Below are positions 1 to 64,000 of a DNA stretch of 64,000 nt, piece by piece. Origin of the DNA: Melioribacteraceae bacterium. Lineage in GTDB: Bacteria > Bacteroidota > Ignavibacteria > Ignavibacteriales > Melioribacteraceae. Made by a program: the position numbers and the translations under genes. The DNA is taken from contig OY760517.1 in NCBI GenBank assembly GCA_963663615.1, positions 1,193,042 through 1,257,041 of the forward strand. Reading direction: 5' to 3'. Numbering within the stretch: position 1 is the stretch's first letter; each line of letters begins with the position of its first letter. The notes under the pieces were generated by a model that was not told where the DNA came from, made no database searches, and was given only the letters and a program-made list of their open reading frames with translations.

Positions 1-2363
1 ATGATTCGTTTACATCAACCTTTTATAAATCGCAACCGCAAATTTATTTTAGCGAAAACAACATTAAGCTGGTTAAATGGCGAGATAGCAGAACAGGTTC
101 CTCTAACACATTCGGACAATTTCTAAATGGGAATAACGAGTTTCTCGGTGGGAATGAAATTATGAGTGTTGACCAGTCCGTAACTTTATATGACTCATTA
201 AAATTTGTATCTGATTATTATGAAACCAGAAATGTTGCTCTCGACATATTTTATATGGATGTTTACCAGAATTTTTACGATGGCAATAATCTGGGTAGCA
301 ATACTTTTATAATGTCAGGTTACTTGCCATGGTGTGGTACCGGTTGGCATGGTGTAGTTTCTAAAACAATCGATTTGGAAGACTCCTTGTTGTGTATTAC
401 CAAATTTGGGTATCCTATCACGGTTACATCACTTGATTATGATGGAAACGTTTTAAATTATAATTTAACCGAAGGACTGGAGGGGATGAACTTCTTTCCG
501 GTTGCAAACGGAAATAATTATGCAATTTTTTATCTCACGGATTTTTATGAACCTCATTTAAGTAGTTATTTTTATAAGGAGGGGAATAGTGAGGGAATAA
601 TAAAATCCTATCTTTTTTATGATGAAGAATTTAATTCATGTATTGATGGAGACTATTTCCAGCGTTTAGTGGCAATTCCAGTTACAGAAGAAAAATATTT
701 GGCATTTGGTTTCGATGGAGTACATTTGAGTATTAATTCAATGGTAGTTGATCTTGAGGGCAATCTTGATGGAGAGATTCAAAAATTTAGAGAACCTTTT
801 GAGGATATAACGGTTGGTGAATATGAATGTCTGGAAATTGCCAACACAGGATATTTTAGAAAAGATAGCAATACGACAGGAATAATTTTAAGCTTGCAAA
901 AATATAATATTGGAAGTGCCGATATACGATTAAATTATTTACTCTATTGTGATAATGATGGGAATTTTTTGGATAACTGGATGATTGATTCAACTATGGT
1001 TTTTTCAGTTTATGAAAATGTGCCTTTTGGTGATGGAAAATTTCAGGTGGTTTCAACTGACGAAATCGATATTCAGTTAATTAGCATTGATGAAAATTTT
1101 GAAACTGTTGATACAATCAGGGTTAATGATGATGTAATTGGGAGTAACCAAACTTCACCTTCTATCTATTTAACGGAAGATGATAATTGGTTAGTAACAT
1201 ACGATACTGAAATTGATAAGAAAGCAGTTATTGTTAATAATGAATCAAATGTATCTGACATAAAGATTAGTGGGAATTATCAGGATTTTGCATTTATTGA
1301 GGATAAACTGTTTGCAACACATTTAATTAAAGAGTATAACTCATCCAGATTAAATATTGAAATATTTGATGAAAATTACAATAGACTCAATTCCATATTG
1401 ATTTCCGAAGGTACTGATAATATTTATACTTCTCTTATGTCTCTTTCCGATAGCACTGTTTTGCTTTATTTGGTGAGGCAGAATGAAGCAGGAAAGCTGA
1501 TTAAACTTGATTACGATGGAAATATTGTTAGAAGTATTGATGTATCTGATCTGGGAATATATTCTGAAACTGCAATAAATAAACTTGGTAGTAATACTGT
1601 TATGGTTAGAAACTCAAGTAATGCGAGAATATTTAATAATGAACTTGGTTATGAATCGGAATTACTAGCAGGCTTCTCTTCACAATATCAACACTTGCAG
1701 AATAACTTATTCGTTGCCTCTAACCATGATTCATTAGGAGTATTTTATCAATTTATTGATGAAAACCATAACCAGATTGCAGAAATAAGGAACGGATTTG
1801 AACAAAACTCTCATTCTAATGCATGGAGCGTAATAAACAATATCTGTTTTTTATTCTATACAAGAGGTAAGGTGCTATATACAAACGCGTATTCAGCAGT
1901 GGGAGAGGTTATTTTTGAGAATCGTGAAGTACATAATTTCGAAACAGATTTAATAGACGAACTACAGGTTAGACAAAATGGTGACAATGTGCTCATGGTC
2001 TGGACCGAAAATTCTCAATCTGAAACAGGATTAGATATTAAGGGTGAGATGCTTGAAGTTGACGAGCTTTTAAATGTAAATAGCGATGAATCTGCACCTG
2101 AAAAATTTTATTTGTCCCAGAATTATCCTAATCCATTTAATCCAACAACAGAGATAAGTTTTACTTTGCCAAAAGCTTCTGATATTAAAATAAGTGTGTT
2201 CGATATACTTGGAAGGAAAGTTTATTCCACGAACCAACATTATGCTTCTGGTTCCCATAAGTTTACTTTAAATGGTAAAGGTTGGTCATCAGGTGTATAT
2301 TTTTACAAACTGGAAACATCTTTGGGGTATATGGACGCAAAAAAAATGATACTTCTAAAATAA
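1..2363 (+). CDS. Secreted protein of unknown function with C-terminal T9SS sorting domain (5'-partial)
   Basis: The ORF track starts at ATG 162, but the same frame (codons at 3,6,9...) has no stop back to the window edge. The CDS is therefore probably cut by the window. The last ~80 aa (NYPNPFNPTTEISFTLP...GVYFYKLE...KKMILLK) form a type-A T9SS C-terminal domain. Confidence 0.75.
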   Translation, partial: DSFTSTFYKSQPQIYFSENNIKLVKWRDSRTGSSNTFGQFLNGNNEFLGGNEIMSVDQSVTLYDSLKFVSDYYETRNVALDIFYMDVYQNFYDGNNLGSNTFIMSGYLPWCGTGWHGVVSKTIDLEDSLLCITKFGYPITVTSLDYDGNVLNYNLTEGLEGMNFFPVANGNNYAIFYLTDFYEPHLSSYFYKEGNSEGIIKSYLFYDEEFNSCIDGDYFQRLVAIPVTEEKYLAFGFDGVHLSINSMVVDLEGNLDGEIQKFREPFEDITVGEYECLEIANTGYFRKDSNTTGIILSLQKYNIGSADIRLNYLLYCDNDGNFLDNWMIDSTMVFSVYENVPFGDGKFQVVSTDEIDIQLISIDENFETVDTIRVNDDVIGSNQTSPSIYLTEDDNWLVTYDTEIDKKAVIVNNESNVSDIKISGNYQDFAFIEDKLFATHLIKEYNSSRLNIEIFDENYNRLNSILISEGTDNIYTSLMSLSDSTVLLYLVRQNEAGKLIKLDYDGNIVRSIDVSDLGIYSETAINKLGSNTVMVRNSSNARIFNNELGYESELLAGFSSQYQHLQNNLFVASNHDSLGVFYQFIDENHNQIAEIRNGFEQNSHSNAWSVINNICFLFYTRGKVLYTNAYSAVGEVIFENREVHNFETDLIDELQVRQNGDNVLMVWTENSQSETGLDIKGEMLEVDELLNVNSDESAPEKFYLSQNYPNPFNPTTEISFTLPKASDIKISVFDILGRKVYSTNQHYASGSHKFTLNGKGWSSGVYFYKLETSLGYMDAKKMILLK

Positions 2364-2428
2364 TTGTTAAGTATTATAATATTTCTGTTATTGTTTTCCA
2401 GGTAACAGAGATTTTGTATCTTTATTGG

Positions 2429-2455
2429 TCCCTCCCTAACCGGAGGGATTTTTTT
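2429..2455 (+). terminator. Rho-independent terminator after the first T9SS gene
   Basis: Stem TCCCTCC (2429-2435) pairs with GGAGGGA (2442-2448), loop CTAACC, followed by a T7 run. Confidence 0.7.
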
Positions 2456-2530
2456 ATGGATTATTTTTGTTGAAACATTATAAGATGATATGTCGTATAA
2501 AACACAACTAACAACAATAATGGGAATGTT

Positions 2531-3064
2531 ATGCGTTTACGATTTGTTTTTATAATAATGCTTGTATCAGCTTTTTTTGTAGCTGGTTGTACAGCACAGG
2601 AAATGGATTCAACAAAAACTAAAGAAAATAGAAAAATGAACGAAAATAAAGTAAAGAAAACCGAAGATGAATGGAAAGGTTGTCTATCCCCCGAAGAGTA
2701 CAGGGTACTAAGGGAAAAGGGAACCGAAATGGCATTTACCGGTAAGTATTACAAGCACAAGGCAGATGGTATGTACCATTGTGCTGCCTGCGATGCACCA
2801 CTATTTTCATCGGATACAAAATACGAAAGTGGTAGCGGGTGGCCAAGTTTTTATAAACCAGCTTCCGAAGGTGCAGTAAAGGAAAAATTGGATACCAGTT
2901 ACGGAATGGTGCGTAAAGAAATTGTTTGTGGAGCGTGCGATTCGCATTTGGGGCATGTATTTGAAGACGGTCCAAATCCAACTGGTTTACGCTATTGTGT
3001 AAATTCAGTATCGCTTTCATTTGAAGGTGAAAAGGAAAAGAAGAAAAATAAAGACATGGAATAA
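2531..3064 (+). CDS. msrB: Peptide-methionine (R)-S-oxide reductase MsrB with lipoprotein-type signal peptide
   Basis: SelR/MsrB motifs: two CxxC pairs (CAAC, CGAC), GWPSF, HLGHVF and catalytic RYCVNS. The N-terminus [20 protein letters not shown] looks like a lipobox signal. Confidence 0.9.
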
Positions 3065-3251
3065 TTTTTCCTGTATTATAAAACAGATATTTTATATATT
3101 CATAGTTAACTATGCCATACGGTAATTTACATTTCATAATTAACTAATCCGGTTATAAAAATCTGCTTTGCAGTATTATCCTGAAATTACAGAAGTAAAT
3201 AAATTTTATGAATTGCCTTATAATTTTTTATAAGGTATTTTCTCCCCTTAA

Positions 3252-3280
3252 GCCGCCTGAGCCAGCAGGCGGTTTTAATT
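3252..3280 (+). terminator. Candidate terminator hairpin downstream of msrB
   Basis: CCGCCTG (3253-3259) pairs with CAGGCGG (3266-3272), followed by TTTTAATTTT. Confidence 0.5.
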
Positions 3281-3285
3281 TTAAA

Positions 3286-3318
3286 CAAAAAAAAGACGCC
3301 CTGATGAGCGTCTTTTTC
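3286..3318 (-). terminator. Rho-independent terminator of the sigma-factor gene (bidirectional shape)
   Basis: AGACGC (3294-3299) pairs with GCGTCT (3308-3313). An A-run lies upstream and a T-run downstream, so on the minus strand the hairpin is followed by T8. It sits 30 nt past the rpoD stop. Confidence 0.7.
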
Positions 3319-3347
3319 TATATGGAAAACATTATAATTGTTACTAA

Positions 3348-4208
3348 TTAACCAAGGTAAACCTTTAGGTTTTTGCTTCTTGAAGCGTGGCGAAGTCTTA
3401 ATAAAGCTTTTTCTTTAATCTGGCGAACTCTTTCGCGGGTTAAATTAAGCATTTCACCAATTTCTTCAAGAGTAGCTGAATGTTCTGATTCGAGACCAAA
3501 ATAAAGGCGAATTACAGTAGCTTCTCTTTCAGTAAGAGTAGAAAGAGCATTTTCAATATCACGTCTTAACGAGTCTTCCATCAAGGTCTTATCTGGTGTA
3601 GGCTGGTCATCGCTGTGCATAATATCAAGCAGGCTGTTTTTATTATCTTCACCCTGTTTGATAGGTGCATCCATAGAAAGATGTTTACCTGAAAGACGAA
3701 GAGCAAAATCAACCTCATCGGGTTCCATGTCAAGCTCTTTGGCAATTTCTTCGGCATTAGGTTTTCTTTCGTATTCCTGTTCAAGCTGGTTAAAGGCTTT
3801 ACTAATTTTTGTAAGTGCACCAACACGGTTCAAAGGAAGTCTTACCATACGGCTCTGATCAGCAATAGCTTGCATAATAGACTGACGAATCCACCAAACA
3901 GCATAAGAGATAAATTTAAAACCTCTTGTTTCGTCAAATCTTTTAGCTGCCTTAATAAGCCCAAGGTTACCTTCATTAATAAGATCACCCAAACTAAGAC
4001 CTTTGTTCTGATACTGCTTGGCAACGCTCACAACAAAACGCAAGTTTGCTTTGGTGAGTTTCTCGAGTGCAGTCTGATCACCTTGCCTAATCAGGTTTGC
4101 CAACTCAATTTCCTCATCCGCAGTAATAAGGTCCACTTTACCAATTTCCTGGAGGTACTTATCCAGGGACTGGCTTTCACGGTTCGTATATTGCTTCGTA
4201 ATCTTCAA
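3348..4208 (-). CDS. rpoD: RNA polymerase sigma-70 family factor (primary-sigma-like, short form)
   Basis: Region 2-4 motifs are present: [55 protein letters not shown] start at 4208, preceded by AAGGAG. Confidence 0.9.
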
Positions 4209-4584
4209 ATCCGGATCACTCCTTAAATTTTATATAACTATTTTTATTAACTAAAACTGGTCATCTTTATTCTATTTAAAACCAAAAAACCCCAAGAGGT
4301 TAAATTTATATATACCTTTTTAGGATGTTTTTCGTATTTTTCCATAGTTATTATAAGTCTTGCAAAAACAAAGCTTTTCAAAACATCAGTGCAATATAGT
4401 GAATAAATAAGGAAAAATAAATAGATAAAATTTTCCACAAATTATTTATTTTGAGTTTACTGAGGGAAGAATTAGGGAAGATTCTCAAGTATTAACTCTT
4501 ATTGTTTTCGTATAATATTCGAAAATGTTTAGTGTTCATAAATCATTTCTACAATTTTTACTTTTTTTTATCCGGAGAAGTTCC

Positions 4585-6075
4585 ATGAATAGCAAACATA
4601 CTTTATTTTTACTCTTTGCAGTTTTTCTTTCAGCTTGTTCATCACAATCAAAGCTTACAAATGTTACTAACGACAGTTTTTCAAATCTGGTTAATTCAAT
4701 CGATTCTATTTTTAATGATAAGGATTTTGAGAGTGCTTTTTGGGGTGCGGAAATTAAATCGCTTGATAATGGAAAAGTATGGTATGAACGTAATGCCGGA
4801 AAACTTTTTATGCCGGCTTCAAATGAAAAAATAGTAACTACTTCTGTTGGATTGCTAACAATGGGACCTAAATTCCAATATTCTTCTAATTTGGGATATA
4901 GGGGCGAGGTTCGTGATTCGGTTTTACACGGCGACCTTATTTTATACTCAAATGGGGACCCAACTTTATATTCCCGCTTATGCGAATCATCATTGGTGCT
5001 ATTTAATAAATATGCTTCCGAGTTAAGTAGTTTAGGCATTAAAAAAGTTACGGGTAATGTGTATGGTGATGATACCGCTTTTGAAAATGAACATATTGGC
5101 TATGGCTGGGCTTATGATGGGCTTTCCTATTGGTATTCGGCACCTTTTGGTCCGTTACAGATTAACGAAAACTATGTGGATTATAAAATTACTCCTGCAA
5201 AGGAAGCAGGTGGTGAAGTAACGGTTGTTCCAAATATACCAACAAGTTACCACAAACTTGAAAATAATCTTGTTACTGTTGATGCTGTAAAACATTACCC
5301 AAATATGCACAGGGTATTAAATAGCGAAGTTGTTAAATTTAATGGTGAAGTTAAGGCAGGTGGCAGAACCTTTGAATGGTCGCCAACTGTTAATGATCCT
5401 ACCATGTTTTATTTAAGAGTGTTCAGGGAAGTACTTGATAGTAATGGCATCTCAGTAGAGGGTAAAAGTTACTCGGCTTATAATGTAGAAAATTTTGATG
5501 ACATAAAAAGTGGCAAGGTGGTAATATCAACATATTATTCGCCCGAGTTTGCTGAAATAATTAAGGGTTTGATGAAGAGATCACAAAATTTGTATGCCGA
5601 AACGGTTGCCCGTACCATTTCGTGGTATAAGCAGGGTAAGGGTGTTATGCGAAATAGCAGAGCTTTAATATATAAAAAACTTGCTGAGTTTGGACTTAAA
5701 GAAGGTAGTTACCTATACAGGGATGGCAGTGGTCTTTCGCGATATAATTATGTAAGTCCTAAACATCTTGTTAAAATACTCGAGGGTATGTATAGTTCGG
5801 AATACAAGGATTTGTGGCTCGATATTCAGCCTTTGGCAGGTGTTGACGGAACGTTAAGAAGACGAATGAAAGGTACTGCTGCTGAAGGTAATGTTAGAGC
5901 AAAAACCGGAACAATAGCTAATGTAAGAGGCTTGTCGGGGTATGTTACAACTGCTGATGGCGAAAATTTGGTATTCTCCTTTTTGGTAAATGCTCATAGT
6001 GTTGGTTCAAAAGATACAGAAAGGGTAACTGACTCGGTTCTTGAACTAATTGCGGCTTATAATAAAGATAAATAA
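4585..6075 (+). CDS. dacB: D-alanyl-D-alanine carboxypeptidase/endopeptidase, PBP4 family (peptidase S13)
   Basis: SxxK (SNEK), SxN (SNGD) and KTG (AKTGT) motifs in the correct order. I prefer ATG 4585 (GGAGAAG SD; MNSKHTLFLLFAVFLSAC lipoprotein signal) over the ORF-track start 4525. Confidence 0.85.
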   Translation: MNSKHTLFLLFAVFLSACSSQSKLTNVTNDSFSNLVNSIDSIFNDKDFESAFWGAEIKSLDNGKVWYERNAGKLFMPASNEKIVTTSVGLLTMGPKFQYSSNLGYRGEVRDSVLHGDLILYSNGDPTLYSRLCESSLVLFNKYASELSSLGIKKVTGNVYGDDTAFENEHIGYGWAYDGLSYWYSAPFGPLQINENYVDYKITPAKEAGGEVTVVPNIPTSYHKLENNLVTVDAVKHYPNMHRVLNSEVVKFNGEVKAGGRTFEWSPTVNDPTMFYLRVFREVLDSNGISVEGKSYSAYNVENFDDIKSGKVVISTYYSPEFAEIIKGLMKRSQNLYAETVARTISWYKQGKGVMRNSRALIYKKLAEFGLKEGSYLYRDGSGLSRYNYVSPKHLVKILEGMYSSEYKDLWLDIQPLAGVDGTLRRRMKGTAAEGNVRAKTGTIANVRGLSGYVTTADGENLVFSFLVNAHSVGSKDTERVTDSVLELIAAYNKDK

Positions 6076-6222
6076 GATTGATTGTAGTTCTAAATAATTA
6101 TATAATTAGCTGCGTTAAAATCGCCTTTTAAAAAAATGTTGAAAAAAGTTATTTTTATTATTTAATAATTGTGTAAAAAAGTTGTATCCGTATAAAATAT
6201 TCAATAACTTGTCGGAGATTTT

Positions 6223-6492
6223 ATGACTGACGAAGAAAAAGCAAAATGGTTTGATGCTGCATTACGATTTGGTTTGGAAGGTAACATTCATCTGGTCATG
6301 AAATCAAAAAAAGGCGATGTTGCCATGTGGTCCATCGTGGATAATGAAACCAAAAAAGTATTTAATTCTAACATGGAGTGGGAAGAAGAACCTCCATTGA
6401 AGAAACGAGATGAAAGATTTTTAACCCGTACAAGGTTTTCGTTTGGTGATGCAGTAAATTTGTTTAAGCTAAAGAAAATGTACGGTGTTTAA
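6223..6492 (+). CDS. Hypothetical small protein (89 aa)
   Basis: An ORF in an otherwise empty gap, same strand as its neighbours, 15 nt upstream of ytxJ. No recognisable motif. Confidence 0.4.
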   Translation: MTDEEKAKWFDAALRFGLEGNIHLVMKSKKGDVAMWSIVDNETKKVFNSNMEWEEEPPLKKRDERFLTRTRFSFGDAVNLFKLKKMYGV

Positions 6493-6507
6493 TTTCGGAG
6501 TTTTTAG

Positions 6508-6846
6508 GTGAGCAAATACATCGAAATTAGAACCGGGGAAGACTGGAAAAGTTTTCTCGGTGAAGATACTGAAAAGATAATATTCAAATATAGTCCGGTT
6601 TGTGGTATTAGCAGTAGTACGGAGGCTGGTTTTGAAAACTGGTTAAGTAAAGCCGGGGATACTTCAGGTTATTCAATTGCCAAAATAGACGTAATTTTTT
6701 CCCGTGAGCTTGTTCGTGAAATTGCTGCAAAACTGGGTGTTAAACATGAATCGCCCCAACTGCTTTGGTTAAATAAAGATAATTCAATTAAATTACATGC
6801 GAGTCATTTTGGTATTAGTTCGTTACTAGCCAATAATAAAATATAA
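6508..6846 (+). CDS. ytxJ: YtxJ-like monothiol thioredoxin-fold protein (bacillithiol system, DUF2847)
   Basis: KYSPVCGIS matches the single-Cys (T/P)C(P/G)IS motif of YtxJ, and the size is ~110 aa. GTG start with GGAG 7 nt upstream. Confidence 0.6.
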   Translation: MSKYIEIRTGEDWKSFLGEDTEKIIFKYSPVCGISSSTEAGFENWLSKAGDTSGYSIAKIDVIFSRELVREIAAKLGVKHESPQLLWLNKDNSIKLHASHFGISSLLANNKI

Positions 6847-6849
6847 ACT

Positions 6850-7827
6850 ATGAAATTTATTGATAACAAAAATATAACCGATCCCGCAATAAACCTGGCA
6901 CTTGAGGAATATGCATTTCGAAACCTGGATATTGCAGATCAGTGGTTTATGTTTTATATAAACGAGCCATCGGTAATTATTGGTAAAAACCAAAATGTAT
7001 TTGAAGAAGTAAACACCACTTTTACGGATAAAAAGGATATTCTTGTTAGAAGAAGAATGTCGGGCGGTGGTGCTGTTTATCATGATGAGGGTAATCTTAA
7101 CTTTTGTTATATAAGAAAATACGAAAAAGAGTATTTTAACAAGTATCATACATTTCTTACTCCTTTTATTGAAGTGCTTAATGAAATGGATGTACCAGCC
7201 GAAATAAATGAACGTAATGACATTGTATGTAAAAAGAAAAAGATTTCGGGTAATGCCCAGTTTACTTCGCGCGATCGTATGATGACGCACGGTACGCTCC
7301 TTTTTGATTCGAATATCTACAATTTAATTACATCTCTTAAAGTAAAGGGTAAGGTACTTGATTCAAAGAGTACAAAATCAGTTAGAAGCAAGGTTGCCAA
7401 TATTATTGATTTTATGGAAGATGAGATTGAACTTGAAGACTTCAGAGGTTTGCTTACCGAAAAGCTGTTTGGTAGAAATGAGGTTGAAGTTTTTCAGTTC
7501 TCTGATATCCAGTGGGAAGAAATTTACGAACTTGCCGATACAAAATACAGAACGTGGGAATGGAATTACGGTAGAAGCCCTAAATTCCGAATATCCAGGA
7601 AACATGAGCTGAATAAGGAAAATATTGAGTTCGATATATTTATTGAAAAGGGGATAATTCAGCAGTTTAAGTGCAAAAATCCGAATAATGAATTTTTGAG
7701 TAGTATTGGTAAAGAACTTGAAGGTATAAAGTTTATAAAGAATGAAATAGATACTGTACTCAGAAAATTTGAATCTCAAAATAACTCGGTGGGGCTTGCT
7801 GATGCATTACTTAAGGTTATTTACTAA
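6850..7827 (+). CDS. lplA: Lipoate-protein ligase A
   Basis: LNLALEEY, GKNQN, RRMSGGGAVYHDEGNLNF and KISGNAQ motifs, ~325 aa. Confidence 0.85.
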   Translation: MKFIDNKNITDPAINLALEEYAFRNLDIADQWFMFYINEPSVIIGKNQNVFEEVNTTFTDKKDILVRRRMSGGGAVYHDEGNLNFCYIRKYEKEYFNKYHTFLTPFIEVLNEMDVPAEINERNDIVCKKKKISGNAQFTSRDRMMTHGTLLFDSNIYNLITSLKVKGKVLDSKSTKSVRSKVANIIDFMEDEIELEDFRGLLTEKLFGRNEVEVFQFSDIQWEEIYELADTKYRTWEWNYGRSPKFRISRKHELNKENIEFDIFIEKGIIQQFKCKNPNNEFLSSIGKELEGIKFIKNEIDTVLRKFESQNNSVGLADALLKVIY

Positions 7828-9031
7828 TTTTTTATTATTGTCTTTTTTTATGCTGTTTACTAATAATTGCCAAACCAAACCAGATTACGAGTTATTAGCC
7901 GATCAAATACACTCCGAAATTATTAGCGTTGATTCGCATACCGATACCCCGTTACGGCTTTCAAGGGGAAATTTTGATATTTCAATTAGAAATGATGCCA
8001 GAAAAACCAGAAGCAAATTTGATTTGCCCAGAATGGAAGAAGGCAGGCTGGATGCTGTTTTTCTTGCAGCCTTTGTTGGACAGGCAAGGAGGACTGAGCT
8101 TGGCTATAGAAAGGCAAAGGAAAGAGCTGATCATTTAATTGATATTATATATGAGCAGGCTGCCCAAAACGATGATAAAGTTGTAATGAAATTCGATTCG
8201 GATTCGCTTTATGAAATTAAGCAATCAGGAAAAAAAATGTTCTTTATCGGTATTGAAAATGGTTTCCCTATTGGTAAGGAACTTGGACTTATTGATGAGT
8301 ATTATAAGAAGGGGGTGCGTTACATTACTTTATGCCATACCCTAAATAATGATATTTGTGATTCATCAAACGATACACTTGAGCATAACGGACTAAGCAA
8401 GTTTGGTGAACAGGTTGTTGGGCGTATGAACGAACTTGGTATGATGGTGGATGTATCGCATGCTTCGGATAAAACTTTTTATGATGTTATAAAAATTTCG
8501 AAAGCTCCGGTAATTGCAAGTCATTCATGTGTTAAGTCATTATGCGATAATCCAAGAAATGTTACAGATGATATGCTGAAAACAATTGCTGAAAATAATG
8601 GCGTAATTCAGATTACACTTTATACCGGTTATATAAAAGAATCGGGTAAAAATGAGTTAAGGGATAAAGCTTATAAGGCGTGGAGAGAGAAATACCAGAA
8701 TTTTGATAGTCTTTCCGATTCATTAAAAAAATTGGCAATGGATGAAAGGGCGGAGCTTAATACAAAATATCCTCGAAATTATGCAACAGTACAGGATTTT
8801 GCAGATCATATTGATCATGCTGTTAAGGTAGCCGGAATTAATCATGTTGGTATTGGAAGTGATTTTGATGGTGGTGGTGGTATTGCCGGTTGTAATGATG
8901 TTAGTGAGTTAAAGAATATAACAATTGAGTTGCTTAAGCGAGGATATACTAAAGAAGACTTAAGGAAAATATGGGGAGGCAATTTTTTCCGTGTAATGCG
9001 GGATGTAGAAAAAATTGCCACCAAACTTTAG
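7802..9031 (+). CDS. Membrane dipeptidase (peptidase M19 family), exported
   Basis: DSHTDTP, DVSHASD, ASHSC and GIGSDFDGGGG motifs. Start is uncertain: ATG 7802 gives a plausible signal (MHYLRLFTNFLLLSFFMLFTNNC), while the ORF-track start 7769 overlaps lplA more. Confidence 0.8.
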   Translation: MHYLRLFTNFLLLSFFMLFTNNCQTKPDYELLADQIHSEIISVDSHTDTPLRLSRGNFDISIRNDARKTRSKFDLPRMEEGRLDAVFLAAFVGQARRTELGYRKAKERADHLIDIIYEQAAQNDDKVVMKFDSDSLYEIKQSGKKMFFIGIENGFPIGKELGLIDEYYKKGVRYITLCHTLNNDICDSSNDTLEHNGLSKFGEQVVGRMNELGMMVDVSHASDKTFYDVIKISKAPVIASHSCVKSLCDNPRNVTDDMLKTIAENNGVIQITLYTGYIKESGKNELRDKAYKAWREKYQNFDSLSDSLKKLAMDERAELNTKYPRNYATVQDFADHIDHAVKVAGINHVGIGSDFDGGGGIAGCNDVSELKNITIELLKRGYTKEDLRKIWGGNFFRVMRDVEKIATKL

Positions 9032-9822
9032 TGTTTAACCCAACGCCAGTGCCAGGGTTCAAACTGTACACCTTTGTCATTACCCCTAGGGTATGAAAGG
9101 GAAAAATTATATTTTGCCGCATGCATAAGCATCCAGCGGTACTCATCTGTTTTTGCAAAATGGTTTGCGTTTTGACCCTTTTCCTCACCTGAAATACCTT
9201 TTTCATTTATCAGGTCTATAGCGTTAAATTTGCCACTGTTATGTTCGCTGTATCCTGGCATTGCAACCCATTTTGAGGCTTTAAGTAGCGAAAAATTATT
9301 TCTTGGCATTACAAGGTCATCAATAAATCCGTAAGCTTGTCTGCCCGGAGAGCGATAACCTGAATTTATAAAAAGACGCTTACCAAGATCACGTTTCATG
9401 TGAGCCATCATTCTTTCAAAATCATCGTATGAGTGTTTTGGGCAATATCTTGCCGGAATGCCTAGTGTGCCTTTTGCTGTGTGAAGTGTTCTTGGGGGTA
9501 TTTTAACCAAATTGTTGGGACGTTTGGTATTAACTTTTTGTCCTTTAAACCCTAATTCAAGAGGTGGTATTTCAAAAATCCTTCCAACAAGATATTCTTC
9601 AAAATAGTTAAGTGAACTCATTAAAGTATCATACTCAACAATTTGCCATTCATCTTTTGGTATAGTTTCAAGTTTAGCATTCCATTTGTCGTAAACGCTT
9701 TTTATCACATACGTCATAACCGGATTAAGTTTTTTGTAGTTTGGTTTTTGATAAAGAAAACCTACTCCAACAAGAAAAAGTGAAACAATAAGTACAACTA
9801 TACCTATTAAAAGCTTTTGCAT
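9028..9822 (-). CDS. D-alanyl-D-alanine carboxypeptidase, VanY/peptidase M15B-like, membrane anchored
   Basis: N-terminal TM helix, then SGYRSPGRQ, PGYSEH and EPWHWRW motifs typical of the VanY/M15 Zn-peptidase family. Confidence 0.7.
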   Translation of the reverse strand: MQKLLIGIVVLIVSLFLVGVGFLYQKPNYKKLNPVMTYVIKSVYDKWNAKLETIPKDEWQIVEYDTLMSSLNYFEEYLVGRIFEIPPLELGFKGQKVNTKRPNNLVKIPPRTLHTAKGTLGIPARYCPKHSYDDFERMMAHMKRDLGKRLFINSGYRSPGRQAYGFIDDLVMPRNNFSLLKASKWVAMPGYSEHNSGKFNAIDLINEKGISGEEKGQNANHFAKTDEYRWMLMHAAKYNFSLSYPRGNDKGVQFEPWHWRWVKH

Positions 9823-9954
9823 TTGATTACCTTTATTAAATTTGAGCCTAACTCAAGATAAGAAAAACTTGAGTTTTATTGATTAAAATTTGAGCGATTT
9901 ATTTAAGCATTCATGATTTTTTTCGAAAATAATAATATTCTTGACAGAAGATAA

Positions 9955-9978
9955 TATTTAGACTAAGTTTAGATAAAA
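9955..9978 (+). promoter_or_regulatory. Candidate operator upstream of feoAB-1 (shared with feoAB-2)
   Basis: TATTTAGACTAAGTTTAGATAAAA aligns with TATTTAGACCAAGTCTAAATTAAA at 15501-15524. A further GTTTAGA half-site lies at 10013-10019. Confidence 0.4.
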
Positions 9979-10019
9979 GATTTTCTGATATGATTTATTT
10001 AACTCGAATTGAAGTTTAG

Positions 10020-10280
10020 ATGATAGAGCGATTGGTAGATACTAAAGCCGGAAAAAAGGTAAGGATATCCAAAATCGGAGCCGGACGAAATGCAATGCTT
10101 AACCTTATGAATATGGGGTTGGTAGTGGGTAATGTGGTAGAAATTGGTAAAAGTTCACATTATCACGGTCCGGTTATAGTAAAATATCGGGAAACAGATA
10201 TTGCAATTGGATACGGTCTTGCCGAAAAAATTATAGTGGAAAATATAGATGGCGGAATTTATACTGATTGGCCAGCCTAA
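10020..10280 (+). CDS. feoA: Ferrous iron transport protein A
   Basis: Small SH3-like FeoA sequence immediately upstream of, and overlapping, feoB. Confidence 0.85.
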   Translation: MIERLVDTKAGKKVRISKIGAGRNAMLNLMNMGLVVGNVVEIGKSSHYHGPVIVKYRETDIAIGYGLAEKIIVENIDGGIYTDWPA

Positions 10281-12180
10281 CTGTGGCAAAAGCACAATAT
10301 TTAATGAAGTTGCAGGCTATAAAACCATAGCATCTAACTTTCCCGGCGTTAGTGTAGAGTTTACCAAAAGTGAAATAGATTTTAAAAACGAGAAATTTGA
10401 TCTTGTTGACCTGCCAGGATTATACTCATCCCAAACTACAGATGAAGCTGAACTTGTAACTGTTAAATATGTTAGGGAAAAACATGACGATGCTGTTTTA
10501 ATTAACATTATTGATGCCAGTGTACTTTCTCGTAGCCTTGAACTTACTTTGCAAATTGCCTCACTTAAACGTCCTATGGTTATTGGACTGAATATGATTG
10601 ACGAAGCCAGGGCAAAAGGGATGAAGATAGACTTTGAAAAGCTTGAGGAAATTTTTGGCGTTCCGGTTGTACCTACTGTTGGCAGAAAGGGTGAGGGCGT
10701 TTTTGAGCTTTTTGAGCAGGCATTTAATATTAGTAAAAGTAAAAAGTTACCCAATGAGATTGATTTTGACAAGCTTGAACCGGTTCTGAAAGAAATTTCG
10801 GATGTTCTTGCTAAAGAACAAAAGCCATATAAATTTAGTAAAAAATTTCTCGCTCTAAAACTTCTTGAAAAAGATAGTCCTCTTAAAGAGTATTTACAGC
10901 AGAATATTTCAAATATTGGGCGTTCTAAAATTGATAGTGTAATTGCTCAACTGGAAAGCCGGGAAAAAAAGGAATCGGAGTTTGTGGTTTCGGCAACACG
11001 GCACGATCTTGCTTTTACAATATTCAAGAAATGTGCTGTGCTTCAGCATACCGATAATAGGGATATCCGAACCAAAATTGATGATGTACTTATGCATCCT
11101 GTTTTTGGCTACTTTTTCATGGGTGGGTTATTATACTCAATGTTCTTTTTGATTTTTACCTTTGGTAATTTTATTGAGCCTTATTTCCTTGATAATATAG
11201 CTTTACTTACCGGGTATTTCGAAAACCTGCTTGGAAGTAATACACTCGCCTTTACAATTATTCATGGTGTTATTGAAGGTTTTGGTGGCGGACTTGGAAT
11301 TGTTGTGCCATATCTGTTACCCTTTTTTATCTTTCTTGCTGTTCTTGAGGATTCAGGGTATTTGGCAAGAATAGCCTACCTAATTGATAATTTTATGCAT
11401 AGAATTGGGTTACACGGACTTTCCGTAATACCAATTATTTTGGGATATGGTTGTACTGTACCTGGTATATTGGCTACCAGAATATTAAAATCTCCCACCG
11501 ATAAATTTATTACTGCTACCCTAACTACTTTGGTGCCATGTTCGGCAAGGATGACTATAATTTTTGGACTGGTTGGATTTTTTATCTCAATTAAAGCTGC
11601 AATTATTATTTACATACTTAACCTTATTATTATGGGGATAACAGGTAAGATAATGTCCAAAGCTATGGATGATGTTAGCTCCGGATTAATACTGGAAATA
11701 CCACGTTACCATATGCCCGGTTTTAAGGCATTTGTTGGTAAAACATGGTTCAGACTAAGGGAGTTTGTGCTTCTTGCATGGCCTATACTTATTATAGGTA
11801 GTATAGTTCTGGAAGTAATAAACTTTTACAATCTAACACCGTTTATCAATAATTTCCTCGAACCGTTTACTACCGGAGTGCTTGGTTTACCAGCAGTTAT
11901 TGGTGTTACTCTTTTATTTGGAATTATGCGTAAAGAGTTGGCGTTAATATTACTTTTTACAGCAATTGGTACAAAAGAAGTTTTAACAGTGCTTACTTAT
12001 GCACAAGTTTTCAGTTTTACACTTTTTGTTACATTTTACGTTCCATGCCTGGCTACAATTGCTGCATTGGCAAAAGAGCTTGGTTGGAAAAAAGCTTTAG
12101 TTATTTCAATTATTACCGCCGGTTTAGCTGTAATATTGGCAGTTGCTGCCAGATTTATAGTTCCGGTATTTGGTATATAA
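10249..12180 (+). CDS. feoB: Ferrous iron transporter FeoB (copy 1)
   Basis: N-terminal G-domain (GQPNCGKST, DLPG) followed by a polytopic membrane domain with the gate motifs (EDSGYLARIA). Confidence 0.95.
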   Translation: MAEFILIGQPNCGKSTIFNEVAGYKTIASNFPGVSVEFTKSEIDFKNEKFDLVDLPGLYSSQTTDEAELVTVKYVREKHDDAVLINIIDASVLSRSLELTLQIASLKRPMVIGLNMIDEARAKGMKIDFEKLEEIFGVPVVPTVGRKGEGVFELFEQAFNISKSKKLPNEIDFDKLEPVLKEISDVLAKEQKPYKFSKKFLALKLLEKDSPLKEYLQQNISNIGRSKIDSVIAQLESREKKESEFVVSATRHDLAFTIFKKCAVLQHTDNRDIRTKIDDVLMHPVFGYFFMGGLLYSMFFLIFTFGNFIEPYFLDNIALLTGYFENLLGSNTLAFTIIHGVIEGFGGGLGIVVPYLLPFFIFLAVLEDSGYLARIAYLIDNFMHRIGLHGLSVIPIILGYGCTVPGILATRILKSPTDKFITATLTTLVPCSARMTIIFGLVGFFISIKAAIIIYILNLIIMGITGKIMSKAMDDVSSGLILEIPRYHMPGFKAFVGKTWFRLREFVLLAWPILIIGSIVLEVINFYNLTPFINNFLEPFTTGVLGLPAVIGVTLLFGIMRKELALILLFTAIGTKEVLTVLTYAQVFSFTLFVTFYVPCLATIAALAKELGWKKALVISIITAGLAVILAVAARFIVPVFGI

Positions 12181-12225
12181 ATATTTTTGTCGAATAAACG
12201 GACTTGGAAGTCCAATGAGGCAGTT

Positions 12226-14499
12226 ATGTTAAAATTATTTTTACTATTTACAACGTTAAGTTCATTTATACTTGCTGGTACTCCAGTGCTAAAGGGAGTT
12301 ATAACCGACAAGGAAACAAACAAGCCTGTAGAAAAGGCAAATGTATATTTTAAGAACCTTGATATTGGAACGTTTACAAACAGTTTGGGAGAATACTACA
12401 TCACTGGAGTTGAATCCGGGGAAACTGAAATTTTTATATCCTGCGTTGGGTATAAAACTTACAGTAGCAAAATCAATCTTAAATCAGGCGAAAATAAATT
12501 AGATTTTCAGATAACACCCGGTGTTATCTCGCTTGGTGAAGTTAAAGTTACAAGTGGCAGATTTGTTCAGACTGAGAGAGAAATGATATCTCCTGCTGAA
12601 ATTATTGATGCAAAAAAGATTGCAATGGTAACACCAAACTCAATAAGCGAACTTGCCAAAACACAACCCGGTGTTAGTATAATACGGGATGGTGCCTGGG
12701 CAAGTACAATTAGTATTCGCGGTTTAAGTCGTAATAACATTGTAACTCTTGTTAACGGTACGCGAATGGAAACAGCTACAAGTGTTTCGGCAAAATTATC
12801 ATTAGTTGATGTTAATGATATTGAGCGAATTGAAATAATAAAAGGTGCTGCGTCAACACTTTACGGATCCGGTGCAACCGGGGGAATAATTAATATTATT
12901 ACTGCCGGAAATTCATTTACCGAAAACTTTATGATGAACGGTAAAATCTCATCAGGTTACAACTCGGTAAATAATATGACCTCAAATTATATTTCACTTG
13001 CGGCATCTAACAGTTTTTTGTGGTTTAAGGCTTCCTATACAACGAGGAATGCAGAATCAACAGAAACACCGGAAGGCAAGCTGGATAACAGTCAGTTCAG
13101 GGATAATAATATTTCTGCACAACTTGGTGTTAAACTATTTACCAGAGATGAATTTCTTGTGAAATTTGAGAAGTTTACAGCAGAAGATGTTGGAATACCC
13201 GGAGGAGCTCCTTTCCCGGCTACTGCCGTTGCCAAGTATCCTGAAACATACAGAACACATGTTTCGGCTGAATATAAATTTCGCCAGCTTAACGATGTAT
13301 TACCTGCTTTATCGTTGTTAGCTTACTATCAGGATATCCAGAGAAATGTTGAATTGCGTCCCAACGCTAATGCAAGAGTTACACCAAAAGCTTTACATAC
13401 TACATACGGAGCCAAACTAAAATCGGACTGGCTATTAAAAGACAAGCTTTTCAGTCTTGGTTTGGATTATTGGCAGAGAAGTTATGACGGTGAGCGTAAA
13501 ACAGAGAATTATGCTAAGAATTTGGTTAAAATTGATAAACCTGTGCCAAATTCAACATTTTCATCGTTTGGTATATTTGCTGATAACAAATCGAAACTAC
13601 TTGATGATAAACTGGAAATAGAGGTTGGTGCAAGATACGATTTTATAAATGTTACTAATGATGCAATTAGTAATCCAATAAGTATTACTGTTAATGGAAA
13701 TGATAAAACAAATTATGATGCTGATGCATCATACGCAAGTAATGATGTTACCGATAAATCATGGAGTGCAAGTTTGGGGGCAAATTATCATATCAACTCA
13801 TTTATTGATGTTACCGGTAATGTTGCTCGTTCATTCCGTTCACCAACACTTGAAGAACGTTACCAGTACCTTGATTTGGGTGGTATGAAATATTTTGGTA
13901 ACCCTGAGCTTAACTCGGAGCTTGGTACATTTCTCGACTTTGGCTTAAGGTTATGGCATGAAAAATTTACGCTAAAGGCTAATATATTCGGAAACTCATT
14001 TACTGATCTTGTGGTTGATTCCGAGGAAATTAAAGATAGTGTTTTCGTTAAGAAAAATGTTGGTGAAGCCAGAATTTACGGTTACGAAATTGCCGGAGAA
14101 TATAATTTTTATTCAAATATGTTAGTTTATGCTAATGTAGCTTATACCAGAGGTGAAGATACAGGCAATGATGTTAACCTTGATGGCATTCCTCCTTATA
14201 ATGGTATGCTTGGAATAAAAATACCAGTGAAGAATTATTTTACAGCAGAGCTTTCGGGAATGTTTAATTCGGATCAGGAAATGACTGGTGAATCTGAAGA
14301 CAGAACTGCCGGTTATTCGGTTTATAATTTATCACTTTCTTCCGGTAAATTTAACTATAATCGACTTGGTTTACAGTTAAGCTGTGGAGTTGATAATATC
14401 TTTGACCGTGCTTACAGGAATCACCTTTCAACATACCGCGGAATTCAATATATTGAGCCTGGAAGAAATTTATATCTAAAATTGAATGTTACTTATTAA
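12226..14499 (+). CDS. TonB-dependent receptor with N-terminal carboxypeptidase-regulatory-like domain
   Basis: CarbopepD_reg-like start (GVITDKETNKPVEKANVY), plug (IIRDGAWASTISIRGL, NGTRME) and a beta-barrel ending in an aromatic residue. ATG 12226 (signal MLKLFLLFTTLSSF) is preferred over TTG 12187. Confidence 0.85.
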   Translation: MLKLFLLFTTLSSFILAGTPVLKGVITDKETNKPVEKANVYFKNLDIGTFTNSLGEYYITGVESGETEIFISCVGYKTYSSKINLKSGENKLDFQITPGVISLGEVKVTSGRFVQTEREMISPAEIIDAKKIAMVTPNSISELAKTQPGVSIIRDGAWASTISIRGLSRNNIVTLVNGTRMETATSVSAKLSLVDVNDIERIEIIKGAASTLYGSGATGGIINIITAGNSFTENFMMNGKISSGYNSVNNMTSNYISLAASNSFLWFKASYTTRNAESTETPEGKLDNSQFRDNNISAQLGVKLFTRDEFLVKFEKFTAEDVGIPGGAPFPATAVAKYPETYRTHVSAEYKFRQLNDVLPALSLLAYYQDIQRNVELRPNANARVTPKALHTTYGAKLKSDWLLKDKLFSLGLDYWQRSYDGERKTENYAKNLVKIDKPVPNSTFSSFGIFADNKSKLLDDKLEIEVGARYDFINVTNDAISNPISITVNGNDKTNYDADASYASNDVTDKSWSASLGANYHINSFIDVTGNVARSFRSPTLEERYQYLDLGGMKYFGNPELNSELGTFLDFGLRLWHEKFTLKANIFGNSFTDLVVDSEEIKDSVFVKKNVGEARIYGYEIAGEYNFYSNMLVYANVAYTRGEDTGNDVNLDGIPPYNGMLGIKIPVKNYFTAELSGMFNSDQEMTGESEDRTAGYSVYNLSLSSGKFNYNRLGLQLSCGVDNIFDRAYRNHLSTYRGIQYIEPGRNLYLKLNVTY

Positions 14500-14521
14500 G
14501 TGATAAATTTTTAAGGGCAAT

Positions 14522-15403
14522 ATGACCTGGTTTTTCATGGCGGCTACTTCTGCATTGTTATCAGCAGTAGCCGCAATTTTACAAAAAAAGATTCTTAAGG
14601 AAACTGATGCATTATCATTTTCCTTCATGCTTTCAATATTTAATGTGATTTTTGCATTACCACTCTTGTATTTTGTTGAACCTTCCTCTTTAAGTTCCAC
14701 TTCTCTTGCTGTGTTGTATGGTAAAACAGTACTTGGTACATTTGCCTTTTATAATGTAATGCTGGCAATAAAAAATCTTGATATTTCAAGGGCGTTACCT
14801 TTGCTGGCAATTACTCCCGGACTTGTAGCAATATTTGCATTTTTACTCCTTGGTGATGCAATAAATGGTATTGAGGCTATTGGTGTTATGCTTCTTATTT
14901 TGGGTACATATTTACTTGAGCTTAAAAATAGAAGTGGTGTGTTTGAGCCATTCAAAATAATATTTTCTTCAAAGGCACATCGTTATATTTTGGCTGCATT
15001 ATTGTTGTTTACTACAACTTCTATTGTTGATAAACTTTTACTTAGTAATTTTAAATTACCACCAATTACAATGACGTTTTTCCAGCAGGTATTTCTTTTG
15101 GTAAACTTTGGCATTTTAGTACTTTTTACAAAAGGAAAGTTTGGAAGTATAAAAAACAAACTTAAACCAGGTAAGTTTTTAGCTATTATTGCCTTGGTAT
15201 CTTTAGTAACGCTTGTTTATAGATACACCCAGTTTGAAGCTGTTAAACTTGCTCCTGTTGCACTGGTTATTTCGGTTAAGCGAACTTCCATATTTTTTGC
15301 TACCGTTATAGGTGGCAAATTATTTGTTGAAGATGATCTGCTTAAAAGAGCAATTTCAGCAGTTGTAATACTTGTTGGGGCTGCCTTAATACTTTATTAC
15401 TAA
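14522..15403 (+). CDS. EamA/DMT-family transporter
   Basis: About 10 TM segments arranged as two EamA-like halves, 293 aa. Confidence 0.7.
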   Translation: MTWFFMAATSALLSAVAAILQKKILKETDALSFSFMLSIFNVIFALPLLYFVEPSSLSSTSLAVLYGKTVLGTFAFYNVMLAIKNLDISRALPLLAITPGLVAIFAFLLLGDAINGIEAIGVMLLILGTYLLELKNRSGVFEPFKIIFSSKAHRYILAALLLFTTTSIVDKLLLSNFKLPPITMTFFQQVFLLVNFGILVLFTKGKFGSIKNKLKPGKFLAIIALVSLVTLVYRYTQFEAVKLAPVALVISVKRTSIFFATVIGGKLFVEDDLLKRAISAVVILVGAALILYY

Positions 15404-15500
15404 TTGTAATATGAAAGATAATACCTAATGTCTTTTGTAAGCAGAAGAAATTATCCGATTAACTGAAAAATTATATTGCCTCTTTAAATAATCTGACTTA

Positions 15501-15525
15501 TATTTAGACCAAGTCTAAATTAAAA
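15501..15525 (+). promoter_or_regulatory. Candidate operator upstream of feoAB-2: perfect 7-3-7 inverted repeat
   Basis: TTTAGAC-CAA-GTCTAAA (15503-15519) is a perfect palindrome 16 nt upstream of the feoA ATG. It shares the core with 9955-9978. Confidence 0.45.
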
Positions 15526-15535
15526 TAGTGGTAAT

Positions 15536-15757
15536 ATGAGAACAGCAGCACAGATATCGAATGGTGAAAGAGTTACTATAAATAGTATCGATTTTTCAAA
15601 CCCGTATTCAGGCAGGTTACTTGAACTGGGTTTTACACCGGGACAAAATATTATGCTTGTAAATAAATCATTGTTTAGTGAACCGTATGCTTTTGCTGTT
15701 AGAGGTACAATGATTGCGTTACGTAAAAAGGAAGCAGAGATAATTAAGGTTTTATGA
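15536..15757 (+). CDS. feoA: Ferrous iron transport protein A (copy 2)
   Basis: 73-aa FeoA-like protein. Its stop overlaps the feoB start (ATGA). Confidence 0.8.
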   Translation: MRTAAQISNGERVTINSIDFSNPYSGRLLELGFTPGQNIMLVNKSLFSEPYAFAVRGTMIALRKKEAEIIKVL

Positions 15758-17691
15758 CTCAGGATACCGCTAAAGTAACTAAAAATATTGGACTTGTTGG
15801 TCCGCCAAACTCAGGTAAAACTACTATCTTTAATTTATTGTGCGGAACAAAATACAGAACCGTAAATTATCCGGGATCAACTGTTGAATATAATTCTGCC
15901 AGGGTACAGGGTAGTTCGGAAAACATTAATCTTATTGATTTTCCGGGAATAGTGTCTGTTAATCCTTCTTCGCCAGATGAAGAAGTTACAGTTAAATCCC
16001 TGTATAATCATCCGAGGTTTGGTAAACTAAAAGATATTATCGTTACAGCTGATTCAAGTCAGCTAACCCGCCATTTACTATTAGCTAAACAACTTTTGCA
16101 TTCAGGTTTTAATGTGCTACTGGTTTTAACAATGGAAGACATATTAAAAGAACGGGAAGTAAAAGTAGATACAACCAACCTTTCCGAAGCATTAAATTTG
16201 CCAATTGTTAAAGTTAATGGTAGAACAGGCGAGGGAAAAACAGACCTTTTGTTGGCAATAAATGATTTGATTAATCGTGCCGGTGATTATGAAAATGAAA
16301 TAACCGAATTGCGTAAGTTCGAACATAACGAAATACTCGATTCATATGACGAAATAGGTCAAATAGTAAGTAAATCATTAATACCGTATAATGCCGTTCA
16401 TGTTGAGGAGTCCGATCCCAAAAGCATGCAACTTGATCTGCCTGCTAAACTTACAATGGCACTGGATCGATTTGTGCTTCATCCGGTTATAGGAATTATA
16501 ATTTTTGTTACCCTAATGATGCTAACTTTTGCTTCAATATTTTGGCTTGCAGCTCCTTTAATGGATTTAACTGAAGAACTGTTTGTCTGGATGGGGACAT
16601 TACCTGCGATGTTATTTGGTGATGGAATTGTAACAGATCTACTTGCCGATGGTATAATAGGCGGTGCCGGAGCTGTTGTAGTTTTTGTTCCGCAGATTGC
16701 AATTTTATTCCTGATTCTTGGTATTCTTGAGGATAGCGGCTACCTTGCAAGAGGTGCAATGCTTGTTGATAAACCTCTTTCGGCAATTGGTTTAAATGGT
16801 AAATCGTTTGTACCAATGCTTTCAGGTTTTGCATGTGCCATTCCTGCTGTTATGGCAGCCAGAACTATTGAGAACAGACGCGAAAGATTACTAACTATTT
16901 TTATTATTCCGCTTTTAAGTTGTAGTGCCAGGTTACCGGTTTATTCTTTGCTTGTATCGTTTTTAATTCCAGCCGACTCATATCTTCTTGGCGGTTTGAT
17001 TATGACGATTATCTATATAACAGGTATAATCATTACAATTATTGTGAGTGCTGTTATTTCAGGATTCCTGAAAAAGAGCAGTACCTATCGGGATGAATCA
17101 TCTTTTATTCTTGAATTACCTTCTTACAGGGTGCCAAAGTTTAAAGTTATACTCTCTTCAACTTACCAAAGCACAATGGGGTATTTGCGTAAAGCAGGTC
17201 CTATTATTTTGGTCTTGTCTGTATTTATATGGGCAGCAAGTTATTTCCCTCTTAATAGTGAGCTTTCACCGGAAGACTCATTTGAACAGTCATATCTGGC
17301 TACTGCCGGTAAAATTATTGAACCGGTTATGCAACCAATGGACCTGGATTGGCGAGTAGGTGTTGGGATACTTTCATCGTTTGCCGCTCGTGAAATTTTT
17401 GTTAGTACCACCGCTCTAATATTTAAAAGCTCGGAAGAGGAAGAAATTCTTGTAACCCGCCTTCAAAATGCAAAGAAAAAAAGTGGTGAGCCTTTATTTA
17501 CTACTTCTACAATTATTGGGCTTATTCTCTTTTTCATCATCGCTATGCAATGTGTATCAACACTGGCTATTGTTAAAAAGGAGACAGGTGGTTGGCAAAT
17601 ACCAATTTTTCAGCTTGTTTTGTACTCGGGATTGGCTTACACGCTTTCAGTAGCTGTTATTAATGGTCTTCAGCTATTTGGCATTAGCTAA
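15754..17691 (+). CDS. feoB: Ferrous iron transporter FeoB (copy 2, divergent paralog)
   Basis: G-domain GPPNSGKTT, DFPG; membrane domain with EDSGYLARGA. Confidence 0.95.
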   Translation: MTQDTAKVTKNIGLVGPPNSGKTTIFNLLCGTKYRTVNYPGSTVEYNSARVQGSSENINLIDFPGIVSVNPSSPDEEVTVKSLYNHPRFGKLKDIIVTADSSQLTRHLLLAKQLLHSGFNVLLVLTMEDILKEREVKVDTTNLSEALNLPIVKVNGRTGEGKTDLLLAINDLINRAGDYENEITELRKFEHNEILDSYDEIGQIVSKSLIPYNAVHVEESDPKSMQLDLPAKLTMALDRFVLHPVIGIIIFVTLMMLTFASIFWLAAPLMDLTEELFVWMGTLPAMLFGDGIVTDLLADGIIGGAGAVVVFVPQIAILFLILGILEDSGYLARGAMLVDKPLSAIGLNGKSFVPMLSGFACAIPAVMAARTIENRRERLLTIFIIPLLSCSARLPVYSLLVSFLIPADSYLLGGLIMTIIYITGIIITIIVSAVISGFLKKSSTYRDESSFILELPSYRVPKFKVILSSTYQSTMGYLRKAGPIILVLSVFIWAASYFPLNSELSPEDSFEQSYLATAGKIIEPVMQPMDLDWRVGVGILSSFAAREIFVSTTALIFKSSEEEEILVTRLQNAKKKSGEPLFTTSTIIGLILFFIIAMQCVSTLAIVKKETGGWQIPIFQLVLYSGLAYTLSVAVINGLQLFGIS

Positions 17692-17773
17692 TTTTAGCAT
17701 TAAATACACTTGCATAATATTAGTTTAGTATTTACATTCTTTATTGTAATCATTTTCTGTTGAAGGAAATAAT

Positions 17774-19546
17774 ATGCGAGTTTATATTGTTATTGTTTTA
17801 TTTATCGTAGCAGCAACTTTATGTGCACAACAAAATAATCCTGAAATTACCAGTGAAGAGTTAAAAGATATTGTTTACTACCTTGCTGATGATACCCTTA
17901 AAGGTAGAAAACCCGGCACTGAAACCGGATACATGGCTGGTGATTTTATTAAAAAACAAGTTTCTTATGATGGTATAAGTTTTCTGGCTGAGGATGGCTT
18001 CCAGTATTTTGATATTGTAACCGGACTTTCATTAGGTGAAAATAACAAACTCGCCATAGCTGGCATTAACCTTAAGCTTGAAGAAGAATACACTCCCATG
18101 AATCTTTCTGCAAATAAATCCTTAAATGCAAATATGGCTTTTGTTGGTTATGGATTCTCAATTGATGCAGATAACCTTAAATGGGATGATTATGCTGGTG
18201 TTGATGTTAAGGATAAAATTGTTGTGCTATTGCGAGGTAAACCCGCTTTTGAAGATACAACCTTTTTGTTCGAGGATAATTCATCACTATGGAAAAAAGT
18301 TATTACTGCTAAGGATAAAGGGGCAGCGGGAGTTTTATTTGTTTCCGGAAAACAGTTTGATTATGACGATTCCCTCGTAAAACTTAGAATACAGCGTAGT
18401 TCTTCTGATGCTGGTGTACCGGTTGCACATCTAAAAAGAAGTGTACTGAATAAATTGCTTTCGGAGCTTGATGTTACCGTTGAGGAGCTTGAAGCTGTTT
18501 ACGAAAATAAAAAGGCTCCTTTTAGTTTTGATGTTGGTGTTGAGGCTGAATTTAATGTTGAGTTAAATGTTGTTAAGAAAAAGGCAAGAAATGTAATTGC
18601 TTATCTTGAGGGGAGTGATCTTAAAGATGAGGTTGTTGTGATTGGTGCACATTATGATCACCTTGGATTTGGCGGACCTGGCTCAGGTTCAAGACAACCC
18701 GATTCAATTGGTATTCATAACGGTGCTGATGATAATGGTTCGGGCACTGCTGCTGCAATTGAAATTTTTGAAAAGTTTGCTTTGGTAAATAATAACAGAA
18801 GAAGCATTATGTTTACAGCTTTTGATGCTGAAGAAATGGGTTTGTTAGGTTCAAAATATCTGGCTGAAAATTTACCTGTTAAAGGTAAAAAAATTGTTTA
18901 TATGGCTAATCTTGATATGATTGGCAGGATGGATAAAGAGGCTCGTGATTTTACTTTGGGTGGTACAGGTACAGCAAAGGAACTTCCTGAAATTATTAAT
19001 AAGTATAAGGAAAAGTATAATTTGCATCCTTCTTTTTCTCCTGAAGGTTTGGGACCTTCGGATCATGCATCATTTTATTCAATAGATGTTCCGGTAACGT
19101 TTGTTTTTACGGGTGTACATCCTGACTACCATACTCCGGCTGATGACAGAGAACTTGTTCATTATGATGAGCTAACTGATCTTTCAAGGTATATGTTCGA
19201 TATTATTAGCGATGTTGTTAACAGGGATAGTATTCTTACTTTTACCGAAGCCGGTCCAAAGGAAAGAGAAGACAGCGGCAGAAGAAGTTTTAAAGTATCT
19301 CTTGGTATTATGCCTGATTTTTCGGGCACAACTGATAAGGGATTAAAAGTTGATGCGGTAATGAAAGACCGACCTGCTGAAAAAGCCGGAGTTAAAAAAG
19401 GGGATATTATAATTGAATTTAATGGCAAAAAAGTTGCCAATATTTATGAATATATGGAACGACTTTCTGAAATGAAGACTGGTCAGAAAACTATAATTAA
19501 AGTTTTGCGGGATGAAAAGGAAGTTGAACTGGAAGTACAATTTTAG
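17774..19546 (+). CDS. M28-family aminopeptidase with PA domain and C-terminal PDZ domain
   Basis: Signal peptide; HYDHLG, GADDNGSGTAA, DAEEMGLLGS, NLDMIG and SDHASF (M28 Zn ligands); C-terminal GLKVDAVMKDRPAEKAGVKKGDIIIEFNGKKV (PDZ). Confidence 0.85.
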   Translation: MRVYIVIVLFIVAATLCAQQNNPEITSEELKDIVYYLADDTLKGRKPGTETGYMAGDFIKKQVSYDGISFLAEDGFQYFDIVTGLSLGENNKLAIAGINLKLEEEYTPMNLSANKSLNANMAFVGYGFSIDADNLKWDDYAGVDVKDKIVVLLRGKPAFEDTTFLFEDNSSLWKKVITAKDKGAAGVLFVSGKQFDYDDSLVKLRIQRSSSDAGVPVAHLKRSVLNKLLSELDVTVEELEAVYENKKAPFSFDVGVEAEFNVELNVVKKKARNVIAYLEGSDLKDEVVVIGAHYDHLGFGGPGSGSRQPDSIGIHNGADDNGSGTAAAIEIFEKFALVNNNRRSIMFTAFDAEEMGLLGSKYLAENLPVKGKKIVYMANLDMIGRMDKEARDFTLGGTGTAKELPEIINKYKEKYNLHPSFSPEGLGPSDHASFYSIDVPVTFVFTGVHPDYHTPADDRELVHYDELTDLSRYMFDIISDVVNRDSILTFTEAGPKEREDSGRRSFKVSLGIMPDFSGTTDKGLKVDAVMKDRPAEKAGVKKGDIIIEFNGKKVANIYEYMERLSEMKTGQKTIIKVLRDEKEVELEVQF

Positions 19547-19553
19547 GAATATT

Positions 19554-19862
19554 ATGGTTTTATTGGAGTTTAGTATTAGTCCAACCGGTAAAGGTGAATC
19601 GCTGAGTGAGGATGTTGCCGCTATTCTAAATGTTATTGATAATAGCGGTGTGCCTTACCAGTTAACCCCAATGGGTACTATACTTGAGGGGGAGTGGGAG
19701 GAAGTTATTTCGGTTGTTACAAACTGTTTTCATGAGATGGAGAAAAGGGCAAACAGAATTGGACTTCATCTTAAAGTTGATTATCGTAAAGGTGAAAATA
19801 GCAGACTGAAATCTAAAATGGCAAAAGTGGAAAATATACTGGGCAAAGAGTTAAATAAATAA
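19554..19862 (+). CDS. MTH1187/YkoF-family (DUF77) small protein
   Basis: MVLLEFSISPTGKGESLSEDVA...PYQLTPMGTILEG is typical of the family. ATG 19554 lies just after the M28 stop (19544-19546). Confidence 0.65.
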   Translation: MVLLEFSISPTGKGESLSEDVAAILNVIDNSGVPYQLTPMGTILEGEWEEVISVVTNCFHEMEKRANRIGLHLKVDYRKGENSRLKSKMAKVENILGKELNK

Positions 19863-20005
19863 AATAATTAGATGATGTGATTTAAATCGAAGTGATTAAT
19901 TTATTTTAGTGTATCTTACAAGTTTTTGGTGTGCAAAACCATTGGTGGGCGATGGGTATTTGGTGTTTTTGAATTTAGCGTATATGAATTAAATAGGAGT
20001 AGTTG

Positions 20006-21469
20006 ATGGATAGTAAACCAACCAAGGTTATAAAGGATGTGTTTATCTGCTCAGCCGGAAATAATCTGCAATTAGTGGATATTTACGTGAATTCAAAAAT
20101 TGTTGAGATAAAGGCAAAATTTAGGGAAAAAATAAACTTTGGGGAAATTAGGGATAAAAGTTCCTTAAACTCCTTAAAAGAAGTTGTGGAAAGAAAAAAA
20201 TATTCGGGAGATCTACAGGTCATTGATGGTCGATTTCGTTATGCAATGCCCGGTGCTGTAGATAGCAATGTTTACTTTTATAACAAAGTTGATGATGGTA
20301 GCGATAACTTTTTATCGGGTAGCCTTGCAGCCGCTGCCGGTGGTGTAACAACTGTTGTGGATATGCCGGGGTATTCGGTGCCACATGTATCTTCATTGGA
20401 TAGTTTTAGACTTAAGTTAACCGAGCTTAAAGGTAATTCATATATTGATTATTCTTGTTGGGCTGCTTTGGAAAACTGGAATCTGGAAAGTAGTGAAACA
20501 AAGAAGCAAATCAGGGCAATTGCCAATGATGGTGCTGCCGGTTTTGTTGTTTTTCCTTATGCTGTAAAAAATATGATAGATAAGGTTGAGCTTAACAACC
20601 TGCATTATCTTGCAGATTGTATCCGCCCAACAGGGTTGCCTCTGGCTATTCAGCCTGAAAAAGGTGAATCGGTTGAGTTTAACAGGTACAGAGCTGAGAG
20701 ACTAAGAAAAAATGATTTCATTTCATTTACAAAAGTTTTTAGTCATCAGACAGAGCTTGAAGGTGTTACTGAAATTATTAAAATAGCTGCCGAGGTAAAG
20801 GGTCGCTATCTTTTGCTTAATCTTTGCACTGCAAACGCTTATGAACTTGTAAGAAAACTAAGATGGCGTGAAGTTGATATTACTATTGAAACTACTCCAC
20901 ACCATTTAGCTTTCAACTCGGATGTATATAATGATAGTGAAATCGCAAAAAAACTTAAAACTTTTTCACCTGTTAAGTGGGAGTCTGACAGGGAGGCTCT
21001 CTGGAAAGGTGTAAAGAATGGGGATATTACGTTTGTAAACTCATCCCACTATGGCAATAGTGCAATATATAATGCGAATGACAATTGTTTCTGGGATTGT
21101 TTTTATGGCTACCCGGGTGTTGAAACCAGACTGCCATTCCTGCTAACTGAAGGCTTTTATAATCGTAGCTTAAGCTTGGAGGATATAAATAATATTGTTG
21201 CTCTTAATCCTGCAAAATATTTCAAATTAAAAGACAAAGGGCAGCTAAAAAAGGGAAAAGATGCTGATATAGTTTTTGTTGATTTGTGGAATGAACAGAC
21301 TATAAGTGGAGATAATTTGATAAGTAAGGTAAAATATACACCTTTTGAGGGATACAAATCAAAAGCTGTTATTGATACTACACTGCTAAGGGGAGATATA
21401 ATATCAGCCAGAGATAAAATTGATTTTGATATTAAACCTGAAGGAAAATTTATTGGCGGAAATAAATAA
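20006..21469 (+). CDS. Cyclic amidohydrolase (dihydroorotase/allantoinase)-like protein with degenerate metal site
   Basis: The family scaffold is conserved (PGAVD..., AAAGGVTTVVDMPG, ETTPHHL), but the metal-ligand positions are substituted (see findings). Confidence 0.7.
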   Translation: MDSKPTKVIKDVFICSAGNNLQLVDIYVNSKIVEIKAKFREKINFGEIRDKSSLNSLKEVVERKKYSGDLQVIDGRFRYAMPGAVDSNVYFYNKVDDGSDNFLSGSLAAAAGGVTTVVDMPGYSVPHVSSLDSFRLKLTELKGNSYIDYSCWAALENWNLESSETKKQIRAIANDGAAGFVVFPYAVKNMIDKVELNNLHYLADCIRPTGLPLAIQPEKGESVEFNRYRAERLRKNDFISFTKVFSHQTELEGVTEIIKIAAEVKGRYLLLNLCTANAYELVRKLRWREVDITIETTPHHLAFNSDVYNDSEIAKKLKTFSPVKWESDREALWKGVKNGDITFVNSSHYGNSAIYNANDNCFWDCFYGYPGVETRLPFLLTEGFYNRSLSLEDINNIVALNPAKYFKLKDKGQLKKGKDADIVFVDLWNEQTISGDNLISKVKYTPFEGYKSKAVIDTTLLRGDIISARDKIDFDIKPEGKFIGGNK

Positions 21470-21497
21470 CCTGCGAGTTTAGAAGCTACCTCGCAGG
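21470..21497. terminator. Bidirectional terminator between convergent genes
   Basis: CCTGCGAG (21470-21477) pairs with CTCGCAGG (21490-21497), with a 12-nt loop. Confidence 0.6.
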
Positions 21498-21515
21498 CTA
21501 AAATTATATTTATTT

Positions 21516-23141
21516 TTAACCCATGTAAGGGTATTTCCAGTCTTTTGCCGGATCAAAGGTTTCTTTCATACTCCTAGCCGACATCCAGCGTAATAAATTC
21601 ATTTTACTACCGGCTTTGTCGTTTGTACCTGAAGCACGACCGCCACCAAATGGTTGCTGATTTACTATTGCTGCAGTAGGTTTATCGTTAATATAGAAGT
21701 TTCCTGCTGCGTTTTTAAGTCTGTCAGCCATCATTTTAAGTGCATATCTGTCTTGCGACCAAATAGCACCGGTTAGTGCGTATGGAGAAGTAGTATCACA
21801 TAATTCCAGAGTTTCTTCAAACTTGTCGTCTTCATAAACGTAAATAGTAAGAACTGGACCAAATATTTCTTCTTCCATTGTTTTGAATTTAGGATTTGTT
21901 GTTACAATAGTAGTTGGCTGAACAAAATAACCAACGCTATCATCATAAGTACCACCAGTAATAAACTCGGCTTCTTTGCTTTCGGCAGCATAGTCTATAT
22001 AACCGGTAATATCCTTGAATGCGTTTTTATCAATTACAGCACACATAAAGTTAGTGAAATCTTCAGGGTCACCCACTTTCATTTCGCTAACCTGTGCAAC
22101 ATATTTTTCCTTAAATTCAGGATATAATGATTTAGGAATATACATTCTTGAAGCAGCCGAACATTTCTGTCCCTGGTACTCAAATGCACCACGAATAGCT
22201 GCAACAACAAGAGCATCAACATCAGCCTTGTTATGTACAAATATAAAATCCTTACCACCGGTTTCACCAACAATACGCGGGTAATATTTATAGTTTTTGA
22301 TATTATCGCCAACAGTTTTCCACATGTGCTGAAATGTAGAAGTAGAACCGGTAAAGTGAATGCCGGAAAGATTTGGATTTGCCAGTACAGGATTACCAAC
22401 AGTTCCTCCTGAGCCAGGTATAAAGTTGATAACACCCGGAGGCATACCAGCTTCTTCAAGCATCTTCATTACAAAGTAAGAAGAATAAACAGCACTGGAT
22501 GCAGGTTTCCATAAACAAACATTACCAACAAGAGCCGGAGCAGTTGGCAAGTTACCAGCAATAGCAGTAAAGTTAAATGGTGTAACTGCAAAAATAAATC
22601 CTTCAAGAGCACGATATTCAACCCTGTTCCACATTTCGGTAGGTGAATACGGCTGTTCTCCCATTAATTCGGCAAGGTATAAGGGATTAAAACGGTAAAA
22701 ATCAATAAGTTCACAAGCTGCTTCAATTTCTGCCTGATGTGCAGTTTTTGACTGTCCAAGCATTGTTGCAGCATTCATAGTCATTCTCCAGGGACCAGCA
22801 AGAAGCTCACCAGCTTTTCTTATAACTGATGCTCTGTGTTCCCATGGAAGTTCAGCCCATTCTTCTCTTGCTTTAAGAGCAGCCTCAACTGCCATGTTAA
22901 CTTCTTTTTCACCTGCTTTATGGTAAACACCAAGTAATTTGGAATGATTATGTGGTGGTCTTATTTCACCAAGATTACCAGTCTTAACCTCTTTACCGCC
23001 AATAATTAGTGGAATTTCAATTTCATTTGTTTGCATTTCATTGAGTTTTGCTATTAGCTCATCTCGCTCAACACTGCCAGGGGCGTACATTTTGGCAGGT
23101 TCGTTTTTGGTTTCGGGAACCCTGAAAAATGCATTCGACAT
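21516..23141 (-). CDS. pruA: L-glutamate gamma-semialdehyde (1-pyrroline-5-carboxylate) dehydrogenase
   Basis: ALDH superfamily with ETGGKDF and GQKCSA catalytic motifs, ~540 aa P5CDH type. ATG at 23141 is preceded by GGAGG; the ORF-track start 23162 is less likely. Confidence 0.85.
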   Translation of the reverse strand: MSNAFFRVPETKNEPAKMYAPGSVERDELIAKLNEMQTNEIEIPLIIGGKEVKTGNLGEIRPPHNHSKLLGVYHKAGEKEVNMAVEAALKAREEWAELPWEHRASVIRKAGELLAGPWRMTMNAATMLGQSKTAHQAEIEAACELIDFYRFNPLYLAELMGEQPYSPTEMWNRVEYRALEGFIFAVTPFNFTAIAGNLPTAPALVGNVCLWKPASSAVYSSYFVMKMLEEAGMPPGVINFIPGSGGTVGNPVLANPNLSGIHFTGSTSTFQHMWKTVGDNIKNYKYYPRIVGETGGKDFIFVHNKADVDALVVAAIRGAFEYQGQKCSAASRMYIPKSLYPEFKEKYVAQVSEMKVGDPEDFTNFMCAVIDKNAFKDITGYIDYAAESKEAEFITGGTYDDSVGYFVQPTTIVTTNPKFKTMEEEIFGPVLTIYVYEDDKFEETLELCDTTSPYALTGAIWSQDRYALKMMADRLKNAAGNFYINDKPTAAIVNQQPFGGGRASGTNDKAGSKMNLLRWMSARSMKETFDPAKDWKYPYMG

Positions 23142-23260
23142 AAAAACCTCCATTATTCGCATATAAAGATATTGTTAAAAGAACATGTTTTAAAATAGTA
23201 CACATGATATAGGCATACAAACGTTTTTAAAGTTTTTTTCCTTAATTTTTCAATTTGTAG

Positions 23261-23289
23261 TTGACAAAATTATAATCCCGTTTTATATT
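23261..23289 (+). promoter_or_regulatory. Candidate sigma-70-type promoter
   Basis: TTGACA (23261-23266), 17 nt spacer, TATATT (23284-23289), ~30 nt upstream of ATG 23319. Confidence 0.3.
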
Positions 23290-23313
23290 CACTTTATAAA
23301 ACAAAGCACTTTG
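23290..23313 (+). promoter_or_regulatory. Candidate operator (motif ACTTTnnAAAAnAAAGnACTTT), copy 1
   Basis: CACTTTATAAAACAAAGCACTTTG matches 24233-24256 at 18 of 24 positions. Confidence 0.35.
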
Positions 23314-23318
23314 GAAAT

Positions 23319-23924
23319 ATGGATCAAAATAAAGCAATAGAAGAACTGGAATTTATCAAAAAGGTTATGCAGGACAGTAAAAGAACTGTTGTGGATAACG
23401 GAATGGGATATATAATTTGGGGAATACTTATTGTAATTGGATTGTTATCAACCTTTATATCGGTAGTTAACCAAACTTACGGTTTTTACTGGAATTGGGT
23501 TGTGGTAGTTGGTATTGGCTGGATTTATTCCTTGTACGATATAATTACAAACCGTATTCACAAAAGAAAAAGGAACAAAACTTTTACAAGTAAAATATTG
23601 GGATCAATTTGGTTTGCAACTGGTATTGGAATGACTATACTTGGTTTTCTAATGCCAATTACAGGTGCTCTGCACGGACAGTATATTTCTCCTATGCTAA
23701 GTGTCCTGCTTGGAATTGCCTTTTTTATTTCCAGCGTTGTTTATGATTACTGGTGGTTAATGATGATTTCTGTAGGTTGGTGGATTACAGCAATTATTAT
23801 GTTTTTTGTTCCCGGTATTTATACTATGCTTATTATGGCTGGCGAAATGCTGTTTTTCCAGGTAGTACCCGGCATTATTCTCTACACAAAATTTAAAAAA
23901 GAACAACAAACTGAAAATGCCTGA
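23319..23924 (+). CDS. Polytopic membrane protein of unknown function
   Basis: Five to six hydrophobic helices. Its end overlaps the start of the wHTH regulator gene by 8 nt. Confidence 0.55.
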   Translation: MDQNKAIEELEFIKKVMQDSKRTVVDNGMGYIIWGILIVIGLLSTFISVVNQTYGFYWNWVVVVGIGWIYSLYDIITNRIHKRKRNKTFTSKILGSIWFATGIGMTILGFLMPITGALHGQYISPMLSVLLGIAFFISSVVYDYWWLMMISVGWWITAIIMFFVPGIYTMLIMAGEMLFFQVVPGIILYTKFKKEQQTENA

Positions 23925-24216
23925 TTTTGATTACCAACAACTTGATGATATAATTCACAGCAGAATACGACTTGCTATTATGGCTGTATTAATTAGTAAT
24001 GAAAAAGCTGATTTCAAATTTGTAAAAAAGCAGATAAATGCTACGGATGGTAACCTTAGTGTGCATGTTAAAAAACTTGAATCGGCAGGATATATTACTG
24101 TAATGAAAGAATTTGTTGACAGAAAACCGCTAACTTCGTACTCGTTAACTGAAAAAGGTAAAAAGGCTTTTCAAATATATATTGAACATCTTGAAAACCT
24201 TATTAAGAAAAAATAA
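23917..24216 (+). CDS. Winged-helix transcriptional regulator (HTH_34/ArsR-like)
   Basis: HSRIRLAIMAVL...ATDGNLSVHVKKLESAGYI...LTEKGKKAF is the pattern of small winged-helix regulators. Confidence 0.7.
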   Translation: MPDFDYQQLDDIIHSRIRLAIMAVLISNEKADFKFVKKQINATDGNLSVHVKKLESAGYITVMKEFVDRKPLTSYSLTEKGKKAFQIYIEHLENLIKKK

Positions 24217-24232
24217 AAATTTTTTGTCTATT

Positions 24233-24256
24233 TACTTTGCAAAATAAAGTACTTTA
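24233..24256 (+). promoter_or_regulatory. Candidate operator (same motif), copy 2
   Basis: TACTTTGCAAAATAAAGTACTTTA. It contains the inverted repeat TACTTT-N7-AAAGTA and lies 15 nt upstream of ATG 24272. Confidence 0.35.
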
Positions 24257-24271
24257 AAAACAGGAGTGGTT

Positions 24272-25060
24272 ATGAATTATCTAAAAAACATTTTTCTATT
24301 TATAGTTTTAACAACTTGTTTAATGGCACAGACAGTTGGTATTGAAGCCAAAATTGCCGAGTTGGCAAAAAAAAGTAATGACGCATATTTTTCATTTAGC
24401 AAAGAAAGTTTTGCCGAGGTATGGTCTCTTTCCGAAAGGATACTATCGGTTGCACCTGATAATGAAGATGCAAAATATTTTGCTGCCTTAACTGGATACA
24501 GATTGTTGAATATTGGGCTGAACAGCAAAGATAAAGCGTTTCTAACAAGTTATTATGATAAATCGAGAGAGTATTGCGACGCTTTAATGGAGAGTGAAAA
24601 ATATGGAGCAGAAGCCAGGGTAGTTAAAGCAGGGGTTTACATGATGAAAATTGCTACTGCAATGATGGAAGCACCAGTTCTTACAGTTCGCATACATAAT
24701 AACCTTGATGAAGCGGATCAGATGGATAAGGGGAATTCAAGAAGTTTACTGGTTCGAGGAATTATGGCATTAAATACTCCTGAAATGTTTGGCGGTAGTG
24801 CAGAGCAAGCTGAAAAATTGTTTGAGGCTGCTCTTGAAAATTCTAAAAAAGAGGATAAAAGCAAACTTGTTAGCTGGGGACTTGAAGAATCGTATGCCTG
24901 GTTGGGAAGGGCATATACGGAACTCGGTAAATATGATTCTGCTAAAAAAACTTATAAAGAAGTATTGGAGATAAAACCGGACTTTAACTGGGTTTCTTAC
25001 AAGCTATTACCTTCGCTTGAAAAAAGAATTAAAAAAGTGGCTGAAGAGAAAGGATTATAA
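24272..25060 (+). CDS. Exported TPR-like helical repeat protein
   Basis: Signal peptide; C-terminal WLGRAYTELGKYDSAKKTYKEVLEIKPD is a TPR unit. ATG 24272 follows AGGAG. Confidence 0.5.
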   Translation: MNYLKNIFLFIVLTTCLMAQTVGIEAKIAELAKKSNDAYFSFSKESFAEVWSLSERILSVAPDNEDAKYFAALTGYRLLNIGLNSKDKAFLTSYYDKSREYCDALMESEKYGAEARVVKAGVYMMKIATAMMEAPVLTVRIHNNLDEADQMDKGNSRSLLVRGIMALNTPEMFGGSAEQAEKLFEAALENSKKEDKSKLVSWGLEESYAWLGRAYTELGKYDSAKKTYKEVLEIKPDFNWVSYKLLPSLEKRIKKVAEEKGL

Positions 25061-25062
25061 AA

Positions 25063-27270
25063 ATGATCAGCAAAATTGCTAAGATAGTTCTGTTTATAAT
25101 TGCAAGCTGCGGTACTCTTTTTCCGCAGCAGGTTTTAACAGTATTTGGTACTGTAAGTGATGAAAACAACAAGCCCTTGCCTTATGTGAATGTTTACAGA
25201 CTTAGCAGTTTTGATGGTGTCATGACTAACGAAAAAGGCGAATTTTTGTTCACCACTAAAAAAGGTGAAGGAATAAATATTGTTGCTTCAATTATAGGGT
25301 ACAGTAAGTACAATGAACCACTTCCAATAGGGATTAAGGATAAATACGAATTAAATATTGTGCTTTATACCAAAACTGTTAAGCTAACTGAAACTGTTGT
25401 GTTAGGCTCTGCATTCAGCTCGGAAAAGGGTAAGGGGGTGGTTGTACAGGAAAGGGATGTGCTCATGACTCCCGGTGGTGCAGCTGATATTTTGCAGGCA
25501 ATAAAAACTATGCCCGGTCTTACTAATGTTTCGGAAAGTGCACAGCTCTACGTAAGGGGAGGAGACCCGGTAGAAACTATTACAGTTATTGATAATGCAA
25601 CCGTTTATCATCCTTATACACTTGAATCATCTTATGGTGGATTGTTTTCCAATCTTAATACCGGTGCAATGAAGTCACTTTTCTTTTCCAGCGGTGGATT
25701 TTCGGCAAAGTACGGTAATGCACTTTCGGGTGTGCTGGATATTAAAACCAAGGATGAACCATCTGCAAACTCTCATACAATTGGTATTTCAATGGCGAGT
25801 TTGTCATTCGAAAGTGATATACCGGTAATTGAAGATAAAACCGGATTAAGATTATACGGAAAAATGAGTTTATATGAGCCTCTAATGGCGGTTAATGGTG
25901 CAAGAAGCGAATTTACAAGTCTGCCCGATGCAAAAGATATTAGCGGAGTTTATACACACAAATACTCCGAAACCGGCAGAATAAAACTTTTTGGTATGTA
26001 CGCTGAGGATAATCAGGGTGTTAAGGTTGAGCGTGCCGAATACAATGGTAACTTTAATGGAGCTTCCTATAATAGATTTATTAATCTGAATATTACCGAT
26101 GTATTTTACCGCAAGTTGTTCATTAATACTACCGCAGCATATAATGTGTTTGCCAATAAATGGACTCTGGGTGTTCTTGATCTTGAAAATACTGATGCGG
26201 TTATGAAGTATCGTGTGGATGCGGAATATAATATTTCCAAAGAATACAGGCTGCTTGCCGGTTTCGATATGGAAGAAAGAACTGAAAAGTATTTGGGACA
26301 GGTTCCTGATGAGGATTATAACATTAGACCTGATGCACCTAAAGTTGTTCTTGATGAAAAAGTTGCAAACAGACGTTACAGCACTTACCTTGAACTTGAG
26401 TCTGCAAAGCTGTTTACCGATAGGTTGTTTTTTGTTGCAGGATTAAGATATGATGTTTTTCCTGATCTTGATATATCATGGTTCGATCCAAGATTAAATA
26501 TAGGGTACAAAATAAATGACAAATCGAATATTAAATTTGGTTTTGGCTACTTCAGGCAAATACCAGATTTAAGGTTATTCGCAATTAAAGATGGTAATCC
26601 CGGTCTTAAAGAAATGCAAGCTGAACAATATATTGTTTCTTATGATTACCAGTATTCAAAAAAATCATATTTCCGTATAGAAACTTATTATAAGGATTAC
26701 ATTAACTTGCCTCTTGAAGATGAGGTACAAAACTATTCAAATAATGGATATGGATATGCATACGGTGCCGATATTATATTCAAAGGGGATTTGTCAAATG
26801 ATTTAAGTGGTTGGGTATCTTATGGTTATTTGAAATCGAAACGTATCTGGATGGATAACGAATCGTATGCTCCTAGTGATTATGACATCACTCACGGCTT
26901 AACAATTGTTACACAATATTACCTTACTGATTCATGGAATTTGGGAGTGAATTATAAATATTCAACAGGCAGACCTTATACTCCGGTTCTTGGAGGTAAT
27001 TATATTGAATACCAGGGTGTTTACGAACCGGTTGAAGGCTCAACAAATAGTAGTCGTTTCCCTGGTTATCATCGCCTTGATGTAAGGTTTACATATTTTC
27101 ACAATTTGTTTGGTAAATACTTTACGGTAGTGTATCTAGAGATGATGAACATATTAAACATAAGGAATATACACAGTTACACATATAGCAAGGATTATAA
27201 CGAGAGGTTTGAAAATGGCAGTTATTTTGGAAGGCGTACTTTGGTACTTGGCACAAGTATATCGTTATAG
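25063..27270 (+). CDS. TonB-dependent receptor-like outer membrane protein (CarbopepD_reg + plug + barrel)
   Basis: N-terminal GTVSDENNKPLPYVNVY; plug LYVRGGDP...IDN; long beta-rich C-terminus. Starts 3 nt after the TPR gene. Confidence 0.75.
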   Translation: MISKIAKIVLFIIASCGTLFPQQVLTVFGTVSDENNKPLPYVNVYRLSSFDGVMTNEKGEFLFTTKKGEGINIVASIIGYSKYNEPLPIGIKDKYELNIVLYTKTVKLTETVVLGSAFSSEKGKGVVVQERDVLMTPGGAADILQAIKTMPGLTNVSESAQLYVRGGDPVETITVIDNATVYHPYTLESSYGGLFSNLNTGAMKSLFFSSGGFSAKYGNALSGVLDIKTKDEPSANSHTIGISMASLSFESDIPVIEDKTGLRLYGKMSLYEPLMAVNGARSEFTSLPDAKDISGVYTHKYSETGRIKLFGMYAEDNQGVKVERAEYNGNFNGASYNRFINLNITDVFYRKLFINTTAAYNVFANKWTLGVLDLENTDAVMKYRVDAEYNISKEYRLLAGFDMEERTEKYLGQVPDEDYNIRPDAPKVVLDEKVANRRYSTYLELESAKLFTDRLFFVAGLRYDVFPDLDISWFDPRLNIGYKINDKSNIKFGFGYFRQIPDLRLFAIKDGNPGLKEMQAEQYIVSYDYQYSKKSYFRIETYYKDYINLPLEDEVQNYSNNGYGYAYGADIIFKGDLSNDLSGWVSYGYLKSKRIWMDNESYAPSDYDITHGLTIVTQYYLTDSWNLGVNYKYSTGRPYTPVLGGNYIEYQGVYEPVEGSTNSSRFPGYHRLDVRFTYFHNLFGKYFTVVYLEMMNILNIRNIHSYTYSKDYNERFENGSYFGRRTLVLGTSISL

Positions 27271-27459
27271 GAAGTTTTTCTTCCCGCGTCTTTTTAGTTC
27301 AAGGCAAATTTGCTGAATAAGAAATTTGTCAAACTCATCATTCCAGCTAAGCATATTCATAAGAGAGAAGAGTTCTTTTTCTTCAAGTTTCCTGAGGTTA
27401 ACATCTTTTCTTATTGCTCCCGAACCATTTGTTATCTTGTCTTTTTTTAAGTCATCCAT
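27265..27459 (-). CDS. Hypothetical small protein (64 aa), doubtful
   Basis: An ORF only. A strong hairpin separates it from the upstream aspA, and its end overlaps the convergent TBDR gene. Confidence 0.2.
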   Translation of the reverse strand: MDDLKKDKITNGSGAIRKDVNLRKLEEKELFSLMNMLSWNDEFDKFLIQQICLELKRRGKKNFL

Positions 27460-27467
27460 AAAATTGG

Positions 27468-27495
27468 GTTACCGGCAGAATAAACTGCCGGTAAC
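27468..27495 (-). terminator. Terminator hairpin just after aspA
   Basis: An 11-bp perfect stem: GTTACCGGCAG (27468-27478) pairs with CTGCCGGTAAC (27485-27495). It begins 4 nt past the aspA stop. Confidence 0.6.
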
Positions 27496-27498
27496 AGT

Positions 27499-29367
27499 TT
27501 ATTTAAGCTTTCTTGGTTTAATCATATTTTCCGGCAGGAGAATATTATCAAGTTCTTCCTGTGTAAGGAGTTCTTTTTCGAGTACCAAATCATAAACACC
27601 ACGGTTAGTCTCGAGTGCTTCTTTGGCAAGACTTGTACATATTTCGTAACCAAGCACCGGATTAAGAGCTGTAACCAACCCTATTGAATGCTGAACCAAA
27701 TCACGGCAACGTTGTTCGTTTGCAGTTATATCATCAATGCAGCGGTATTTAAGAGTTACCATACCATTTTTCAACATTTCTATCGATTCAAACAAACTTT
27801 GTACTATAACAGGTTCAAATACGTTAAGTTCAAGCTGTCCACCCTCCGCAGCAAGGTTAACAGTTAAATCGTTACCAATCACCTTAAATGCAATCTGGTT
27901 AACCACTTCAGGAATAACAGGATTAACTTTACCTGGCATAATAGATGAGCCTGGCTGCATAGCCGGTAGATTAATTTCATTAAATCCTGTTCTTGGTCCG
28001 GATGAAAGTAATCTTAGATCGTTACTGATTTTACTTAATTTTACTGCAAGACGTTTAACAGCTGATGAATACATAATAAATGCACCGGTATCCTGGGTTG
28101 CTTCAACAAGGTTAGCCGCTTTTTCAATTTCATAACCGCTAATTTCCCTAAGGTGGTGAACACACTTATCCGAGTATTCGGGGTCAGTATTTATGCCTGT
28201 GCCAATAGCAGTAGCACCCATGTTAACTTCAAGAAACAGTTTTGAGTTTTGTGACAGGCGGTGTATTTCTTCCTCAAGAGTAGCAGCATAGGCTTCAAAT
28301 TCTTGTCCCAGTGTCATAGGTACGGCATCCTGAAGCTGAGTTCTTCCCATTTTAATAACAGATGCAAACTCCTCACTTTTTTTACGGAATGAGGCTATGA
28401 GGTTTTTAAGAACCGGGATCAGCTTTTCGTTTGCTTTGATTAGAGCAATTTTAACAGCAGTTGGGTAAGCATCGTTTGTTGATTGCGAAAGGTTAACATG
28501 ATTGTTTGGATGGCAATATTTATAGTCGCCTTTTTCATGACCAAGTATTTCGAGAGCACGGTTTGCAATTACTTCGTTGGCATTCATGTTTGTTGAAGTT
28601 CCTGCACCACCCTGAATCATATCAACAACAAACTGCGAATGATACCTGCCGTTCATAATTTCCTCACAAGCCTGAACAATTGCATCACAAACAGGTTTTG
28701 AAAGTAAACCCAGCTCATAATTTGCCTTGGCAGCAGCCATTTTTACAACAGCAAAACCGCTAATAATTGCAGGGAAAAAGTTTAGGGGTACACCACTAAT
28801 ATTAAAATTTTCCATTGCACGGAGCGTTTGCACACCGTAATAGGCTTCATAAGGAACTTCACGGTTACCAAGCAAGTCATGTTCTTCACGTGTTCTGCCT
28901 GTTTGGTATTGTGAAGTCATATTTACAAGACGCGTATTAGCCTGTGCAATTCTTCTTGAGATAACACGTGAAATTCTTGCCAGAATTTTACCCGCTATTG
29001 TCGCGTGATCCACAAGCATTTTTTTGAATGAATCACGAGAAAGCAGCAGACAACTGGTATCAAGAGTAGTACGTGCAGAAGTTGAATGAGGATAGTCATC
29101 CATAAGTGCACCTTCACTAAGGAAATCGAACTTGCTAAAGAAGGTTATTCTTTTTTCTTCCCCGTAGGGCGTGCGTTTGTAAAGTTCAATTTCACCTTCA
29201 TGAACAATAACAAGGTCTTTTCTTGGAGTATTTTCGGCATAAACGTATTCGTCTTTTGGTATTTCAACACGTTTAGTATATCCAAGTAATATTTCGAGCT
29301 CATCTTCTTTTAAGTCCTTAAATAGCTCAATGGACTTCAGGAATGAAACTAAATTTTCTTTTGGCAT
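27499..29367 (-). CDS. aspA: Aspartate ammonia-lyase with N-terminal cyclic-nucleotide-binding-like domain
   Basis: From aa ~159 onward it is typical AspA (EEHDLLGNREVPYEAYYGVQTLRAMENF; GSSIMPGKVNPVIPEVVNQ). Aa 1-158 look like a cNMP-binding beta-barrel plus C-helix. Confidence 0.9.
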   Translation of the reverse strand: MPKENLVSFLKSIELFKDLKEDELEILLGYTKRVEIPKDEYVYAENTPRKDLVIVHEGEIELYKRTPYGEEKRITFFSKFDFLSEGALMDDYPHSTSARTTLDTSCLLLSRDSFKKMLVDHATIAGKILARISRVISRRIAQANTRLVNMTSQYQTGRTREEHDLLGNREVPYEAYYGVQTLRAMENFNISGVPLNFFPAIISGFAVVKMAAAKANYELGLLSKPVCDAIVQACEEIMNGRYHSQFVVDMIQGGAGTSTNMNANEVIANRALEILGHEKGDYKYCHPNNHVNLSQSTNDAYPTAVKIALIKANEKLIPVLKNLIASFRKKSEEFASVIKMGRTQLQDAVPMTLGQEFEAYAATLEEEIHRLSQNSKLFLEVNMGATAIGTGINTDPEYSDKCVHHLREISGYEIEKAANLVEATQDTGAFIMYSSAVKRLAVKLSKISNDLRLLSSGPRTGFNEINLPAMQPGSSIMPGKVNPVIPEVVNQIAFKVIGNDLTVNLAAEGGQLELNVFEPVIVQSLFESIEMLKNGMVTLKYRCIDDITANEQRCRDLVQHSIGLVTALNPVLGYEICTSLAKEALETNRGVYDLVLEKELLTQEELDNILLPENMIKPRKLK

Positions 29368-29607
29368 TAATTCCCCTAATATTGTTGCTAATTAACACCT
29401 GTCAAGATACTAAATATTCTGCTATTACAGAAGTATTTCTATGTTAACAAGTTTTTAGTTATAGTCAATTATCGAATGGAAATTTATTTATTGAATTAGT
29501 TTTAGTGATTAAATTTTGAGTTAGTTGTAAATTAAAATAATGATGCTTTTAAGGAATAATTTCAATATCTTTCTACAACTTTATTTAATCAATAAACTGT
29601 CCGAACA

Positions 29608-31014
29608 TTGCCAGATTCATTATACATTTTAACTGATCACAGAAAAAAATCATTTTATCTGTTTGCAGTACTTTTAGCACTAATATGCACTATTCACATT
29701 TATGCACCGGTAGCTCTGGCAGCATTGGGGGCATCTTTATATATTTTCAACAAGTATCCGTATAAATTCCCGTTATTTATTGTTATTGCATTGTACTTTT
29801 TAATTACCAGCGATCTAAATGAACAATTGCGTGTAGTAATTAACTATTCTGGTATTCTGGTATTTACGATAATGTATTTGTTCAAGTTTGGTTTAAGTAT
29901 TCAGCCAATAAGGGAAATACCCGAGAAACTAAAACAGTTAGCTTTGCTTACTTTGTTAGCAATGGGTGTATCAGCTCTCTTTTCAGCAAACGTTTCGTTT
30001 TCAATGGTATATATACTCAAGCAGATAATTTTCTTTTACATTTGTGCAATTATTTATTCTTTTTTAAGGGATGAAGATTACAGATACTTTTTGACCGATA
30101 CAATAATTGTAATTGGTGTTATACTTGCGGCAAGTACAGTTTACGAGGTAACTTCTGTTCTATCAAACGTTTCGAGTTTGCTTGAAGCGGGTGCATTACG
30201 TTTTAGCGGATTATATGGAAATCCTAACGCTGTTGGGTTGTTTCTTGCAGTAGCCATTCCTCTTATGGTTCAGGCTGTACTTGCAAATAAAAACGAAAGG
30301 ATACGGTTGGTTTACATTGCTGCACTGGCGTTAAGTGTTTTGGCTATGCTGCTAACAAATTCACGTGCTTCTTTGGGAGCCATTCTTGTAGCGGGGTTAT
30401 ATCTTGTGTTTCATTTTAACAGAAAATTATTTTACAGGTTTATTGTTGCTGGTATTCTGTTATTCGTTGTGCTTCTGATGTTCGAAAAAACCAGGGATAT
30501 ATTTCTGCTTTTCATTCGATTCGAGAGGATTTTTGAAAATATTCGTGGTTACTACTGGCAGATTGCATGTGATATTATTGGTGACCATCCTTTATTCGGT
30601 ATTGGTCCGGGTATGTTTCCAAATTATATATACGATTATTTGCCCGTTAAGATGGGAACCTTCGATGAGTTTCAGTTAGACTGGGCTTCAAGCGGAACAA
30701 CTCATAACTTTTTCTTGTTCAGGCAAACAGAACTGGGCATATTGGGCACAATAAATACCATTTTTTTTGTCTATCTGTTTTTCTACATTACGAACAAAAG
30801 TCAAAGGTTGTTGGAATACAAAAGCAAAGGATATTTTTTGATATTGGGAATTAAAGCTGCGGGAATAGGACTGTTTGTTCGCGGATTTCTTGAAACCCCC
30901 GGATTGCTTACCCATGGCTGGATTACCAGAGACTTACCATTTTGGCTTATCTTTATGATTGCAATCGCAACTTATTACGATACCCTTCAATTAAAAAGGA
31001 AATCTATAGAATAA
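29608..31014 (+). CDS. O-antigen ligase/polymerase-like (Wzy_C) membrane protein
   Basis: More than 10 TM helices, with a central RFSGLYGNPNAVG...LTNSRASLGA loop typical of the family. TTG start is uncertain. Confidence 0.6.
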   Translation: MPDSLYILTDHRKKSFYLFAVLLALICTIHIYAPVALAALGASLYIFNKYPYKFPLFIVIALYFLITSDLNEQLRVVINYSGILVFTIMYLFKFGLSIQPIREIPEKLKQLALLTLLAMGVSALFSANVSFSMVYILKQIIFFYICAIIYSFLRDEDYRYFLTDTIIVIGVILAASTVYEVTSVLSNVSSLLEAGALRFSGLYGNPNAVGLFLAVAIPLMVQAVLANKNERIRLVYIAALALSVLAMLLTNSRASLGAILVAGLYLVFHFNRKLFYRFIVAGILLFVVLLMFEKTRDIFLLFIRFERIFENIRGYYWQIACDIIGDHPLFGIGPGMFPNYIYDYLPVKMGTFDEFQLDWASSGTTHNFFLFRQTELGILGTINTIFFVYLFFYITNKSQRLLEYKSKGYFLILGIKAAGIGLFVRGFLETPGLLTHGWITRDLPFWLIFMIAIATYYDTLQLKRKSIE

Positions 31015-31063
31015 TTTCTACTGTGTTTACAGCAAATAAATAAACTGAAGGAAACTGGTTATT

Positions 31064-34000
31064 ATGAAAAAAGCATTTTTACTGTTTGCTCTTTTATCTT
31101 CATTTCTTTTCGCCCAGAATTTAAAAGTGCTTAAATCAACAAATGATTATGTAGATGTACAAGTTGATTTTGGTAACTCCTACTTTCTTGGTGATACTGT
31201 AATTAATGATATTGAATATGATTATGTTACAAGTTCTGATCCCATTTTGGCTGATGCGGGTTCACCGGCATTGCCAATTTATACTTTTAAGATGGGTATT
31301 CCTCATAATGCTGAAGTATCAGTAAAAATATTAAAAATAGACGATTTTACTTTTGATAACAAGTTTATTCTTCCCCAACCAAGTATGGCTCTTACCGAAG
31401 AGGGTGTTGATGACAAACTTAATTTTAACAAGGAAGTTTACTCAACGAATTCATACTTCCCCAAAGAAATTTCTTCTTTAAGTGGTACATATGTATATCG
31501 TCTCTCAAATATTGCTTCCATAGCCGTTTCACCATATCAGTTCAACCCTGTTACGAGAAAGCTTAAATACAATAAAACTGTTAATGTAAGGGTTTATATA
31601 AAATCCGGTTCAATGAACAACATTAGCAATGTTGCTGATTATGATATGAAAACTGATGAGATGTTAAAAAAATCAGTTGTAAATTATAATCAGGCTCAAA
31701 AATGGACGGGCTTAATTAAGCCTGAAAAGACAAATGTTGCTACAGACTGGTATAATCCAACTAATGTTTATGCCAAAATATTTGTGCAGGAAAAAGGAAT
31801 TTACAGAGTTTATTATGACCAGCTGGATAGTCTTGGATATCAGATGAATAGTATCATGTCTGATAATTTAAGATTGTTTTGCAATGGTGAAGAGGTGCCA
31901 ATACAAGTTTTTGATGGTGAAAACAAAATATTTAGTTCAGGAGATTATTTTCAGTTTGTTGGATTTCCTCCAAAAGCAACCGAATATGCAAGACAAAATA
32001 TTTATAATACAAAAAATGTTTACTGGTTAACCTACGATCCGGATTCGACCGGATTAAGGTATCAGCGTGTAGATGGTTATCCGGTTAATGAGCAAATTAA
32101 ATTACAGAACACTAATGAAGTGATTCATCTTGAAGAGGATCTTCTATTTGAAAGATTTGGTCATGCAGAAGATCTTAACAGAGATAACTGGCAATGGGCT
32201 GTAGTGAGTGGAAGAGATGGTTCACCAGTTAAAAGTTTCACCGCACAGTTCAGATTTCCAGCCAACTGGAATAGTGACAATAAAAATGTGAAGCTCACTT
32301 ATAGTGTTCATGGAATGGAAAAAACAAGCCATAATCCTGAGTTTAGGTTACTTTCTCAAGATATTGGAGATTTCTATTTTACTGGTCAGGAAAGTATTGA
32401 GTATTCTTTTGAACGTGATCTGGATTCATTTTCTCTGGCACCTACTATAAATCTTCAGGTAATAACCCGTGGAGGAAATTACGCATCAACAGACGAAATT
32501 AGAGTTAACTGGATTGATATTAAGTACAATAGATTAAACCGTGTTTTTGGCAATTATTTTGCAATTAATTCACCACAGGATGCACTGAACAGAAGAGCTA
32601 TGTATGAAGTGTGGAGATGGTATGGTGATAGCCTTTGGGTTTATATTCCGGGAACTAATGAGTTGCTTACCAATACCAGACGCCTTAATAACGAGTACCA
32701 AACCTTTCAGTTTATGCATACGGCTACTGAACCACAGGAGTATTTCTGTTTTGATGATGGATACTATTCAGTGCCTGATTCGTTTTCTCTGAATTCAAAC
32801 TCTGATCTATTAAGTACCAGCAACGGTGCCGATTATATAATAATTACACATCCCGATTTTATGGAAGCTGCTGAACAACTTGCTGAATTCAGGAGAAATA
32901 ATCTTGATGGATTTGACAATCCTCGTGTTAAAATTGTAAATGTTTTTGATATTTATAATGAGTTTTCTTTCGGCTTGCTTGACCCCGAAGCAATAAGAGA
33001 ATTTACCATACATGCCTTTTTTTCTTGGCAATTACCACGCCCTTCCTATGTAGCTCTTTTGGGTGATATGAGTTGGGATTACCGTGGACTTTTAGAGGAT
33101 AGCAGGAAGAATTATCTCCCTTCTATGGCTACTAAAACTTACGAACATGGCTACACTGTTGCCGATAACCTCTACGCTGCAGTTTCCGGTGATGATGTTA
33201 TGCCTGATATGGCAATCGGACGTATTTCTTGTGAAACGCCGGAGGAAGCCCAATTATTGGTTGATAAAATTGTAAATTATCCAAATGATCCGGGTAAAGA
33301 GTGGGTTCAAAATACGTTACTTATTGGTGCAGGACAAAATACCGGTGATGAACAGAGTAAGGGTTTTAACGATCAATCACTCTTCCTTGATAATAACTAT
33401 ATTCAGGAAGTTGGGTTTAATTCAACAAAAGTTTTTTATTTCCCTAATAAAGAATCACATGAACCTTTTAAGGGCGGTACTCCTGAAATAAGGCAAGGTT
33501 TTAATGATGGTTGTATAATGGCTAACTTTTACGGACATGGTGGCGGTTATCAGTGGGATGCAGTTTTCCTTAATGACGATATTTACCTGCTGGAAAATGA
33601 AGGACGTATGCCATTTGTAACCAGTATTACATGTTATACTGCACATTTCGATAACCAAAAAGTTTTTGGTGAAAACTTTAATCTCGCTGCCGGCAGAGGG
33701 TCAATTGGGTTTTTTGGACATACCGGAATTACCTTGTGGAATTATGGTGTGGATATGAACAAGAGGCTCTATAACTATTTGTTCCTTGAAGGTGAAGAAG
33801 TTTTAGGTGATGCTGTACTGTTAGCCAAAACTAACTTTAACGGTATTCTTACAAATAATACAAAAGATCATCTAAATTGTTTAACATTGCTTGGTGATCC
33901 GGCTCTTAAACTTGCCTTGCCAGAATATGCCGACTTTGCTGTTGGAACAAGTAATATTAGTATTAATCCTTCAACACCACTGGTTGATGATTCAACAAAC

Positions 34001-36760
34001 GTTTATGTTGACATCAATAATATTGGTCGGTATATAGATACTGATTCAGTATATGTAAGACTTGAAGCCACTGGTCCTGATACAAGTTTTGTTTTGGGTA
34101 CGAAGAAAATTGCAAGCTTCAGAGATCGCGATACACTTGAATTTGGATTTACCCCAAGAAAGGATGGAATTTTTACTTTTACCGCCAGTGTAAATATGCA
34201 AAACCAAATTGAAGAAATTGATTTTAGTGATAATATCGCTTCGGCTAACTTTGCAGTATTTAGTATTGCGGAACCTAGTTTGGTTAAACCGTATGATGGT
34301 GCGGTTGTTAAATCAGATAATTTTGAGGTTACAATAGCAGATGTTGCAGAATATGTTGAAAGAAATTTAACCTATTATGTTGAAATAGATACCAGTTTGG
34401 AATTTAATGATCCAATGTATCAATCTGCCGAGTTGATCCCTGAAAAAAATGGAGTTCTTGAATATGCTCCATCTATATCTGCAGGCAAATATTTCTTGAG
34501 ATCACGTATCAGGGAAGGTGAAAAATACTCTTACTGGTCTCCAACAATAACCTTTACTATATCGGATAACAATGATGAAAAAGGTTATCACATAAATGAA
34601 AACCAGCTAAAAATACTTAACTATTCAAATATGCAGTATAATGAATCAATATCTGCTATGGTAATGAACAGAACAAACAATCCGCCCGAACCAAAAGGAA
34701 CATCTATTCTTGATGAAATGATGATGGATACACTTATGCCAGCAGATGTTCACTCATTAACTGCTATCGCTACTGATGGTTCCTATATTTATTTCGGGCA
34801 TATGGGTTATTTTGGAGTTGCTTATGATAACTTTGATGAAGCGACACCAATCTACAAAGTTGGTACCGGTTATAATGGTACTACCAGGGGAGTGGTTGAA
34901 GGACCAATTAGTGAGAACAGAGTTCCTATATGGAAATCAATGTTTCATTTGGATGGAGCATTGTATTTTGCACAGTTAGACCCTAATTTTATTATGAAAC
35001 TTGATTTAGCAACCGGTGATACATCATCAATTTATGTACCGGCAGGATTTTATGACGATCTTAATACATTGGTTCAAACCGGTGGATCGTACGTACAGTC
35101 GGATGGTCGTTATGTATATAACCTGGCATTTAAGGATACGCTCGATGAGTATTATTACACAATGAGAATGTTTGACCCTTATAATGAATGGGAGCAGGTT
35201 GGCGATGATATTGTGTTAACCGGTAGCAGTTATGAAGGTTTTTCAGGATTTTTTATAGCTGAAGGAATTTTGTATGTATTCGAAAAAAATATTTCGAACT
35301 ATGTTAGACAGTATAGTCTGGAAACTCATATATATATAAATGAATGGAAAATTTATGGTAACAGTCGCTTTGACGGCTTCTACACTTATTGTTATGACCG
35401 TGTTAATGATAAGGTTTATGGTAGCACGCACTATGGCAGCAAACCAAAGAAATTTTCAATATTCAGAGGTACATATAACGAGGGTTTAGCCTCAATCGAA
35501 ACCCCACAGATAGGTCCGGCAAGTGAATGGGGAAATATTAACTATAACATTGATTCCGAAAACTCGTTGGGGGTTTACAATGTTAAACTTACAGGCAGAA
35601 ATGTGAGCACCAATTCCTGGGTAGTTATTGAAGATACTTTGGATGGTAACTATACTCCGGATGATTCGTTGAATGGAAAGTATGACTATCTGAAAATGAA
35701 CTTTGATCTTAAAGATAATTCCGAAGGAGATAACAAAAAACTATCACTCCATGAAATAAATGTTCAATATACTTCATTTCCCGAAATTATTGTATCTGAA
35801 GGCTATTTCAGATTTGCACCTGACTCGTTATTACAAGGTTTTGATCTTTATCTTGAACTCGACATAAAAAATGTTGGTGATGCCAAGGCAAATAATGTAA
35901 AAATAGACCTTTCCCTTAATGATGCTGATTCTGCATTCTACTCAACAAACATTGATATTGATGCGAACACAGAAATTACATTGAATGATACAATCAATAC
36001 ATCCACTTTATTATTTGATAATACTGTTAAAGTAAATGTTGAATCGGCAACTCCGGAATTATATACGTTTAATAATATCGCTAAAAATTCATTTTATGTA
36101 TCCCGGGATTCGCTCATTCCAACATTTGATATTAGTTTTGATGGTAGAGAAATAATTGATGGCGATTTGGTATCATCCCGCCCCGAAGTGCTCATAACAC
36201 TTAAAGATAATAGTCCGTTGCCACTTGTAGCCGAGAACTTCTACATTTATTATGATCATGCTGAATTGCAGGTGCAGGCAAAGGATTCGATGCAGTTTAA
36301 CTATACACCATACCCTGATTCGAAGGCGGAAATAACCTGGACTCCATTAATGAATGACGGACCGCATCGTCTTGAAGTTCTTGCAAAAGATGCTTCAAAC
36401 AACTTTTTTGATTCAACCCAATATGTAATTACATTCAGGGTAGATACTGAAAACAAAATTGAAGATATTTATAATTATCCAAATCCATTTACAGACGATA
36501 CATGGTTTACGTTTACCTTAACCGGTTCTGAAACTCCGCAGGAATTGCAGATCAGAATATATACAGTTACAGGAAGACTAATTCGTGTAATTGATGTGAT
36601 GCCAAATGAAATGGAAATCAAACTTTTAAACAAGATTTACTGGGACGGAAGAGACCAGGATGGTGATACGATTGCTAACGGTGTATATTTGTATAAAGTA
36701 ATTGCAAAATATCCTGATAAAAATATCACTGAAATCAAAAAACTCGCCAAGGTGAAATAA
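31064..36760 (+). CDS. Peptidase C25 (gingipain-family) multidomain protein with T9SS C-terminal domain
   Basis: Signal peptide. The catalytic region (nt ~32816-33914) has ADYIIITHPDF, YVALLGD, NFYGHGG (His) and SITCYTAHF (Cys). C-terminal NYPNPFTDDTWFTF...IYWDGRDQDGDTIANGVYLYKV is a FlgD-Ig/T9SS sorting domain. Confidence 0.8.
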   Translation: MKKAFLLFALLSSFLFAQNLKVLKSTNDYVDVQVDFGNSYFLGDTVINDIEYDYVTSSDPILADAGSPALPIYTFKMGIPHNAEVSVKILKIDDFTFDNKFILPQPSMALTEEGVDDKLNFNKEVYSTNSYFPKEISSLSGTYVYRLSNIASIAVSPYQFNPVTRKLKYNKTVNVRVYIKSGSMNNISNVADYDMKTDEMLKKSVVNYNQAQKWTGLIKPEKTNVATDWYNPTNVYAKIFVQEKGIYRVYYDQLDSLGYQMNSIMSDNLRLFCNGEEVPIQVFDGENKIFSSGDYFQFVGFPPKATEYARQNIYNTKNVYWLTYDPDSTGLRYQRVDGYPVNEQIKLQNTNEVIHLEEDLLFERFGHAEDLNRDNWQWAVVSGRDGSPVKSFTAQFRFPANWNSDNKNVKLTYSVHGMEKTSHNPEFRLLSQDIGDFYFTGQESIEYSFERDLDSFSLAPTINLQVITRGGNYASTDEIRVNWIDIKYNRLNRVFGNYFAINSPQDALNRRAMYEVWRWYGDSLWVYIPGTNELLTNTRRLNNEYQTFQFMHTATEPQEYFCFDDGYYSVPDSFSLNSNSDLLSTSNGADYIIITHPDFMEAAEQLAEFRRNNLDGFDNPRVKIVNVFDIYNEFSFGLLDPEAIREFTIHAFFSWQLPRPSYVALLGDMSWDYRGLLEDSRKNYLPSMATKTYEHGYTVADNLYAAVSGDDVMPDMAIGRISCETPEEAQLLVDKIVNYPNDPGKEWVQNTLLIGAGQNTGDEQSKGFNDQSLFLDNNYIQEVGFNSTKVFYFPNKESHEPFKGGTPEIRQGFNDGCIMANFYGHGGGYQWDAVFLNDDIYLLENEGRMPFVTSITCYTAHFDNQKVFGENFNLAAGRGSIGFFGHTGITLWNYGVDMNKRLYNYLFLEGEEVLGDAVLLAKTNFNGILTNNTKDHLNCLTLLGDPALKLALPEYADFAVGTSNISINPSTPLVDDSTNVYVDINNIGRYIDTDSVYVRLEATGPDTSFVLGTKKIASFRDRDTLEFGFTPRKDGIFTFTASVNMQNQIEEIDFSDNIASANFAVFSIAEPSLVKPYDGAVVKSDNFEVTIADVAEYVERNLTYYVEIDTSLEFNDPMYQSAELIPEKNGVLEYAPSISAGKYFLRSRIREGEKYSYWSPTITFTISDNNDEKGYHINENQLKILNYSNMQYNESISAMVMNRTNNPPEPKGTSILDEMMMDTLMPADVHSLTAIATDGSYIYFGHMGYFGVAYDNFDEATPIYKVGTGYNGTTRGVVEGPISENRVPIWKSMFHLDGALYFAQLDPNFIMKLDLATGDTSSIYVPAGFYDDLNTLVQTGGSYVQSDGRYVYNLAFKDTLDEYYYTMRMFDPYNEWEQVGDDIVLTGSSYEGFSGFFIAEGILYVFEKNISNYVRQYSLETHIYINEWKIYGNSRFDGFYTYCYDRVNDKVYGSTHYGSKPKKFSIFRGTYNEGLASIETPQIGPASEWGNINYNIDSENSLGVYNVKLTGRNVSTNSWVVIEDTLDGNYTPDDSLNGKYDYLKMNFDLKDNSEGDNKKLSLHEINVQYTSFPEIIVSEGYFRFAPDSLLQGFDLYLELDIKNVGDAKANNVKIDLSLNDADSAFYSTNIDIDANTEITLNDTINTSTLLFDNTVKVNVESATPELYTFNNIAKNSFYVSRDSLIPTFDISFDGREIIDGDLVSSRPEVLITLKDNSPLPLVAENFYIYYDHAELQVQAKDSMQFNYTPYPDSKAEITWTPLMNDGPHRLEVLAKDASNNFFDSTQYVITFRVDTENKIEDIYNYPNPFTDDTWFTFTLTGSETPQELQIRIYTVTGRLIRVIDVMPNEMEIKLLNKIYWDGRDQDGDTIANGVYLYKVIAKYPDKNITEIKKLAKVK

Positions 36761-37025
36761 GGCTAATATACCTTGCAGTTTTAATATTTAACATTGATTA
36801 GCTATTGTATTGTTGGGGAATTTTTGTAAATTAAGATATATATTACCAAACAATTGAATTAAACATGGATGCAAAAAACAACATATTATTTTTTCCTGAT
36901 ATACAGTTTAATAAACTGTTGTTGCGTCCATGCCCCGACCATTAACTCCTTTTGTCACACTTTCTTATTCTTCCGTTTTTATATTAGAAATACTATTCGT
37001 TTAACTAATTTAAAGGAAATATACT

Positions 37026-38858
37026 ATGTGTGGTATAGTGGGTTATATTGGAGGTAAAAACTCCGTTCCAATTTTAATTGAAGGGCTAAAAAGGCTGGAA
37101 TACAGAGGTTATGATTCAGCCGGTGTGGGTGTTCTTGATAATGGCAAGATAGATGTTGTGAAGAGCAAGGGGAAAGTATCCCTGCTTGAGGAAAAAGTTG
37201 AGGCACACAAGTTAGCTGCCAATATTGGTATTGGACATACGCGCTGGGCAACTCATGGCGTACCTAATGAAGTTAATGCACATCCTCATCCTAATATGGA
37301 TGGCGACCTGGTTGTAATTCATAATGGAATTATAGAAAACTACGCAGTTTTGAAGGAAACTCTTAAAAACAAAGGTTACGAGTTTAAAAGTGATACCGAT
37401 TCAGAGGTTATCGCAATGTTGGTTGACAGTTTCCTAAAGCTTGGCAATAACCTGTTTCATGCAGTTAGGGTTGCACTTAATAGTGTAGAAGGTACTTACG
37501 GATTAGCTGTAATTTCAGAAAGGGAGCCAGATAAAATTATAGTTGCGAGAAAGGGTTCGCCACTTGTGCTTGGTATTGGAGATGGAGAAAACTTTATTGC
37601 TTCCGATGTTAACGCTCTTATAGCACATACCAGCAGTGTTGTTTACCTGGAAGATAACGAAATTGCCGAGGTTTATGCGGACAGGTTTATTGCTAAAACT
37701 ATTACCGATGAAGAAGCTATTAAGGTAATAACCGAAGTTGATATGTCACCAGAACAAATCTCAAAAGGTGGCTTTGATCACTTCATGCTTAAGGAGATAA
37801 TGGAGCAGCCTGAATCGTGTATGAATGCTATGCGAGGAAGATTGTTGCATGATGAAGGTATTGTAAAACTTGGGGGTTTGCAGGGTTTTGAGGATAAATT
37901 TGCTGCAAGTAAAAGAATAATAATAACTGCTTGCGGTACATCATGGCATGCCGGTTTGGTTGGTGAATATATGTTTGAACAGTTTGCCAATATACCTGTT
38001 GAAGTTGAGTATGCTTCCGAGTTCAGATACCGTAATCCTATTGTACGCGAAACAGATACAATAATATTTATTTCGCAAAGTGGCGAAACTGCCGATACCC
38101 TTGCAGCTATGCGTGAGGCTAAAAGACGCGGGGCTCTTTGTCTGGGTATTGTTAATGCTGTTGGTAGTTCTATTGCTCGCGACTCTCATGCTGGTAGTTA
38201 CACACATGCTGGTCCCGAAATAGGTGTTGCTTCTACAAAAGCATTTACATCGCAATTAATTGTACTTGCACTATTTACACTTATGATTGCCCGTAAAAAA
38301 CAAATGAGTGTGGTGGATGGACAGAGTATTTTACGTGAACTTGAAGCTATTCCGGGCAAAATTGAAGAGATACTAAAACTTAATGATCATATAGAAAAAA
38401 TTGCTGAAGAATATAAAAATGCTGATAACTTTCTTTACCTGGGTAGGGGATACAACTTCCCGGTTGCTCTGGAAGGAGCCTTAAAACTTAAGGAAATATC
38501 ATATATTCATGCCGAAGGGTATCCGGCTGCGGAGATGAAACACGGTCCAATTGCTCTTATCGACGAAAACATGCCTTCGGTATTTATTACACCGCAGGAT
38601 TCGGTTTACGAAAAGGTGATTAGCAATATTGAAGAGGTTAAGGCAAGAAAGGGACGAATTATAGCAATTGCAAGTGAACACGATACAAAAATAGATAATT
38701 TAGTTGACCATGTTATTAAAATTCCAGACACAATAAGGATGTTAATGCCAATACTTACAGCTATTCCGTTGCAATTATTGGCATATCATATAGCAGTCAA
38801 GAAGGGACTTGATGTTGATCAGCCCCGTAATCTTGCTAAGTCCGTAACCGTTGAATAA
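37026..38858 (+). CDS. glmS: Glutamine--fructose-6-phosphate aminotransferase
   Basis: MCGIVGYIG N-terminal nucleophile, two SIS domains, C-terminal DQPRNLAKSVTVE. Confidence 0.97.
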   Translation: MCGIVGYIGGKNSVPILIEGLKRLEYRGYDSAGVGVLDNGKIDVVKSKGKVSLLEEKVEAHKLAANIGIGHTRWATHGVPNEVNAHPHPNMDGDLVVIHNGIIENYAVLKETLKNKGYEFKSDTDSEVIAMLVDSFLKLGNNLFHAVRVALNSVEGTYGLAVISEREPDKIIVARKGSPLVLGIGDGENFIASDVNALIAHTSSVVYLEDNEIAEVYADRFIAKTITDEEAIKVITEVDMSPEQISKGGFDHFMLKEIMEQPESCMNAMRGRLLHDEGIVKLGGLQGFEDKFAASKRIIITACGTSWHAGLVGEYMFEQFANIPVEVEYASEFRYRNPIVRETDTIIFISQSGETADTLAAMREAKRRGALCLGIVNAVGSSIARDSHAGSYTHAGPEIGVASTKAFTSQLIVLALFTLMIARKKQMSVVDGQSILRELEAIPGKIEEILKLNDHIEKIAEEYKNADNFLYLGRGYNFPVALEGALKLKEISYIHAEGYPAAEMKHGPIALIDENMPSVFITPQDSVYEKVISNIEEVKARKGRIIAIASEHDTKIDNLVDHVIKIPDTIRMLMPILTAIPLQLLAYHIAVKKGLDVDQPRNLAKSVTVE

Positions 38859-38870
38859 ACAGGAGTTAGT

Positions 38871-40190
38871 ATGTCTAAAAAAAACGTTCTTATTATGGGT
38901 GCCGCAGGGCGCGATTTTCATAACTTTAATGTATTCTTCCGTGATAACGAAGAATACAATGTAGTTGCTTTTACAGCTACTCAGATACCAAATATTGACG
39001 GAAGGATATATCCGGCTGAACTTGCCGGTAAACTTTATCCGGAAGGTATCAAAATTTATGAAGAAGCACAGCTTGTTGGTCTCATAAAAGAATTGAATGT
39101 TCATGAAGTTGTCTTTTCATATTCCGATGTAACAATGGAATATGTTATGACAAAAGCGTCGATCGTAAATGCAGCCGGTTGTTCTTTCCGTTTGCTTGGG
39201 GGAGCAGAAACACAGATTGAATCAGTAAAACCGGTAATAGCTGTTCTTGCTGTAAGAACAGGATGTGGTAAGTCACAAACCTCAAGGAAGTTAGTTAAGG
39301 TATTGCGAGATGCCGGTAAACGTGTTGTTGCCATTCGTCATCCAATGCCTTACGGTGATTTGGTTAAACAGAAAGTTCAGCGTTTCGCTACCCTTGAAGA
39401 TCTCAAAAAGCATGAATGTACTATTGAAGAGATTGAAGAATATGAACCTCATATTGCACTTGGCGGAATTATTTATTCCGGAGTAGATTACGAGGCAATT
39501 CTTCGCGAAGCTGAAAAGGAGGCTGATGTTATTCTTTGGGATGGCGGTAATAATGATATGTCGTTCTACAAAGCTGATCTTACCTTTACAGTGGTTGATC
39601 CTCACAGACCGGGACACGAATTATATTACTATCCTGGTAATACTTCATTGAGAATGGCTGATGTAGCTGTTGTTAACAAAATTGATTCGGCAGATGCTGA
39701 CGATATTCTTGAAGTATTGGAAAACATTAAGGATGTTAATCCTGATGCTACAATAATTGAGGCTGCTTCTCCGTTATCAGTTGAAGACCCTTCTGTTATC
39801 AGAAACAAAAAGGTATTGGTAATTGAAGACGGTCCAACGCTAACACACGGTGAAATGACGTTTGGTGCGGGTACTGTTGCAGCACAGAAACTTGGTGCAG
39901 CCGAATTGGTTGATCCTCGTCCGTTTACTGTAAAATCAATAACCGCTACTTACGAAAAATATCCTGATATAGGAATATTGCTTCCTGCAATGGGGTATGG
40001 TGAGCAGCAGATGAAAGACCTTGAAGAAACAATTAATAGAACCGAATGCGATTCAGTAGTAATTGGTACTCCAATTGATCTTGGCAGAATACTTAACATA
40101 AATAAGCCTTCAACAAGAGTTCAGTACGAATTGCAGGAAATTGGTGATATAACGGTTGAAACTATCTTAAAAGATAAAAAAATAATATAG
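38871..40190 (+). CDS. P-loop protein of the predicted-GTPase / cyclic-2,3-diphosphoglycerate-synthetase-like family (COG2403-like)
   Basis: N-terminal MGAAGRDFHNFNVFFRDN and Walker A-like RTGCGKSQT (nt 39255-39281). The family assignment is from memory of the signature. Confidence 0.5.
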   Translation: MSKKNVLIMGAAGRDFHNFNVFFRDNEEYNVVAFTATQIPNIDGRIYPAELAGKLYPEGIKIYEEAQLVGLIKELNVHEVVFSYSDVTMEYVMTKASIVNAAGCSFRLLGGAETQIESVKPVIAVLAVRTGCGKSQTSRKLVKVLRDAGKRVVAIRHPMPYGDLVKQKVQRFATLEDLKKHECTIEEIEEYEPHIALGGIIYSGVDYEAILREAEKEADVILWDGGNNDMSFYKADLTFTVVDPHRPGHELYYYPGNTSLRMADVAVVNKIDSADADDILEVLENIKDVNPDATIIEAASPLSVEDPSVIRNKKVLVIEDGPTLTHGEMTFGAGTVAAQKLGAAELVDPRPFTVKSITATYEKYPDIGILLPAMGYGEQQMKDLEETINRTECDSVVIGTPIDLGRILNINKPSTRVQYELQEIGDITVETILKDKKII

Positions 40191-40197
40191 GGAGACA

Positions 40198-41163
40198 ATG
40201 AGAGATATTGCTGTTGTAGCCTTTGGGGGAAACGCCCTCCAGAGCGGAAACGAAAAAGGCGGTATCGAGCAGCAGGAAAAGGTTGTTTATGAAACCTGCG
40301 AAAAACTTGTTGATCTCATTCGTAAAGACGAAACAGGATTAATTATTACACATGGTAATGGTCCCCAGGTGGGGACCATCCTGTTACAGAATGAGGCAGG
40401 GTTTGAGCAGTATAAAATTCCTAAAAAACCTATTGATGTTGCTGTTGCCGATTCACAAGGCTGGATTGGCTATATGATAAACCGCCAATTGCGAAATGTT
40501 CTTAATGATTATAATATTGACAGAAAAGTGGTTGCGCTGGTAACTCAGGTTTTTGTTGATAAAAACGATCCTGCTTTTGAAAGCCCTTCAAAACCGGTTG
40601 GTAGATTTTTTATCAAGGAAGAAGCTGATTTACTTGCGAAAGCAAATGACTGGCAATTTCAGGAAGACTCGCGTAAGAGGGGATGGAGAAGAGTAGTACC
40701 TTCACCTCGTCCAATGGATATCGAAAACAAGGATCTTGTTAAACAACTGGCTGAAGCAGGTTATATAGTTATAACAGTTGGTGGTGGTGGTATTCCAATT
40801 TACCGTCATGATGATGGTCATCTTGAACCAATTGAAGCTGTAATTGACAAAGATCTGGCATCTTCACTTTTAGCTTCGGAAATTGGTGCTAAAAATTTCT
40901 ATATTTTGACGGACGTTCCAAAAGCGTATGTAAACTTTAACAAGCCGGGTCAAAAGGCTCTTGATACTATTACACCCGAAGAGGCTAAAACGTATCTTGA
41001 TAATGGTGAGTTTGGTAAAGGCAGTATGGGACCAAAAGTTAAGGCTGCAATGGAGTTTGCAGTTAACACAGGTAATGAAGCAATTATAACAAGTTCCGAT
41101 GAAATTAAGTATGACGGATGCGGAACAAGAATTAAACCAATTAAAGAATTAACAAATGTATAA
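40198..41163 (+). CDS. arcC: Carbamate kinase
   Basis: VVAFGGNAL, HGNGPQVG and VGGGGIP motifs, ~320 aa. Confidence 0.85.
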   Translation: MRDIAVVAFGGNALQSGNEKGGIEQQEKVVYETCEKLVDLIRKDETGLIITHGNGPQVGTILLQNEAGFEQYKIPKKPIDVAVADSQGWIGYMINRQLRNVLNDYNIDRKVVALVTQVFVDKNDPAFESPSKPVGRFFIKEEADLLAKANDWQFQEDSRKRGWRRVVPSPRPMDIENKDLVKQLAEAGYIVITVGGGGIPIYRHDDGHLEPIEAVIDKDLASSLLASEIGAKNFYILTDVPKAYVNFNKPGQKALDTITPEEAKTYLDNGEFGKGSMGPKVKAAMEFAVNTGNEAIITSSDEIKYDGCGTRIKPIKELTNV

Positions 41164-41178
41164 GGCAGAGGAGTAATA

Positions 41179-42111
41179 ATGGCTGTTAACATGAAAGGCA
41201 AAAGCCTCATTTCTATTAATGATCTTTCACTTGAAGAAATGTATCAGATTTTTGAAGTTGCTAAATCTCTTAAATTAAAGCAGCTTACGGGTGAAAAGCA
41301 TCATGTGCTTGAAGGTAAAACTCTTGGAATGATATTTTCAAAACCTTCAACAAGAACAAGAGTATCATTCCAGGTTGGTATTTATCAGCTGGGTGGTACA
41401 GGTATGTATTTTGGTCCTAACGATTTACAGCTGGGTAAAAGTGAAAACGTTTCGGATACTGCCAAGGTTCTTTCCCGTTATCTTGATGGTATTATGATTC
41501 GTACATTTTCACACCAGGATGTTATTGATCTTGCAAAATATGGTTCTATTCCAGTAATAAATGGTCTTACTGATCTGCTCCATCCATGTCAGGTACTAAC
41601 TGATCTTTTTACTATTATCGAGAAAAAAGGTGAGTTACGCGGACTTAAATTTGCATATCTTGGTGATGGCAATAATATGGCTCATTCGTTGCTTCACGGT
41701 ATGTCAAAAGTTGGTATGGATATAGCCATTGCTACACCTTCAAACTATAAACCTGAAACAGAAATTGTTAATAATGCATTGGAAAATGCAAAATATATGG
41801 GCAGTAAAGTTGAAATTCTTGAAGACCCTGTTGAAGCTGTAAAGGATGCTGATATTATTTATACAGATGTTTGGGCATCTATGGGACAGGAAGATGAAGC
41901 TTCCGAACGTCGTGGACATTTTATGAAATATCAGGTTAATCCTAAACTTGTTGCAAATGCCAAGGATGATTATCTGTTTATGCATTGTTTACCTGCACAT
42001 CGTGGTGATGAAGTGGTAAATGAAGTTGCTGATTCATCAAATTCCGTAATCTTTGATGAAGCAGAAAACAGGCTACACACTCAGAAAGCTGTAATGGCAC
42101 TTGTAATGTAA
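41179..42111 (+). CDS. argF: Ornithine carbamoyltransferase
   Basis: STRTR, HPCQ, DVWASMG and HCLPAHRGDE motifs. Confidence 0.85.
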   Translation: MAVNMKGKSLISINDLSLEEMYQIFEVAKSLKLKQLTGEKHHVLEGKTLGMIFSKPSTRTRVSFQVGIYQLGGTGMYFGPNDLQLGKSENVSDTAKVLSRYLDGIMIRTFSHQDVIDLAKYGSIPVINGLTDLLHPCQVLTDLFTIIEKKGELRGLKFAYLGDGNNMAHSLLHGMSKVGMDIAIATPSNYKPETEIVNNALENAKYMGSKVEILEDPVEAVKDADIIYTDVWASMGQEDEASERRGHFMKYQVNPKLVANAKDDYLFMHCLPAHRGDEVVNEVADSSNSVIFDEAENRLHTQKAVMALVM

Positions 42112-42138
42112 ATTAATATTTAAAATTCTAAAACGTTG

Positions 42139-42163
42139 GGCGGATTTCCAAATCCGCCTTTAT
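42139..42163 (+). terminator. Terminator after argF
   Basis: GGCGGAT pairs with ATCCGCC, followed by TTTATAAAATT. Confidence 0.6.
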
Positions 42164-42210
42164 AAAATTATACATAGGTTTACAATTCAACCTTACTTAC
42201 ACAATGCGGT

Positions 42211-42259
42211 CTCCCTGTTGCCACTTTTGCAAGTTAGCTGGTAACAGGGAGGCTTTTTT
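42211..42259 (+). terminator. Second, long interrupted hairpin plus T-run
   Basis: CTCCCTGTTGCC (42211-42222) pairs with GGTAACAGGGAG (42240-42251) with one G-T pair. An inner ACTT/AAGT stem follows, then GCTTTTTTG. Confidence 0.6.
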
Positions 42260-42334
42260 GTTTATATAAACAAAATTGGAAAAATTGCTTAGATTTGTGT
42301 AGTTTTACTAAAATCAAATATAAAAGAGGGACTT

Positions 42335-42928
42335 ATGTTTTTTAATGATGTTTACCTGGTTAAGGAAAGAATTGCCTTCCTGAAATTAACTGATACTTAC
42401 GATATTTTTGATCCGGCAGATGGAAGCCAGATTGCAATTGCAAAGGAAAAATCTAGTGGAGTAATGAAATATTTGCGGTTAGTTCTTAATAAGGGATTGC
42501 TTCCTTCAAAAGTTTTTGTGTATGAGGGAGATGATTTTAATAACGAATCCAAACTACAGTTTTCAATACAGAGAGGATTTTCATTCCTAAGATCAAGGGT
42601 TAATGTTTGTGATGCATCCGGTAATATACTTGGTTATATGATTAGCAAAATATTTACACTGGGTGGAGCATTTACTGTTTTCGATAATAATGATAAACAG
42701 GTAGCTTATGTTAAGGGGGACTGGAAAGGCTGGAATTTTGAAATGACTGACAGTAGTGGCAATACGCTTGGTAAAATTACTAAAAAATGGACTGGATTGG
42801 GGCAAGAATTGTTTACATCTGCTGATAACTATATAATTAAAGTTTTTGATAACACCAAAAAAGGGCACGCTATATTATTGCTTGCTGCCGGTCTTGCAGT
42901 CGATACGGTTTATAAGGAAAAGAGTTAG
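42335..42928 (+). CDS. Scramblase/LURP-one-related (Tubby C-terminal-like) family protein
   Basis: GKITKKWTGLGQELFTSADNYIIKVF resembles the K-W-G-x-x-E-x-FTDAD-x-(F/Y)-x-I-x-F signature of phospholipid scramblase-family proteins. Confidence 0.5.
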   Translation: MFFNDVYLVKERIAFLKLTDTYDIFDPADGSQIAIAKEKSSGVMKYLRLVLNKGLLPSKVFVYEGDDFNNESKLQFSIQRGFSFLRSRVNVCDASGNILGYMISKIFTLGGAFTVFDNNDKQVAYVKGDWKGWNFEMTDSSGNTLGKITKKWTGLGQELFTSADNYIIKVFDNTKKGHAILLLAAGLAVDTVYKEKS

Positions 42929-42977
42929 AAGTTTAATTATATTTATTTTTTTATGAAATTGGCAGTGTGGGGAAATT

Positions 42978-43298
42978 ATGTCTAAAAGTAATAAAATAGA
43001 TGTTTTTGACTTTGTAATACTTGCTGTAATTTTATTCTATTTATATAAAACTCAACAAAACTCATTATCGGATTATATAGTGACGTTTGCCTTTGTAGAT
43101 GTATTAACCGGAGTTTATTTTATTCTCAAGGGATTTATAAAAGGTGAAATGTCTTATGTTGCTGCAGGTGCAATCTGTGCAATGATGGGAGGGTATGGCT
43201 ATAAAGATATTTCTACGTTTAATTTGGTAATTCAGGTTTTAGGACTTGTATTAGGTGTTAGTACCTATATTCGTAAATCGCTCAAAAAAATTATTTAA
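42978..43298 (+). CDS. Small membrane protein (3 TM), unknown function
   Basis: ORF with three hydrophobic segments; no motif recognised. Confidence 0.45.
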   Translation: MSKSNKIDVFDFVILAVILFYLYKTQQNSLSDYIVTFAFVDVLTGVYFILKGFIKGEMSYVAAGAICAMMGGYGYKDISTFNLVIQVLGLVLGVSTYIRKSLKKII

Positions 43299-43346
43299 GT
43301 ATGAAACCGGAAACTGGGGAAGATTTTAAATCAAGTTTATTCAAAC

Positions 43347-43370
43347 CTCCGGGGAACGAATACCCCGGAG
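43347..43370. terminator. Bidirectional terminator between convergent genes
   Basis: CTCCGGGG (43347-43354) pairs with CCCCGGAG (43363-43370). Confidence 0.55.
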
Positions 43371-43395
43371 ATTAATACCAATCTATATCATAATT

Positions 43396-45231
43396 TTATT
43401 TTATTCTTGCCAGTACGGCTTCACCAGGAATATGATCACCTTCCTCAACAAGAAAATCGTGAATAACACCGGAAGCAGGAGCAACAATTTCGTTTTCCAT
43501 TTTCATAGCTTCAAGAATTAGTACCGGATCACCTTCGTTTACTTTATCACCAACTTTTTTAAGTATTTTCCATACTCTTCCTGGCAATAATGCTTTTATT
43601 GGTGTAAGACTTGAGTCTTCGGCAACTGCTGCTTTAGCCGGAGCAGCATCTTTCTTTTTGGCAGCAGCTTCAGCAACTGCTGTTACAAGGTTTTGTCCCG
43701 TGCCATCAAAACTGACTTCATGGTATTCACCATTAATCATAAATGTAAAACTGATGTTATCCACAGATATATCTGCTTTGCCATTGCCGTTTTTGGTTTC
43801 GGTAGTAGCTTCAGCTTGTACTTCATCTGATTTATATCTTATACCAAGTGGTGATTGACCTTTAAGGAATGCTATACCTTTTTCCTTACAAGTAGCGGCA
43901 ATAAAAATATTTTCATTAGTTACTTCCAAACCTTCCTTAATTAGCATACGGCTTGCTGGTACAATACCTTTGCTTTTATCAGCATCATTAAGCGTAAGAA
44001 CCTTTTCGGTCGTAACGGGCAAATTAAGCTGTTTTGAAGCAATTTTTACTACTTCAGGATCCGGAGCAACAGGAGTTCTGCCAAAGTAACCAAGAACCAT
44101 TCTACCATAAGTAGGTGCAATGTTTCTCCATTCGCCAAAAATAACGTTATTAAATGCCTGCTGGAAATAGAACTGTGAAACAGGAGTTACGGAAGTACCG
44201 AAACCACCTTTTCTTACAACTTCACCCATAGCTTTAATTACTTCATGGTAGCGGTGCATAATTTTATTATCGCGAAGCATCTGGGTGTTTGCTGTTAAAG
44301 CTCCACCAGGCATTGGACTCCATGGAATAATTGGTTCAACAGCTACAGCTTCAGGAGGCAGGAAGTAGTCTTTCATACAATCCTGGAATACATCCTCTGC
44401 AACCAAGATTTTATCAATATCAACATCAAGTTCATACTCGCTACCTCTTAACGCATGCCACATTGTAAGAATATCGGGCTGACATGTACCACCTGAGCAT
44501 GGTTTCATTGAGAGGTCTATTAAGTCGGCACCTGCATCAAGAGCAGCCATGTTGGCAGCAACTGCAGTACCAGCAGTATCGTGGGTATGGAAGTGTATTT
44601 CAGTTCCTTCCGGAAGCATTTTTCTTGCACGTTTAATGGTCTCAAATACTTTCGATGGAACAGCGGTACCAGAGGCATCTTTAAAACATACCGAATCGAA
44701 AGGTATTTCTGCTTCAAGAATTTGTTTTAGTTTATCTTCATAAAACTCGGCAGTGTGTGCACCTTCACATCCCGGAGGTAGCTCCATTAAAGTAACACAA
44801 ACCTGATGCTTAAGACCAGCTTCAGTAATTACCTTGCCGCTATATATCAGGTTGTTAACATCATTCAAAGCGTCAAAATTTCGAATGGTGGTAACACCAT
44901 GTTTTTTGAATAGTTCTGCGTGAAGTTTAATTATTTCCGAAGGCTGTGAATCAAGACCTACAACATTTACACCCCTTGCAAGAGTCTGCAAGTTAGCATC
45001 CGGACCCGCAGTTTCTCTAAATTTATCCATCATGTCGAATGCATCTTCCTGACAATAAAAATAAAGAGACTGGAATCTCGCTCCACCACCTGATTCAAAA
45101 TAATTTATTCCTGCTTCTTTGGCAGCTTCAACTGCTGGCAAGAAGTCTTTTGTTAGTACCCTGGCTCCAAAAACAGACTGAAAGCCGTCCCTGAAAGCCG
45201 TACACATGAATCTTACTTTTTTCTTTGCCAT
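43396..45231 (-). CDS. Biotin-dependent carboxyltransferase subunit with biotinyl domain (oxaloacetate decarboxylase alpha / pyruvate carboxylase subunit B type)
   Basis: N-terminal FMCTAFRDGFQS HMGL-like TIM barrel, an Ala/Pro/Lys linker, and C-terminal EAMKMEN biotinylation motif. Confidence 0.8.
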   Translation of the reverse strand: MAKKKVRFMCTAFRDGFQSVFGARVLTKDFLPAVEAAKEAGINYFESGGGARFQSLYFYCQEDAFDMMDKFRETAGPDANLQTLARGVNVVGLDSQPSEIIKLHAELFKKHGVTTIRNFDALNDVNNLIYSGKVITEAGLKHQVCVTLMELPPGCEGAHTAEFYEDKLKQILEAEIPFDSVCFKDASGTAVPSKVFETIKRARKMLPEGTEIHFHTHDTAGTAVAANMAALDAGADLIDLSMKPCSGGTCQPDILTMWHALRGSEYELDVDIDKILVAEDVFQDCMKDYFLPPEAVAVEPIIPWSPMPGGALTANTQMLRDNKIMHRYHEVIKAMGEVVRKGGFGTSVTPVSQFYFQQAFNNVIFGEWRNIAPTYGRMVLGYFGRTPVAPDPEVVKIASKQLNLPVTTEKVLTLNDADKSKGIVPASRMLIKEGLEVTNENIFIAATCKEKGIAFLKGQSPLGIRYKSDEVQAEATTETKNGNGKADISVDNISFTFMINGEYHEVSFDGTGQNLVTAVAEAAAKKKDAAPAKAAVAEDSSLTPIKALLPGRVWKILKKVGDKVNEGDPVLILEAMKMENEIVAPASGVIHDFLVEEGDHIPGEAVLARIK

Positions 45232-45570
45232 ATATAATCCTGTGTAAATTGATTATTAAATTTATTCTATTATTATTTGCTTTCGCTAAAAATTTCTCGA
45301 TATAATTATATTAGAAGTTTACCAACATATCAAGAAAAAAATCACGAATTAGTATTAATATTTTAGTTTTATTTGATTGCTATCTGGATATAGTATAAAT
45401 AACGGGTCGTTTAAGCAGCAATTTCTTCAAATTGTAATTTCAGGGTGATTGGTAACCAGAATATTTATAAAATGTTTGAAAATACTTCATAAAGATTAAA
45501 TATAATCAGAAGTAAAAGACAATTTTTTAAGAAGAAGTATAGTAGATTATTGCAATGTCAATATTCCCAA

Positions 45571-47007
45571 TTACCAAATTTCAGAAGTTAGAAGTGCAAT
45601 TATTGTCCAAATCTCCAATCTGCCGATCAACATTATTACAGTAAAAAAATATTTACTAAAAATTGTAAAATGTTCAAAGTTGTTAAATGGTCCTACATCG
45701 CCAATGCCAGGTCCCACATTTCCAAGTGTAGCAGCAATTGAGGTAAATGCAGTAGCGGTTGAGTAACCTTCCACGGCTTTTATAAGTACACCGCTTATAA
45801 TAAAAATAATAACATAAGCGTAAATGTAGTTTAATGCCTTTATAATGTTTTCATTGGGTAAAGTAGTTCCATCCAGCGTAACAATTTGCACACTTTTTGG
45901 GTGTAGCATTTTTGTAATGCGTGATTTTATTGCTCCCCAGAATACCAACCAGCGTGACATTTTAATTGATCCGCTTGTTGATAGACTCATTCCGCCAAAG
46001 AACATAACAAGTATGAGAATAAACTGTGCGGATTCGGGCCAATATTTGAAATCAGCAGTGGCGAAACCTGTTGTTGTAATGAGTGAAATGATCGTGAAAA
46101 ATGAATCGCGTAATGCACCAAGTAGTGTGTAATCAGTTTTATTTATTAATATAATTGTGGAAAGAATGGATGTGATGAAAATAATCCCCAAGAAGGTTTT
46201 AAATGATGTACTCTTAAAATATATCCCCGGTTTGCCCCGCAATGCACGGTAATGCAAAACAAAGCTGGTTGCACCGGCTATCATAAATATTGAGAGGACT
46301 ATCTCTATATATTCGCTATTAAATGCGGCAACGCTATCGTTACGGGTAGAAAAACCACCCCCTGCAATGCTGCTGAATGAGTGGGTTATTGCCTCGTACA
46401 AGTTCATGGCTGGTAAAAGCATTACAACCTGAATTACTGTTAATAGCAGGTAAACTTTCCAGAATTTTTTTGCAATTTCAGAGAATCGAGGGAAAAATTT
46501 TCGCTCGTCAGGTGCGATTGGAGCCTCTGACTCGAACAGGAATTTTTTGCCGGGGGTATTCGGGAATAGTGCAATTACCATTACAATTATTCCCATTCCG
46601 CCAAGCCAGTGAGTTTCCGAACGCCAAAATAATATGCTTTTGGGGAGCGATTCAATATCGTTTAATATTGTTGATCCGGTTGCGGTAAATCCTGATACAG
46701 ATTCAAAATAGGCATCTGCAAATGAAGTGAAATAGTGCGATATATAATAGGGGAGTGCACCCGTTATACTAACTATTACCCATGTTAAAGTTACCAAAAG
46801 GAATGTGTCATGGTAGCGGAGATCAGGGGGATCACCTTTATAAAGCAATGAAGCCAAACCTGAAAGCAGACAAAATGCCACAGGTATATAGAAGTAAACA
46901 TGGGTGTTTTCTTCAAAAATAAACGATACCACAAGCGGAGCAAGCATTGCGAGTCCGTAAACCCCGAGTATCCTTAATATATAAAAGCCAATTCTGTATA
47001 ACTTCAT
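45571..47007 (-). CDS. trkH: TrkH/KtrB-family potassium uptake protein
   Basis: Polytopic, with repeated pore-loop-like TATGF / SIAGGGFS / TTTGFAT / GNVGPG motifs. Confidence 0.85.
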   Translation of the reverse strand: MKLYRIGFYILRILGVYGLAMLAPLVVSFIFEENTHVYFYIPVAFCLLSGLASLLYKGDPPDLRYHDTFLLVTLTWVIVSITGALPYYISHYFTSFADAYFESVSGFTATGSTILNDIESLPKSILFWRSETHWLGGMGIIVMVIALFPNTPGKKFLFESEAPIAPDERKFFPRFSEIAKKFWKVYLLLTVIQVVMLLPAMNLYEAITHSFSSIAGGGFSTRNDSVAAFNSEYIEIVLSIFMIAGATSFVLHYRALRGKPGIYFKSTSFKTFLGIIFITSILSTIILINKTDYTLLGALRDSFFTIISLITTTGFATADFKYWPESAQFILILVMFFGGMSLSTSGSIKMSRWLVFWGAIKSRITKMLHPKSVQIVTLDGTTLPNENIIKALNYIYAYVIIFIISGVLIKAVEGYSTATAFTSIAATLGNVGPGIGDVGPFNNFEHFTIFSKYFFTVIMLIGRLEIWTIIALLTSEIW

Positions 47008-47128
47008 TGCCGTACTAAAATTTTTCCAAACTATAAACTTACATAAATTATCGTTTTTAAAGAAGTAATCTTTAGAAAATCCGGGGGTTAGCTCTTCTGT
47101 TTAACACTGCTGAAAAATTAGGTTTGGC

Positions 47129-47182
47129 TTGGGGACCTCATCCTATCCACCATTGGTGGACCTCTCCTACATGGAGAAGGAC
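47129..47182. repeat. GC-rich hairpin element, left copy of an inverted pair
   Basis: CTTGGGGACCTCATCC...TCCACCATTGGTGGA...CCTCTCCTACATGGAGAAGG. Its reverse complement has the same layout as 47259-47318: a CCTTCTCC/GGAGAAGG-type hairpin followed by GGATGAGGT. Confidence 0.55.
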
Positions 47183-47258
47183 TTTTGTATGGTTTGCAGA
47201 CTTTAACAAAAATTCATTGAATGTTTGGATTTGAAACAAACAGTCGAGTTATTTAATC

Positions 47259-47318
47259 AGCCCCTTCGCCTTTCAGGAGAAGGGGTTCCCCACGTCGAAT
47301 AAATCTGGGGATGAGGTA
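47259..47318. repeat. GC-rich hairpin element, right copy of an inverted pair
   Basis: CCCCTTCGCC-TTTC-AGGAGAAGGGG hairpin, a TCCCCA...TGGGGA hairpin, then GGGGATGAGGT, which is complementary to ACCTCATCC at 47135-47143. Confidence 0.55.
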
Positions 47319-47408
47319 TTACAACTTCCCAAATAATTTACCAAAATGGTTGCCATTTAAGATATTTGAAGTTAAATTTAAATTAGAGTAAATAAACGAA
47401 GGTAGTGT

Positions 47409-49970
47409 ATGTTTGAAATGATTGTAAGTTCACTTGTAGGATATGCAACCACCAAAGGGCTGGATTGGGCGTTAAAGGATAATTCAAAAGCTCAAAAGGG
47501 GCTTACAAAACATATCAGGGAAACTACTGATGAATTTAAGTCTAAATACCCTATTGCGGAGGAGGGTACCAAATATCCGTTTTATAATTCACATGTGTTT
47601 GTTACAGAACTATTAAAAGCTCGTTTTTTTATAAACCGAGGATATAGTTTTAACATTTCCGAAATACAGGAATCTACCAACGAGCTAACAAATGTAATAA
47701 AACCTACAAATGAACAGGTAGTAGAATTCCTTAATGTTTTGGAAAATAAACTAAAAGAGGATGAGGATATAGAAGAGTTTGTTATCTCAGAAAACTATAA
47801 ACGTGAAATTTTTAATATAACAAACCTTCATTTACTATTACATGATAAACTGGACAACATAGAGAATAAACTTGATGACCTAAGCAGACAAGCAAATAAA
47901 AATCTTGAAGAAGGACAGCTAAACAATGTACCAAGCCGTGATGAAAGTGAAATAATTGGTAGAGGCAATAAACTTAATGAGGTGAAGCAAAAATTAAATG
48001 CCGGTGAACCGGTACTGTTATTAAACGGAATGGGTGGTGTTGGTAAAACAACAATTGCCGAGGTATTTGTTGCAAAATATTTTGCTGATTACAAACACAC
48101 TGCATGGATTACAGTTAAAGATAGTTTTGAGGATGCCCTAATTTCTGATTCGCTGTTGATTAAAAATCTTGGAATTACAAATACTGAAACTAAAAATTTA
48201 CTGGGTGAGTGCTTAGTTAAACTTAACAATTTACCCGGACCAAATTTACTAATTATTGATAATGCAGATATAAACCTGAAAAAAATTAAAAGGTTTTTAC
48301 CAAAAGCCCCTAACTGGCACATTTTAATTACTTCACGAAACAGAATGAAGGAATTTAATATTATTGATGTTGATTTTTTAACTGAAGATGAAGCAATAGA
48401 ATTATTTACCAAGTTTTGCAAAAGGTTTGATAATAACCAGATTAAAAATATTGTTAACCTTGTTGAATTACATACACTTACTGTTGAGGTGTTTGCAAAG
48501 GCTGCTGAAGAAAACAACTGGAGCTACGAAACATTATGCAACGCGCTTAAAGAAAACAGGGAAACCAATATTGATGATGTGCAACATGCAGATACCGAAC
48601 CGCTTGGTAAAATAAAAACTTACCTTGTTCGTATTTTTAACGCAAGTAATTTAACCCAAAACCAAAAATATATATTAAAACAATTTGCTGCCTTACCACA
48701 GGAATATTTTAGTATTGAAGTATTACAAGCATTATTACAGGTTGAGCAGCTTGATTGGAAAGAAAATTTTGTACATGAGGTAAAAACTTTATACCGAACC
48801 GGTTTTTTAATGTTTAATGAAGAAATAAATGCCTACAAACTACACGCTGTATTAAATGAAGTAGTTTTGGCAGAACTAAAACCCACAGTTGAAGATTGCA
48901 CGTTCCTTATAAACAGCGTAACTAATTTAGTAAGTTATGACCATCACAAAGATGACTATACCAAAAAATTCCCTTATATACCTTTGGGTGAAGCTGTGCT
49001 TAAAGTATTTAATAATTCTGAACATGAAAAAATTGCAATATTACAAAATTACCTTGGTATTTTGCTAAAACAGGCAGGTTTTTATGAAAAAGCCCGTGAA
49101 TATTTGGAAAAAGCGTTAGAGTTAGGTGCAAAGAATTTTGGAGAGAATCATCCCACAGTATCAATACTTTATTCAAACTTTGGTCTTGTCTATAAGGATT
49201 TGGGCGATTATGAAAAAGCCCGTGAATATTTGGAAAAAGCGTTAGAGTCAGGTATTAAAAACTTTGGAGAGACACATCCTACAGTGGCAACATATTATTC
49301 AAACCTTGGTCTTGTCTATCGGGATTTGGGCGATTATGAAAAAGCCCGTGAATATTTGGAAAAAGCGTTAGAGTTAGGTGCAAAGAATTTTGGAGAGAAT
49401 CATCCCACAGTATCAATACTTTATTCAAACCTTGGTCTTGTCTATAAGGATTTGGGCGATTATGAAAAAGCCCGTGAATATTTGGAAAAAGCGTTAGAGT
49501 CAGATATAAAAAACTTTGGAGAAGATCATCCCAGTGTAGCAACAAGATATTCAAACCTTGGTAGTGTTTATCAGGCTTTGGGCGATTATGAAAAAGCCCG
49601 TGATTATTTGGAAAAAGCGTTAGAGTCAGGTATTAAAAATTTTGGAGAAGATCATCCCAGTGTAGCAATAGATTATTCAAATCTTGGTATGGTTTATAAG
49701 GATTTGGGCGAATATGAAAAAGCCCGTGATTATTTGGAAAAAGCGTTAGAGTCAGATATAAAAAACTTTGGAGAAAATCATCCCAGTGTAGCAACTGATT
49801 TAAATAATCTGGGGTATGTTTATTGGAATATGGAAATGTTTAAAGAGGCAATTGAATCATGGGAACAGGCTTTTGTGATTTTGAAGGATACACTTGGTTT
49901 GGCACACCCATATACCAAAAGTGTGCAAAATACCCTTGAGCAGGCATATAAATTAACTGGCAAGGGGTAA
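47409..49970 (+). CDS. STAND NTPase: unknown N-terminal module + NB-ARC + TPR repeats
   Basis: Walker A GMGGVGKTT (48027-48053), Walker B LLIIDNAD (48246-48269), ILITSRN, then a helical region. At least six kinesin-light-chain-type TPRs follow (NLGLVYKDLGDYEKAREYLEKALE...FGENHPSVA). Confidence 0.85.
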   Translation: MFEMIVSSLVGYATTKGLDWALKDNSKAQKGLTKHIRETTDEFKSKYPIAEEGTKYPFYNSHVFVTELLKARFFINRGYSFNISEIQESTNELTNVIKPTNEQVVEFLNVLENKLKEDEDIEEFVISENYKREIFNITNLHLLLHDKLDNIENKLDDLSRQANKNLEEGQLNNVPSRDESEIIGRGNKLNEVKQKLNAGEPVLLLNGMGGVGKTTIAEVFVAKYFADYKHTAWITVKDSFEDALISDSLLIKNLGITNTETKNLLGECLVKLNNLPGPNLLIIDNADINLKKIKRFLPKAPNWHILITSRNRMKEFNIIDVDFLTEDEAIELFTKFCKRFDNNQIKNIVNLVELHTLTVEVFAKAAEENNWSYETLCNALKENRETNIDDVQHADTEPLGKIKTYLVRIFNASNLTQNQKYILKQFAALPQEYFSIEVLQALLQVEQLDWKENFVHEVKTLYRTGFLMFNEEINAYKLHAVLNEVVLAELKPTVEDCTFLINSVTNLVSYDHHKDDYTKKFPYIPLGEAVLKVFNNSEHEKIAILQNYLGILLKQAGFYEKAREYLEKALELGAKNFGENHPTVSILYSNFGLVYKDLGDYEKAREYLEKALESGIKNFGETHPTVATYYSNLGLVYRDLGDYEKAREYLEKALELGAKNFGENHPTVSILYSNLGLVYKDLGDYEKAREYLEKALESDIKNFGEDHPSVATRYSNLGSVYQALGDYEKARDYLEKALESGIKNFGEDHPSVAIDYSNLGMVYKDLGEYEKARDYLEKALESDIKNFGENHPSVATDLNNLGYVYWNMEMFKEAIESWEQAFVILKDTLGLAHPYTKSVQNTLEQAYKLTGKG
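49083..49838 (+). repeat. Six tandem 126-bp (42-codon) TPR-encoding repeats inside the STAND gene
   Basis: The unit starts TATGAAAAAGCCCGTGA(A/T)TATTTGGAAAAAGCGTTAGAGT. Units 1 (49083-49208) and 3 (49335-49460) differ at a single nucleotide. Confidence 0.9.
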
Positions 49971-49973
49971 AGG

Positions 49974-50014
49974 GTAGGGGCAATTCGTGACCATAGATTC
50001 CGATTTATAAGCGG
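49974..50014. repeat. Palindromic repeat family GTAGGGGCAATTC..., copy A (3' arm degenerate)
   Basis: GTAGGGGCAATTCGTGACCATAGATTCCGATTTATAAGCGG, 4 nt after the STAND stop codon. Confidence 0.7.
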
Positions 50015-50041
50015 CAGAAAGTCGAATAAATTAAAATTGTA

Positions 50042-50070
50042 TATGGGACGATTCGTGAATCGTCCGTACG
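50042..50070. repeat. Palindromic repeat family, short copy B
   Basis: TATGGGACGATTCGTGAATCGTCCGTACG. The arms GGACGATTC / GAATCGTCC are perfectly complementary. Confidence 0.7.
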
Positions 50071-50199
50071 ATTAGTTGAGAAGTTTAGTACCCGTTCTTT
50101 GGGAGCAATTATTTGCCATTTATATTTCAACATATTTTTTTGAAATAAGTGTTTTATCGAATTTTAATTCACAAATATTTTCTTTTAAAAGGAGACATT

Positions 50200-50814
50200 A
50201 TGGCAACAGAAAGTACAAATTCGATTACATTTAAAGAAACATTACTCATTGAAGAGTATAAAAGACTCAGAGCCGATAGACGTTACTGGGATAGTGCTCT
50301 ATTAAGAATTTTTATCCTACTTATCACAGTAGCGTTTTTAAGTATTGGTGCGATTATGCAACAATTACACCTCTCTAATGGTCAAAACAGTAACAATCTT
50401 ATTTGGAAAGTAATGATTATTGTTGCACCATATATTATGTCAATATTTTTTTCCGTTTACTTTATTATTATTGGCTCAATTAAGTTTAACTGTTTTTATA
50501 TAAAAAAGTTTGAAGAAAAATTTAATGATATTTTGGGAGAGAGCATTTTTAACTGGGAGCTCAAATTTATTGAAATGATGAGCCGCCCTTACTCAATTCA
50601 GTTTTGGGGTACAATCCTTTTTGCCGCTTATGTTCTAACCATTGAAGTCTATACCATGTATTTAAGCGGTGTTTACTTACATGATAATATATATAAACCT
50701 TACATAGTTTATACTCAGTGGCCAATATTTGGGGTTAATACAATTTTACTGATATATCATATTACACTCGAAAAAAGAGTAATTAAGTATTTTATCCGTA
50801 AAAAGGGTCTTTGA
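50200..50814 (+). CDS. Small 4-TM membrane protein of unknown function
   Basis: ATG 50200 is preceded by AAAGGAGA (50188-50195). Four hydrophobic helices; N-terminal cytoplasmic EEYKRLRADRRYWDS helix. Confidence 0.55.
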   Translation: MATESTNSITFKETLLIEEYKRLRADRRYWDSALLRIFILLITVAFLSIGAIMQQLHLSNGQNSNNLIWKVMIIVAPYIMSIFFSVYFIIIGSIKFNCFYIKKFEEKFNDILGESIFNWELKFIEMMSRPYSIQFWGTILFAAYVLTIEVYTMYLSGVYLHDNIYKPYIVYTQWPIFGVNTILLIYHITLEKRVIKYFIRKKGL

Positions 50815-50916
50815 GTTATAATTTGATTGATTTTGTGTCACATCGGGTTGGTAATCCGCTCTGCAATAGTGTTGCGTTTGATGCTTTTTGCTGTACACAA
50901 ACCTCTGAGATTAAAT

Positions 50917-51076
50917 GTTGGAGCAATTCATGTCACAAGATTCCGATTTATCGGAAAATCGCTCTTACGAAATAGAAATTAAATGTAGGGGCGATTCGTG
51001 TCCCCTGGATTCAGATTTGTCAATGGGGGCAATTCATGTCCTTAGATTCCGATTTATCGGAAAATTGCCCCTACGG
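50917..51076. repeat. Cluster of three copies (D,E,F) of the palindromic repeat family
   Basis: D is 50917-50969, E is 50985-51024, F is 51025-51076. The full unit is GGGGCAATTCATGTC-N-AGATTCCGATTTATCGGAAAATTGCCCCTACGG, with an outer stem GGGGCAATT/AATTGCCCC and an inner stem TTCCGA/TCGGAA. Confidence 0.75.
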
Positions 51077-51089
51077 AGTACAAATTAAA

Positions 51090-53780
51090 TTATTTCAGCA
51101 ATACCATTTTGCGGGTTTGGGTAAATTTACCCGCTTTTATTGTGTAAAAATATACACCGCTTGAGTATTGGGCTGCGTTAAAGTTTAGGGTGTAGCTACC
51201 TGCTTTTTTGTTTTCGTTTATAAGGGCAGCGGTTTTGCGTCCAAGTAAGTCGTAAATGTAAATTTCAACGTGTGTATCTTCCGGTAACTGGTAGCTTATT
51301 GTAGTTGCCGGATTAAACGGGTTAGGGTAATTTTGCAGTAGCTTGTACTCGGTTGGAGTTTCAGCCTCTTCTTCCACACCGGAAATTTCGTGAACCAGCG
51401 AAAACTTTACAGCATCGGCACGTATTACAGCACCTGCTGAGCTTGTGCCGTCATCCATTACTTGCAGGGTAACTGTTTCGCCTATATTAAGCATTTGTGT
51501 AAATAGGAATTTCCATTCCGGAGATTCATAATTTTGATCAAGGTATGCGTTTTTTACCTCATTGCCGTTAACATAAAGTGTATATTTGGCGTTATCGGTA
51601 CTGTTTTCGCTTTTTGGCAGCATAACATAAACCTGGTAAATACCGTTGTACTTAACACTAACATTGTATTGTGCATAATTAAGCGGATTATGGTTAAGGT
51701 AAGCGTACCTGCTCGACTCACCGTAAGCTTGTGTGTTGCTTGTTCGCCAGTCACCAAATTCGTTATAGTTCGATAAGTTTTCGTTATCAACCAGCGAGAA
51801 CGGATTTTCAACAGTTGCACGGCAAACAACTTTTTGGACCGGATTTATTGGATCGTCACTAACTATTTTAATTGTATCCTGAAAAATACCTGTTTCGGTT
51901 GCAAGGAATTTTACCGGAATATCCAAATTGCTCATTGGCTCAATAGTAATAGTTCTTTCCAGTACAGGATTAAACAAACCACTAACTGAGCTTATTTCGC
52001 TAATGGAAACAGATTCAATTCCATTATTTTGAATAGTAAGAGTAGCGTAAGCAGTTTCATATTTTGAAACAAGTTGAAAATCAAGCTCATAAACTTCTGG
52101 TCTTAATTCCTTGTCGCGAACAAGATCGCTCACCTTTAATACGTCAATTGCAAACTTTTTAGGCTTAATTGAGCCAGCGTAAGCAACAACGCTTAATTGG
52201 TTCTGAACCGGAGCATTTATATCGGCAGTACCAATGTAAATCCATTTATCAATATCGGGTGCAGAGCTAAATACTTTTCTGAATTGGAAATTGTCTCCGG
52301 TATGCAATTCAACTTTAATTGAATCAGCTGCATCATCAATAGCAGGAAATCTTAAAAAGTAATTATGCATACCGCTGTTATTTAGGTTAAAGCTGTATAG
52401 CATTTGGGCAGAATCCGATTGTGCAATGGCAGTAGTTTTTGAATCAAGGTTCCAGCCATCGTTAGATACAGTCGTCCAGCCGTTAGAAACAAAAGTACAA
52501 TTTTCGTCATTTGCATCGAAATATGTGTTACCAGCTTTATATTCTCTATGCTCTGTGGTGTGGTTACCAACAAGATCCGTAACTGCAACCGAAAGTTTTG
52601 CTATTTTTGATTTATTTACCGGAGTTGTTGTTCGCCATGTATTGGTTCCGGTAGCCTGGCAATGAAGTCGGGTATAGCGTTCGTAAATATCCTTTACAGC
52701 AACAAACGGTTCACCCTGAAATATAAATTCGTTTACTGAAATTTGGAAATATAAATCTTCACCCGATTCTTCTTCCGAAATAGTAACAGAAGGAGAGTGT
52801 GTATCATGAGTTTTCATCCATTCCTGCATGGCTTCAATAGCCGAGCAATATTGAAATTTAACTGTTGGATAGTTTGCGGCTACAACATGCATTAGCGAAT
52901 CAACTCTTAACATCTGTTCCGGAAAATCAGCCTCGGGCAGGTGCGACCAAACACAAGCCATCTGATCTTGTCCATTCAGTGCATTCTGAAACATTGTTTC
53001 GATGTACGATGAGTTAAAACTTTTCATGTATTTTGAACGTAGTTCCCATCCTTTTAGCTCACCCGGTACCTGATAGTTGGAATCTGCCGGATGGTAAGGT
53101 TCCCATGATGATGGAGCCATAGACCAATTGTAGATATTATTTATCGGTTCTTCGGTAACGTATCTATTGGCAGGGTAATCGTTGTGCATCGAAAATGGTA
53201 GAACATCCTCAAAATAATGTTGCCATTCATTTTCCATAAAATGCCAACCACCACGGAATGATACAGGAAAAACATCTTCATCAATCAATAACTGGCACAA
53301 GGTATATTCAAAATCTTCCTTGTAATCATCCCAATGTAATGCCTGATTCCAGTAATATACACCATCCTGATCATAATCAGTCCAAACGAAGTTATGGTAA
53401 TGAAGTGTAATTTCGTCACCAAGAATTGAAGCATTTTCGCCATGATATTTCTTGAAATAATAAAATATTATTGAATTGGGATCTGGTACATTTGTATTTA
53501 TGGCGTATCTAAAGGTATTACCAGCCATAATCCACCAAGTCATTTTCATTGGGGTTCCGTAACTATCCACCATTTGACTACGCCATGCGGGGTCCATAAC
53601 CTTGTATGCGTTACGACTCTGATCTGTATAAAGACCATGCTTGTAATAATGATAATGTTTTGAAGTATTTAATCCTTCCCAAATGCTAGTATCGCTACCG
53701 AGAACGATATAAACTTTCCCCTGGGAAAAAATTGAAGTTGAGATTACTAAAGCTAAAAGAACAGTAAGTAAATTTTTCAT
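51090..53780 (-). CDS. Secreted protein of unknown function with T9SS C-terminal domain
   Basis: Signal peptide MKNLLTVLLALVISTSIFSQG. C-terminal NYPNPFNPATTISYQLP...GVYFYTIKAG...RKMVLLK. Confidence 0.75.
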   Translation of the reverse strand: MKNLLTVLLALVISTSIFSQGKVYIVLGSDTSIWEGLNTSKHYHYYKHGLYTDQSRNAYKVMDPAWRSQMVDSYGTPMKMTWWIMAGNTFRYAINTNVPDPNSIIFYYFKKYHGENASILGDEITLHYHNFVWTDYDQDGVYYWNQALHWDDYKEDFEYTLCQLLIDEDVFPVSFRGGWHFMENEWQHYFEDVLPFSMHNDYPANRYVTEEPINNIYNWSMAPSSWEPYHPADSNYQVPGELKGWELRSKYMKSFNSSYIETMFQNALNGQDQMACVWSHLPEADFPEQMLRVDSLMHVVAANYPTVKFQYCSAIEAMQEWMKTHDTHSPSVTISEEESGEDLYFQISVNEFIFQGEPFVAVKDIYERYTRLHCQATGTNTWRTTTPVNKSKIAKLSVAVTDLVGNHTTEHREYKAGNTYFDANDENCTFVSNGWTTVSNDGWNLDSKTTAIAQSDSAQMLYSFNLNNSGMHNYFLRFPAIDDAADSIKVELHTGDNFQFRKVFSSAPDIDKWIYIGTADINAPVQNQLSVVAYAGSIKPKKFAIDVLKVSDLVRDKELRPEVYELDFQLVSKYETAYATLTIQNNGIESVSISEISSVSGLFNPVLERTITIEPMSNLDIPVKFLATETGIFQDTIKIVSDDPINPVQKVVCRATVENPFSLVDNENLSNYNEFGDWRTSNTQAYGESSRYAYLNHNPLNYAQYNVSVKYNGIYQVYVMLPKSENSTDNAKYTLYVNGNEVKNAYLDQNYESPEWKFLFTQMLNIGETVTLQVMDDGTSSAGAVIRADAVKFSLVHEISGVEEEAETPTEYKLLQNYPNPFNPATTISYQLPEDTHVEIYIYDLLGRKTAALINENKKAGSYTLNFNAAQYSSGVYFYTIKAGKFTQTRKMVLLK

Positions 53781-53921
53781 TTTCCACCCTGAAATTTACT
53801 GTAAAGCTACAAAAAAATATATTGATAATAAATGAAAACAATTATCATTTACCCGATAAAATAATTCCCCGTTATTGGCGGTGGTAGAGAGTTGCCACCC
53901 TGCGGATTTATTCTTATAAAA

Positions 53922-55232
53922 TTAAATATTCAGTTTAGCCTGACCACTTTCATCAATTTCCGGTTCATCAAAGCCTGGCAGTTCAAGCGATTTAACCGGT
54001 TTAATTGCATTACCAGCTATACCCCTTATGGAACCGTACATATTATTTGTACTAAGCAATACTTTCTGAATTTGTTTTTCACGCTTTTTCCATTGAGTTT
54101 GGAACGCACGTTTTTCAGATTCAAGGTCTTCCTGCATTTGGGTAAAACCTTCAACAATTGCTTCAATTTGTAACCTGAACTCGTTACCGGTAAGGAAATC
54201 ATAAAGTAGCGACATCTTATCGCCTTTATTTTCCTGCGTAGCAATTGCGTTACTAATCTGAACTACAGTATCACGAAGAACAAAACTTAATCCCTTAAAC
54301 TCGCTAAACGTACATATCCAAATTCCGTCACGCTGTCCCATACGATCCATATCGGCTGGCATTGCTTCAGTAACAAGAACTCCGATATCAGCATTTTTTT
54401 CGCGCATATCGGCACGGAATTTTTCAATCCATGTACGCTGGAAATCTTTTGTACGTTTACTTTCGTAATAAATTTTACCAACATCCTGAGCAGTGCGGGT
54501 ATTAACAATTTGCACACAATCGGCACCTCGTGCACCTTTTTTTATCTCTTCAATTTTATCAAGCGGGAAATTTTCTTTCAGGAATTCTTCAATGGCAAGC
54601 TCCTGAACTTCGCCTTGCATCTGCATTGAGCCCTGTTCGGCTTTACGGTTTGCTTCCTTAAGCTGTTCGCGTAACTGGTTAAGCTGATGATCTTTTTCGT
54701 TTAGTTTAAGTTCGTTTTCATCTTCAATCTTTTTACGAATTGATTCACGTTCTATTCTAATCTGCTCGCTAAGTTTTTTTTCAGCCTCAAGTTCAAGCTC
54801 AGCCTTCATATCATCTTTTTCACGTTTCAGTCTTTCAATTTCAGCTTTGGCTTTATTAAAATCGCGAAGCTTTTCCGATTTGCTTGTAAGCTCTTCTTTC
54901 AGGGTTTTCATTTCATCAGCTTGTTCTTCGGTAAGTTTATCGCGGAGTTGTTTTTCGATTTTTTGTTTTTCTTCCTTAACGCGTGTATTAACGTTAGCTT
55001 CAACCTCTTCCTGCATCTTGTTGCGTTCGGTTTGAAGCAGCTGTTTAGCGGTTTTAAGTTTTTCCTGCTCGCTGGTAAGCTGAGCGTATTTCGATTCGTA
55101 TTCTTTTTTCTGCTCACTAAGCTTTGTATTATATTCTTTATTAAGCTGTTCTTTTACCTGCGAAAATAAAACTTCATCTATATCTATTGATGTGCCGCAA
55201 TTAGGACAACTAATAGTATTTTTGTTTTGCAT
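53922..55232 (-). CDS. Zinc-ribbon / long coiled-coil / PD-(D/E)xK-like protein (DUF2130-like)
   Basis: N-terminal ISCPNCGTSIDIDE, ~190 aa of K/E-rich coiled coil, and a C-terminal GAD(238)...YYE(257)SK(259) nuclease-fold-like motif (nt 54456-54521). Confidence 0.6.
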   Translation of the reverse strand: MQNKNTISCPNCGTSIDIDEVLFSQVKEQLNKEYNTKLSEQKKEYESKYAQLTSEQEKLKTAKQLLQTERNKMQEEVEANVNTRVKEEKQKIEKQLRDKLTEEQADEMKTLKEELTSKSEKLRDFNKAKAEIERLKREKDDMKAELELEAEKKLSEQIRIERESIRKKIEDENELKLNEKDHQLNQLREQLKEANRKAEQGSMQMQGEVQELAIEEFLKENFPLDKIEEIKKGARGADCVQIVNTRTAQDVGKIYYESKRTKDFQRTWIEKFRADMREKNADIGVLVTEAMPADMDRMGQRDGIWICTFSEFKGLSFVLRDTVVQISNAIATQENKGDKMSLLYDFLTGNEFRLQIEAIVEGFTQMQEDLESEKRAFQTQWKKREKQIQKVLLSTNNMYGSIRGIAGNAIKPVKSLELPGFDEPEIDESGQAKLNI

Positions 55233-55419
55233 GGAAACCCGTATTTGTTTACTCCCAATTTAAGAATATAAGTTTTGAAATGAAATGATTACCGGACTTA
55301 CATCATTTCTTTGCTAAAAAAATGGTATTTAATCGGTTTGATGATAGTTATACTCTAATAATAAAATTCCGATTTAATTATATTGTTTGCATGTTTTAAA
55401 ATAATTTGCAGGCTATTAA

Positions 55420-56202
55420 ATGAAAGATATGAACGGTATTAAATACATTGAAATTGGTAACAAAAGTGGTAAGGATATAGTTTTTGTACACGGATTTCCG
55501 TTTGACCATACAATGTGGGATCACCAGGCTGCATATTTTTCGGATCAGCATAATGTAGTGCTTTATGATGTTCGCGGTTTGGGCGAAAGTGAGGTTGGTT
55601 CCGGTCAGTTTACTATGGAAACTTTTGTTGATGATCTTAATAATCTTATCAACTATCTCGAGCTTGAAAAGCCTGTTATTTGCGGACTTTCGATGGGTGG
55701 CTATATTGCATTAAGATATGCTGAAAAGTATGGTAATCATGGTGCTCTTGTGTTATGCGATACCAAGGCTGAAGCTGATAATGATGTTGCTAAGCTAAAT
55801 CGGGCAAATGGAATTGCTGCTATTAAAAGCTCTGGACTTACAAGTTTTGTTGAAGGTTTTATACCTGGACTTCTTGCTGAAGAAAATCAAGAGCGCGAGG
55901 ACTTGCTAAAAGTTGATCTAATTAACCGCTCATCTGGGTTTGAGCCTGAGGGTGTTATTGGATCGCTATTAGCCATGATAAGCAGAACAGACACTACTGA
56001 ATTTCTTGCGAGCATTAAAAACCCGGTTCTTGTTGTTTGTGGTGAAGAGGATAAATTTACTCCAGTGCCACTGATGAGTGTTATGGCTGGAAGAATAAAA
56101 AATGCAAAATTTGAAGTAATTGAAGGTGCCGGTCATATTCCTCCTTTGGAAACACCGGATAAATTTAATAAAGTTTTGAATGATTTTATTGCAACTTTAT
56201 AG
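55420..56202 (+). CDS. Alpha/beta hydrolase (enol-lactonase-like)
   Basis: HGFP oxyanion region, GLSMGG nucleophile elbow, and C-terminal GAGHIPPLE His. Confidence 0.8.
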   Translation: MKDMNGIKYIEIGNKSGKDIVFVHGFPFDHTMWDHQAAYFSDQHNVVLYDVRGLGESEVGSGQFTMETFVDDLNNLINYLELEKPVICGLSMGGYIALRYAEKYGNHGALVLCDTKAEADNDVAKLNRANGIAAIKSSGLTSFVEGFIPGLLAEENQEREDLLKVDLINRSSGFEPEGVIGSLLAMISRTDTTEFLASIKNPVLVVCGEEDKFTPVPLMSVMAGRIKNAKFEVIEGAGHIPPLETPDKFNKVLNDFIATL

Positions 56203-56298
56203 TTTTACAATTTTGCCTTGCGAATAAAATTATGCTAAAATTATAGATTTATTTTAATAAATTTAGCGTCTTGTTAATCTGGGTTTTGAATTTGAATT

Positions 56299-57333
56299 AT
56301 GGCTAAAAAGAAAATATTAAGTTCTGTCCTGTTGGTTGTAGGTATTACGATATTTGGTCTTTTACTTTATGATTTTGGTATCGATAACATACTTGCGAAT
56401 ATTAAGGAAATCGGATTCTGGTTTATACCAATTATTGCAACATACTTTGTGGTTTACCTGCAAAATGCCTACACATGGTACATAATACTTAATGATAAGG
56501 GCAAAAATATTTCCTTTTGGAAAATATTTACTATAACGATCAGTGGAATGGCTATAAATGATATTACACCTGTAGTTAATCTCGGTGGTGAACCTTATAA
56601 AATTTATGCTATTAAAGATTCAGTTGGCACACCAAAGGCTGTATCCTCAGTAATATTATATACTATGATTCACTGGCTTTCTCACTTTTTTATATGGATT
56701 ACCGGGATATTCCTGTTAAGTTTTACATCCGATCTTTCCGATTCTTTAAAATATTTCCTTGCTGCAACATTGGTTGTACTGGTGCTATTTATATATTTCT
56801 TTTATCGCCGGCATAAAAAGGGAATATTTGTTTCATTTCTTGATAAAATATCAAAGGTACCCTTCCTTAAGGGGTTGGCGGCAAAGCTTAGTAAACGGGA
56901 AGATTCGCTGGTAGCGATTGATGAAGAAATAAAACACCTTTATTCCGAGCGTCCGGGGGCATTTTACTACTCACTGTTTCTTGATTATGCAGGCAGACTG
57001 GTAGCAGCAGTTGAATTTTATTTTATTCTTCAGGCAGTTAAATTTGATATTGGTTTCCTTGATGCATTTTATATTTACGCAGGCTATACACTTCTCGTTA
57101 ATATTATGTTTTTTATGCCGCTTCAACTTGGAACCAGGGAGGGGAGTCTTGTACTCGTTCTCGAAATTCTTAAAATATCCCAGGGAATGGGGATTTTTGT
57201 TTCACTTGTTATGAGGATTCGTGAATTTTTTTGGATATTTATTGGTCTTGCACTTATCCAGGTTAATCGCATCAGAAATAAATCGAATAAGACAGTTAGG
57301 GACTTTATGTCGATGGATACAATTGACGAGTAG
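56299..57333 (+). CDS. Flippase-like / LPG-synthase-TM (UPF0104) family membrane protein
   Basis: About 8 TM helices, with GGEPYK and PLQLGTREG motifs characteristic of the family. Confidence 0.5.
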   Translation: MAKKKILSSVLLVVGITIFGLLLYDFGIDNILANIKEIGFWFIPIIATYFVVYLQNAYTWYIILNDKGKNISFWKIFTITISGMAINDITPVVNLGGEPYKIYAIKDSVGTPKAVSSVILYTMIHWLSHFFIWITGIFLLSFTSDLSDSLKYFLAATLVVLVLFIYFFYRRHKKGIFVSFLDKISKVPFLKGLAAKLSKREDSLVAIDEEIKHLYSERPGAFYYSLFLDYAGRLVAAVEFYFILQAVKFDIGFLDAFYIYAGYTLLVNIMFFMPLQLGTREGSLVLVLEILKISQGMGIFVSLVMRIREFFWIFIGLALIQVNRIRNKSNKTVRDFMSMDTIDE

Positions 57334-57414
57334 AGAATTTTAAATGCACTAACTTTTTATATTTCAATAGCGTCTAAATATTCGATACCACAAACTACAA
57401 TTACAGGAGACAAA

Positions 57415-59304
57415 ATGTTTAAAGGTAAAAATCTACTTTTTTTACTCTCTCTTATCTTATTAACCAGCTCGCTCACTTTTTCGAAAGGCAAGTTAAAGGA
57501 TAGAGAAGAAATTGATGCCAAATACAAATGGAATCTGAACGATATATACAACAGCTGGGAAGAATGGGAAGCTGATCTTGCCAAGATGAAAGGTATGATG
57601 GATGAGATTGCCGGCTTGAAAGGAACCCTTAACAGCAGTGAAGCTGTGCTTGATATTATGAAAAAGGATGATGCCCTTGGTCAGGTTCTTTACAAAGTTT
57701 ATCGTTATCCTGGTTTGGCTCGTGAACTTGATAATCGCAATCCTCTTTATATTCAAAAACTTGGACTTGTTCAGGCTGCTTACGCCGGTTTTGGTACTGC
57801 TACGGCATGGATAAATCCCGAATTACTTCAGATACCTGAAGAGACTATGCAGAAATGGATTGATGAGAATGACGAACTTAAGGTATATGCATTTAGCATA
57901 ATGGATTTGTATCGCCAGCAGAAACATGTACACACAGAGGACAAGGAAAGGTTACTGTCATATTTTAGTACTTTTAACGGTTCGCCTGACGGAATTTACG
58001 AACAGCTTTCAACTGCCGATATCCAGTTCCCTGAAGTTGTTCTATCTACTGGTGATACTATTACAGCTACTGCCGGAAATTATAGCCATACTCTTGCTAC
58101 AAATACCAATCAGGATGACAGACGTAAAGCTTTTGAAGCTCACTATTCTGCTTATGTAAAAAATAAAAGTACTTATGCTGCAATTTACAATTCAGTTTGT
58201 CAGCGTGACTGGGCTAATGCACAGGCAAGAAATTATAACTCAACCCTTGAAGCAAGTCTTGACGGTAATAACATTCCGGTTGAAGTTTATACAAACCTGA
58301 TTAGCACTGTAAAAGAAAACACAGCTCCACTTAAAAAATATATTCAGTTACGGAAAAAATTACTCGGACTTGAAGAGTACCACAGTTATGACGGATCAAT
58401 TCCAATTATTGATTTCAAAAAAACATACCAGTACGAAACTGCTCAGAAAAATGTATATGAATCAGTTGCACCTCTTGGTGATGAGTATCAGGCTAAAATG
58501 AAAATAGCTCTTAATGATGGCTGGGTTGATGTTTTTGAAACCGAAGGAAAATCATCGGGTGCGTTTTCGGCAAATGTTTACGGAGTTCATCCCTATATGT
58601 TGATGAATTATAACGAAACAATTGATAATATGTTTACTCTTGGTCATGAGTTGGGACATACATTGCATTCAATGCTTGCAAACGAAAACCAGCCGTTTGC
58701 TACCTCAAACTATACAATATTTGTAGCTGAGGTTGCCTCAACATTTAATGAAGCCCTATTGCTTGATTATTTATATGACAGAACTGATGATCCGGTTGAA
58801 AGAATTGCATTGCTGCAGCAGTCAATTTCCAACCTTACCGGTACATTCTTCTTCCAGTCGCTATTAGCCGATTTCGAATTATCAGCACATAAGATGGTTG
58901 AACAGGGTCAGCCTTTAACAGCTGAAACACTTGATAAAATGATGAATGATCTTTATTTAACATACTTTGGTGAGGAAGAAATAGTTGACGAATATCTTCC
59001 AACTGTTTGGGCACGAATTTCACACTTGTATGGTGCACCATATTATGTGTTCCAGTATGCTACTTGTTTTGCATCTTCAGCACAGTTATACAATGATGTT
59101 ATCAAAAATCCGAAAGGGGACAAGGAGGAAGCTGTTGAAAGTTATCTTAACTTGTTAAAATCGGGCGGTAATGATTATCCTATGACACAGCTAAAAAAAG
59201 CGGGTGTTGACCTAACCCAGCCGGAACCAGTACTTGCTGTGGTTAAACAGATGAATGACCTGGTAAATAAACTTGAAGTAGAAATAAATAAACTTGATAA
59301 ATAG
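57415..59304 (+). CDS. pepF: Oligoendopeptidase F (peptidase M3B), exported
   Basis: HELGH zinc motif, ~600 aa M3B layout, N-terminal signal peptide. Confidence 0.85.
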   Translation: MFKGKNLLFLLSLILLTSSLTFSKGKLKDREEIDAKYKWNLNDIYNSWEEWEADLAKMKGMMDEIAGLKGTLNSSEAVLDIMKKDDALGQVLYKVYRYPGLARELDNRNPLYIQKLGLVQAAYAGFGTATAWINPELLQIPEETMQKWIDENDELKVYAFSIMDLYRQQKHVHTEDKERLLSYFSTFNGSPDGIYEQLSTADIQFPEVVLSTGDTITATAGNYSHTLATNTNQDDRRKAFEAHYSAYVKNKSTYAAIYNSVCQRDWANAQARNYNSTLEASLDGNNIPVEVYTNLISTVKENTAPLKKYIQLRKKLLGLEEYHSYDGSIPIIDFKKTYQYETAQKNVYESVAPLGDEYQAKMKIALNDGWVDVFETEGKSSGAFSANVYGVHPYMLMNYNETIDNMFTLGHELGHTLHSMLANENQPFATSNYTIFVAEVASTFNEALLLDYLYDRTDDPVERIALLQQSISNLTGTFFFQSLLADFELSAHKMVEQGQPLTAETLDKMMNDLYLTYFGEEEIVDEYLPTVWARISHLYGAPYYVFQYATCFASSAQLYNDVIKNPKGDKEEAVESYLNLLKSGGNDYPMTQLKKAGVDLTQPEPVLAVVKQMNDLVNKLEVEINKLDK

Positions 59305-59569
59305 AAAAGTTTTGGTGGCGGGGATTTTTTCCCGTCACTTTTCAAAATTTTGTGATTCAATATTAAACATTCTATTGTTACAACCTGCCAATTAACTTTA
59401 CTTTTCTGCAAGCTAAACTTTTCCGGACTCTTCAATTTAACGACAATTTTAGGCTTTCCTCAACAACTTTTCGCTTTGTTTTTAATCCACATAATATTTG
59501 TGCTTTGTTAATTAAAGACTCATCTGTTTGAATATTAGTACGAGTTAAAAAATGGTACTTGGAGAAAAT

Positions 59570-59609
59570 AGTTTGAGTTCACCAAATATATTACAAATGA
59601 ACTCAAACT
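59570..59609 (-). terminator. Terminator after carB
   Basis: A 12-bp perfect stem: AGTTTGAGTTCA (59570-59581) pairs with TGAACTCAAACT (59598-59609). On the minus strand it is followed by ATTTTCTCC. Confidence 0.55.
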
Positions 59610-59618
59610 AAATTAAAA

Positions 59619-62600
59619 TCAATATTCATCCCAGCTTTTAATAGCAAGGTCTTCAAGTTTTGTAGTGTATAATGATTCGGCAAGACGCATAGCCAGTTGC
59701 CTGTTTGTAACAAGCGGTACTTTGTAATCAACAGCTGTACGTCTAATCATATAGTCGTTAGTAAGCTCGTCAGTTGCAAAGTTTTTAGGAATGTTTATAG
59801 CTAGATCAATTTTTCCGGTTTTAAGATAATCAAGAACTTGAGGCGAACCTTTTTCAAGAGGCCATCTTAACACCTCTGCCGGTATGCCATTCGAGTTAAG
59901 GAATTTACCTGTTCCGCGAGTTGCATAAAATTTAACACCAAGTTTCAGGAATTTGCGACATGTATCCAGCAATTCAACTTTCGACTCGATAGTACCCGAT
60001 GAAATAAGCACACTTTTTATTGGAAATTTGTACCCAACAGATATTAGTGCTTTCAGGAATGCTTCGCTGAATGTATTGCCGAAACAAGCCACCTCACCAG
60101 TTGAGCTCATTTCAACACCTGTTGTTGGGTCTGCACCTTCAAGACGTGTAAATGAAAATTCGGGAGCCTTAACAGCTACAAAGTCATAATCAAATAGAGA
60201 AAGCTCCATTCCGCTTACATTTTCACCCATTATAATGCGTGTAGCCTTGTCGATAAAGTTTGTTTTAAAGGTTTTACTAACAAATGGAAAACTTCTTGAT
60301 GCACGCAGGTTACACTCAATAACCTTTACCTTGTTATCCTTGGCAATGTACTGAATGTTAAACGGACCGTTAATATTTAATTCGGCAGCAATTTTTTCAG
60401 AAGCCCTTCTAATTTGTCGCATTGTTTCCAGGTAAGTTCGCTGTGGTGGTAGTACAAGAGTAGCATCACCTGAGTGAACGCCAGCATTTTCAACATGCTC
60501 GGAAATAGCATAGTATTTTATTTTACCGTTTTGTGCAACACCATCAAATTCAAGTTCTTTTGCATTTTCCATAAACTTGCTTATTACAGTAGGGTGATCA
60601 GATGATAAATCAGCCGCTCTTTGCAGGAATAACAGCAGTTCATTATCATTGGAGGCAACAGCCATAGCAGCACCACTAAGTACGTATGATGGTCTAATTA
60701 ACACCGGATAACCAATGTAGTTGGCAAAGTTTAGTGCTTCTTCAATTGTAGTAAGTTTTTTCCATGCAGGTTGCTCAACACCAATTTTATCCAGCATATT
60801 GGAAAACTTGCTTCTATCCTCGGCACGGTCAATCATTTCAGGTGAAGTACCAAGAACTTTTAATCCCTCACGATGGAAATCGAGTGCAAGGTTATTAGCA
60901 GTTTGACCACCCATCGAAATAATTAGTCCCAGAGCGGTAACCTTATTATAGATTTCACGAACCGTTTCGAGTGTAATCTCTTCAAAAAAGAGAACATCCG
61001 ATTCGTCATAATCCGTGCTAACTGTTTCAGGGTTACAGTTAATCATAACACTTTTTTTACCAAGCTCCTGAACTGTTAATCCCGCTTTTACGCAACACCA
61101 GTCGAACTCAACAGAACTACCAATTCTGTATGGACCCGAGCCAAGAATAATTGTTGAGTTTTCATCAGCCAGATCAATATCATCGGCATCCGAGTTGTAA
61201 GTAAGGTAAAGGTAGTTTGTTTGAGCCGGGAATTCAGCAGCCAGTGTATCAATATTGTGTACATAGGGGTGAATTGAATGTTTTTCCCTTAGCGAGTAAA
61301 CTTCCGATTCGGTTGATTTGGTAAGTATTGCAATTTGTTTATCTGAATAGCCAAGTTGTTTATACTTTAACAAATCAGTTTTTGCAAGATCAGCCAGTGA
61401 TTTTGATTTAAGCTGTTTCTCGAAATCAACGACATTTTTGAGCTTCTGCAGGAACCAGTCGTCAATGAATGTAAGCTTGTTAATATATTCAAGAGAATAT
61501 TCTTCCTGTAGTGCCTGTATAATCGCAAAAATTCTCGTATCCGAAGGAATTTTTAGTGTATCAAGTAACTCCATTAAGTCAAACCTGAAAGAGTTAGCAA
61601 CTAATCCTTCAGCACCGGTATCCAGCATCCTTAAAGCTTTCTGCAAGGCTTCCTCAAAGCTTCTGCCAATAGCCATCACTTCACCAACCGATTTCATTGA
61701 TGAACCGATTTTTTGTTTAACCATGCGGAATTTCTTCAAATCCCAACGGGGTATTTTAACTACAACATAGTCGAGTGCAGGCTCAAAAAATGCCGATGTT
61801 GTTTGTGTGATAGAGTTTCGAAGTTGATACAAACTGTATCCCAAAGCCAGTTTGGCACCGATGAAGGCAAGCGGGTAACCTGTTGCCTTTGATGCAAGAG
61901 CAGAGCTGCGGGAAAGGCGTGCATTTACCTCAATAACGCGGTATTGGGATGTTTGCGGATCAAGTGCATATTGGATGTTACATTCGCCAACAATACCAAA
62001 ATGCTGAACTACCTTTATTGCAATTTCACGAAGTTTATGGTATTCCTCATTCGAGAGGGTTTGACTTGGAGCAACTACAATACTCTCACCAGTATGAATA
62101 CCAAGGGGGTCCATGTTTTCCATATTACAAATTGTAACACAGTTATTATCCTTGTCACGAACAACTTCGTATTCAATTTCTTTCCAGCCTTCAAGATATT
62201 CCTCAACAAGAATTTGAGGGGCGTAAGAAAGAGCTTTTTTAACTTTGGTTTGCAATTCTTTTTTGTTGGTGCAGATACCGGAACCGAGTCCGCCAAGAGC
62301 GTATGCAATCCTTACAAGCACCGGGTAGCTTGTTTCCTTTGCGTAATCCAGGGCATCTTCAACAGTTGTACAAGCACGGCTTTTCGGAAAGTCAACATTT
62401 ATTTCAGCAAGGGCATCGTTAAATAGTTTACGGTCTTCAGTTTTAATAACAGCCTCAATAGGAGAACCGAGTATTGCAATGTTATGTTTTTTTAATACTC
62501 CGCTTTTGTGTAATTCCAAACCGCAGTTAAGAGCTGTTTGTCCACCAAAACTGAGAAGAATTCCATCAGGCTTTTCTTTCTCAATAATTTTTTCAGTAAA

Positions 62601-62804
62601 CTCGGGAGTAACAGGTAAAAAATAAACACGGTCTGCAAGGCTACCGGTTGTTTGAATTGTAGCAATGTTAGGATTAATAAGAATAGTTGAAATACCTTCC
62701 TCTTTTAATGCCTTAATTGCCTGACTACCGGAGTAGTCAAATTCACCTGCTTCACCAATTTTTAGAGCAGAGGAACCAAGAATAAGTACTTTTTTATAAT
62801 TCAT
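59619..62804 (-). CDS. carB: Carbamoyl-phosphate synthase large subunit
   Basis: Two ATP-grasp halves plus an MGS-like tail. The start MNYKKVLILGSSALKIGEAGEFDYSG at 62804 lies 1 nt after the carA stop; the ORF-track extension to 62888 overlaps carA and is rejected. Confidence 0.97.
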   Translation of the reverse strand: MNYKKVLILGSSALKIGEAGEFDYSGSQAIKALKEEGISTILINPNIATIQTTGSLADRVYFLPVTPEFTEKIIEKEKPDGILLSFGGQTALNCGLELHKSGVLKKHNIAILGSPIEAVIKTEDRKLFNDALAEINVDFPKSRACTTVEDALDYAKETSYPVLVRIAYALGGLGSGICTNKKELQTKVKKALSYAPQILVEEYLEGWKEIEYEVVRDKDNNCVTICNMENMDPLGIHTGESIVVAPSQTLSNEEYHKLREIAIKVVQHFGIVGECNIQYALDPQTSQYRVIEVNARLSRSSALASKATGYPLAFIGAKLALGYSLYQLRNSITQTTSAFFEPALDYVVVKIPRWDLKKFRMVKQKIGSSMKSVGEVMAIGRSFEEALQKALRMLDTGAEGLVANSFRFDLMELLDTLKIPSDTRIFAIIQALQEEYSLEYINKLTFIDDWFLQKLKNVVDFEKQLKSKSLADLAKTDLLKYKQLGYSDKQIAILTKSTESEVYSLREKHSIHPYVHNIDTLAAEFPAQTNYLYLTYNSDADDIDLADENSTIILGSGPYRIGSSVEFDWCCVKAGLTVQELGKKSVMINCNPETVSTDYDESDVLFFEEITLETVREIYNKVTALGLIISMGGQTANNLALDFHREGLKVLGTSPEMIDRAEDRSKFSNMLDKIGVEQPAWKKLTTIEEALNFANYIGYPVLIRPSYVLSGAAMAVASNDNELLLFLQRAADLSSDHPTVISKFMENAKELEFDGVAQNGKIKYYAISEHVENAGVHSGDATLVLPPQRTYLETMRQIRRASEKIAAELNINGPFNIQYIAKDNKVKVIECNLRASRSFPFVSKTFKTNFIDKATRIIMGENVSGMELSLFDYDFVAVKAPEFSFTRLEGADPTTGVEMSSTGEVACFGNTFSEAFLKALISVGYKFPIKSVLISSGTIESKVELLDTCRKFLKLGVKFYATRGTGKFLNSNGIPAEVLRWPLEKGSPQVLDYLKTGKIDLAINIPKNFATDELTNDYMIRRTAVDYKVPLVTNRQLAMRLAESLYTTKLEDLAIKSWDEY

Positions 62805-62805
62805 A

Positions 62806-63876
62806 TCAGTCCAACATATCCTTAAATAAATTAAAAATGTAGCCTGTATCAACAGGACCCGGGGCAGCTTCAGGGTGAAATTGCACACTAATAACAGGTG
62901 CGTTTTTAAGTTTCATACCTTCGTTAGTTTCATCATTCAGGTTAACAAACCACGGAATGATATTTTCGTTATCCTCGTAAACTACCTCATAGCCATGATT
63001 TTGAGATGTTAGATAACATCTTTTTGTTTCCACATCTTGAACAGGTTGGTTTTGACCTCTGTGTCCATATTTCATTTTGCGGGTTTTTAGTCCTGCCGCT
63101 TTACTTAAAACCTGGTGACCCAAACAAATACCAAGAGCTGGTTTTTTATCTGCAATAACTTTTTTTGCTGTTTGAACAACAATATCATAATTATCAGGAT
63201 TACCAGGACCGTTGGAAAATATTACACCATCATATTTCATTTGCGAGAAATCATAATCCCAAGGAACGCGGGTAACTTTTAATCCGGCATTTACTGCACC
63301 TTTAAGTATTCCATACTTGCAACCACAATCAACAAGAACGATATGTTTTTTCCCTTTACCGTAAGTTTCCGGTTTTGGTACTGAAACCTGGGGAAGTAAG
63401 TTTTCCTTGTCGGGATCATAAAAAGAATCGATATCATCATCGGCAACAATTTTACCCAGCATAGTACCATGTTCGCGCAAAACTTTTGTAAGTCGGCGAG
63501 TATTGATACCTGTTAGAAGAGGTATTTTATTTTCTCTCAACCAGTGGGGCAAAGAATCATCTGAATCCCAATGGCTAAACTCTTCTGGAGTTTCGCTTGT
63601 AACAACTGCCTTTAGATAAATGCCATTTGATTCGAACGGTGAAGATAAAGGTGAATTTGAAGTAATTTTTGGAATGCCATAATTGCCAATAAGAGGGAAA
63701 GTAAATACCAGAATTTGACCACAATAAGAAGGATCAGTGATGGTCTCGGGGTAGCCAGTCATTCCGGTATTAAAAACTACCTCCCCTGAGACGGGTTGTT
63801 GATACCCGTAATTAAGTCCGGGAAACTCCATCCCGTTTTGTAAAATAAGTCGGACGGGGGTAAATTTTTTATCCAA
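62806..63876 (-). CDS. carA: Carbamoyl-phosphate synthase small (glutaminase) subunit
   Basis: GICLGHQ catalytic Cys, HRGQNQPV, and QFHPEA His/Glu. Confidence 0.95.
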   Translation of the reverse strand: MDKKFTPVRLILQNGMEFPGLNYGYQQPVSGEVVFNTGMTGYPETITDPSYCGQILVFTFPLIGNYGIPKITSNSPLSSPFESNGIYLKAVVTSETPEEFSHWDSDDSLPHWLRENKIPLLTGINTRRLTKVLREHGTMLGKIVADDDIDSFYDPDKENLLPQVSVPKPETYGKGKKHIVLVDCGCKYGILKGAVNAGLKVTRVPWDYDFSQMKYDGVIFSNGPGNPDNYDIVVQTAKKVIADKKPALGICLGHQVLSKAAGLKTRKMKYGHRGQNQPVQDVETKRCYLTSQNHGYEVVYEDNENIIPWFVNLNDETNEGMKLKNAPVISVQFHPEAAPGPVDTGYIFNLFKDMLD

Positions 63877-64000
63877 TTACACTACCTTGAAAAATTAATT
63901 TGGGCAAAAATATAAAAAATTATTAAGAATAAAAACCTTTTGAGGATATTTACCTTATTTATTAATTCTCTTTACCAGAAATTAAAAAAAACTAAAAAAT

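What the first reader, a model, noticed from the sequence alone, without database searches (positions are those of the whole stretch)
27499..29367. Aspartate ammonia-lyase fused to a cNMP-binding-like domain with a degenerate phosphate-binding cassette
The ORF is 622 aa. The AspA core starts at about aa 159 (EEHDLLGNREVPYEAYYGV...). Aa 1-158 have the layout of a CAP/cNMP-binding domain (LFKDLKEDELEILL...GEIELYK...FLSEGALM...ARTT...LLLSRDSFKKML, then a C-helix).

In the position of the canonical phosphate-binding cassette (FGE-x-AL...PRSA-T/S), the sequence reads LSEGALMDDYPHSTSART (nt 29068-29118). The Arg that contacts the cyclic phosphate appears to be replaced.

This suggests allosteric control of aspartase by a ligand that may not be cAMP or cGMP. 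I do not know of a characterised example of this architecture.
Basis: partly seen in the sequence, partly recalled or inferred. Interest (0 to 1): 0.65.

Follow-up and report, generated by a model that had tools for sequence, protein, structure and literature searches.

The report
Aspartase fused to His-variant cNMP-binding domain
This gene encodes an intact aspartase carrying an N-terminal CRP-like sensor domain whose phosphate-binding arginine is almost always histidine. The fusion is conserved in hundreds of Ignavibacteria-type species, appears never to have been studied, and probably switches the enzyme with an unknown small-molecule signal.

Summary
ORF 27499-29367 (-) encodes 622 aa made of a cNMP-binding domain (PF00027, E=3.8e-15, aa 34-119), a long C-helix, a short conserved linker and a complete aspartate ammonia-lyase (TIGR00839 above its cut-off).

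It is not a frameshift or assembly artefact:
- All 120 best database homologues have the same three domains.
- At least 541 GTDB species genomes carry the sensor-type domain. All 80 loci kept and read run into the aspartase N-terminus. They are mainly Ignavibacteriota, with divergent forms in KSB1, Desulfobacterales, Bacteroidales and a high-GC lineage.

"Degenerate cassette" is the wrong description. The cassette is among the best-conserved parts of the domain (DF-x-GEGAL-x-DD-x-PHSTSAR).
- Two changes are family-specific: Arg to His (227 of 230 fused proteins) and a hydrophobic residue to Gly after the ribose-binding Glu (224 of 230).
- Ribose, phosphate-Ser and C-helix base-contact positions stay CRP-like.

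My best reading is a ligand-gated aspartase with a re-tuned, probably nucleotide-type pocket. The ligand is unknown, and cAMP is not excluded.

I found no paper and no solved structure of this architecture. I rate it a new variant of a known kind (CNB-regulated enzymes), of moderate-to-good interest.

The parts
27499..29367 (-). Whole gene: 622-aa fusion of a CNB domain and aspartate ammonia-lyase
   Evidence: ORF listed. Three Pfam domains. All 120 best homologues share the architecture.
29378..29405 (-). Promoter-like site (TTGACA, 16 nt spacer, AATATT) about 10 nt upstream of the ATG
   Evidence: Consensus scan, 10 of 12 matches. This is only a consensus match, and the number of sites found is not above the shuffled expectation.
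29011..29268 (-). cNMP-binding beta-roll (Pfam PF00027 match, aa 34-119)
   Evidence: E=3.8e-15, 56.1 bits against a cut-off of 27.5. AF2 pLDDT is 88-96 here in the domain-only model. Foldseek top hits are cAMP-binding CRPs with TM 0.72.
29071..29127 (-). Phosphate-binding-cassette equivalent, aa 81-99: DFLSEGALMDDYPHSTSAR
   Evidence: Aligned to the M. tuberculosis Crp cassette. Family consensus is DFLGEGALMDDSPHSTSAR, with D81, F82, E85, G86, D90, P93 and H94 invariant in 120 homologues. Coordinates checked.
29086..29088 (-). His94 codon, in place of the cyclic-phosphate-binding Arg
   Evidence: His in 227 of 230 fused proteins. In 594 non-fused CNB domains pulled by the same profile the position is Arg in 402 and His in 71.
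29110..29115 (-). Glu85-Gly86: the ribose-2'-OH Glu is kept, and the residue after it is Gly instead of the usual Leu/Met/Ile
   Evidence: E85 in 228 of 230 and G86 in 224 of 230 fused proteins. In the non-fused controls this position is M/L/I in 406 of 594 and G in 40.
28903..29004 (-). Long C-helix (aa 122-155) with a CRP-like RR...N motif (R138, R139, N144)
   Evidence: Modelled as helix 122-155. ISRRIAQANTR aligns with E. coli CRP MARRLQVTSEK and with M. tuberculosis Crp ARRLRRTNNN. R139 occurs in 229 of 230 and N144 in 198 of 230 fused proteins.
28891..28923 (-). Short conserved linker, aa 149-159 (NMTSQYQTGRT; family consensus N-x-AAQYQSGRT), joining the C-helix to the first aspartase residues
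   Evidence: Q153, Y154 and G157 are invariant, and S156, R158 and T159 nearly so, in 120 homologues. AF2 confidence is below 50 here, so its conformation is unknown.
27511..28890 (-). Aspartate ammonia-lyase core, aa 160-619
   Evidence: TIGR00839 aspA equivalog 722 bits (cut-off 681) and PRK12273 756 bits (cut-off 510). Best solved relative is 6wng, E=8.8e-196.
27919..27951 (-). Catalytic SS loop GSSIMPGKVNP (aa 473-483), the fumarase/aspartase superfamily signature GS-x2-M-x2-K-x-N
   Evidence: Read directly from the sequence. Invariant or nearly so in the 67-sequence alignment.
27468..27495 (-). Intrinsic-terminator-like hairpin (11 bp stem, 7 G-C pairs) starting 4 nt after the stop codon, followed by a T-rich tail
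   Evidence: Together with the flanking genes on the opposite strand, it indicates a monocistronic gene.

Best explanation
The gene encodes a catalytically intact aspartase (L-aspartate to fumarate plus ammonium) regulated in cis by an N-terminal CRP-type sensor domain.

Proposed mechanism (inferred):
- A small ligand binds in the beta-roll pocket, between the conserved cassette (E85, G86, H94, S95) and the C-helix (R138, R139, N144).
- As in CRP and in cAMP-regulated enzymes, binding repositions the C-helix.
- The helix is joined to the first aspartase strand by only about ten conserved residues (AAQYQSGRT), so the movement is passed to the N-terminal lobe of the lyase or to the tetramer.
- This switches activity on or off.

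The pocket is re-tuned rather than dead. Arg to His and Leu/Met/Ile to Gly are fixed family-wide, while the ribose, phosphate-Ser and base-contact positions stay CRP-like. The ligand is therefore most likely a nucleotide-type molecule bound with different affinity, charge or pH dependence than classical cAMP sites. cAMP itself is possible, and its identity is unknown.

Physiologically, this would put aspartate catabolism (fumarate supply, ammonium release) under post-translational control by a metabolic signal in peptide-degrading Ignavibacteria. It would do at the protein level what CRP/FNR and GlnB do for aspA/AspA in E. coli.

Shown: the architecture, its conservation, the pocket signature and an intact catalytic core. 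Inferred: ligand binding, ligand class and the coupling mechanism.
For: - Architecture and fold: Pfam and NCBIfam matches. AF2 domain model pLDDT 83.8. Nearest structures are genuine cAMP-binding CRPs: M. tuberculosis CRP, T. thermophilus CAP and GlxR, TM about 0.72.
- The fusion is real and old. All 120 best homologues share the architecture. At least 541 GTDB species genomes hold the domain, and all 80 loci read have the His cassette next to the aspartase junction. Divergent fused forms occur in KSB1, Desulfobacterales, Tenuifilum and a high-GC lineage.
- The pocket is under selection. H94 is kept in 227 of 230, E85 in 228, G86 in 224, S95 in 213, R139 in 229 and N144 in 198 fused proteins. 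Non-fused CNB domains pulled by the same profile have Arg in 402 of 594 and M/L/I after Glu in 406 of 594. His persists where domain identity to the window has dropped to 23-44 %.
- A stand-alone Desulfobacter CNB protein has an almost identical cassette but with Arg (KYDFLGEGSLMDDSPRSTSAKA). So the family differs from a canonical site essentially by this one residue plus G86.
- The linker QYQSGRT is invariant or nearly so.
- The catalytic core is intact: aspA equivalog above cut-off and the SS loop GSSIMPGKVNP present.
- The gene stands alone, with its own promoter-like site and terminator and no conserved partner gene. Any regulation must therefore come from the fused domain.
- Precedent for enzyme-level control of AspA: the GlnB-AspA interaction in E. 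coli (Schubert et al. 2021, listed in PMC10634366).
Against: - There is no biochemical evidence for any ligand or any effect on activity.
- Replacing the phosphate-binding Arg normally lowers cAMP affinity by orders of magnitude (general knowledge of PKA, CRP and HCN mutants). A classical cAMP response is therefore doubtful.
- AF2 gives no confident inter-domain geometry. The linker and aa 144-192 have pLDDT below 50 and pTM is 0.60. The coupling route is a guess.
- No cyclase or other cNMP-signalling gene lies in the 64-kb window, and none is a conserved neighbour in the related loci (where neighbours were only clustered and read, not scanned).
- Whether two N-termini of the aspartase tetramer lie close enough for a CRP-like C-helix dimer was not tested.
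Confidence: 0.39

Rival explanations
1. Classical cAMP (or cGMP) switch. The domain still binds cAMP, with His94 (protonated, or acting through a hydrogen bond) substituting for Arg. Aspartase would be activated on carbon starvation, a protein-level copy of CRP-cAMP activation of aspA.
For: - The closest sequences and structures are cAMP-binding CRPs.
- E85, S95, A87 and the C-helix Asn at the adenine-N6 contact position are conserved.
- An Arg-type fused member (KSB1, P0144) and an Arg-type stand-alone sister (Desulfobacter) exist. This suggests a cAMP-binding ancestor.
Against: - Near-universal loss of the Arg (227 of 230 are His), together with loss of the hydrophobic residue after Glu.
- Arg substitutions in characterised CNB domains cripple cAMP binding (general knowledge).
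- No cyclase was seen nearby.
Confidence: 0.25
2. A non-nucleotide metabolite sensor, analogous to NtcA (2-oxoglutarate), CprK or PrfA. The CRP-type pocket would have been re-used for a carboxylate or amino-acid effector such as 2-oxoglutarate, aspartate, fumarate or malate, giving feedback or nitrogen-status control.
For: - CRP/FNR-type domains are known to bind diverse effectors (general knowledge).
- The variants at position 94 (His, Tyr, Gln, Arg) are all hydrogen-bond donors that suit an anionic oxygen ligand.
- Conserved basic residues R49, R73, R99, R138, R139 and R146.
- E. coli AspA is tied to the 2-oxoglutarate-sensing PII protein GlnB.
Against: - The ribose-type Glu and the Ser/Thr-rich cassette are retained almost unchanged from an Arg-type canonical site.
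- The best structural matches are cAMP-binding CRPs, not NtcA or CprK.
Confidence: 0.17
3. A haem- or metal-based gas/redox sensor, like CooA or DNR. The invariant His94 would ligate a cofactor, linking aspartase (a fumarate supplier for anaerobic respiration) to O2, NO, CO or redox state.
For: - An invariant His lies in the pocket.
- The DNR sensor domain is among the best sequence and structure matches (E=6e-10; rank 5).
- Aspartase expression is anaerobically controlled by FNR in E. coli (general knowledge).
Against: - The pocket is polar and acidic (E85, D90, D91, S92, S95, T96, S97), unlike a haem pocket.
- His is replaced by Arg, Gln or Tyr in some members.
- cAMP-binding CRPs score better than DNR.
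Confidence: 0.05
4. The domain is ligand-free. It would be a structural module for oligomerisation, localisation or partner binding, or a constitutive autoinhibitory cap, with no small-molecule sensing.
For: - The Arg is lost.
- Many CNB-like domains are known not to bind nucleotides (general knowledge).
- The CRP-like C-helix could serve only for dimerisation.
Against: The most conserved residues of the domain line the canonical ligand pocket, not only the helix. That pattern is hard to explain without a ligand or a specific intramolecular contact at the site.
Confidence: 0.13
5. Assembly or sequencing artefact: a frameshift has joined a CRP-like gene to aspA.
For: None found.
Against: - The ORF is continuous.
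- The same fusion, with the same conserved linker, occurs in 120 of 120 top homologues and in all 80 GTDB loci read. These come from independent assemblies, including multi-megabase contigs.
Confidence: 0.01

Closest known systems
Aspartate ammonia-lyase AspA/AspB (fumarase/aspartase class II superfamily; e.g. E. coli 1JSW, Bacillus sp. YM55-1 1J3U, 6WNG)
   Same: - Residues 160-619 are a full-length AspA: TIGR00839 above cut-off, Lyase_1 plus FumaraseC_C, SS-loop signature GSSIMPGKVNP.
- E=8.8e-196 to 6wng.
   Different: - All solved AspA and fumarase chains matched only residues 155-619. None has an N-terminal extension.
- This protein carries a 158-aa sensor domain.
- Known AspA regulation works through substrate/Mg2+ activation and through a separate protein (GlnB), not a fused domain.
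CRP-family cAMP receptor effector domains (M. tuberculosis Crp/Rv3676, C. glutamicum GlxR, T. thermophilus CAP, E. coli CRP)
   Same: - Best sequence match (E=1.5e-12) and best structural match (TM about 0.72).
- Shared beta-roll, cassette spacing, Glu for the ribose, Ser/Thr after the phosphate residue, and a long C-helix with RR...(T/A)N.
   Different: - There is no helix-turn-helix DNA-binding domain; the C-helix runs into an enzyme.
- The phosphate Arg is His, and the residue after Glu is Gly.
cAMP-regulated enzymes with an N-terminal CNB domain (mycobacterial protein lysine acetyltransferase Rv0998/MSMEG_5458; Bdellovibrio CNB-EAL phosphodiesterase Bd1971, PDB 6hq2-6hq7)
   Same: - Same design logic: a CNB domain covalently attached to a catalytic domain, with the C-helix/linker as the transducer.
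- The Bd1971 CNB domain is a detectable sequence relative (E=3.5e-5).
   Different: - The catalytic partner is different: a tetrameric lyase of central nitrogen/carbon metabolism.
- Those proteins keep the canonical Arg and bind cAMP (from memory for Rv0998).
- Regulation here is untested.
Trypanosomatid PKA regulatory subunits (PDB 6h4g, 6flo, 6ftf)
   Same: A precedent that a CNB pocket which has lost the phosphate Arg can stay a functional sensor for another ligand class (nucleosides; from memory of Bachmaier et al. 2019). These chains appear among the sequence and structure matches.
   Different: - There the Arg is replaced by Thr/Asn and a Glu blocks the phosphate site.
- Here the substitute is His, and the small Ala/Ser at the phosphate-amide position is kept.
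- The partner is a kinase subunit, not a fused enzyme.
Stand-alone CNB protein of Desulfobacter postgatei (EIM63249.1 / WP_172635718.1, 130-134 aa)
   Same: The cassette and beta-roll are nearly identical (KYDFLGEGSLMDDSPRSTSAKA against KYDFLGEGALMDDSPHSTSARA), including the unusual GEG.
   Different: - It has Arg, not His.
- It is not fused and lacks most of the C-helix.
- It lies next to a Na+/H+ exchanger-TrkA gene, not aspA.

Membership tests
Aspartate ammonia-lyase (AspA, EC 4.3.1.1) | Scores above the curated cut-off of the aspA equivalog model and better than fumarase models | tested here: met
   TIGR00839 scores 722.2 bits (cut-off 681.2). fumC_II scores 489 bits, below its cut-off of 664.75.
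Aspartate ammonia-lyase (AspA, EC 4.3.1.1) | Lyase_1 plus FumaraseC_C domains and the superfamily signature GS-x2-M-x2-K-x-N (SS loop) | tested here: met
   Pfam matches. GSSIMPGKVNP at aa 473-483, conserved in the 67-sequence alignment.
Aspartate ammonia-lyase (AspA, EC 4.3.1.1) | Reversible deamination of L-aspartate to fumarate; homotetramer with shared active sites | not testable with these tools
   Needs an enzyme assay and SEC or cryo-EM. Only a monomer model was made.
Cyclic nucleotide-binding domain (PF00027, CRP/PKA type) | Profile match above the gathering score, and a beta-roll plus C-helix fold | tested here: met
   56.1 bits against a cut-off of 27.5. AF2 pLDDT 83.8. Foldseek probability 1.00 and TM about 0.72 to CRPs.
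Cyclic nucleotide-binding domain (PF00027, CRP/PKA type) | Cassette Gly-Glu that binds the ribose 2'-OH | tested here: met
   E85 occurs in 228 of 230 and G84 in 215 of 230 fused proteins. The window protein has Ser84, a variant seen in 6 of 230, including loci L020, L048 and L065.
Cyclic nucleotide-binding domain (PF00027, CRP/PKA type) | Cassette Arg that pairs with the cyclic phosphate | tested here: not met
   His94 in the window and in 227 of 230 fused proteins. Controls have Arg in 402 of 594.
Cyclic nucleotide-binding domain (PF00027, CRP/PKA type) | Hydrophobic residue (Leu/Met/Ile) after the cassette Glu | tested here: not met
   Gly86 in 224 of 230 fused proteins. Controls have M/L/I in 406 of 594.
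Cyclic nucleotide-binding domain (PF00027, CRP/PKA type) | Measured binding of cAMP or cGMP | not testable with these tools
   Requires ITC, thermal shift or equilibrium dialysis.
CRP/FNR transcription factors | C-terminal helix-turn-helix DNA-binding domain after the C-helix (PF13545/PF00325) | tested here: not met
   There are no HTH Pfam hits. The C-helix is followed by the aspartase core.
CNB-regulated enzymes (Rv0998 / Bd1971 type) | CNB domain covalently fused to a catalytic domain in one polypeptide, conserved across species | tested here: met
CNB-regulated enzymes (Rv0998 / Bd1971 type) | Catalytic activity changes on ligand binding to the CNB domain | not testable with these tools
   Needs kinetics with and without ligand, plus a truncation control.

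The most novel reading that the evidence does not exclude
The His/Gly-variant pocket recognises a signal that is not cAMP or cGMP. Candidates are another nucleotide or nucleoside second messenger, a nitrogen/carbon-status metabolite, or a pH-gated nucleotide interaction through the histidine.

If so, this would be a previously unrecognised ligand class for CRP-type domains. It would also be the first aspartase whose activity is gated directly by a built-in sensor, and the solution would be phylum-wide in Ignavibacteriota.
Probability: 0.4. Interest if true: 0.75.

Novelty: new variant of a known kind. Interest (0 to 1): 0.58.

Why it matters
Aspartase sits at a junction of carbon, nitrogen and anaerobic energy metabolism: aspartate to fumarate plus ammonium. 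It is also an industrial biocatalyst.

Known regulation is transcriptional (CRP, FNR), by substrate/Mg2+ activation, or through the separate protein GlnB. A built-in sensor domain conserved in hundreds of species would be a new, directly testable mode of control.

For cyclic-nucleotide signalling, the family offers a natural experiment. A CRP-type pocket has swapped its hallmark Arg for His, and Leu/Met/Ile for Gly, and then kept that state under strong selection. Rare Arg, Tyr and Gln variants and an Arg-type stand-alone sister are available for comparison. Identifying the ligand could extend the known chemistry of CNB domains.

It would also give a ligand-switchable aspartase for biotechnology. 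Databases currently label all of these proteins simply as "aspartate ammonia-lyase".

Tried and rejected
- Word-index search with the N-terminal 159 aa alone. It gave only 24 candidates and 5 hits, all fragments, and said nothing about other contexts of the domain.
- Exhaustive profile search with the N-terminal alignment. The ranking was dominated by proteins with many CNB repeats. Its use was the single-domain fragments that revealed divergent fused lineages and the rare Arg, Tyr and Gln variants.
- Third homologue search with an alignment of divergent N-termini. It returned mostly short or unrelated CNB proteins (DUF1003-CNB, Crp/Fnr regulators). It did add a high-GC fused lineage.
- Neighbourhood analysis of 80 loci for a conserved partner such as a cyclase, transporter, asparaginase or fumarate reductase. 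Only lineage synteny (leuS, serS, an ABC transporter) turned up, so a functional operon was rejected.
- Test of whether the Desulfobacter stand-alone CNB gene is a split aspartase partner next to aspA. It is not; it lies beside a Na+/H+ exchanger-TrkA gene.
- Full-length AF2 model. The linker and aspartase N-terminus have pLDDT below 50, so I drew no conclusion on inter-domain contacts and did not run a fold search on it.
- BLASTP against E. coli CRP shifted the cassette by a gap, because E. coli CRP has one extra loop residue. I used the ungapped M. tuberculosis Crp alignment and the canonical Gly-to-Arg spacing of +10 instead.
- Literature searches: aspartate ammonia-lyase + cyclic nucleotide-binding domain; aspartase + cNMP; Ignavibacterium + aspartate ammonia-lyase; cNMP_binding + Lyase_1; Ignavibacteria + adenylate cyclase. 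Nothing relevant was found.
- Frameshift/assembly artefact: rejected.
- A conserved internal start that would give an unfused aspartase: rejected. Met150 of the window protein is I/L/V/H in the homologues read at that position.
Full report

Yes. The minus-strand ORF 27499..29367 is 622 aa with an ATG start and no interruption.
- Pfam finds cNMP_binding at aa 34-119 (E=3.8e-15; 56.1 bits against a gathering score of 27.5), Lyase_1 at aa 167-498 (E=1.7e-100) and FumaraseC_C at aa 564-617.
- NCBIfam places aa 160-619 in the aspA equivalog TIGR00839 (722 bits, cut-off 681). The fumarase models stay below their cut-offs.

The gene looks monocistronic.
- A promoter-like site lies at 29405-29378.
- A strong hairpin terminator at 27495-27468 begins four bases after the stop.
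- The neighbours are on the other strand: a CarboxypepD_reg-domain protein that resembles a TonB-dependent receptor, and a Wzy_C O-antigen-ligase-like protein.

**2. Not an artefact, and not rare.**

- The 120 best hits among 5.8 billion protein clusters are all 619-646 aa, 72-76 % identical and carry the same three Pfam domains. Where named, they are "aspartate ammonia-lyase" from Ignavibacteriota, Ignavibacterium, Melioribacteraceae and similar MAGs.
- A scan of one genome per GTDB species with an alignment of the N-terminal domain and junction gave at least 541 confirmed loci. The 80 kept are mostly Ignavibacteriaceae and Melioribacteraceae, including Ignavibacterium album. Others carry submitter labels such as Zixibacteria, Acidobacteriota, Calditrichaceae, GN15 and Bacteroidota.
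- All 80 carry the CNB-to-aspartase junction in one frame, and 79 show the P-H cassette next to it (the motif pattern did not match in L070). Most are complete 616-632 aa ORFs, and the short ones are mostly cut by contig ends.
- More divergent fused forms come from a KSB1 bacterium, Desulfobacterales, Tenuifilum (Bacteroidales) and a high-GC lineage.
- The sensor domain evolves faster than the core. In close relatives it is 48-59 % identical against 78-84 % for the core. In distant lineages it is 23-44 % against 50-77 %. It is nevertheless always retained.

**3. What the N-terminal domain is.**

- An AF2 model of aa 1-172 is confident (pLDDT 83.8). It shows an N-terminal helical pair, an eight-stranded roll with the short cassette helix, and a long C-helix at aa 122-155.
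- Foldseek against the PDB ranks true cAMP receptors first: M. tuberculosis CRP, T. thermophilus CAP and GlxR, with TM about 0.72. The DNR sensor domain and PKA/PKG domains follow.
- Sequence search of the PDB agrees, with M. tuberculosis Crp at E=1.5e-12.
- No solved chain has the fusion. Aspartase and fumarase chains cover only aa 155-619.

**4. The cassette is re-specified, not degenerate.**

- In 120 close homologues the motif is D81-F82-[LI]-G84-E85-G86-A-L-[ML]-D90-D91-S92-P93-H94-S95-T96-S97-A98-R99. D81, F82, E85, G86, D90, P93 and H94 are invariant.
- The ungapped alignment to M. tuberculosis Crp (DMFGELSIFDPGPRTSSATT) puts H94 on the phosphate-binding Arg, at the canonical +10 spacing from the cassette Gly.
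One more Tyr form, P0158, was missed by the junction pattern.
- In 594 non-fused CNB domains retrieved by the same profile, position 94 is Arg in 402 and the residue after Glu is Met/Leu/Ile in 406.
- The family therefore has two signature changes, Arg to His and hydrophobic to Gly. It keeps the ribose Glu, the small residue whose backbone amide contacts phosphate (Ala/Ser87) and the Ser/Thr after position 94.
- The C-helix keeps the CRP-like R138-R139 pair. It has Asn144 (198 of 230) where E. coli CRP has Ser128 and M. tuberculosis Crp has Asn135, which are base-contact positions by my recollection of those structures.
- A stand-alone 134-aa CNB protein of Desulfobacter postgatei has almost the same cassette but with Arg (KYDFLGEGSLMDDSPRSTSAKA). 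It sits beside a Na+/H+ exchanger-TrkA gene.
- The window protein carries two lineage variants, Ser84 and Tyr92, shared with loci L020, L048 and L065.

**5. The junction.**

- Aspartase homology begins at about R160 (R-x-E-H-D-L-L-G, the native N-terminus of AspA/FumC enzymes).
- Only about ten residues, N-x-A-A-Q-Y-Q-S-G-R-T, separate it from the C-helix. Q153, Y154 and G157 are invariant, and S156, R158 and T159 nearly so.
- Their conformation is not predicted, with pLDDT below 50.
- A short, conserved connection suggests mechanical coupling rather than a floppy tether.

**6. The enzyme part.**

The three conserved regions of the fumarase/aspartase superfamily are present and invariant in the family, including S294-Q-S-T-N-D299 and the SS loop G473-S-S-I-M-P-G-K-V-N-P483. 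I therefore take it to be an active aspartase. This is inferred, not assayed.

**7. Context.**

- No partner gene is conserved next to the fusion in 80 loci. The recurring leuS, serS and ABC-transporter genes reflect synteny within Ignavibacteriaceae.
- The 64-kb window holds no nucleotide cyclase and no other CNB protein.
- It is rich in peptidases (S13, M19, VanY, M28-PDZ, M3 and a 1898-aa C25 protease), which is consistent with amino-acid catabolism.

**8. Most likely mechanism.**

- I propose a ligand-gated aspartase. A small molecule binds between the cassette and the C-helix, the helix moves as in CRP-type proteins, and the short linker transmits this to the N-terminal lobe of the lyase or to tetramer packing.
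- The architecture, the conservation, the pocket signature and the intact catalytic motifs are shown. Ligand binding, ligand identity, the sign of regulation and the coupling path are inferred.
- My split of belief is roughly as follows. A non-classical nucleotide-type ligand takes about 0.39, which is the confidence I give the best explanation as stated. Classical cAMP/cGMP despite the His takes 0.25, and a non-nucleotide metabolite about 0.17. A structural or ligand-free domain takes about 0.13, a haem or metal sensor about 0.05, and an artefact about 0.01.
- Grouped more broadly, some nucleotide-type ligand (cAMP included) takes about 0.64, and any regulatory small-molecule sensor about 0.86.

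**9. Comparison with known systems.**

- It works like the cAMP-regulated enzymes with an N-terminal CNB domain: the mycobacterial acetyltransferase Rv0998 and Bdellovibrio Bd1971.
- Its sensor is a member of the CRP-type CNB fold, but it fails two defining cassette features (Arg, and the hydrophobic residue after Glu).
- It is not a CRP/FNR transcription factor, because it has no HTH domain.
- Trypanosomatid PKA regulatory subunits are a precedent for an Arg-less CNB pocket that senses another ligand class.
- E. coli AspA is known to interact with and be regulated through GlnB (Schubert et al. 2021, as listed in PMC10634366). Enzyme-level control of aspartase therefore has physiological precedent, but not through a fused domain.

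**10. Novelty and score.**

- Four literature queries for the fusion, or for aspartase in Ignavibacterium, returned nothing. A fifth, on adenylate cyclase in Ignavibacteria, returned nothing relevant. The library searched does not cover most subscription journals.
- No structure of the fusion exists.
- The domain combination is visible in precomputed Pfam annotations and is common in one phylum. It is therefore unnoticed rather than hidden.
- I class it as a new variant of a known kind and give it interest 0.58. A signalling or aspartase specialist would be moderately surprised, and the question is directly testable with simple biochemistry.

Noticed in passing
window 47409-49970 (+): An 853-aa protein with an NB-ARC NTPase domain followed by many TPR repeats (STAND-type). 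PADLOC matched only generic TPR models, so a defence role is neither supported nor excluded.
   Followed up: partly
window 10249-17691 (+): Two FeoB paralogues (10249-12180 and 15754-17691) bracket a TonB-dependent receptor (12187-14499) and an EamA transporter (14522-15403). This is an unusual doubled ferrous-iron uptake cluster.
   Followed up: no
window 31064-36760 (+): A 1898-aa gingipain-like Peptidase_C25 with propeptide, a CARDB domain and a FlgD_ig-like C-terminus. Por_Secre_tail (T9SS) cargo proteins lie at 162-2363 and 51090-53780. Together with the S13, M19, VanY, M28-PDZ and M3 peptidases, this points to a proteolytic lifestyle.
   Followed up: partly
window 27265-27459 (-): A 64-aa ORF immediately downstream of the aspartase terminator. 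It overlaps the end of the convergent 25063-27270 gene by 6 nt and has no Pfam match, so it may or may not be a gene.
   Followed up: partly
L081 5001-5405 (Desulfobacter postgatei CM001488.1): A stand-alone 134-aa CNB protein with the same unusual GEG cassette as the aspartase-fused domain, but with the canonical Arg. It is conserved upstream of a Na_H_Exchanger-TrkA_N-TrkA_C gene in four contigs. JGI labels some copies "aspartate ammonia-lyase", apparently by transfer from the fused proteins.
   Followed up: partly
proteins P0293-P0296 and the DUF1003-CNB proteins: Other CNB proteins with His at the cassette Arg position exist, for example the 153-aa stand-alone P0293 (GFIGELSLLDGRSHSASAEA). 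About 12 % of the non-fused domains pulled by the profile have His (some are fragments of fused proteins) and about 8 % have Tyr. The His variant may therefore be a wider, unstudied CNB subclass.
   Followed up: partly
window 59619-63876 (-): carB (1089 aa, GTG start as listed) and carA (356 aa) overlap by 83 nt in the mechanical ORF list. The carB start is probably further downstream. The amino-acid kinase (40198-41163) and ornithine/aspartate carbamoyltransferase (41179-42111) genes lie elsewhere in the window.
   Followed up: no
window 53922-55232 (-): A DUF2130 protein (436 aa) with weak coiled-coil-type similarity to SMC-like defence proteins (JetC, LmuB; E about 3e-4). This is probably compositional.
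   Followed up: partly

Follow-up and report, generated by a model that had tools for sequence, protein, structure and literature searches.

A candidate single-gene Avs-like sensor combining an EcAvs2-type N-terminal domain with an NB-ARC/TPR STAND protein in a Melioribacteraceae genome

The gap between trkH and a gene for a type IX secretion system (T9SS) cargo protein in the window analyzed here, a 64-kb stretch of a Melioribacteraceae genome, raises the question of whether its contents form a defence system and, if so, how many genes that system needs. The original prediction placed in this islet (47008-51089, the exact distance between the two flanking genes) an 853-aa STAND NTPase, a 204-aa membrane protein and GC-rich hairpins, and all three are present (Table 1). 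The STAND gene and the 204-aa ORF have a lower GC content (33.6% and 30.1%, respectively) than their neighbors (35-40%), which, like the scattered locations of STAND homologues, would fit an accessory islet; the nearest genome available for comparison has a TrkH of 55% identity. A protein identical to the STAND protein is found in public databases (P0001). We propose, with a probability of about 0.6, that the STAND gene makes up the whole functional unit and that its product is an Avs-like (bacterial NLR-like) sensor acting by itself in abortive infection.

Table 1. Features of the islet and its flanking genes (positions in the window).
Feature	Position	Strand	Basis
trkH	45571-47007	-	Pfam TrkH, E 2e-63
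Two adjacent GC-rich hairpins, trkH-STAND divergent intergenic region	47260..47311	+	-26 kcal/mol, z -2.6
STAND NTPase gene, 853 aa: EcAvs2-type N-domain, NB-ARC, TPR_12 array	47409..49970	+	ORF, Pfam
N-terminal all-helical domain, aa 1-~170, EcAvs2 effector homologue; putative death effector	47409..47918	+	profile, BLASTP, hhalign, AF2
Helix 1, aa 2-15, FEMIVSSLVGYATT; hydrophobic, small-residue; counterpart of 'MEPIS' region	47412..47453	+	AF2 secondary structure, family columns
NB-ARC NTPase core, aa 188-347	47970..48449	+	Pfam PF00931, E 6.7e-12, 45.6 bits vs cut-off 23.5
Walker A GMGGVGKTT, aa 207-215 (K213)	48027..48053	+	motif match
Walker B LLIIDNA	48246..48266	+	motif matched by 45/60 homologues
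Sensor-1 / RNBS-B-like ILITSR	48321..48338	+	matched by 47/60 homologues
MHD-like motif YKLHAVL, aa 476-482, winged-helix/ARC region	48834..48854	+	regex match, kept in closest homologues
TPR_12 (kinesin-light-chain type) array, ~7 units of 42 aa + cap; putative ligand sensor	49023..49967	+	Pfam, PDB KLC matches
Decayed copy of GGGGCAATTCRTG...GATTCCGATTTAT element	49977..50008	+	repeat comparison, folding
Short hairpin with GGGACGATTCGTG arm of repeat family	50046..50065	+	-10.9 kcal/mol
Orphan 204-aa membrane ORF, without demonstrated membership of the system	50200..50814	+	open frame, TM segments
Second palindromic-element copy, partly degenerate	50917..50968	+	-12.4 kcal/mol
Short hairpin with GGGGCGATTCGTG arm of repeat family	50983..51010	+	-10 kcal/mol
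Intact palindromic-element copy	51024..51073	+	-21.5 kcal/mol, z -3.76, 0/200 shuffles
T9SS cargo gene	51090-53780	-	Golvesin_C + Por_Secre_tail

The Avs-like tripartite layout expected of the STAND protein, an N-terminal module followed by NB-ARC and TPR, is borne out by the Pfam matches to NB-ARC and TPR_12, both of which lie above their thresholds. The three motifs named in advance, GMGGVGKTT, LLIIDNAD (aa 280-287) and ILITSRN (aa 305-311), were located in the ORF. The Walker B motif has the D-N form instead of D-D/E, and this form is kept across the clade; thus, hydrolysis may be weak. YKLHAVL is probably the MHD motif, and with its histidine all switch elements (Walker A, Walker B, sensor-1 and MHD-like His) are present. 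The kinesin-light-chain type of the C-terminal array is likewise confirmed, both by TPR_12 (E 3e-116 over seven stretches) and by a PDB sequence comparison, in which TPRs of kinesin light chain gave the top matches (E 4e-34). As DNA, the 126-nt units encoding these repeats share 83-94% identity, and their differences cluster at a few positions. The proteins P0004 and P0005 share 95.7% identity over aa 1-540 vs 71% in the TPRs, and their lengths differ by exactly five 42-aa units. By these comparisons, the TPR array evolves faster than any other part of the protein.

The N-terminal module had been described as lacking any enzymatic signature, and indeed Pfam, NCBIfam and PADLOC contain no match to it. 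The accompanying claim that the output module is undescribed does not hold, as the domain is homologous to a published one, the EcAvs2 effector. The matches to EcAvs2 include (i) a profile match to PDB entry 9o4e_A with E 2.6e-15 (3.4e-5 with the single sequence), (ii) a BLASTP alignment of 30% identity over 128 aa (E 2e-9), and (iii) an hhalign probability of 99.5% (E 5e-23, 143 columns). Judged by these alignments, the N-terminal ~160 aa of the STAND protein are homologous to the N-terminal effector domain of EcAvs2, a validated phage-defence protein that works as a single protein; its effector is non-enzymatic and modular, is N-terminal in at least eight other defence systems, is a predicted tetramer, and is homologous in its first 15 residues to amyloid signalling proteins (PMC13601566). 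Domains of this type have been presented in work of 2024-2026 as non-enzymatic, modular death domains with a hydrophobic 'MEPIS'-type first helix, carried by diverse STANDs and TPR-GreAB-C-PIN proteins. They have been linked to the Bell/HeLo 'MEPIS' helix, the MEPIS motif is common to the membrane-targeting Bell/Hell domains, and Avast2 defends less well when its N-terminal MEPIS region is mutated (bioRxiv 10.1101/2024.11.07.622273).

The AF2 model of the domain is all-helical (pLDDT 88.9). Its first helix follows a family column profile of F/V/A/I/A/Y and then K-G-L-D; the STAND protein lacks a literal M-E-P start, and most relatives have a helix 1 that is longer by 3-8 residues. Conservation is mainly non-polar, F58 being invariant and L32, I36, Y59, S61 and L68 near-invariant, and no triad of acidic, basic or His residues is conserved in the columns tabulated for aa 1-75. 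A PDB structure search with the model gave no HeLo, MLKL, ZAR1-CC or Bab-like match (best E 0.4, TM ~0.2), so that the membrane-targeting step proposed below rests on a short motif and published inference.

An exhaustive search found the domain in 326 clusters, nearly always at the extreme N-terminus. NB-ARC/TPR proteins account for 13 of the 45 carriers sampled and ~1250-aa PIN-TPR-GreABC proteins for eight, which independently recovers the distribution published for STANDs and TPR-GreAB-C-PIN proteins. Close NB-ARC/TPR homologues carry other N-termini, namely TIR (P0010, P0029, P0074), CHAT (P0024, P0036), SIR2_2 (P0063) or a kinase, a pattern pointing to effectors swapped on one NB-ARC/TPR chassis. 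The six homologue loci lie in six different, unrelated neighborhoods with no conserved neighbor; the homologues are solitary genes.

We suggest the following pathway for the single STAND protein. The near-identical 42-aa TPR units would bind a trigger, for which a phage protein is the likeliest candidate. By analogy with other STAND proteins, this binding would release the NB-ARC switch and lead to ATP-dependent oligomerization, which in turn would cluster the N-terminal helical domains. Helix 1, freed by clustering, could then damage the cytoplasmic membrane or engage a host partner; this action is proposed because the domain lacks conserved catalytic residues and its first helix is hydrophobic and of the 'MEPIS'/Bell-HeLo type. 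The cell would die before the phage cycle ends, in the way suggested for Bab, HET-S and the ZAR1 resistosome of plants.

A role outside phage defence, as a signalling or scaffold NB-ARC/TPR protein, such as a regulator or a TPR protein of the FxSxx-COOH-system type, is unlikely but deserves attention. The top NCBIfam match of the STAND protein is FxSxx_TPR (NF040586, E 1e-78), many of the 589 clades in the STAND phylogeny are non-defence (PMC13581612), every neighbor between 37 and 63 kb is a housekeeping gene, so that a defence-island context is absent, and the PADLOC models gave a generic TPR match only, with no Avs model. However, the FxSxx_TPR score of 265.7 falls below the curated cut-off of 300 and its best-scoring stretch falls within the TPR region, no Fxs genes are found nearby, and the STAND protein has neither an HTH nor another output domain. 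Moreover, its N-domain is common to EcAvs2 and the TGP (TPR-GreAB-C-PIN) defence proteins, sister proteins bear TIR, CHAT or SIR2 death effectors, and one relative is encoded ~3 kb from a SIR2_2 gene.

It is considerably less probable that the islet encodes a two-gene system, in which the STAND protein senses and the 204-aa membrane protein serves as a receptor, co-effector or immunity partner. The 204-aa ORF lies on the same strand, 229 nt from the STAND gene, shares its low GC content, and would make a plausible partner for an N-domain predicted to act at membranes. It is a real open frame: AAAGGAGA, a strong SD, precedes it, none of 2000 shuffles gave an open frame as long as its 221 codons, and in codon usage it is similar to the host genes. 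The four transmembrane segments originally assigned to it stand in part, since Kyte-Doolittle analysis, the only method applied, gives two strong segments (aa 34-52 and 73-91) and two weaker ones (aa 137-155 and 168-186). However, a word-indexed search of 5.8 billion proteins returned only the ORF itself, and no family match was found in Pfam, PADLOC, NCBIfam or PHROGs. None of the six homologue loci has a comparable membrane neighbor; the sole adjoining TM protein (locus L001), encoded on the opposite strand, is unrelated (E 0.74). No motif common to the ORF and the STAND N-terminus was found, the two genes have decayed repeats and a hairpin between them, and EcAvs2 acts as a single protein (PMC13601566). 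With homologues, neighbors and a common motif missing, the suggested partnership is unsupported.

Nor do the hairpins bracket the islet. Where two families had been described, at both borders and between the genes, GC-rich hairpins do exist but include only one true repeat family, GGGGCAATTCRTG-N6-GATTCCGATTTAT, with three long copies (49977, 50920 and 51026), of which only the last is an intact strong hairpin, and two short hairpins with the same 5' arm (50045 and 50988). This family flanks the 204-aa ORF only; the hairpin sequences upstream of the STAND gene have no other copy in the window and do not constitute a second border family. The membrane ORF and the repeats would be unrelated passengers in low-GC intergenic space.

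Very improbable is an amyloid-signalling receptor, in which, as in Bab/Agp or NWD2/HET-S, the first ~15-25 residues would be a BASS-like amyloid motif templating a separately encoded Bell-type executioner. BASS motifs are known at the N-terminus of NB-ARC NLRs, and the amyloid-protein homology of EcAvs2 extends over the first 15 residues (PMC13601566). However, what these residues resemble is the first helix of the executioner (Bab/Bell) and not a C-terminal amyloid motif, helix 1 belongs to the confidently modelled ~160-aa fold, no adjacent gene contains a matching motif, and a Bell-like gene adjoins none of the six homologues.

The proposed one-protein sensor can be compared with several known systems. 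It shares with plant CC-NLRs (the ZAR1 resistosome) an NB-ARC switch, an N-terminal helical bundle, a C-terminal repeat sensor and a first helix proposed to be released upon oligomerization, whereas the plant sensor is LRR rather than TPR and the N-domain has no detectable sequence or structural homology to CC domains; the likeness is confined to the working principle. The N-domain also resembles the Bab 'Babybell', Bell, fungal HeLo-Hell, plant CC(HeLo) and MLKL 4HB domains, death modules that likewise consist of helices, the N-terminal one hydrophobic, and are activated through oligomerization of an upstream sensor (putative for the STAND protein); a published alignment of the EcAvs2 family with Bab/Bell/Hell covers the first ~15 residues (Ibarlosa et al.). 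However, Babybell has ~80 aa, about half of the ~160-aa N-domain, for which none of the solved members gave a significant structural match. Membrane action is putative for the N-domain, and this effector is part of the NLR itself instead of being coupled to it via an amyloid motif. TGP proteins, e.g., Agp, ~1250 aa long with a PF20698 PIN, are the largest group of N-domain carriers; the domain is therefore a swappable module common to the two sensor types. The STAND protein has an NB-ARC switch instead of GreAB-C and PIN. EcAvs2 (AVAST type 2 of E. coli) shares with the STAND protein a ~160-aa N-domain homologous end to end, the order of effector, STAND NTPase and helical-repeat sensor, and a single-gene organization. 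At 1484 aa, it is larger and has a different chassis, with a large helical extension, an elaborate TPR and a beta-rich sensor at the C-terminus, all absent from the STAND protein, in which Pfam NB-ARC and short regular KLC-type TPR_12 repeats are found; the literal MEPIS start is missing from the STAND protein as well, and terminase sensing cannot be assumed. Thus, the STAND protein is most likely a known kind of sensor and, by its domain composition, a fresh example of the recently described EcAvs2-type N-domain on an NB-ARC/TPR chassis.

The interval 47008-51089 coincides exactly with the gap between trkH and the T9SS cargo gene, as originally predicted, and holds the genes for an 853-aa STAND protein and a 204-aa putative membrane protein. 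We conclude that the locus is a single-gene NLR-like NB-ARC/TPR sensor with a helical death domain of the MEPIS class (MEPIS being the hydrophobic N-terminal helix motif of effectors of the type found in E. coli Avs2; EcAvs2 is a validated phage-defence protein, AVAST type 2, 1484 aa, PDB 9o4e).

Features of the islet and its borders (window coordinates)
Feature	Position	Strand	Basis or remark
trkH	45571-47007	-	Pfam TrkH, E 2e-63
GC-rich hairpins upstream of STAND gene	47260-47311		unique in window
STAND gene, 853 aa	47409-49970	+	ORF; Pfam NB-ARC + TPR_12
Long repeat copies	49977, 50920, 51026		GGGGCAATTCRTG-N6-GATTCCGATTTAT
Short hairpins	50045, 50988		same 5' arm as long copies
Membrane ORF, 204 aa	50200-50814	+	ORF; AAAGGAGA just upstream
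T9SS cargo gene	51090-53780	-	Golvesin_C + Por_Secre_tail

The central part of the STAND protein matches NB-ARC (PF00931, aa 188-347) with 45.6 bits against a Pfam cut-off of 23.5, and all three expected motifs were found: (i) Walker A, GMGGVGKTT, at aa 207-215 with the lysine at K213, (ii) Walker B, LLIIDNAD, at aa 280-287 with N at the second acidic position, and (iii) sensor-1, ILITSRN, at aa 305-311 with the arginine within ILITSR (305-310). An MHD-type histidine, assigned by motif only, lies in YKLHAVL (aa 476-482). The C-terminal repeat domain, the putative sensor, matches TPR_12 in seven stretches (Pfam, E 3e-116), and its nearest solved sequences are kinesin light chain TPRs, in line with the array type that had been proposed. 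Judged by profile, motifs and C-terminal repeats, the protein fits the NB-ARC (AP-ATPase) clade. The Walker B form hhhhD-N-A, instead of D-D/E, is spread across this clade (45 of 60 homologues; window 48246-48266) and suggests slow or absent ATP hydrolysis.

Six 126-nt TPR units at 48956-49885 are 83-94% identical in DNA (best pair, 119/126), and the differences among them cluster at a small number of positions. Identity of up to 94% would be enough for unequal recombination. Two related database proteins, P0004 and P0005, are 95.7% identical at aa 1-540 versus 71% in the TPRs and differ in length by exactly five 42-aa units; their TPR divergence points to a fast-evolving sensor.

For aa 1-190 no informative family match turned up in Pfam, NCBIfam, PADLOC or PHROGs, in agreement with the absence of recognizable effector signatures noted by the original prediction; the module is, however, not undescribed, as was then supposed, but homologous to the EcAvs2 effector. 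Nine database proteins have aa 1-190 in common with the STAND protein along the full length. A profile of the N-domain (aa ~1-170), made from ten sequences and run against 1.84 billion representative proteins, retrieved 326 clusters (E <= 1e-10 for 276), nearly always with the domain at the extreme N-terminus. Against solved structures the profile gave one match, chain A of 9o4e ('AVAST type 2 anti-phage system protein Avs2'; E 2.6e-15), the sole significant match being to its first ~160 residues; the window sequence alone reached E 3.4e-5. The same relationship was recovered by BLASTP against EcAvs2 (30% identity over 128 residues, E 2e-9) and by hhalign against its effector (99.5% probability, E 5e-23, 143 columns), and residues 1-161 of P0170, a family member starting with MEPIS, align to EcAvs2 1-158. 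Homology over ~160 aa places the N-domain in the EcAvs2-effector family. The position agrees as well: the N-domain begins at residue 1 and its hydrophobic helix 1 spans aa 2-15, as in EcAvs2-type effectors. A start of the form M(A)[ED]P[ILVT] occurs in 9 of 120 relatives; that of the window protein, MFEMIVSS, is a shorter variant. A search for phage-encoded N-domain homologues found none.

An AlphaFold2 model of the N-domain built on a 50-sequence alignment is all-helical and confident (pLDDT 88.9, pTM 0.70), with helices at aa 2-15, 19-22, 26-46, 62-77, 83-91, 101-117 and 119-169; an earlier model from a 10-sequence alignment (pLDDT 66) was too poor for a Foldseek search to have any meaning. 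Comparison of the better model with PDB and BFVD by Foldseek revealed no significant relative (best E 0.4-0.5, TM about 0.2), and a hit to Bcl-xL in PDB (E 0.41, TM about 0.2) was discarded as noise. Likewise, Foldseek against PDB detected no significant similarity to a solved member of the Bell/HeLo/CC-HeLo/4HB superfamily; thus, the Bell/HeLo likeness derives from the short N-terminal motif and the published argument. Among the profile columns, F58 is invariant and L32, I36, Y59, S61 and L68 are near-invariant; no conserved residues of catalytic type appear in the tabulated columns.

[quoted passage not shown] The 'MEPIS' region, which covers its first ~15 residues, is common to Avast2, bNACHT02/11/23, the Bab executioner and Bell/Hell domains; Avast2 defence is weakened when this region is mutated, and a model has been proposed in which helix 1 is freed and then targets the membrane (bioRxiv 10.1101/2024.11.07.622273). 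For the STAND protein, the most likely course of events would be trigger-induced oligomerization followed by non-enzymatic killing, with the N-domain probably aimed at the membrane.

Among 45 sampled N-domain carriers, 13 contain NB-ARC, 12 of these with TPR_12, and 8 are ~1250-aa proteins with a PIN-TPR-GreABC domain, a census that matches the published description of the EcAvs2 effector (PMC13601566). By length, the commonest carriers are of the TPR-GreAB-C-PIN (TGP) type, ~1230-1265 aa (e.g., P0093 and P0106), 89 of about 150 falling into the 1200-1299 aa bin. The 1788-aa carrier P0127 has an internal N-domain (aa 970-1118) in the order LRR-Roc-COR(A/B), N-domain, NB-ARC, TPR_12. Such a placement is unexpected if, as supposed, the domain must have its N-terminal helix free; either a ROCO-STAND fusion or a fused gene call could account for it.

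The domain identities and the homology are demonstrated by these matches; a defence role and the killing mechanism are what we infer. The tripartite architecture, with an N-domain homologous to a validated Avs effector, makes the protein Avs-like in the broad sense. A defence role is favoured by (i) an effector in common with TGP defence proteins and a validated Avs, (ii) effector swapping, as close homologues with the same NB-ARC/TPR chassis carry TIR, CHAT, SIR2_2 or kinase N-termini instead, (iii) the solitary-gene organization, the STAND homologues lying singly in six different neighbourhoods, and (iv) the fast-evolving sensor. Against it stand the lack of a defence island and of a specific PADLOC match, and an exact architecture that has no tested member. 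No defence genes were found beside the STAND gene from 37 to 63 kb, so that the enrichment expected for Avs is absent there, and PADLOC v2.0.0 matches the protein with generic TPR models only. Five of the six inspected homologue loci are in a housekeeping context and one is near a SIR2_2 gene, a sample too small for a clade-level statistic. This gene, the only defence-type neighbour among the six, is the SIR2_2-domain gene of L105 (1-823, the P0015 locus), ~3 kb upstream of a divergent STAND family member. The best NCBIfam match, the FxSxx-COOH system TPR protein (NF040586), was rejected: it scores 265.7 bits versus a cut-off of 300, its top-scoring stretch is in the TPR region, and nearby Fxs genes are lacking.

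Elsewhere in the window, a 436-aa DUF2130 protein (53922-55232, minus strand) combines a CxxC zinc-ribbon-like N-terminal start with a long coiled coil; its weak PADLOC matches to JetC/LmuB probably reflect coiled-coil bias. A 197-aa protein (42335-42928, plus strand) matches Pfam Scramblase (E 2e-14), a family best known in eukaryotes, and a very large ORF of 1898 aa (31064-36760, plus strand) lies upstream of glmS.

In all likelihood the 204-aa ORF is a genuine gene: none of 2000 shuffles produced an open frame as long as its 221 codons, and its codon usage is like that of the host. Of the four transmembrane segments proposed, all coincide with hydrophobic stretches but only two are strong; the open frame and the upstream AAAGGAGA stand. 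The protein matched only itself among 5.8 billion proteins and no informative family in Pfam, NCBIfam, PADLOC or PHROGs; no counterpart was found beside STAND homologues, where the sole adjoining transmembrane protein, in locus L001, is unrelated; and no motif is common to the ORF and the STAND N-terminus. Co-occurrence of the two genes is therefore not seen beyond this locus, and the suggested partnership finds no support. It is quite improbable that the 204-aa protein serves the MEPIS-type N-domain as a lineage-specific partner (for example a membrane docking site, co-pore subunit or antidote), or that the compact NB-ARC/TPR protein forms a true bacterial 'resistosome' pore; in the former case the locus would be an NLR-membrane system of two components with no parallel elsewhere. 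An amyloid-signalling (BASS) NLR/effector pair was dismissed, as STAND aa 1-50 and the ORF give no alignment and a Bell-like neighbour was not found.

Two repeat families at both borders had been reported. One family, GGGGCAATTCRTG-N6-GATTCCGATTTAT, is real, but it flanks the 204-aa ORF and not the whole islet, and the hairpins upstream of the STAND gene have no second copy in the window. The last long copy (51024-51073) is the sole intact strong hairpin among them (-21.5 kcal/mol, z -3.8), and the copy that follows the stop codon of the STAND gene is decayed. A dispersed family found no support: the exact pattern had 0 matches in metagenome contigs, and copies in the window are local apart from one weak partial match at 6745. 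We treat the repeats as REP/MITE-like intergenic elements; no link to the STAND gene was found, and neither they nor the membrane gene are demonstrably part of the STAND unit. The 11-mer GTCGAATAAAT occurs in the upstream hairpin region (47294-47304) and just past the decayed repeat (50022-50032), which could be chance in AT-rich DNA. An Rfam scan of 45-54 kb gave nothing, and terminator and promoter scans remained at chance level.

A TrkH scan of 185,579 GTDB species genomes yielded 71 loci, the nearest at 55% identity, and the JGI metagenomes yielded 28 (best segment 46%, full-length matches about 41%); no close relative was present among them. Neither the STAND N-domain nor the membrane ORF lies beside trkH in any of the 71 GTDB loci, the set screened for these genes. 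Both islet genes have lower GC than their neighbours, which is compatible with acquisition.

Avs2 proper combines an Avs2-type NTPase, a helical extension, an elaborate TPR and a C-terminal beta-rich sensor, whereas the STAND protein has 853 aa versus ~1500 aa, ends in kinesin-light-chain-type TPRs and matches only generic TPR models in PADLOC; it was thus not assigned to that family. In the ~1230-1265-aa carriers the death domain is fused directly, whereas in the published Bab/Agp pair the parts are coupled via an amyloid motif. The proposal of a new defence-type system does not hold, as the N-domain is of EcAvs2 type and systems of this kind were described in 2024-2026; the STAND gene defines no new class. 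Among widespread bacterial NLR effectors, the EcAvs2-type N-domain is one of a small number with a killing mechanism yet to be explained, and here it is carried, in a poorly sampled FCB-group lineage, by a compact protein whose NB-ARC switch is canonical and whose TPR sensor is simple and regular. Such a protein could be a tractable model both for how ligand specificity is diversified by near-identical TPR units in an array and for whether a MEPIS-type helical domain, once clustered, permeabilizes membranes as a bacterial counterpart to the resistosomes of plant CC-NLRs.
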